From Candidatus Fermentibacteraceae bacterium (GTDB taxonomy: Bacteria; Fermentibacterota; Fermentibacteria; Fermentibacterales; JCC-6): DNA of 25,743 nucleotides. The stretch's first letter is position 1, and each line of letters begins with the position of its first letter. A model generated the notes under the pieces. The model saw only the letters and a program-made list of their open reading frames with translations. It was not told the origin of the DNA and did not search any database. Where the stretch lies: positions 73,671-99,413 of the forward strand of contig JAWLEP010000002.1 in assembly GCA_041686025.1 (NCBI GenBank), read 5' to 3'. Below are positions 1 to 25,743 of this stretch, in pieces. The position numbers were made by a program, and so were the translations under genes.

Positions 1-60
1 AAGGCGGGGGAGTTCAGCTGGCGAAGGTACGCCGAGGTCCTGCTGGAGAGCCTGCGATGA
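1..60 (+). CDS. 3' end of a probable GT4-family glycosyltransferase (partial)
   Basis: Frame 1 reads KAGEFSWRRYAEVLLESLR*. An FSW motif near the C-terminus is typical of GT4 enzymes. The stop overlaps the next ATG (ATGA, 57-60). Only 19 residues are visible. Confidence 0.5.
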   Translation, partial: KAGEFSWRRYAEVLLESLR

Positions 61-947
61 AGGTCCTGCTCACGGGGGCCGGCGGATTCATCGGAAGGCA
101 TGTGCGGGCCGTGCTGCGCGACCTCTCTCACCGGGTGGTGGCGCACGTTCACTCCCGCGACGGCGAGCTGGATGAGGGCAGCCTGCCCTCCGGGCTGGAT
201 GCGGTGGTGAACTGCGCCGGAAGGCTGGGGGGACAGGGGGCGACGCCGGCGGAGATGCGGGCGGCCAACGTGGCCCTTCCCGCCAGGCTGGCCCGGCTCT
301 GCGCCGCCCGGGGCATGCCGATGGTCCATCTCAGCACTCCGGGCGTCACCGGACTCCTTCCCGAAGCGGGAGAGGACCTGCCCCCGGCGCCCTGGGGCGA
401 ATACGAGCGCACGAAGGCCGAGGCCGAGGAGGTCCTCCAGCGGACGCTGCCCCCGAAGCTCCTCACCGTGCTGAGGCCCGACTTCGTCTACGGCCCCGGC
501 GACACCCACAAGCTGGCCATGTTCAGGCAGGTATCCAGAGGCTGGTTCCCCCTTGTGGGCGAGGGGGATGCCCTGCTCCGGCCCACATACGTCTCCGATG
601 TGGCCCGCTCCGTGGCGGAGTCCCTGCCGGGGGGCCGGTTGGCCGGGGGCCTGTACAACATCGGCGGCCCCGAAGTTGTAAGCGTCAGGGAGCTGGTGGG
701 CCTGATCGGCGGGGCTCTGGGCAGACGCGTCCTCACCCTGCCGGTTCCCAGACCGCTGCTGCGCGCCTGCCTGCGACTGGGCCCCCTCCATCCCCCTTCC
801 CTTTCCGAGAGCAGGCTCAGGCTCTTCGGGGAGGACCATTACGTAGACGTGGAGAAGGCCGCCGCCGCCGGGTTCCGGCCCCGGGTGGCTCCCCCGGAGG
901 GCATTGCGGCCACGGTGGACTGGTACAGGCGAAGGCGGATGCTGTGA
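57..947 (+). CDS. NAD-dependent epimerase/dehydratase (extended SDR)
   Basis: N-terminal TGAGGFIG Rossmann motif, YERTK (YxxxK), LRPDFVYGPGD and YNIGG. Confidence 0.9.
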   Translation: MKVLLTGAGGFIGRHVRAVLRDLSHRVVAHVHSRDGELDEGSLPSGLDAVVNCAGRLGGQGATPAEMRAANVALPARLARLCAARGMPMVHLSTPGVTGLLPEAGEDLPPAPWGEYERTKAEAEEVLQRTLPPKLLTVLRPDFVYGPGDTHKLAMFRQVSRGWFPLVGEGDALLRPTYVSDVARSVAESLPGGRLAGGLYNIGGPEVVSVRELVGLIGGALGRRVLTLPVPRPLLRACLRLGPLHPPSLSESRLRLFGEDHYVDVEKAAAAGFRPRVAPPEGIAATVDWYRRRRML

Positions 948-1894
948 CCGGCGAGGGCCTGCGGCGCAAGCTCAGGGTCGTCGGCTGGGTCCTCCTGGCC
1001 TGCCTGGTGGTGGCGACGGCATGGATAGTGGCCCGCCGGGGCGGCCACTGGCTTGCCCAGGTTTCCGCCCACTCATGGCGGCTCTCCTGGCACAGCCTGG
1101 CCGTATCCGCGGTGCTGCTGCTGTACAGCCTCTGGCTGATACCCGAGGGATGGGTGAGGATCTGCAGGGCGCTGGGCAGCCGGGAGCCCAGGAGACTTCT
1201 GCGGGCGGTATGGTTCGCCAGCCAGCTGGGGCGCTACGTGCCGGGCAAGATCTGGCTCTTCGCCGGCAGGGCCGGCTTCCTCCGCGGAAGGGGCATGAGA
1301 ATGTCCCGGGCCGCCGCGGCTCCGGTGGCCGAGCTGCTTTTCACCGCCGCCGCCGCAGGCGTCTCCAGCCTGGCCGGGCTGCTCATCTGGGGCGGCGGAA
1401 TGGCCGACCACCTTCTGTACATGCTGCTGGCGGCTTCGGGGCTGGCCGTCCTTCTGCCCTTCCTGCATCCCCTTCAGAGGCTGCTTGTCAGGATGCGGGG
1501 CGGTCCCGCCGAGTCCGAGGCGCCGCTGAACCTCCCGGCATCGCAGAGCTTCCTGCTGCTGGGGCTCTACTCCGGCCTGTGGATCATGCGGGCACTGGCG
1601 CTGCTGGTCTGGCTTCGGGGGTTCGGGATCGAGGGGGTGGGCTTCGGAGCCTGTCTGGCCGGCATTCCGCTGTCATGGCTGGCCGGCTACGCCGCCTTCT
1701 TCGTCCCCGGGGGCATAGGCGTAAGGGAAGCCGCCCTGGTGGGCATCCTGTCGGCCGGGGGAGACACGGGGCCGCTGCTGGTGGCGGTGGCCGGCCAGCG
1801 TCTGCTGCTCTCCCTGGGCGAGCTGGCTCTGGGACTGTTATCTTTCGGGGCGTTCGGAAAATGGCGGAAAGAGACCGAGGAGACCCCCAAATGA
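944..1894 (+). CDS. Lysylphosphatidylglycerol-synthase TM domain (flippase-like) membrane protein
   Basis: Multi-pass hydrophobic protein with SQLGRYVPGKIW and PGGIGVRE motifs. GTGA overlap with the upstream gene. No DUF2156 aminoacyl-transferase domain. Confidence 0.75.
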   Translation: MTGEGLRRKLRVVGWVLLACLVVATAWIVARRGGHWLAQVSAHSWRLSWHSLAVSAVLLLYSLWLIPEGWVRICRALGSREPRRLLRAVWFASQLGRYVPGKIWLFAGRAGFLRGRGMRMSRAAAAPVAELLFTAAAAGVSSLAGLLIWGGGMADHLLYMLLAASGLAVLLPFLHPLQRLLVRMRGGPAESEAPLNLPASQSFLLLGLYSGLWIMRALALLVWLRGFGIEGVGFGACLAGIPLSWLAGYAAFFVPGGIGVREAALVGILSAGGDTGPLLVAVAGQRLLLSLGELALGLLSFGAFGKWRKETEETPK

Positions 1895-4191
1895 AGCACA
1901 GCATCGGATTCCCGGCCGCGGCGGGACTGATCCTCGCGCTGGCCGTTCTCACATACTGGCCCGTACTCCTCCAGGGCAGGCTGCCGGGGGGAGAGCTCAG
2001 CGACACCACGTCCCAGGGATATCCCTTCATGCTCTACGTGGAGAGGTCGCTGGACGGGGGCCACCTTCCGCTGTGGAATCCCTACGTCTTCTGCGGCATT
2101 CCCTTCTACTCCTCCTTCTCGGCTCCGGTGTTCCACCCGGTCCGCGGTCTGCTGATGGTCCTGGGCGGCGCGGAGGCCTTCATCAGGTTCACCTTTCCCA
2201 TACACATGGTCCTGGCGGGGATCTTCGCCTGGCTGTTCCTGGGGTCTCTGGGACTGGGACGGTGGGCGAGGCTGGTGGGAGCGGCGGCCTATGCCGCCGG
2301 AGCGTGGTCCAACACCCTCTTCTACGCCGGCCACGGCAGCAAGGTGGTCTGCTGGAGCCTGCTTCCCCTGGCCCTGTACGGATGCGAGCGGTGGATGAGG
2401 TCGGGGAGGGTCGTATTCGCGGGACTGGCCGGACTGGCCCTGGGCCTGCAGGGACTGGCCAGCCATCCGCAGATGATGCTCTACACCGGCGGGGCGGTTC
2501 TCATATGGCTGGCCTGGCGGGCGGGTCAGATCGGCGGAGGAAGGGCCTGGGTCCGGGCCGGGTCGGGCCTGGCGGCGGTGGCCCTGCTGGGGCTGGCCAT
2601 AGGAGCTGTGCAGCTGCTGCCCGGCTACAACTTCTCGCAGGTCTCCACCAGGGGCGGGAACCTCTCCCCGGAGACGGCGGCCAGCTACTCCCTCCCCCCC
2701 GAGGAAACGCTGACCATGGCCTTCCCCCGGCTCTTCGGCCTGCGGCACGGCTTCCCGGGCAGCAGCGTGGCCGGGGTTCCCGTCTACTTCGGAAGGCTGG
2801 GACTGCGGCTGAGCAGCGAGTTCCTGGGGGTATCCGTATTCGCCCTGGCCATCATCGGCATCATCCTGGCGGGACGCAGAAGACGGTGGCCCCTGCTGGG
2901 AATAGGCCTGGCGGGCCTGCTGGTCTCCTGGGGCGGGTATACGCCCCTCTTCGACGTCCTGTACACCGTAGTGCCCCTGTTCCGAAAGCTGCGCGCACCC
3001 CACATGGCCGCCTTCCTCACCACGTCGGGGCTCTCTCTCATGGCCGCCTACGGCCTGCACGCACTGAGGCGGGAGGGGGCTCCTCTGGCCAGGGTCCGCA
3101 ACGGCCTTCTCGTCGGCTCGGGGGCCTGCCTGCTCCTGCTGCTGGCCGCAGGGCCCATCTCCGAGGCCCTGCAGTCGGGATGGTGGCGGAGGATGGGGGT
3201 CCCCGGGGGCATCGGCTACGGCGGGGTCATCTCCAGGCGGGTCTCCCTGGCCAGGATGGACTTCGCACAGGCGGCCGCAGTCCTGCTGGCAATGGCCGGG
3301 CTGGTGGAGGCTCGCGCCAGAAGGAGGATCCCGGGCTGGGGCCTGCCCGCGGGGGTGGTTCTGCTGGCTGCCCTGGAGCTGGTGCCCTTCAACCGGGACT
3401 TCCAGGTCTACCTCCATCATCATGACGTGGAAGGCGTAGTGGGAAGCAATGACAGGATGGCCGAGCTGGCCGGGACGGGACGGGTATATCCCGGCGGCAA
3501 CCACCTGGTCCCGGACTCGATCCACTCCGTGGCCGGCTACCATGCGGCCAAGCCCGCCGTCACCGAGGACCTGCTCTCGGTCCTCTCCAGCGGGAGCCCC
3601 GCCGCCCTGCGCCAGACGGCGGCCACGGTCTTCACTCTGCAGGGCAGCACCTTGACCTACCAGCAGCTGAGGCAGGCCCTGGCCTCCGACACCTCCGGAC
3701 AGGCCAGGGAGATGGTCGGGCGGATGCCGGAACGGCCGCTTCCCCGGGCCTTCCTTGCCGACTCCTACCTGGTTGCCAGGCCGGGTGACATAGAGCGTTC
3801 CCTCTCGGTGGGGTACGACCCGCAGGCCTTCACCCTCCTGGCCGAGAGCCCCGATCTGCCGGCGGGAGTGTCGGGAAACGGAACGGTAAGGCTGATCGAG
3901 GAGACCCCGGTCTCCCTGGAGCTCGAGGTGGAGTCGGAGGGGCCGGGGCTGCTGGTACTGGCGGACACCTGGGACCCCGGGTGGAGGGCCAGCGTTGACG
4001 GTCTCGCCACCGGGGTCCTGCAGGCCAACCACTGGCAGCGAGCCGTTGCCGTCCCCGACGGCAGCCACCGGGTCCTCTTCCGGTACGACGCCTCCGACGT
4101 GAAGACAGGTGGTCTGATAACCGCCCTGGCCACCCTCCTGCTGGTCGCCGTGGCCTTCGCCGACCGGTGGCGCAGGGGAAGGGGATCTTGA
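1891..4191 (+). CDS. YfhO-family GT-C-fold membrane glycosyltransferase (766 aa)
   Basis: Start reassigned to ATG 1891 (ATGA overlap; MKHSIGF...). PLWNPYVFCGIP in the first loop, many TM helices, and a C-terminal GLLVLADTWDPGWRASVDG...AVAVPDGSHRVLFRY YfhO signature followed by a final TM helix. Confidence 0.8.
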   Translation: MKHSIGFPAAAGLILALAVLTYWPVLLQGRLPGGELSDTTSQGYPFMLYVERSLDGGHLPLWNPYVFCGIPFYSSFSAPVFHPVRGLLMVLGGAEAFIRFTFPIHMVLAGIFAWLFLGSLGLGRWARLVGAAAYAAGAWSNTLFYAGHGSKVVCWSLLPLALYGCERWMRSGRVVFAGLAGLALGLQGLASHPQMMLYTGGAVLIWLAWRAGQIGGGRAWVRAGSGLAAVALLGLAIGAVQLLPGYNFSQVSTRGGNLSPETAASYSLPPEETLTMAFPRLFGLRHGFPGSSVAGVPVYFGRLGLRLSSEFLGVSVFALAIIGIILAGRRRRWPLLGIGLAGLLVSWGGYTPLFDVLYTVVPLFRKLRAPHMAAFLTTSGLSLMAAYGLHALRREGAPLARVRNGLLVGSGACLLLLLAAGPISEALQSGWWRRMGVPGGIGYGGVISRRVSLARMDFAQAAAVLLAMAGLVEARARRRIPGWGLPAGVVLLAALELVPFNRDFQVYLHHHDVEGVVGSNDRMAELAGTGRVYPGGNHLVPDSIHSVAGYHAAKPAVTEDLLSVLSSGSPAALRQTAATVFTLQGSTLTYQQLRQALASDTSGQAREMVGRMPERPLPRAFLADSYLVARPGDIERSLSVGYDPQAFTLLAESPDLPAGVSGNGTVRLIEETPVSLELEVESEGPGLLVLADTWDPGWRASVDGLATGVLQANHWQRAVAVPDGSHRVLFRYDASDVKTGGLITALATLLLVAVAFADRWRRGRGS

Positions 4192-6293
4192 GCAGACACC
4201 GGAGACTCTTCCACCACATCTCCACCTGGGGCGGAGTGGTCCTGCTCGCGGGTGCGGGGGTCTACTTCGCCCTGGAGCTGTGGCCCCGCTGGCAGCCGGA
4301 GCTGCAGAGGTTCTGGGAGGGCTCCCGGGACAACGCCAGCTGGCCCACCCTGGTGCTCTCCTTCCTCCTTCTGTGGGGCGGCTACTACTTCGCCCCCCAC
4401 GCCTGGGCCAGGATCCTCCAGGCGCTGAAGACCCCGGCCATAGACCGCGGCAGGCTCCGGCGGAACTGGTTCACCACCCAGATGGGGGCCTACGTTCCCG
4501 GAAAGGTCTGGATGGTGGTGGGGCGGGTGAGCTTCCTGGGGAGCAACGGGGTCAGCTCGGTGAAGGGCTTCACCGCCCTGATACTGGAGAACATCTACAT
4601 GATGGTGGCTCTGAGCATACTGGCCCTGGTGGCCCTTCCCTTCCTCAGCCTGGCGGACGTACCCCTGGCGGTGATCATCGTCCTCTGGGTATCCGTGGGC
4701 CTGGCCGTGCTTATGCTGTTCGCCCCCGGAATCCAGCGCCGCATAGCCCGGGCCTTCAGCCACCGCATGGGCACGGACATCGAGGACCTGCCGCACATAT
4801 CCCACCGCCACCAGGCCGGCTTCATCGGCTACCACCTGCTGTCCTGGGGGCTGCGGGGCCTGGCGCTGTACACCTGGTTCAGGGGCTTCGGGGTCCCCTC
4901 CTCCGACCCCTCCTACGCCATGGTGGCCGTGTGCCTCCTGGCCGCGCCCGCCTCCTGGCTGGTGGCCCTGGCCATGGTCTTCATCCCCGGCGGCATAGGG
5001 GTCCGGGAGTCGGTACGGGGCCTGCTGCTCTCGGGGTTCGTCCCGGGGGGCATGGCGGTGGCCACCACCATCGCCCTGGGCCAGAGGCTCATAGTGCTGC
5101 TGGTGGAGGGGGGGTTCGCCCTGCAGGCGGTGATCCACGACTTCCTCCAGAAGCGCTATCCGGTGAAGATGAACCACCTCAGCCAGCTGTCCCACCTGGC
5201 CTGGAGCATGGCCACCTCCATGCTCGCCAGGCTGGGCCTGGCCAAGCCGCCGCACCCCATAAACGTCACCTTCTCGGTTACCATGAGGTGCCAGTCGCGC
5301 TGCAAGACCTGCTTCATCTGGAAGCATCGGCCCCAGGGGGAGGAGCTGGACCTTCCCGGGATTGAGATGCTCTTTCGCTCCATAGGCTGGACCTACTTCT
5401 TCAACGTCTCCGGCGGCGAGCCCTTCCTGCGTGACGACCTGCCCGAGATCGTCCGCCTTGCCTGCAGGCACATGCATCCGGCGGTGGTCCACATACCCAC
5501 CAATGCCCTCATGCCGGAGCGGGTGGAAGAGCTCACCGAGAGGATCCTCCTGGCCATCGAGGAGGAGGCCCCCGGTACGGTGCTGACCATCAAGCCCTCC
5601 ATGGACGGGGTGGGCGAGCTTCACGACGAGATCCGGGGCGTCCCCGGAAACTTCGAGAAGCTGCTGGACACACTGGACAGGCTGAAGGAGCTGCGCGAGA
5701 TGCACAAGTACCTGCACGTCGGCGTGGGTACGGTGATATCGCGCTACAACGCAGACCGGCTGGGGGAGATCATCGAGTTCGCCCGCAGCCTGGACGTGGA
5801 CACCTACATCAACGAGATAGCGGAGGAGCGGCAGGAGTTCTACAACATAGGAAGCGGCATCACCCCGCAGGGCAGCAGGTACGGGGAGATCATGCAGACC
5901 TTCGGGGAATCCGTGGCCCGGCAGATGCGCGACATGCATCTCTTGGGCAGGATCACCACTGCCTTCAGGCTGGTCTACTACGACCTGGTGGTCCGCATAC
6001 TGGAGGAGGACCGCCAGGTGATCCCCTGCTACGCCGGCATCCTCAACGTGCACGTGAACGCCGACGGCTCCGTGTGGCCATGTGCCGTCCTGGCCTACTC
6101 CGGGGAGATGGGCGTCCTGGAGGACGGCAGGGACTTCCGTGAGATATGGGACTCCAACACCGCATGGAAGGTCCGCCGGTCCATACGTCGCGGCGAGTGC
6201 GCCTGCCCCCTGGCCAACCAGGCATACTCCAACATCCTTCTCCATCCCCCCTCCCTGCTCAAGGCGGTCTGGATAGCCGTCAGGGGCGGCTGA
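4188..6293 (+). CDS. Fusion of an LPG-synthase-TM flippase-like domain and a radical SAM enzyme with a twitch/SPASM-type auxiliary domain (701 aa)
   Basis: Probable TTG start at 4188 (TTGA overlap, purine-rich RBS); GTG 4167 is an alternative. The N-half has TQMGAYVPGKVW and PGGIGVRE. The C-half has CQSRCKTC (5289-5312), SGGEPFLR, PTNA, SMDG...HDEIRG and a C-terminal C-x17-C-x38-C-x-C. Confidence 0.85.
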   Translation: MSRHRRLFHHISTWGGVVLLAGAGVYFALELWPRWQPELQRFWEGSRDNASWPTLVLSFLLLWGGYYFAPHAWARILQALKTPAIDRGRLRRNWFTTQMGAYVPGKVWMVVGRVSFLGSNGVSSVKGFTALILENIYMMVALSILALVALPFLSLADVPLAVIIVLWVSVGLAVLMLFAPGIQRRIARAFSHRMGTDIEDLPHISHRHQAGFIGYHLLSWGLRGLALYTWFRGFGVPSSDPSYAMVAVCLLAAPASWLVALAMVFIPGGIGVRESVRGLLLSGFVPGGMAVATTIALGQRLIVLLVEGGFALQAVIHDFLQKRYPVKMNHLSQLSHLAWSMATSMLARLGLAKPPHPINVTFSVTMRCQSRCKTCFIWKHRPQGEELDLPGIEMLFRSIGWTYFFNVSGGEPFLRDDLPEIVRLACRHMHPAVVHIPTNALMPERVEELTERILLAIEEEAPGTVLTIKPSMDGVGELHDEIRGVPGNFEKLLDTLDRLKELREMHKYLHVGVGTVISRYNADRLGEIIEFARSLDVDTYINEIAEERQEFYNIGSGITPQGSRYGEIMQTFGESVARQMRDMHLLGRITTAFRLVYYDLVVRILEEDRQVIPCYAGILNVHVNADGSVWPCAVLAYSGEMGVLEDGRDFREIWDSNTAWKVRRSIRRGECACPLANQAYSNILLHPPSLLKAVWIAVRGG

Positions 6294-6355
6294 GACCTCT
6301 TCCACAGCGACATCACTCGCATTATTCCGACCATGACCATTTCATTACAAAAAAT

Positions 6356-6384
6356 TTGACAGTCGAGCAATATTTTTTTAGTGT
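6356..6384 (+). promoter_or_regulatory. sigma70-type promoter for the 6443 gene
   Basis: TTGACA (6356-6361), 17-nt spacer, TAGTGT (6379-6384), with an A-tract upstream, in an AT-rich intergenic island. Confidence 0.65.
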
Positions 6385-6442
6385 ACTCCTCCGTTCGAGC
6401 GGGTTGCTCGAATTGTGACTACACCGAAGGGAGTTACCAACG

Positions 6443-7708
6443 ATGCGAGCACTTCTTCTTGCAGCTCTGGCAGTATCTGCAGCCATGGCCTTCTCCGGCG
6501 AGGACGTGCAGTGGGAGGACCTGGCCATGGAGTCCACGGTGAGCAACTGCATCACCTGGGACGACAACGGCGGCAGGATGCTGGTGGGCACCTACGAGGG
6601 ATTCCACAGCTGGGACATCGCCGCCGGCGAGTGGACGGTGGTGGAGGAGAACGGCATGGTGGGCCGCGAGGTCTACTGCATAGACGCGGGAACGACCCAG
6701 CCGGACATCATCATCACCGGACGAGCCACCGCCTTCGACAAGGGCTACATGGACGCGTCCTTCGACTTCGGCGAGAACTGGGACTACTACCACAGCAGCG
6801 CGGGCGGGGCCTTCTGGGCCCTCCACCAGGACGTGTCGGTGGCCGGCCGCTTCTACAGCGGCGCCATTTCCGACATCGAGCCCGGCGATCTCCTGGTTAC
6901 CGACGACAACGGCCAGAGCTGGACCGCCCTGGAGAAGCCCCAGAGCGCCATTACGGACATCACCCAGAACCTCATGGGCACGCTCTACACCTGCGGAGTC
7001 CCCTACGTCTACAAAAGCGACGACGGCGGGACCACCTGGGAGGAGGCCGCCGGCGGCCTCAGCAGCGGGACCATCTTCTACTCCATAGCTACCGAAGGCA
7101 TGGATCCCGACGTCCTGGTCTGCTCCGACGAGAACGGCATCTACAGGACCACCGACGGCGGAGAGAGCTGGACACAGGTGGGCGACCAGTGCTGCATGGA
7201 GATAGAGTACTGCCCCGGCGAGCCGACGAAGCTGGCGGCCGTAACCCTCTCAGGCGGCGTCCTGGGCAGCACCGACGGCGGCGAGACCTGGTTCGACATC
7301 ACCGGGGACCTGCCGGGGTACCCCATGGAGCTCGCCTTCTGCGGGGATGACGATCATCTCTACGTGGCCACGATGTACGAGGGCACCTACAGGACCCCTG
7401 CGACCTACACCGGAACCGCGGGGGAAACCGGCGCCCAGACGGGCCCCGGCGCCCTCTCGCTGAGCGTCAGCCCCAACCCGGTGACAGCCACCGCGGCGGT
7501 ATCCTACACCCTGCCGCAGGCAGGCACGGTCCGGCTGGACGTCTTCGACGTCACCGGCAGGCTGGTGCGCACTCTGGACGGCGGCCAGATGGAGGCCGGC
7601 GCCCATCAGTCGCTGATCAGCGTATCCGACAGCGATCCGGGAGTGCTCTTCGTAAGGCTCTCCACTGAGTCCGCGTCTGCTGTCCAGAAGGTACTGGTAA
7701 GCAGGTAG
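6443..7708 (+). CDS. Secreted BNR/Asp-box beta-propeller protein with T9SS-type/FlgD-Ig C-terminal domain
   Basis: Signal peptide MRALLLAALAVSAAMA. Asp-boxes SFDFGENW, TDDNGQSW, SDDGGTTW, TTDGGESW and STDGGETW. CTD reads SPNPV...FDVTGRLVRTL...GVLFVRL...KVLVSR. RBS AAGGGAG. Confidence 0.85.
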   Translation: MRALLLAALAVSAAMAFSGEDVQWEDLAMESTVSNCITWDDNGGRMLVGTYEGFHSWDIAAGEWTVVEENGMVGREVYCIDAGTTQPDIIITGRATAFDKGYMDASFDFGENWDYYHSSAGGAFWALHQDVSVAGRFYSGAISDIEPGDLLVTDDNGQSWTALEKPQSAITDITQNLMGTLYTCGVPYVYKSDDGGTTWEEAAGGLSSGTIFYSIATEGMDPDVLVCSDENGIYRTTDGGESWTQVGDQCCMEIEYCPGEPTKLAAVTLSGGVLGSTDGGETWFDITGDLPGYPMELAFCGDDDHLYVATMYEGTYRTPATYTGTAGETGAQTGPGALSLSVSPNPVTATAAVSYTLPQAGTVRLDVFDVTGRLVRTLDGGQMEAGAHQSLISVSDSDPGVLFVRLSTESASAVQKVLVSR

Positions 7709-7715
7709 CAGCCGG

Positions 7716-8357
7716 CTAGACCTTCCCGAAGGCCGTTCCCCTCAGCCTGCCGAGGGGGACGGCCCCCTCGCGCAGAAGCTCCATCTCCCCGTCGCTGACC
7801 CTGGCCACTGTGGAGGGAGGCCGGGGCGGCAGCTCCCCTCCGTCCAGCACCAGAGCGCACCCGGCGGTGATACAGTCATCCACCTCCGTCACGCTGAGCG
7901 GGTGGGCGGCCCCGGCGGGGTTGGCACTGGTGCTGGCCAGCGGACGGCCCAGCCCGGATAGCAGCCCCCGGGAGAGGGGGTCTGCCGGCCGTCGGAGGGC
8001 GATCTCACCGGACTTGCTCAGCACGTGGGGAAGGGTCTTCTCGCCGGCGGGCAGCACCAGGGTCAGCGGACCGGGCCAGAAGGCCGCCGCCAGGCGCAGG
8101 GCCCCCCGGGAGAACCGGGCCAGCCGCCGGGCGGTCTCCATTCCGTCCACCAGGACGATGAAGGGCCTGGGCCGGGGGTATCCCTTCAGGCGGGCCATGC
8201 CGGCCACCGCTTCCGGGGCGGTTGCGTCGCAGAGCAGGCCGTATACGGTGTCCGACGGGTAGAGGACCGCGCCCCCCCCATCGAGAACGCGGGAGGCCCT
8301 GGCCAGGGCCTCCCGCTCCGGTTGGTCCAGACTGACGCGCAGGCGCTCTTCGATCAG
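7716..8357 (-). CDS. tsaC: L-threonylcarbamoyladenylate synthase (TsaC/Sua5/YrdC family), probable CTG start
   Basis: The frame continues upstream of the tracked start at 8207 through GGGAVLYPSDTVYGLLCD. It also has FWPGPLTLVL, STSAN, LVLDGG and PSTV. CTG 8357 overlaps the purE stop. The start position is uncertain. Confidence 0.8.
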   Translation of the reverse strand: MIEERLRVSLDQPEREALARASRVLDGGGAVLYPSDTVYGLLCDATAPEAVAGMARLKGYPRPRPFIVLVDGMETARRLARFSRGALRLAAAFWPGPLTLVLPAGEKTLPHVLSKSGEIALRRPADPLSRGLLSGLGRPLASTSANPAGAAHPLSVTEVDDCITAGCALVLDGGELPPRPPSTVARVSDGEMELLREGAVPLGRLRGTAFGKV

Positions 8358-8809
8358 CCTTCCAGCCTCTCCCGCAGCCTTCCGGCCAGGTCGTCACCGC
8401 CCAGGGCCAGTATCCTGGCCGCCAGCCAGGCTGCGTTCCGCGCGCCGTGCGAACCTATGGCCACGGTGGCCACCGGCACTCCCTTGGGCATCTGGACCGT
8501 GGAGAGAAGGGCATCCAGTCCGCCCAGGCCTCCGGCCTCCAGGGGAACGCCGATCACGGGGAGACGGGAGTGCGCGGCCACCGCCCCCGCCAGGTGCGCG
8601 GCCAGCCCCGCGCCCGCTATCAGCACCCTGATGCCCCGTCCGGCTGCCCCGGAGGCGTACTCCGCCACCTTCTCCGGGGTGCGGTGGGCGGACATGACAC
8701 TGATCTCGTGGGGAATGCCCAGCTCTTCCAGCACCGCCGTGCCCTTCTCCATGGTCTTGCGGTCGCTCTCGCTGCCCATCAGCACTCCCACTACCGGCCC
8801 GTCGGACAT
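8354..8809 (-). CDS. purE: N5-carboxyaminoimidazole ribonucleotide mutase
   Basis: MGSESD, SAHRTP, AGAGLAAHLAG, PVIGVP and DALLSTVQMPKGVPVATV. Confidence 0.95.
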   Translation of the reverse strand: MSDGPVVGVLMGSESDRKTMEKGTAVLEELGIPHEISVMSAHRTPEKVAEYASGAAGRGIRVLIAGAGLAAHLAGAVAAHSRLPVIGVPLEAGGLGGLDALLSTVQMPKGVPVATVAIGSHGARNAAWLAARILALGGDDLAGRLRERLEG

Positions 8810-10053
8810 TATGACCTCCCGATGTCTCGTCTGTAGTAAGCGTTCTGGAAGCTGATCCTCCCCACCGCGCGGTAGGCGCGGTTGAGAGCCTCCCCGTAGT
8901 CCGGCGCCAGGGCCGTCACCCCCAGCACCCGGCCCCCCGCGGTGACTACGGCGCCGTTCCTCCTGGCGGTGCCGGCCTGGAACACCATAACGTCACCGGT
9001 GTCGTCCAGGCCGTGTATCTCGTACCCCTTCCCGTAGGACCCGGGGTATCCGCCGGAGGCCATGACCACGCAGGCGGCGGTCTCCGGCCGGACCTCCAGC
9101 CTCTCCGGCAGGCTTCCGCCCCTGGCGGCCGCCAGCAGCAGCTGGCCCAGGTCGCAGTCCACCCGCGGCAGGACAACCTGGGTCTCCGGGTCACCGAACC
9201 GGACGTTGAACTCCAGCACGAAGGGTCCCTGGTCGGTGACCATGAGGCCGGCGTAAAGCACGCCCCTGTAGTCTATACCCCGGCGGGCCAGCACCTCCAG
9301 CACGGGCAGGATGATCCCCTGCCGTACCTCCTCGGCGAAACCGTCGTCCAGCTCCGGGGGAGGGCTCACCGCCCCCATCCCGCCGGTGTTGGGCCCCGTG
9401 TCGCCCTCGCCGGCACGCTTGTGGTCGCGGCTGGGGGGGAACACAACCGCCCGGGTACCGCTGCAGACGGCCAGCACGCTGGCCTCCCGGCCCTGCAGCC
9501 GCCGCTCCACAACCACCCGGCTTCCCGCCTCGCCCAGCTCGCCTCCGAAGAGGCTCCGCAGGGTATCCCCGGCCTCATCCACGGTCTGCGGCAGGAACAC
9601 GCCCTTGCCCGCCGCGAGGCCGTCGGCCTTTACCACGAACTCCGAAGGCGAGTCTCCGATGTAGGACATGGCCTCTTCGGCGCCCTCGAACACCCTGCCC
9701 TCGGCGCAGGGCACCCCGGCCTCGGACATCACCTCCTTGGCGAACCATTTCGACCCCTCCAGGGCGGCCCCGTCGCTTCCGGGGCCGAAGCAGGGTATGC
9801 CGGCGGCCCGCAGGCTGTCGGCCACTCCGGCCACCAGCGGGGCCTCGGGGCCCACAACCACCAGGTCGGCGTCTATCTCGTCGGCCAGCCTCACCACGGT
9901 ATCGGGATCGGTGGGGACGACCTCCTCCAGCTGCGCCAGCTCGCCTATTCCGGGATTCCCGGGGGCGGCCCAGAGAAGGTGGTCGCCGCTCCGGTCGAGA
10001 CCCCAGGTGATGGCGTGCTCCCGACCTCCGCTTCCCAGAACCAGTATCCTCAA
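8809..10053 (-). CDS. purD: Phosphoribosylamine--glycine ligase
   Basis: [51 protein letters not shown] and [15 protein letters not shown] start overlaps the panB stop. Confidence 0.97.
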
Positions 10054-10862
10054 TTTTCCTCCTTGGCTCCGTATACGTGCTCGTCTCCGGGGAAGACGCC
10101 TTCACGAACCTCCCCGGCGTACCTCCTTACCGCTTCCTCTATCACGGGCGCCAGATCGGCATATCGCTTCAGGAACCTGGGGCTGAATCCCGGCGTGAGC
10201 CCCAGCATGTCGTTCACCACCAGTATCTGCCCGTCCACCCCGCGCCCGGCCCCTATCCCTATGGTGGGAACGGTGCAGCCGGCGGTTACCTGGGCGGCCA
10301 CGTCCTCCTGGACGCTCTCCAGGACTATGGAGAACACCCCGGCGTCCTCCAGGGCGGCGGCCTCGGCCTGCAGCCTCTGCAGGCCGTCGGCCCGGACCAC
10401 ACGGTAGCCCCCGGTGAGACGCAGAGACTGCGGCAGCAGCCCCAGATGGCCCATGACCGGAATGCCGGCCTCCACTATGGCCCCGGCCCTGCTGAGGGCC
10501 ATGCGGTTGCCGCCCTCCAGCTTCACGGCGTGGGCGGCGCCCTCCGCAAGGAAGCGGACGGCGTTGCCCACCGCCTGGGCATCGGACTCCTCGTAGGACC
10601 CGAAGGGCATGTCCCCCACCACCAGGGTCCGGGGAGCGCCCCGGGAGACCGCCCTGGTGTGGGCCAGCATCACCTCCAGGTCCACGGTGAGGGTGGTCTC
10701 CTCGCCGAGGACGGCCATGTTCATGGAGTCGCCCACCAGGATCAGGTCCACTCCCGCCTTCTGTTCCAGCATGGCGGTGGCTGCGTCGTACGCGGTGAGG
10801 GCCACGATGGGCTCTCCCGCCCGCTTCTTCGCCGCCAGCGTCCTGACGGTCACCGATGCCAT
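10050..10862 (-). CDS. panB: 3-methyl-2-oxobutanoate hydroxymethyltransferase
   Basis: [43 protein letters not shown] and DGQILV. Confidence 0.97.
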
Positions 10863-10878
10863 TGCTCTCCCTCCCGCG

Positions 10879-11796
10879 TCAGCCGGGGCTCCCTGCGCCC
10901 TCGCTGACCCGGGGCATCAGAACCCGGTAGACCACCAGGTAGGTGATCACGGCGTAGAGGGCGCCGGCCATCACATCCACGACGTAGTGCTCGGCTCCGT
11001 AGATTATCTCGAAGATAATCACTGCCGCCGGCAGGAAAACCCAGGCGGCCCTCCGGCCGTACTCCCTGATGGCCATCATCAGGATCAGCAGCGGCACCCC
11101 GGCATGGAGGGAGGGCATGGCGCCCCTGGGGCTGGGCTGGAAGGCGCCGGCCACGCTGCCGGGGACCATCCTGCCCAGGGCCCTGAACACCAGTCTGGGC
11201 ATGGGGGGCGCGTTCCCCTCCAGGCTGGCCATCCAGGGCGGGGTGACCGGGTAGAGGATGTAGGTCAGGTAACCGGCCAGGGATATGATGGTCAGGCCCA
11301 CCGTGGCCCTCTTCATCCTCTCGGGGCCTCGGCCGGCCAGCAGGATTGCGGGAAACAGTATGGGCAGCCAGAAGATGGTGGCGTGGAAGGCGGCGAACAC
11401 GTAGTCGAACCATCTCAGTGTGCCCCCGGGGTTGAGCAGCAGCTGCAGCCGGTAGGTGGGAAGGAAGCCGAATATCCAGCGCTCCGCGGCTATCACGTCG
11501 GCGCAGTGAAAGCTGGCGTGGTAGCTGGTTACCACGTTCCGCAGCGCCGGATAGGTGACGAAGAGGAATGCGTAGAATATCCACCTGCGCACGCTCTCCG
11601 GTATGGGGCGAAGGCGGTAGAGCAGGTAGCAGGCCAGCCATATGGCCAGCTGCAGGGGTGGACGCGGAACCAGCCTGGCCAGGGGAATGATCGACACCAG
11701 CAGGCTGTAGCCGCCGGTAACCCAGATTATGATCCGGTAGCTTCTGTCGGTAACCGGCACAAAGAGGCTACCGGGGTCTCGCAGGAACTCTCTCAC
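10879..11796 (-). CDS. PAP2-superfamily membrane protein, Aur1/IPC-synthase-like (PAP2_3)
   Basis: Multi-TM protein with YILYPVTPPW, AMPSLHAG and HYVVD motifs. GTG start. Confidence 0.8.
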   Translation of the reverse strand: MREFLRDPGSLFVPVTDRSYRIIIWVTGGYSLLVSIIPLARLVPRPPLQLAIWLACYLLYRLRPIPESVRRWIFYAFLFVTYPALRNVVTSYHASFHCADVIAAERWIFGFLPTYRLQLLLNPGGTLRWFDYVFAAFHATIFWLPILFPAILLAGRGPERMKRATVGLTIISLAGYLTYILYPVTPPWMASLEGNAPPMPRLVFRALGRMVPGSVAGAFQPSPRGAMPSLHAGVPLLILMMAIREYGRRAAWVFLPAAVIIFEIIYGAEHYVVDVMAGALYAVITYLVVYRVLMPRVSEGAGSPG

Positions 11797-11848
11797 AGAT
11801 GCAACCCCGCATCGCCTTGGGCCAGGTGTCGCCGCCTGTCAAAGGAGT

Positions 11849-12012
11849 GGGGGCCACCCCTTGGCGAATGTCTCGCTTACAAGGGCTAAAGGACTTACAC
11901 GGCCGGGTACGTTTCGCATCCGCTACCTGCCTTCGCAGGGTCTCGGCGTAAGCTCAGCACCCGGGCGCGGCCTTCATCGGTTTTATACTCCATCCCCAGG
12001 TGCGTGGCCCCC
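11849..12012 (-). ncRNA. Putative 6S-like (rod with central bubble) non-coding RNA, ~165 nt
   Basis: Perfect 9-bp terminal stem (12004-12012 with 11849-11857). Nested helices are GGAUG/CAUUC, AAGG/CCUU, CCGGGUGC/GUACCCGG and an apical CCUGC-GAAG-GCAGG hairpin, with an A-rich bubble. G:U pairs favour the minus strand, and the 5' end lies 8 nt from a -10 box. Folded by hand. Confidence 0.55.
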
Positions 12013-12020
12013 GTGCCAAT

Positions 12021-12049
12021 ACCCTATGCAGGCGGGGCTCCGGCGTCAA
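12021..12049 (-). promoter_or_regulatory. sigma70-type promoter for the ncRNA and the PAP2-panB-purDE-tsaC operon
   Basis: Minus strand TTGACG (12049-12044), 17-nt spacer, TAGGGT (12026-12021). Confidence 0.6.
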
Positions 12050-12056
12050 AGGCCCC

Positions 12057-12085
12057 TTGAGCACCCGGGGCGATTTCGTTAGTAT
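12057..12085 (+). promoter_or_regulatory. sigma70-type promoter for proS (back-to-back with the ncRNA promoter)
   Basis: TTGAGC (12057-12062), 17-nt spacer, TAGTAT (12080-12085). Confidence 0.55.
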
Positions 12086-12160
12086 TGCGGCTGTTACCCC
12101 GGAAGCGTCGGTGCCCGGCCGGGCCGGCGCGTCCCCGCAACATCTCAAGGAAGGGCTGAC

Positions 12161-13603
12161 ATGGCCAAGAAGATAACATCCCCCGCCGAGGATTTCTCGA
12201 GGTGGTACCTGGACGTCATTCGGGAGGCCGAGCTGGCCGACACCGCCCCGGTCAGGGGCTGCATGATCATCCGCCCCTACGGGTACGCCATCTGGGAGAA
12301 CATGAAGGCGTCCCTGGACCGCAGGTTCAAGCAGACGGGCCACAGCAACGCCTACTTCCCCCTGTTCATCCCCCAGAGCTTCATAACGAAGGAGTCCGAG
12401 CACGTGGACGGCTTCGCCCCGGAGCTGGCCATGGTCACCCACGGAGGCGGGAAGGAGCTGGAGGAGCCCCTGGCGGTGAGGCCCACCTCCGAGACCATCA
12501 TCAACCACATGTTCTCCAAGTGGATCAACAGCTACCGCGACCTGCCGATGCTGCTCAACCAGTGGGCCAACGTGGTCCGCTGGGAGAAGAGGACCAGGCC
12601 CTTCCTGCGCACCACCGAGTTCCTCTGGCAGGAGGGCCACACGGCCCACGCCACCGAAGAGGAGGCCCGGGAGGAGACCATGAGGATGCTGGGGGTCTAC
12701 GAGGACTTCGCCCGTGAGGACGCGGCCATACCCGTAATCGCCGGCCTGAAGACCGAGAGCGAGAAGTTCGCCGGCGCCGTGGACACCTACGCCATAGAAG
12801 CGATGATGCGCAACGGCTGGGCCCTGCAGAGCGGCACCAGCCACTACCTGGGCACCAACTTCGCCCGAGCCTTCGATACCAGGTTCCTGGACAGCGACAA
12901 CGAGCAGAAGTACGTCCACCAGACCAGCTGGGGAGTGTCCACCAGGCTGGTGGGTGCCCTTATCATGGCCCACGGCGACGACCACGGCCTGAGGCTCCCC
13001 CCCAACCTGGCCCCGATCCAGACGGTTATCGTCCCCATATTCCGCAGCGACGACGACCGAACCCGGGTGCTGGAGAAGGCCGAGGAGATCCGCAGCCGGC
13101 TGGCCGACGCGGGAGTCAGGGTGGAGCTGGACGACACCGAGGGGGCCAGTCCCGGGTTCAAGTTCAACCACTGGGAGGTCAGGGGGGTGCCCCTCCGGCT
13201 GGAGCTGGGGCCCCGGGACCTGGAGGAGGGCCACGTTATGGCCAGCCCCCGCAACCGCCCCGGACGCGGGGGCAAGTTCACCATTCCCATGGAGGGCCTG
13301 GCCGACAGGGTTGTGGAGAGGCTGGAGGCCATCCAGGCGGAGATGCTGGCCGACGCCACCGAGTACCGGGACTCCAGGACCTTCGAGATAGACTCCTACC
13401 AGCAGCTGGCGCAGCAGCTGCCCGGAAAGCCGGGGTTCTACCGCGTCTGGTGGGCCGGAGGAGACGAAGAGGAGCAGCGGATGAAGGAGGAGACCAAGGC
13501 CACCGTCCGCTGCATTCCGCTGGACCAGCCCGGGGGGGCGGGCAAGTGCTTCATCACCGGCCGGGAGACCGACCGCAAGGCCATAGTGGCCAGGGCCTAC
13601 TGA
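12161..13603 (+). CDS. proS: Proline--tRNA ligase, archaeal/eukaryote-like type
   Basis: FSRWY, GCMIIRPYG, RPTSET, QWANVVRWE, FLRTTEFLWQEGHTAH, QSGTSHYLG, SWGVSTRLVG, ATVRCIP and C-terminal ARAY. No INS editing domain. RBS AAGGAAGG. Confidence 0.97.
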   Translation: MAKKITSPAEDFSRWYLDVIREAELADTAPVRGCMIIRPYGYAIWENMKASLDRRFKQTGHSNAYFPLFIPQSFITKESEHVDGFAPELAMVTHGGGKELEEPLAVRPTSETIINHMFSKWINSYRDLPMLLNQWANVVRWEKRTRPFLRTTEFLWQEGHTAHATEEEAREETMRMLGVYEDFAREDAAIPVIAGLKTESEKFAGAVDTYAIEAMMRNGWALQSGTSHYLGTNFARAFDTRFLDSDNEQKYVHQTSWGVSTRLVGALIMAHGDDHGLRLPPNLAPIQTVIVPIFRSDDDRTRVLEKAEEIRSRLADAGVRVELDDTEGASPGFKFNHWEVRGVPLRLELGPRDLEEGHVMASPRNRPGRGGKFTIPMEGLADRVVERLEAIQAEMLADATEYRDSRTFEIDSYQQLAQQLPGKPGFYRVWWAGGDEEEQRMKEETKATVRCIPLDQPGGAGKCFITGRETDRKAIVARAY

Positions 13604-13610
13604 GCTGAGC

Positions 13611-15170
13611 ATGTCCCGCCGGCCGACGGATCCGGGGGAGGTCGGCCGGTACTGGACCGCGGCGGCGGTGCTGCTGGTTCTGGCCTCCGCCGTTACCTGG
13701 CCCATGGCGGCAAGCGGAGGGGCGCACGACCATGCGGACACCCTCTACAACTCCTGGCTGCTGGCCTGGAACCACCATGCCCTCACCGGCCTGCACGACC
13801 CCCTGACCCCGCCGATCTTCCTGGGCCAGCCCGACGGGGCCGGAAGGGGTGACCTGCTGCTGACCCAGGCCGTTGCAGCGGCTCCCCTTCTGTGGCTGGG
13901 GCTCTCCCCGCTGCGGGTGCACAACCTGCTGTTCGTGGTCTCCCTGGCCTTCACCGGCTTTGCGGTGATGCTGCTGGCACGCAGGCTGGGGGCCGATCTC
14001 TGGGGCGGTCTGTTCGCGGGCTGCGCCTGCGTCTGCCTGCCCTACTTCCAGAGCCATCTCTGGCACCTCCAGCTGGTCTCCGCCGGCCTGGGCGTGCTGG
14101 CCATGGAGCGGGGGCTGGCCTTCCTGGACGGCCGCTCGTCGGGCTGGTGGGTTCCGGTACTGATACTCCTCCAGGGCTGCGCCGGCCTCTACCACTGGCT
14201 GTTCACGTGGCTGGCCCTGGGGACAATGGCGGTCTGGGCCCTCTTCCGCCGCCGGCCGCGCCGGGCGGCCGCTCTCGCCGGCCTGTCGCTGCTGGGGGCG
14301 GCGGCCATGCTCCCGCTGCTGAGACACCACCTGGAAAACGCCGCCTCCTGGCCCGTGGACCACATAGCCTCCACGGACCTCCTCGCCTTCCTGTCGCCGT
14401 GGGAGACCAGCCTGCTGCTGGGTCCGGCCAGGCCGGAGGCGGTGCGGGGGGAGGTGGCCCTGTGGCCGGGGTCGGCGGTGGTGGTTGCCGCCGCCGCGGC
14501 CCTTCTGCACCCCGGCCTGAGGCGAAGGGTGCGGGCCAAGTGGCTGCTGGCGGGGCTGGCGGTGGCATTCGGGGCCTTCTCCCTGGGACCCACGATTGTG
14601 GCGGGGGGAAGGCAGCTGGCCCCGGGCCCGTTCCGGCTGGCCGCCCTCCTGCCGGGGGTAACCTCCATCCGCCTTCCGGCCAGGGCGGGGCTGTTCGCCC
14701 TCCTCCCGGTCCTGTCCCTGGCCGGGGTGGCGGTCTCGGGGCGGAGGGCTCTGGCCTTCCTGGGGGGCCTGCTCTGTCTGGCCGAGGTGATGCATTCCGG
14801 CCTCGGCATGTACCCGCCCCCTCCGGACCACGCCCACCGCTGGCTGGCGGCGAACCCCCAGGAGGCCGTGGTGTTCCTTCCCCTGGAACCAGATCTGTCC
14901 AGGCCGGAGCGCGAATGCAGCCGGATGTACGGCTCCCGGCTGCACTTTACGGCCATGGTCAACGGATACAGCACCTCCCTCCCGGAGGGATACCGGGAGA
15001 CGGCGGCGGTTCTCAACCGCTGGCCCGCCGCGGAGGCGGAATCGCTTCTCGACCGGCTGGGAGTGGAGTGTATAGTGTACGAGGGAAGAGACCTCCCCGG
15101 CGCGGACACGGTCTACACGGACGGCAGGATCTCCGTTTCCGTGCTCCGGCGCCGGAATGGATGGAAATGA
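13611..15170 (+). CDS. Multi-pass membrane protein, probable GT-C/YfhO-related glycosyltransferase
   Basis: Acidic first loop (HDHADTLYNSWLLAWNHHAL), about 10-12 hydrophobic segments, IRLPAR motif and a soluble C-terminal domain containing MVNGYS. Confidence 0.6.
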   Translation: MSRRPTDPGEVGRYWTAAAVLLVLASAVTWPMAASGGAHDHADTLYNSWLLAWNHHALTGLHDPLTPPIFLGQPDGAGRGDLLLTQAVAAAPLLWLGLSPLRVHNLLFVVSLAFTGFAVMLLARRLGADLWGGLFAGCACVCLPYFQSHLWHLQLVSAGLGVLAMERGLAFLDGRSSGWWVPVLILLQGCAGLYHWLFTWLALGTMAVWALFRRRPRRAAALAGLSLLGAAAMLPLLRHHLENAASWPVDHIASTDLLAFLSPWETSLLLGPARPEAVRGEVALWPGSAVVVAAAAALLHPGLRRRVRAKWLLAGLAVAFGAFSLGPTIVAGGRQLAPGPFRLAALLPGVTSIRLPARAGLFALLPVLSLAGVAVSGRRALAFLGGLLCLAEVMHSGLGMYPPPPDHAHRWLAANPQEAVVFLPLEPDLSRPERECSRMYGSRLHFTAMVNGYSTSLPEGYRETAAVLNRWPAAEAESLLDRLGVECIVYEGRDLPGADTVYTDGRISVSVLRRRNGWK

Positions 15171-17650
15171 AAGGAACTGCAATGGTCCCGCTGCTGCTTT
15201 CCACGCTGCTTCTCGCCACCGCTCCCTTCGGCCCGCCCCGGCTCCCGCGGTCGGAGGTGGAGCGGTCGCCGCTGGAGTCCCGCCCACCGGGCTTCCGGAA
15301 CCTGGCCGTCAGCCTCTGCGACCGGGGGGACTCCGACGTGGCCCTGGTGGTGGCCTCGGGCCTGGAGACGCCCCTGGCCCCGGAGCTGGCCCAGCTGGCC
15401 TCCGACCTGGAGTCGGAGGGCTACAGCGTGATAACCGAGGTGATGACCGGCGGTACCGCCGAGGACCTGCGGAGCTGGCTGGCCGACCACCCCGATCTGG
15501 CCGGGGCCATACTCATCGGGCACCTGCCGGAGGCCTGGTACGAGAGCGACTGGGGATCGGCCCACGAGGAGTACCCCCTGGACCTGTTCCTGATGGACAC
15601 CGACGGCACGTGGACCGATTCCGACGGCGACGGCATCTACGACGGCCACGCAGGCGACCGGGCACCGGAGATCTGGGTGGGCAGGATAGACGCCCACGCC
15701 ATGGAGATGGGATCGGAGGTGGACCAGCTGCGCGACTACCTCACCGCCAACCACCTGTACAGGACCGGGGCCATGGCCCTGCCGGACAGGGCCCTGGTAT
15801 TCAACGACGACGACTGGAGCTACTCCGGCGACTGCGGGCTGGACGCCGTCTACACCGACCTGGACCTCTACCAGGACCAGTCGCAGACCACCGACGACTA
15901 CTACCGGGACAGGCTGGGCCATGGATACGAGTTCGTCCACCTGATGTCCCACTCCTCGCCGTGGGGCCACACCTTCAAGGTGCCCGGGGGCTACTCGGGG
16001 ACGGTCATGGCCCCGGAGATCTCCCAGATCAACCCCCAGACGGCCTTCGTCCAGCTGTTCGCCTGCTCCAACTGCCGGTGGACCGAGCCCAACTGCCTGG
16101 GCAACTGGTACCTGTTCGGCACCGACTCCGGGCTGCTGGCCATCGGGGCCACCAAGACCGGGTCCATGCTGGACTTCGAGCAGTTCTACGGCCCCATTGG
16201 CGACGGCCAGACGCCGGGAGAGGCCTTCCGGGAGTGGTTCACCAACGTGGGCATATACGACGAGAACTGGCACTACGGCTGCGTGCTCCTGGGCGATCCC
16301 ACCCTGCGGCCCCTCAGCGGCAGGCGTCTGTCCGCCTCCCGGGTGCCCGGGGTGGAGACCGGCGCGGACTACGACGCCATCTCCCCCAGCGGGGAGTCCG
16401 ACTGCTACCCCGTGGCCGCCACCGGCGGCGGGCTCACCTGCGTGGCCTGGCTCACCGGGGCCAACGGAAGGCTGGACCTGCAGACCCGGTGCTGGGACGG
16501 AGAGAGCTGGAGCCAGGTGTACACCATTGACGCCGACGAGTACTGGGACGTGACGCCGGACGTGGCCTTCGACGGCAGCGGCGACCCCTGGGTGGCCTGG
16601 GGCGACTTCGACTCCGCCAGCTACGGATACAACATCAAGGTGGCCACCGGAGATGGCTTCGGCGACGTCTCCATAGCCGCCTCGGGCTCCGGCTACGACG
16701 TGAGCCCGGCCCTGGCCTGGTCGGACGGGATGTGGCTGGCCTGGCAGGTCTGGCGGCGCGGCGGGGGGGACGTGATGATCAAGCGGCTGGACGGGGGCTT
16801 CCCGGAGACCTACCTGAGCTCCCAGGGCAGCCAGGACCTGGCCCCCGACATAGCCGTCCTGGACGGAGAGGTCTTCGCGGTATGGGCCTCCCAGGGCCCC
16901 GACGGAGGGAGCATCCTGTGCAGCCGGGGGGACGGGAACGGCTTCTCCGCTCCGGAGCAGATCTCCTCCGGGCAGTTCTGCCGCGCGCCCACCATCTGCT
17001 CGGTGGCCGGGTACGTTGTCGTGGCCTGGCAGGAGAGCGGAAGCACCTCCTCCATAGTGGCCAGGACCTGGAACGGCTCGTCCTGGGGCCAGGAGGAGGT
17101 CCTGGCCGAGAGCGCCGATGCCGCCCTGCTGAGACCCTCCGCGGGCACCGGCCCCTGGGGCGCCCCCGTCGTAACCTGGCAGCGGGGCTTCGGCTCGGAC
17201 GCCGGTATCTGGATGTGCTGCTTCGACCCCCCGGCGTGGTCCGACCCCTTCCAGCCGGTCACGCCCGGGGGACCGGCGTGGCTTCCGGCTCCCGCCGACT
17301 CCGGACTGGCATGGTCCGGCACCGGCGGGTCGGGGGACTGGGACATCTGGTGGAGCCCATGGGAGCTCTCCGGCACCGCCGGAGATCGCAGCGCCACCGA
17401 GCCCCTGCGGCCCAGGCTGGTCTCCAACCCCGTCCGGGGCAGCCTGGTGCTCGCATCGGAGGCTTCCCCCGGCGCCGCCGCCGACGTGAGTGTATACGAC
17501 ATGTCCGGCAGGCTGGTGGCCAGGAGCACCTGGGAGATGGACGGAGCCAACCTGTCCGTCGACATCTCCCACAGGCCCAGCGGGGTCTACGCCGTGAGGG
17601 TCAGGCGGGGAACCCGGCGCTGGTGCGAGAGGTTCACACTGCTGAGATAG
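15167..17650 (+). CDS. C25 (gingipain-family) cysteine peptidase domain + repeat beta-propeller + T9SS-type CTD
   Basis: Start reassigned to 15167 (ATGA overlap); 15182 is an alternative. Signal peptide, PEIWVGRI, HLMSHSS (His), LFACSN (Cys) and LLGDPTL. Seven P...[VL]xW repeats follow, then a CTD SNPVRG...YDMSGRLV...SGVYAVRV. Confidence 0.75.
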   Translation: MKGTAMVPLLLSTLLLATAPFGPPRLPRSEVERSPLESRPPGFRNLAVSLCDRGDSDVALVVASGLETPLAPELAQLASDLESEGYSVITEVMTGGTAEDLRSWLADHPDLAGAILIGHLPEAWYESDWGSAHEEYPLDLFLMDTDGTWTDSDGDGIYDGHAGDRAPEIWVGRIDAHAMEMGSEVDQLRDYLTANHLYRTGAMALPDRALVFNDDDWSYSGDCGLDAVYTDLDLYQDQSQTTDDYYRDRLGHGYEFVHLMSHSSPWGHTFKVPGGYSGTVMAPEISQINPQTAFVQLFACSNCRWTEPNCLGNWYLFGTDSGLLAIGATKTGSMLDFEQFYGPIGDGQTPGEAFREWFTNVGIYDENWHYGCVLLGDPTLRPLSGRRLSASRVPGVETGADYDAISPSGESDCYPVAATGGGLTCVAWLTGANGRLDLQTRCWDGESWSQVYTIDADEYWDVTPDVAFDGSGDPWVAWGDFDSASYGYNIKVATGDGFGDVSIAASGSGYDVSPALAWSDGMWLAWQVWRRGGGDVMIKRLDGGFPETYLSSQGSQDLAPDIAVLDGEVFAVWASQGPDGGSILCSRGDGNGFSAPEQISSGQFCRAPTICSVAGYVVVAWQESGSTSSIVARTWNGSSWGQEEVLAESADAALLRPSAGTGPWGAPVVTWQRGFGSDAGIWMCCFDPPAWSDPFQPVTPGGPAWLPAPADSGLAWSGTGGSGDWDIWWSPWELSGTAGDRSATEPLRPRLVSNPVRGSLVLASEASPGAAADVSVYDMSGRLVARSTWEMDGANLSVDISHRPSGVYAVRVRRGTRRWCERFTLLR

Positions 17651-17678
17651 AACCACACGACACACGGAGGGAGAACGG

Positions 17679-18179
17679 ATGAGCGACCGGGCGATAGACG
17701 CGATAAAGGGCGCCATACTCCTGGAGAGAAGGGGACAGGCCTTCTACCGCAGGGTGGCCGAGACATCGAAGAGCGACGCCGTGTCCGAGGTCTTCTCCAC
17801 CATGGCGGACGAGGAGAAGAGGCACGAGGAGGTCCTGGAGCAGCACTACTCCTCCCTGGTCCGCGACGGCAGGCTGGCGGCCATAGGCGAGCTGGGAGAG
17901 GTGAAGGAGCATGCCGCCGAGATGCTGACTCAGAACATAAGGCAGCAGGTGGAGGCGGCGGGCTACGAGGCGGCGGCCATATCCGCGGCCATGGCTCTGG
18001 AGAAGGAGGCCGAGACCTACTACTCCCAGAAGCGCGACCAGGCGGAGTCCGACGTGGAGCGGGACCTCTACGACTGGCTCTCCCGCTGGGAGCACGGTCA
18101 CCTGGAGATGCTGGGCGACATGGACCGGGCCCTGCAGAAGGAGATCTGGTTCGAGAACAGGTTCTGGCCCGAGATCTGA
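17679..18179 (+). CDS. Ferritin-like / rubrerythrin-family di-iron protein
   Basis: Duplicated helix pairs E..G..FY...EEKRH and E.....YY...WEHGH. RBS GGAGG. Confidence 0.85.
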   Translation: MSDRAIDAIKGAILLERRGQAFYRRVAETSKSDAVSEVFSTMADEEKRHEEVLEQHYSSLVRDGRLAAIGELGEVKEHAAEMLTQNIRQQVEAAGYEAAAISAAMALEKEAETYYSQKRDQAESDVERDLYDWLSRWEHGHLEMLGDMDRALQKEIWFENRFWPEI

Positions 18180-18194
18180 CCCGGGCCGCTTTTA
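18166..18194 (+). terminator. Possible weak intrinsic terminator at a convergent junction
   Basis: GGCCCG (18166-18171) / CGGGCC (18182-18187) stem followed by GCTTTTA. Confidence 0.25.
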
Positions 18195-20960
18195 GGGAGT
18201 CAGCTCGTTCAGGGAGGCCTTCAGGGCGTCCATGGTAAAGGGCTTCTGCAGAAAGGTGACCCCGCTGCGGCCCCGGAACCGGCGCCTCAGGTCCTCCCTG
18301 CTGTAGCCGCTGAAGACGATTACGGGAAGGTCGGGGGAGGTCTTCCGTATCAGGCGGAAGGTCTCCTCCCCGTCCATTCCGGGCATGGTCAGGTCCAGCA
18401 TCACCATGCCGATGTTTCCGTCCGCCCCGGCAAGGACCTCCAGGGCCCTCTCCCCGCTCTCCACCACGGTCGCCCGGCATCCCAGCTTCTCCAGCATGCC
18501 GCCTGCCACCTCCCTGACCATCTTCTCGTCGTCCACCACCAGCACGCGCTCGGGCAATCCCGGATCGCCGCAGGCTGCGTCATCCCCCTCGCCGCTCTCC
18601 CCGGTCTCTCCGGGCAGCCGGGGGAAGACGGCGGTGAAGCAGGTGCCCAGGTCCCTCTCCGTCTCCACCAGGATGGTCCCCTCGTGTGATCGCATGATTC
18701 CCAGCACCGCCGAGAGGCCCAGTCCGCTGCCGCTGAACTTGGTGGAGAAGAAGGGGTCGAAGATCCGTTCCACGTGCTCGGACTCCATGCCGCAGCCGTC
18801 GTCCTCCACCTTGAGGAGGACGTACCCGTGCTCGGTGTCGGGAAGTGTCCCCCGCGGCTCCAGGCCCTCCTCGTCCGGCTCCGAGACGGAGACCGTTATG
18901 CTTCCGCTGCCCTCGATGGCCTCGGCGGCGTTGGTTATGAGGTTCATGGCCACCTGCCTTATCTGAACGGCGTCCCCCTGGACCAGGAGGGGGTACTCGG
19001 GGACCCGGCACTCGATGTCTATCCTCCGGGGTATGGAGGCCCGCATTATGTCGAACAGCTCCCCCACCAGGGCGCTGAGGTCCAGCACCTCCACCTGGAA
19101 GCTGGCCTTCCCGGCGTAGGCGAGCATCTGCCTGGCCAGCTGCGAGGCCCTGAGGGCGGCATTCCTGATCTTCCCCAGACGGTCCGCCGCCGACGGGTCT
19201 ATTCCGCCTCCCTCCAGCGCCATCTCGGCGTTTCCCAGTATGGCCACCAGTATGTTGTTGAAGTCGTGGGCGATGCCCCCGGCCATGATGCCCAGGCTCT
19301 CCATCTTCTGGGCCTCCAGCATCTGCTGCTCCAGCCTCTTCCTCTCCTCCTCCGCCCGCCGGCGGTCGGTTATGTCCCTGGCTATGCCGCAGATGCCCGT
19401 TATGCGGCCGGAGGCGCTTCTCAGCGGAACCTTGACGGTGTGGAAGATGTGGCTGCTACCCCTTACGGGCTTCTCGGGCAGCTCCTCCACCACCTGTCCC
19501 TGAAGCACTCTGGCGTCCGACTCCTCGTCTGCGCCGCCCACGTCGGGGCCGAACAGCTCGCTGTCGGTCCTGCCCAGAATGTCGTCGCGGGAGAGTCCGA
19601 AGAGCTCCTCCATGGCGTGGTTCACCCGGATGTAGCGGAGGTCTGCGTCCTTGATGAAGATGGAGTCCCTGGCCGTCTCGAAGACGGCCCGGAAGAGCTC
19701 CTCGTTCTCCCGCAGCGACTCCACCATGCGGGCCCGGTCTATGAAGAGGCCGATCTGGTCGGCCACGAAGGTCAGCACCTCCAGGTCCTCGCGGCTGTAG
19801 GCCCCGGGGTCGTCGTAGCTCTGGACGACTATGGCGCCTATGGTCACCCCCATGGCCCTCAGCGGGGCCGCCATCCAGACCTCGCTGGGGGTCCCGATCG
19901 TCTCGATCAGGCCCCTGCGCTCCATCTCGTCCATGTCCGAGCCGTCCACCAGCAGCGGCCTGTCGGTCCTGATCACGTACGCCGTCAGTGTCTTGCCGGC
20001 GGGGAAGCTGGTGAACCGGTCCTTCTGGTCGGAGGAGTAGGCCATGGTGAGCATGTCCTCGCCCCTGTCGTGCAGCGCGATGATCATGTTGGTGGTGTCG
20101 AACAGGGAGCCCAGCGCCTTCTGTATGGCGGGGTAGAGGTCCTGCACGCTGTCCAGCGTGTGCGCCTTGCGTGCGATCTCCAGAAGCACCTCGCGGGTCA
20201 GCTCCACCCGCTTGCGGTCGGTGATGTCCTGGGCGGAGATCAGCACCGGGACTACCCCCTGCTCGGGCTCCAGGGCCCGGGCCCTGAGGTCGGCCCAGCG
20301 GATACTCCCATCCCGGGTGACGATCCGCAGCTGGTATGAATCGGGGGGATGCTCCCCCCTTCTCCTGGCCAGGCCGCGTGCCTTGACCATCTCCCGGTCC
20401 ACCGGGTGGACCAGCTCCCAGAAAGGCATGCCTATCATCTCGGACTCATCGTACCCCGTCATCCTGAGGGCCGTTCGGTTGGCGTAGGTCCAGACGCCGT
20501 CCCGGTGGATCATGATGGCCACCGGCGACAGGTCGCTGAAGGTCCTGAACCTCCGCTCGCTGGCGGCCAGCTCCTCCTCCGCCCTCTTCAGGTCGTCTAT
20601 GTCCATCCAGATGCCCGAGACCTCGGTCACCCGTCCGTCCTCGTCCCGGGCGGAGGGGGAGCCCCGGACCAGCGACCAGCGGTAGCTTCCGGCCACCTTC
20701 AGCCGCAGCTCCAGCGCTGCTGCCTCCGCCTCCCCGGACATCAGGCTCTCTATGCGTTCCCTGGCCGCCCGGCGGTCGTCGGGGTGGACCAGCTCCAGCA
20801 TGTCACCAAGGCTGCCGGTCAATTCCGGCGGGACCCTCAACCCGGGGTTGGTCCAGCTGCTCTCCACCCGCAGGTTCATGTCGGCGGTGCTTATCGCCCA
20901 TACCACGGCCTGGTAACCCATCTCCCCGGAGCCGATAGAGCCGTCCACAGGTCTGGCCAC
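18192..20960 (-). CDS. Hybrid sensor histidine kinase/response regulator (PAS-PAS-GAF-PAS-HisKA-HATPase-REC), soluble
   Basis: PAS motifs VHPDD, VHPVD and DITDRKR, a GAF segment, H-box AGGIAHDFNNIL, NLITNAAEAI, DDGCGM, FDPFFSTK, GLGL, and REC motifs VVDDE/LDLTMPGMDG/QKPF. GTG 20960 has an AAGGGAG RBS; ATG 20999 is an alternative. Confidence 0.92.
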   Translation of the reverse strand: MARPVDGSIGSGEMGYQAVVWAISTADMNLRVESSWTNPGLRVPPELTGSLGDMLELVHPDDRRAARERIESLMSGEAEAAALELRLKVAGSYRWSLVRGSPSARDEDGRVTEVSGIWMDIDDLKRAEEELAASERRFRTFSDLSPVAIMIHRDGVWTYANRTALRMTGYDESEMIGMPFWELVHPVDREMVKARGLARRRGEHPPDSYQLRIVTRDGSIRWADLRARALEPEQGVVPVLISAQDITDRKRVELTREVLLEIARKAHTLDSVQDLYPAIQKALGSLFDTTNMIIALHDRGEDMLTMAYSSDQKDRFTSFPAGKTLTAYVIRTDRPLLVDGSDMDEMERRGLIETIGTPSEVWMAAPLRAMGVTIGAIVVQSYDDPGAYSREDLEVLTFVADQIGLFIDRARMVESLRENEELFRAVFETARDSIFIKDADLRYIRVNHAMEELFGLSRDDILGRTDSELFGPDVGGADEESDARVLQGQVVEELPEKPVRGSSHIFHTVKVPLRSASGRITGICGIARDITDRRRAEEERKRLEQQMLEAQKMESLGIMAGGIAHDFNNILVAILGNAEMALEGGGIDPSAADRLGKIRNAALRASQLARQMLAYAGKASFQVEVLDLSALVGELFDIMRASIPRRIDIECRVPEYPLLVQGDAVQIRQVAMNLITNAAEAIEGSGSITVSVSEPDEEGLEPRGTLPDTEHGYVLLKVEDDGCGMESEHVERIFDPFFSTKFSGSGLGLSAVLGIMRSHEGTILVETERDLGTCFTAVFPRLPGETGESGEGDDAACGDPGLPERVLVVDDEKMVREVAGGMLEKLGCRATVVESGERALEVLAGADGNIGMVMLDLTMPGMDGEETFRLIRKTSPDLPVIVFSGYSREDLRRRFRGRSGVTFLQKPFTMDALKASLNELTP

Positions 20961-20992
20961 AGATCTCCCTTCCGTCGGAATCGCCGCGCATG

Positions 20993-21036
20993 GGAACATC
21001 GAGGGTGTTCCGCAGGCAAACGAGGTATGTTAGATT
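20993..21036 (+). promoter_or_regulatory. Candidate extended -10 promoter with an overlapping inverted-repeat operator
   Basis: TGnTAGATT (21028-21036). GGAACA-N7-TGTTCC (20993-21011) overlaps the expected -35 position. Confidence 0.35.
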
Positions 21037-21081
21037 GATCTTCGGAAAGCGAGCCGATGACAACCCCGTGGAAGGAGTCTC

Positions 21082-22173
21082 GTGTCCAAGGCCCCAGAAG
21101 GCTCGGGCAGCCGCTTCTCGGGGATTCTGGACAGCTCCCGGATACTCCGGGGCCTTATCGTCTTCCTGGTGCTGTCCGCCATCGGCTTCGGCATCCTGTT
21201 CCTCCGCCCCGCCTCCAGCGACCAGGTGAGGCAGCTGGGCAGGCTCAGGCCCGGGTACCTGGCGCTTACCCTCTGCTTCTCGCTGCTGGACATGTTCCTC
21301 GGCGGGCTGCGCAACCATGTCTTCATCCGCGAGATACGTCCGGACATGGGATACTGGACCAGCTTCAGGGCCAACCTGTCCAACGTCTTCATGGGGGCCA
21401 TGACCCCGTCGCAGACCGGCGGAAGCCCCGCCCAGGTGTTCGTCTACTACCGAAACGGCCTCTCCATAGGGGAGGGCCTTTCCATAATCGTGGTAAACTA
21501 CCTGGCCACGGTCATCTTCTTCATCATTGCCGCGGTCTTCGGCCTGAGGGTGCTCAGCGGCGTGGGCAGCGACACGGTGCTGACGCTGGTTGCCGTGGCC
21601 TTCGGCCTGTTCAGCCTGCAGCTGCTTCTGTTCCTCTTCTTCCTGTGGAGGCCGGAGATGGTGGAGAGGCTGCTGCGGAGCGTGTCGGCGTGGCTGGCCC
21701 GGAAGCTCCGGTTCGCTTCTTCCTTCATCGGGCGGGCATCGGCCAGGCTGTGCGACGAGCTGGCCGAGTTCCAGGAGGCCTGCCAGCTCTTCCTCCGCCG
21801 CAAGCCGGCGATCTTCCTGCAGAGCTTCGGGCTCACCGCGGTCCTCTACTTCAACAAGTTCCTCCTGGCCTGGCTGGTGATGCGGGGCCTGGGAATCGAT
21901 GGAAGCGTCCTGGAGGTTCTGGCCATACAGGCCCTGATAGTGTTCATTCTCTACTTCTCCCCCAGTCCCGGGGGAAGCGGCATAGCCGAGCTGACCACCG
22001 GCGCCCTCATGGCCCGCATGGTGCCCATGGCCAGGATGGGGGTCTTCACGGCCCTGCAGCGGTTCTTCTTCCTCTACCTTCCCGCCGGGGTGGGAGCGGT
22101 GATCTTCCTGCACGCCCTGGGCCGCTACGCCGCGGAGAGGGCTGTGGAGAGCCTCGAGGACGCCGATGGCTGA
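21082..22173 (+). CDS. Lysylphosphatidylglycerol-synthase TM domain (UPF0104/flippase-like) protein
   Basis: Multi-TM protein with TPSQTGGSPAQ, PSPGGSGIAE and RFFFLYLP motifs. GTG start with GGAAGGAG RBS. Confidence 0.85.
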   Translation: MSKAPEGSGSRFSGILDSSRILRGLIVFLVLSAIGFGILFLRPASSDQVRQLGRLRPGYLALTLCFSLLDMFLGGLRNHVFIREIRPDMGYWTSFRANLSNVFMGAMTPSQTGGSPAQVFVYYRNGLSIGEGLSIIVVNYLATVIFFIIAAVFGLRVLSGVGSDTVLTLVAVAFGLFSLQLLLFLFFLWRPEMVERLLRSVSAWLARKLRFASSFIGRASARLCDELAEFQEACQLFLRRKPAIFLQSFGLTAVLYFNKFLLAWLVMRGLGIDGSVLEVLAIQALIVFILYFSPSPGGSGIAELTTGALMARMVPMARMGVFTALQRFFFLYLPAGVGAVIFLHALGRYAAERAVESLEDADG

Positions 22174-22174
22174 C

Positions 22175-22195
22175 GCGGCGCCCTGTTGGCGCTGC
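22175..22195. terminator. Hairpin between convergent genes, possible terminator
   Basis: GCGGCGCC-ctgtt-GGCGCTGC, 8-bp stem with one G:U on the plus strand. No U-tract. Confidence 0.3.
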
Positions 22196-22202
22196 TGCAG
22201 GG

Positions 22203-23438
22203 CTACCTGCCCAGGCCCGTCAGCCTGAGAAACGCAGTGTCCCCTTCCGCCTCGGCGGAGCACACGAATACGCCGGATGCGGGCACCGTCAGATCGATTG
22301 CGTGGCAGCCGGCAGGCAGCTGGCCCATGCGCCGGCACATCAGCTGCCGGCCCGCGATGTCGAACAGCCTAACGGTCACCGCTGCAGGCTCGGAGAGGGA
22401 CAGCTCCAGCCCGGCGGTCCCGGTGCAGGGATTGGTCCCGGCCAGGGAGAGCTGGACGCCGCCTGCGTCATCGCCGCTCTCCACGCCTGAGGGGCCCCCG
22501 CCGATCACCGCCAGCTCACCCAGCTCGTTGTCCACGACGTAAACCTCGGTGCCCGCCGGATGGACGCAAATGCCCAGGGGGCTTGCTCCGGTGGACACGG
22601 TATCCGCCACTGTCCCCTGGGAGAGGTCAAGCACCATTACCTCCCCGGTCCCGCTGGAGGAGACGTAGAGGTGCTGGCCGCCCGGCAGCACGCAGATGTC
22701 CAGCGGCTCGTCCCCGACTCCGGAGACCTCGTCCACCACCTGGCCGGTCCCCACGTCCACCACCTTGACCATGTCCCACGGGGGCACGGTGAAGTAGAGG
22801 AGCGAGCCGTCCGGAGATGCGCATACGTCCCGGGTGTCCGCCCCCGTGAACAGGTCCGCGGTTCCGTAGTCGTCGAGGTCTACAAGGGTTGCGTTGTAGG
22901 AGTCGGACCTGGCCACGCAGGCGCTTCCGCTGCCCGGCAGTGCGCAGACGCCCCGCGGCGAGCTGCCCACCGAGACCACTTCCTCCACCGTCCAGCTGCC
23001 GGTCTCTATCACCCACAGCTGAAACAGGTTGCAGGTGACGAGGACCCTCTGGCCGTCCGGTACCGCCTCTATGTATTCCGGGTCGGCTCCCACCTCCACC
23101 GTGGCCAGGTGCTGCATGTCACCGGCTCCGATCACCTCCACGCTGCTCTCCTCCACGTTGCAGGCCAGGAGGTGCTGGCCGTCGGGGGTCACGCATATTC
23201 CGCCCAGCTCGCTTCCGATGTAGCAGGTGCCGTCCACGGAGTATCCGTCGGTCTCCACGGAGCTGACGATTCCGAACTCCGCAGCGGCGTACACATGGCC
23301 TCCGTCGGGGGAGGCGCACACCCCCACCGGGCCGCTGGCTCCCCCCAGGGATACGGTGGCCACCACGCTGTCGGGGTAGTCGGCCGCATGCAGGGCCGGC
23401 ACCAGCAGCAGCCCCGCCGCGACTGCCGGACGCAGCAC
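22203..23438 (-). CDS. Secreted YncE/YVTN-type 7-blade beta-propeller with T9SS-type CTD (411 aa)
   Basis: Start reassigned to GTG 23438 (GAGGT RBS, just after the upstream stop). Signal peptide, seven P-x-G-[VI]-C-x-x-P-D-G-like repeats, and a CTD TNPC...FDIAGR...SGVF. Confidence 0.8.
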   Translation of the reverse strand: MLRPAVAAGLLLVPALHAADYPDSVVATVSLGGASGPVGVCASPDGGHVYAAAEFGIVSSVETDGYSVDGTCYIGSELGGICVTPDGQHLLACNVEESSVEVIGAGDMQHLATVEVGADPEYIEAVPDGQRVLVTCNLFQLWVIETGSWTVEEVVSVGSSPRGVCALPGSGSACVARSDSYNATLVDLDDYGTADLFTGADTRDVCASPDGSLLYFTVPPWDMVKVVDVGTGQVVDEVSGVGDEPLDICVLPGGQHLYVSSSGTGEVMVLDLSQGTVADTVSTGASPLGICVHPAGTEVYVVDNELGELAVIGGGPSGVESGDDAGGVQLSLAGTNPCTGTAGLELSLSEPAAVTVRLFDIAGRQLMCRRMGQLPAGCHAIDLTVPASGVFVCSAEAEGDTAFLRLTGLGR

Positions 23439-23440
23439 GG

Positions 23441-25657
23441 CTACCTCACCACCACGAGCTTGCTTACCTTGCTCCCCGCCGGCGTGCTCAGCCGGGCGAG
23501 GTAGACGCCGCCCGCCAGGCCAAGCTCCTCGGCGTCCAGCGTCACCGAGTGCGGCCCCCGGGCCAGCTCGCCGGCCAGGGGCTGGGCCACCAGGCGGCCG
23601 GTCAGGTCGTAGATCCGAAGGGTGCATCGGCCGGCGGAGGGGACCACCAGGTCCAGCCTGCCGCTGGCGGCCATGGGGTTGGGGGTTGCGGAGAGGCCCA
23701 GTACGTAGTCCATGCGTCCCCCCTCCACGGCTGTTCCGTCATGCTCCCAGAGGGTGATGTCGGCCTCCACCCAGGAGCTCAGCCCCTGGTAGTTGCGCCC
23801 GGAGAAGACGGTGTAGTAGCTCCTGTCGTGGGGTATCACGAACTCGGTGTATCCCGAGCTCGAGTACTCGGCAACCTCGCAGGCCTCGAAGGGCTGGTCG
23901 TCCATGTAGGCTTCGAGGCCGTCCTGGTCGGTGAAGAAGAAGGTGGTCCCGCCCTCATCGAGGGGCTCGAGAAACTCGCTTCTGGGGTTGGCGTAGTAGT
24001 CCCTGCCGGTGGAAACGTCGCACGGCACCTGGTAGTCCACCTGGATCAGGTACTTCCTGTCGGTTCCCATGGGCACCTCGGTGGCCTCCACCGAGGGCAT
24101 GGTATCCGACGGTATCCACTGGAAGTAGTAGTGCTCTCCCGCCTCGCTGTTCTCTATGAGGTCGGCGAAGCCGCCGCCGGGGTATATGCCCAGGTCGCAG
24201 TAGAGGTTGATGTAGAAGCTCTGGTTGTCGCCCAGCACGAACTCCGCGTTCCCTTCGCGGTCGGTCCATGCCCAGCTGCCCCTGCCCACGGCGCTCTGCT
24301 GCCAGTACTCGCTTGCTATGGTCACCTGGACGTTGTCCACCGGCGTGCCCACCGAGTCCTCCACGTGCACGGTAAGGGTGCAGGTGTCCGAGTAGCGCCC
24401 GATCACGTCCCAGGTCCAGCCGTCGTTGCGCCAGTCCCATATGCACGAGCACTCCTTGGAGCCGCCCATGTCCTCGTCGTAGGCTATGCCGTAGTTGCCT
24501 ATCTGGGTCCTGTTGCCCCCCAGCTCCACCTGGTAGGGCTTCCAGTCCCCCTGCCAGCGGATCTCGCACCAGACGTGGTCCTCCAGTACGTCCATGGTGC
24601 AGGCCATGGGCAGCAGGCAGGTCCTTCCCGCCGCGCAGAGCAGGTCCTGCAGCTCGCCGCAGTTCCCGTTGTGCTCGTGGGCGATGACGTTGGGCTGTAT
24701 GGGGCGGTTGCCCGAAGCCGGGTCCGGGACGGTCTCCGAGCACCAGTTTCCAATGGCGTCCACCACCATCATGGAGTCGGTGAAGGGCCGGCCGCCGCTC
24801 CAGTTGTACTCCTGGCCGTCCCAGACCACGGTCAGCGGCTCCAGCACCTCCTTGAGGTTGGGGTAGCCGGGGTCGTTCTCGTAGTAGAGGTACTCGCGCC
24901 AGAACATGTCGTAGACGAAGTCGTTCTGAAGCGGGACCTCGTCGGAGACCTTGGGCATCACCACCCAGTCGTAGTACTCCTCCTTCGGTATCTCCACCGT
25001 GGTGGTATCGCCCTCCAGGACTACCGTGTACCGGGTGGTTGAGTAGGCCTCCGGAGTTCCGGTGTTGTAGTCCATTATCTCCACGAACTGCAGGTCGGCG
25101 TCCAGCTCGTACATCAGCTCGGCGCCGTTCACTATCACGGTCTCGTCCCAGTTCGGGTTGGCCAGGATGGTCCAGCTGAGGGTCGCCACCTGGTAGGCCA
25201 CCTCGTCCAGTATCTCCGGCTGCGTGATCCCGTTGATGAGGTCGGCGTAGCGGTCCTGGTTGGACTCGGTGAGCTGGGACAGGCGCCACTGCAGCCTGTC
25301 GGCCATCCAGTCCGGGGCCGCGTCCACGGCGTCCTGGGCATCCTGGGTGAGGGTGTAGGGCGCCTCGGTCACCGACAGCTCACCGGTGGAGTAGTCCATC
25401 TTCACCACCAGCTCGCCCCCCGCCGGCACCAGGCAGTCCAGGGTCAGGGAGTCCACGGGGTCGTAGTACGGCGGGATCTCCAGCGACCTTCCCGGCTCTG
25501 CTCCAGCCTCCCCTTCCGTCTCCCAGGTAGGGAACAGGGTCACCAGGTGGGTGGCGTCCTCCACCACCCGGACAGGCTCCGGCGGAACGCCGGTAGCCCC
25601 CCGGTCCGCCGCGGCGGAGGAGAACAGAATCGCAAGAGCCAGAGCGGTACGGATCAT
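23441..25657 (-). CDS. Secreted transglutaminase-like (PNGase-like) domain protein + beta-sandwich domains + T9SS-type CTD (738 aa)
   Basis: ATG 25657 with GAAGGAG RBS and a signal peptide. GNCGE...DHVWCEI...W core, a carboxypeptidase-regulatory-like segment (LTVHVED..GTPV...TDREG.AEF), and a CTD TPNPM...YDLTGRLV...GGVYLARL...KLVVVR. Confidence 0.75.
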   Translation of the reverse strand: MIRTALALAILFSSAAADRGATGVPPEPVRVVEDATHLVTLFPTWETEGEAGAEPGRSLEIPPYYDPVDSLTLDCLVPAGGELVVKMDYSTGELSVTEAPYTLTQDAQDAVDAAPDWMADRLQWRLSQLTESNQDRYADLINGITQPEILDEVAYQVATLSWTILANPNWDETVIVNGAELMYELDADLQFVEIMDYNTGTPEAYSTTRYTVVLEGDTTTVEIPKEEYYDWVVMPKVSDEVPLQNDFVYDMFWREYLYYENDPGYPNLKEVLEPLTVVWDGQEYNWSGGRPFTDSMMVVDAIGNWCSETVPDPASGNRPIQPNVIAHEHNGNCGELQDLLCAAGRTCLLPMACTMDVLEDHVWCEIRWQGDWKPYQVELGGNRTQIGNYGIAYDEDMGGSKECSCIWDWRNDGWTWDVIGRYSDTCTLTVHVEDSVGTPVDNVQVTIASEYWQQSAVGRGSWAWTDREGNAEFVLGDNQSFYINLYCDLGIYPGGGFADLIENSEAGEHYYFQWIPSDTMPSVEATEVPMGTDRKYLIQVDYQVPCDVSTGRDYYANPRSEFLEPLDEGGTTFFFTDQDGLEAYMDDQPFEACEVAEYSSSGYTEFVIPHDRSYYTVFSGRNYQGLSSWVEADITLWEHDGTAVEGGRMDYVLGLSATPNPMAASGRLDLVVPSAGRCTLRIYDLTGRLVAQPLAGELARGPHSVTLDAEELGLAGGVYLARLSTPAGSKVSKLVVVR

Positions 25658-25704
25658 CAGGGTCTCCTTCTTCAAGAGTGTGGGAGCTCCTTGTCTTCGA
25701 GAGC

Positions 25705-25734
25705 ACTATACCCCCGGCGCAGCCGCCCTGTAAA
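25705..25734 (-). promoter_or_regulatory. sigma70-type promoter for the 25657-23438 gene pair
   Basis: Minus strand TTTACA (25734-25729), 18-nt spacer, TATAGT (25710-25705). Confidence 0.55.
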
Positions 25735-25743
25735 CGCCGGGGC

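Follow-up and report, generated by a model that had tools for sequence, protein, structure and literature searches.

The 25,743-nucleotide stretch of Candidatus Fermentibacteraceae DNA analysed here (the window) carries, as the last gene of an operon, a fusion of an LPG_synthase_TM domain resembling subdomain 1 of MprF to a radical SAM/twitch enzyme (4188..6293, + strand, 701 aa). This radical tailoring enzyme, joined to a half-MprF flippase within a GT2-flippase-GT-C type of glycosylation, is conserved and apparently undescribed, and the protein likely remodels a lipid-anchored sugar that would then reach the outer face by flipping and decorate the cell surface. A literature search, for which subscription papers and supplements were largely outside reach, returned no description of a radical SAM-LPG_synthase_TM fusion, and radical chemistry on a lipid-carried sugar in envelope glycosylation did not appear in it.

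Translation of positions 4188-6293 gives 701 residues free of stops. The frame could open as early as GTG 4167, which would make a protein of 708 aa, but TTG 4188 is the likely start, since it shares the bases TTGA (4188-4191) with the stop of the upstream gene, is preceded by a purine-rich AGGGGA, and fits the length of most homologues (~696-704 aa). Pfam placed LPG_synthase_TM (PF03706) at residues 49-296 (E 1e-13, 51.8 bits against a cut-off of 33.4), Radical_SAM (PF04055) at residues 363-531 (E 6e-12, 46.4 bits against 29.5) and SPASM (PF13186) at residues 614-673 (E 2e-4, 22.2 bits, barely above the cut-off of 21.5). Translation and alignment locate the CxxxCxxC cluster motif of radical SAM enzymes (C368-x3-C372-x2-C375; 5289..5312, +) and the GGEP SAM-binding motif (residues 409-412; 5412..5423, +), while conservation and the SPASM match mark four twitch-type cysteines of an auxiliary cluster (C614-x17-C632-x38-C671-x-C673; 6027..6206, +). 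All seven cysteines are conserved in 92/92 fused and 25/25 short sequences of the alignment. Translation, Pfam and alignment thus agree with the preliminary description, which had proposed a single reading frame joining the two domains and carrying CxxxCxxC, GGEP and C-x17-C-x38-C-x-C, and conservation together with the SPASM match upholds its reading of the last of these as an auxiliary-cluster motif. In a model of the full-length protein (pLDDT 87.7, pTM 0.81) the helices continue straight across the junction. A scan for promoters and terminators found nothing above chance level. The RNA runs X16 and X17 contained small shares and diverged pieces only, and are uninformative on expression.

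The fusion is genuine and not an assembly artefact. A single stop-free match spanning approximately residues 10-697 was found in 60 of the 70 Fermentibacterota genomes, and in five more (G009, G029, G042, G050 and G069) the match is partial owing to contig ends, frameshifts or unreadable sequence, with both domains in frame over the junction. Three genomes that are 66-88% complete (G023, G025 and G031) gave no full orthologue, G023 matching over the first 40 residues at 62%. Across the junction at 5169, where the preliminary description had considered an assembly error, a contig from run X2 covers positions 4611-6600 and one from run X4, which belongs to another study, covers 5045-5860; each shows 3 differences and no gap. 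Together with the 60 of 70 genomes, these contigs rule out both an artefact and two separate genes. Of the objections foreseen at the outset, that relatives would be encoded as two genes, that the junction would be faulty or that the architecture would prove already common or characterised, none materialized. A homologue search with the fusion protein gave 293 matches; among the best 120 of these, which are the ones listed, 91 have at least 670 aa, comprising its own entry, 88 sequences at 51-86% identity and 2 at 39-40%, and source names place the close relatives in Candidatus Fermentibacteria.

In the two remaining genomes, G010 and G018 (the latter 98% complete), the radical SAM gene stands unfused at the same operon position, and an orthologue of the fused membrane domain, sought elsewhere in these genomes, was not found. 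The G018 enzyme nests inside the fused enzymes in our tree, so its state is likely a secondary loss of the membrane part; the G010 enzyme, placed immediately outside this group (95/91), may represent the state before the fusion. The radical SAM domain proper runs from the junction residue Met328 (5169..6293, +), where stand-alone relatives begin. Met328 is likely a relic of a start codon that is no longer required, since unfused relatives begin there, methionine is not universal at this position (Met in 70/89 and Val in 9/89 fused sequences), and at least 2 loci have non-start codons.

The membrane domain (residues 1-326; 4188..5165, +) was delimited by PF03706, by conservation and by its structural match to MprF. 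Residues 38-321 of the model align to residues 54-325 of Rhizobium tropici MprF (6lvf_A) with a Z of 20.3, an rmsd of 3.4 and 12% identity over 251 aligned residues; by sequence, a search of the PDB with the membrane-domain profile found no MprF. P104-G105, R113, E134, G269, E274, R300 and E307 are invariant in 89/89 fused sequences. Subdomain 1 of MprF (Leu24-Arg325) is described, in the parts of the source available to us, as holding a cytoplasmic lipid cavity and a Glu280-Arg304 gate (PMC8131360). Since the spacing G268-G269...E274 equals that of Ala274-Gly275...Glu280 in MprF, we infer that E274 and R300 (5007..5087, +) correspond to the gate pair, an assignment made by spacing and invariance rather than by residue-level structural alignment. 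Both residues are also present in the two distant fusions P0095 and P0120, described below. The transmembrane subdomain 2 of MprF (TM9-14) and the YRxxY tyrosines are absent from the fusion protein. We therefore assign the domain to PF03706/UPF0104, on the Pfam score above cut-off and the subdomain-1 fold, and not to MprF itself: the radical SAM part follows directly after residue 327, with neither subdomain 2 nor the tandem-GNAT aminoacyl-tRNA transferase. The flippase-like character given in the preliminary description accordingly stands as far as the fold is concerned, but it corresponds to subdomain 1 only and not to a whole flippase. With moderate confidence, the fold and the gate residues predict that the domain flips a lipid-linked product. 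It shares ~30-35% identity with the stand-alone paralogue of the same operon and forms its sister group in the Fermentibacterota tree (88/92, an unstarred node), which suggests a local duplication with fusion afterwards. As MprF subdomain 1 alone, it would offer a natural minimal flippase for tests of lipid translocation.

The radical SAM half, modelled alone (pLDDT 95.6), belongs to the superfamily by sequence and fold, with CxxxCxxC, GGE, a partial TIM barrel and PF04055 above cut-off, and to the SPASM/twitch subclass by PF13186 above cut-off, the four conserved cysteines (29/29 close sequences and 85-87 of 88 in the wider set) and the fold, the cluster itself being predicted. A twitch is a C-terminal cysteine-rich extension in which four cysteines hold one auxiliary cluster. 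The best fold matches were BlsE (Z 23.2) and SkfB (Z 22.9), effectively a tie, followed by anSME, SuiB and PqqE, with BtrN (Z 15.6) and SpeY (Z 11.4) lower down; SkfB was also the top PDB match by sequence. The likeness to BtrN put forward at the start thus holds for the four-cysteine twitch motif; in fold, BlsE and SkfB are closer. In these structural alignments identity is just 17-19% to BlsE and SkfB, and 16-17% to BtrN, BlsE and SpeY. Since BlsE ties with SkfB and maturases come next, the fold fixes the subclass and not the reaction. No named NCBIfam radical SAM equivalog reached its cut-off among the best 25 of 38 families, the highest scores being 69 against 306 bits for TIGR03961 and 44 against 170 for N_Twi_rSAM; nor was there a match of the fusion to GpgF or TIGR00374 among these 25.

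One residue that differs between fused and unfused enzymes bears on the reaction. Cys633 is present in 25/29 unfused relatives and replaced by alanine in 97% of the fusions. In HygY, the same kind of cysteine is reportedly important. In NeoN a cysteine serves as hydrogen donor, according to the parts of the source at hand (PMC10991966). The loss of Cys633 from the fusions argues against a self-contained epimerase with its own cysteine donor, and mildly for oxidation or dehydration together with a partner reductase. Another cysteine, Cys426, occurs in 96% of the fusions. In a check for membrane binding, the terminal helices showed hydrophobic moments of 0.54-0.57, which do not exceed the values of the barrel helices; the N-terminal one has a net charge of ~+3.

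Three genes precede the fusion in the window, all on the + strand: an extended SDR with GxxGxxG and S-Y-x3-K motifs (57..947), a stand-alone LPG_synthase_TM paralogue recognised by Pfam and by its place in the tree (944..1894), and a YfhO-like membrane protein, a predicted GT-C glycosyltransferase (1891..4191). The latter matches Pfam YfhO below cut-off (E 5e-5) and YfhO clusters with an Atlas score of 0.99 and a TM of 0.91. Each consecutive pair of genes, up to and including the fusion, overlaps by 4 bases, and the YfhO-like gene is predicted to be translationally coupled to the fusion. Upstream of the stretch lie genes for an LpxH-like phosphoesterase, a GT2 whose best NCBIfam models (ArnC and PgfS) stay below cut-off, and a GT4 with only generic, MshA/BshA-like matches when its profile was compared with the PDB. 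The whole series LpxH-GT2-GT4-SDR-TM-YfhO-rSAM stands in 32 of the 54 Fermentibacterota loci; a further 20 agree with it over the part that they cover, one of these (L088) having the GT4 on the opposite strand; in the remaining 2, genes were missed by ORF calling or frameshifted. The gene set of a three-component GT2-flippase-GT-C system is therefore present in the operon, with the GT2 and YfhO-like families assigned below curated cut-offs. The catalytic S/T, Y and K of the SDR are intact in 20/20 sequences. Its best NCBIfam models are OleD, RmlD and HpnA, all below cut-off; over the whole length OleD/HpnA-type models match best, rather than GalE or RmlB, and against the PDB its profile gives high scores to NDP-sugar epimerases and dehydratases as well. 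A prediction of the SDR bound to the radical SAM domain scored 0.00, uninformative either way.

Two pathways that these neighbours bring to mind were rejected. The genome has LpxB. Lipid A was discarded as an obligatory acceptor, because the core genes also occur in records from Lachnospiraceae and Oscillospiraceae, which to our knowledge make no lipid A, and LpxH is for the same reason likely a passenger. HpnA, HpnI, HpnJ, HpnK and HpnL belong to the hopanoid side-chain cluster. Squalene-hopene cyclase (PF13243) gave 0 matches in this 94.75% complete genome, which leaves no hopanoid scaffold and led us to reject that pathway.

The radical SAM enzyme is far more widespread than the fusion. At E<=1e-30, a family profile built from 22 sequences retrieved 1,899 representatives; other SPASM enzymes are among them, so the figure is an upper bound, and no characterised member of the family was found in our searches. 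Outside Fermentibacterota the enzyme is mostly unfused. Among the best 150 of the 1,899, ten exceed 580 aa: the Fermentibacterota fusion, fusions to glycosyltransferases in five (4 to GT2 and 1 to GT4), one each with an FAD-binding domain, a HEAT domain and an intein, and one without assignment. LPG-TM was found fused to radical SAM again in P0095 and P0120, where it is just 22-24% identical to the fused domain described here, and the radical SAM domains of these two group with the unfused P0109, P0117 and P0121 (99/99). A single clade for all fusions plus the unfused sequences nested in it was rejected (AU test, p-AU 0.000165), and so the fusion arose at least 2 times independently; an earlier constraint (p 0.0005) was set aside because one unfused Fermentibacterota sequence lay within the fused group. 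A separate 59-sequence tree was computed in quick mode only. An apparent third fusion of 706 aa, L119, was discarded: its N-terminal half has no Pfam domain and is of low complexity, resembling non-coding sequence.

In order to describe the neighbourhoods of the family, 80 of 432 relatives from a metagenome scan were taken; 2 Fermentibacterota-type operons were removed, and the 37 of the 78 remaining loci whose flanks reach 6 kb or more were counted. Among these 37 listed loci, a GT4 of the same type occurs in 22 and an SDR of the same type in 20 (19 without L137, which scored by virtue of being in the alignment); 17 have both, 25 have either, and 12 have neither within reach. An ArnC-like GT2 is present in 13. 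LPG-TM and Wzx-type genes are found in 8 listed loci each and never together, the Wzx-type count being a lower bound, as L103 and L160 carry sub-threshold Pfam Wzx matches. The SDR is the commonest direct neighbour (12/37), and LPG-TM lies immediately upstream of the radical SAM gene in 5/37. GT-C-type matches (PMT_2, YfhO or PTPS-related) stand among selected neighbours of L108, L110, L118, L126, L135, L138, L140, L160, L168, L175 and L182. These counts are descriptive, since some of these loci also went into the profiles and seven pairs of loci share 85% identity or more; profiles from Fermentibacterota genes alone gave the same picture. The sugar and glycosylation setting that the preliminary description had proposed is thus better founded than the DNA by itself could reveal, through the conserved operon and the repeated fusions to flippases and glycosyltransferases.

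Like MprF (6lvf and 7duw from R. tropici, 9j8s from Pseudomonas aeruginosa), the protein has the subdomain-1 fold, a putative Glu-Arg gate pair and a cytoplasmic modifying enzyme fused C-terminally to a translocator; unlike it, besides the missing subdomain 2, GNAT aminoacyl transferase and YRxxY tyrosine and the 12% identity, its partner is a radical SAM enzyme. ArnC/ArnEF/ArnT, CsbB-GtcA-YfhO and PgfS-PgfM are three-component GT2-flippase-GT-C systems. The operon resembles them in combining an ArnC/PgfS-like GT2, flippase-type genes and a YfhO-like GT-C, but LPG-TM replaces the GtrA- or EmrE-type flippases and the GT4, SDR and radical SAM genes are additional. BlsE (7vob), BtrN (4m7s/4m7t), SpeY (7wzv), HygY and NeoN share the SPASM/twitch fold and four C-terminal cysteines; they are at most 17% identical and act on soluble antibiotic precursors, whereas in the present family both termini carry additional helices and the genes lie in envelope glycosylation loci. 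As far as the accessible part of the source describes them, GpgSDF of P. aeruginosa and the AglD2-YbhN UPF0104 systems likewise combine a GT4, a tailoring enzyme and an LPG-TM flippase in one operon (PMC12713373); here, in contrast, the tailoring falls to a radical SAM protein that is joined to the flippase and accompanied by an SDR, and a GT2 and a GT-C are added. Calditol synthase (Cds, Saci_1489) is, in what we could consult of its description, a radical SAM enzyme for which remodelling of a lipid-linked glucose has been proposed (PMC13459092). Its substrate is an archaeal tetraether, and the likeness drawn here is one of described function. DprE1/DprE2 is the mycobacterial epimerase of decaprenylphosphoryl-ribose, DprE1 being a flavoprotein. 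By analogy, the present pair might similarly let an oxidase and an SDR reductase epimerise a polyprenyl-linked sugar before export, with a radical SAM enzyme in place of the flavoprotein.

We give roughly even chances to a model in which the radical SAM domain acts on a sugar linked to polyprenyl phosphate and makes it a keto sugar, followed by SDR reduction, flipping and transfer by the GT-C. The ArnC/PgfS-like GT2 would, from its family, load a sugar onto polyprenyl phosphate, and the GT4 would add or supply a second one. The radical SAM domain would then abstract a ring hydrogen and give a ketone, either by an oxidation assisted by the single four-cysteine auxiliary cluster, as in BtrN, or by loss of water, as in BlsE. 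Reduction of the ketone by the SDR would leave the sugar in epimerised or deoxy form; flipping of the product would, going by fold and gate residues, be the task of the fused LPG-TM, the adjacent one or both; and the GT-C would hand the sugar to a polymer of the envelope or a protein of the surface. Through the fusion the enzyme would sit at the entrance of the flippase, though this arrangement is dispensable. That the substrate is a sugar is strongly indicated. We are moderately confident that it is lipid-linked, and likewise that the carrier is polyprenyl rather than a glycerolipid, which is favoured by the ArnC-like GT2, the GT-C and the exchange with Wzx; the keto intermediate reduced by the SDR is a weak to moderate proposal. 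This model draws on operon order, co-occurrence, GT-C neighbours, the second LPG-TM fusion, the GT2 and GT4 fusions, the MprF subdomain-1 fold, the invariant E274/R300, the intact SDR residues, and BlsE as tied top fold. BlsE is reportedly a 1,2-diol dehydratase. Against the model stand the unfused enzymes, the rule outside Fermentibacterota, G018 and G010 without a membrane domain, the 12/37 listed loci without GT4 and SDR, the resemblance of the SDR profile to NDP-sugar enzymes, the tie of SkfB, a peptide maturase, with BlsE, and the missing MprF subdomain 2 and YRxxY. Coupling of enzyme and flippase is not obligatory, since most of the enzymes elsewhere are unfused and two Fermentibacterota genomes lack the membrane part. 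The flippase activity of the related GpgF is described as still unverified in the part of the source available (PMC12713373). A bolder and distinctly tentative proposal is that a widespread, undescribed radical SAM and SDR module epimerises or deoxygenates a polyprenyl-carried sugar and feeds its own flippase, the chimera having been built at least twice; its membrane-coupled form might then be, by analogy, an oxygen-independent radical counterpart of DprE1/DprE2 with MprF-like feeding.

The foremost alternative, which we consider rather unlikely, dispenses with a lipid carrier for the radical step: the radical SAM enzyme and the SDR would make a soluble, unusual NDP-sugar for loading by the GT2 or GT4, and the fusion would be a mere tether or a result of operon compaction. 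It would account for a mostly unfused enzyme elsewhere, for G010 and G018, for a junction methionine kept in 70/89 sequences, and for an SDR that resembles NDP-sugar enzymes and is the commonest direct neighbour (12/37 listed loci). BlsE, too, is said to act on a soluble precursor of blasticidin S. It fits poorly with one flippase family having been fused twice independently, with LPG-TM directly upstream in 5/37 other listed loci, and with the OleD/HpnA-type rather than GalE/RmlB whole-length matches of the SDR.

Ranked after it, and also unlikely, is a glycerolipid route in which the GT4 acts like GpgS on a glycerolipid, the radical SAM domain remodels the head group (by deoxygenation, for example, or by a ring contraction like that of calditol synthase) and the finished lipid is flipped by the fused domain, leaving the GT2, the second TM protein and YfhO to a separate carrier pathway. 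Precedents, in the portions of the sources seen, are the GlcN-PG of P. aeruginosa, made by a GT4 and a UPF0104 flippase (PMC12713373), and calditol synthase as a radical SAM head-group remodeller (PMC13459092). Moreover, the fold matches a phospholipid flippase, each of the two TM paralogues could serve a lipid of its own, and GT4 (22/37) is commoner than ArnC-like GT2 (13/37) in the listed loci. However, against the GpgS model the GT4 gets no further than E 2e-12, well short of the cut-off, GT-C genes are common neighbours, the 94.75% complete genome without squalene-hopene cyclase offers no hopanoid scaffold, and Wzx-type flippases replace LPG-TM in 8 listed loci. Wzx-type flippases carry polyprenyl-linked glycans. 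A SPASM/twitch maturase of a protein or peptide, similar to anSME or SkfB and with the membrane part as an anchor only, is very improbable: SkfB is the best PDB sequence match and stands with anSME, SuiB and PqqE among the top folds, but Pfam found no RiPP-recognition domain, there are just four auxiliary cysteines, no maturase model comes near its cut-off, and neighbourhoods and fusions are glycan-related. ORF calling in related loci started at 90-120 aa, so that a small precursor peptide may have escaped it.

The fusion, with its repeats involving flippase and glycosyltransferase domains, points strongly to the role of a radical SAM family that is large and only generically annotated. Eisenbergiella tayi is a cultured species. 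An unfused member (L109) is recorded from it, beside GT2, GT4 and SDR genes, which makes the question testable.

Within the Fermentibacterota, the radical SAM gene at L082:8001-9140 (genome G018) has probably lost its membrane part by a naturally occurring deletion: it starts at the junction codon (Met328 of the fusion), 3 bases past the YfhO stop, and the entire membrane domain is gone. In one genome the radical SAM domain occurs twice; the additional copy (L091, contig C149 of G036), at 72% identity, is truncated by the contig start.

In four loci (L133:5866-7977, L143, L136 and L138), the gene directly 5' of the unfused radical SAM enzyme encodes a fusion of the partner GT4 with a SAM-dependent methyltransferase. 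The neighbourhoods of the unfused relatives also often hold methyltransferase genes and B12 radical SAM genes (the latter in 10 of the 37 loci with at least 6 kb of flank). Seven loci (L137, L139, L142, L146, L149, L156 and L159) encode radical SAM relatives with longer ORFs, of 436-464 aa, which may represent a functionally diverged branch, since the GT4/SDR pair is missing from most of the neighbourhoods inspected. Inteins occur both within the radical SAM domain of one family member (P0240) and, of the LAGLIDADG type, in a carbamoyltransferase encoded near another (L180:8655-11687).

An ECF sigma factor gene (L021:8852-9424) is located 5' of the LpxH-headed operon in the genome of L021 and in several relatives. 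On the 3' side, relatives retain both a PAP2-like membrane protein (window:10879-11796, assigned by the PAP2_3 match of an orthologue) and a membrane protein of 519 aa that has no Pfam match (window:13611-15170); the two may serve in lipid carrier recycling or be a further GT-C. Pfam and NCBIfam models identified a third, stand-alone LPG_synthase_TM gene in the window (21082-22173), whose product exceeds the TIGR00374 cut-off and weakly resembles the GlcN-PG flippase model; the family has six matches genome-wide. Four apparently secreted proteins encoded in the window (6443-7708, 15167-17650, 22203-23627 and 23441-25675) are possible acceptors of surface glycosylation. Three of them, a BNR propeller, a peptidase C25-like protein and an Ig-domain protein, have C-terminal Por_Secre_tail/FlgD-like matches, and the other is a beta-propeller.
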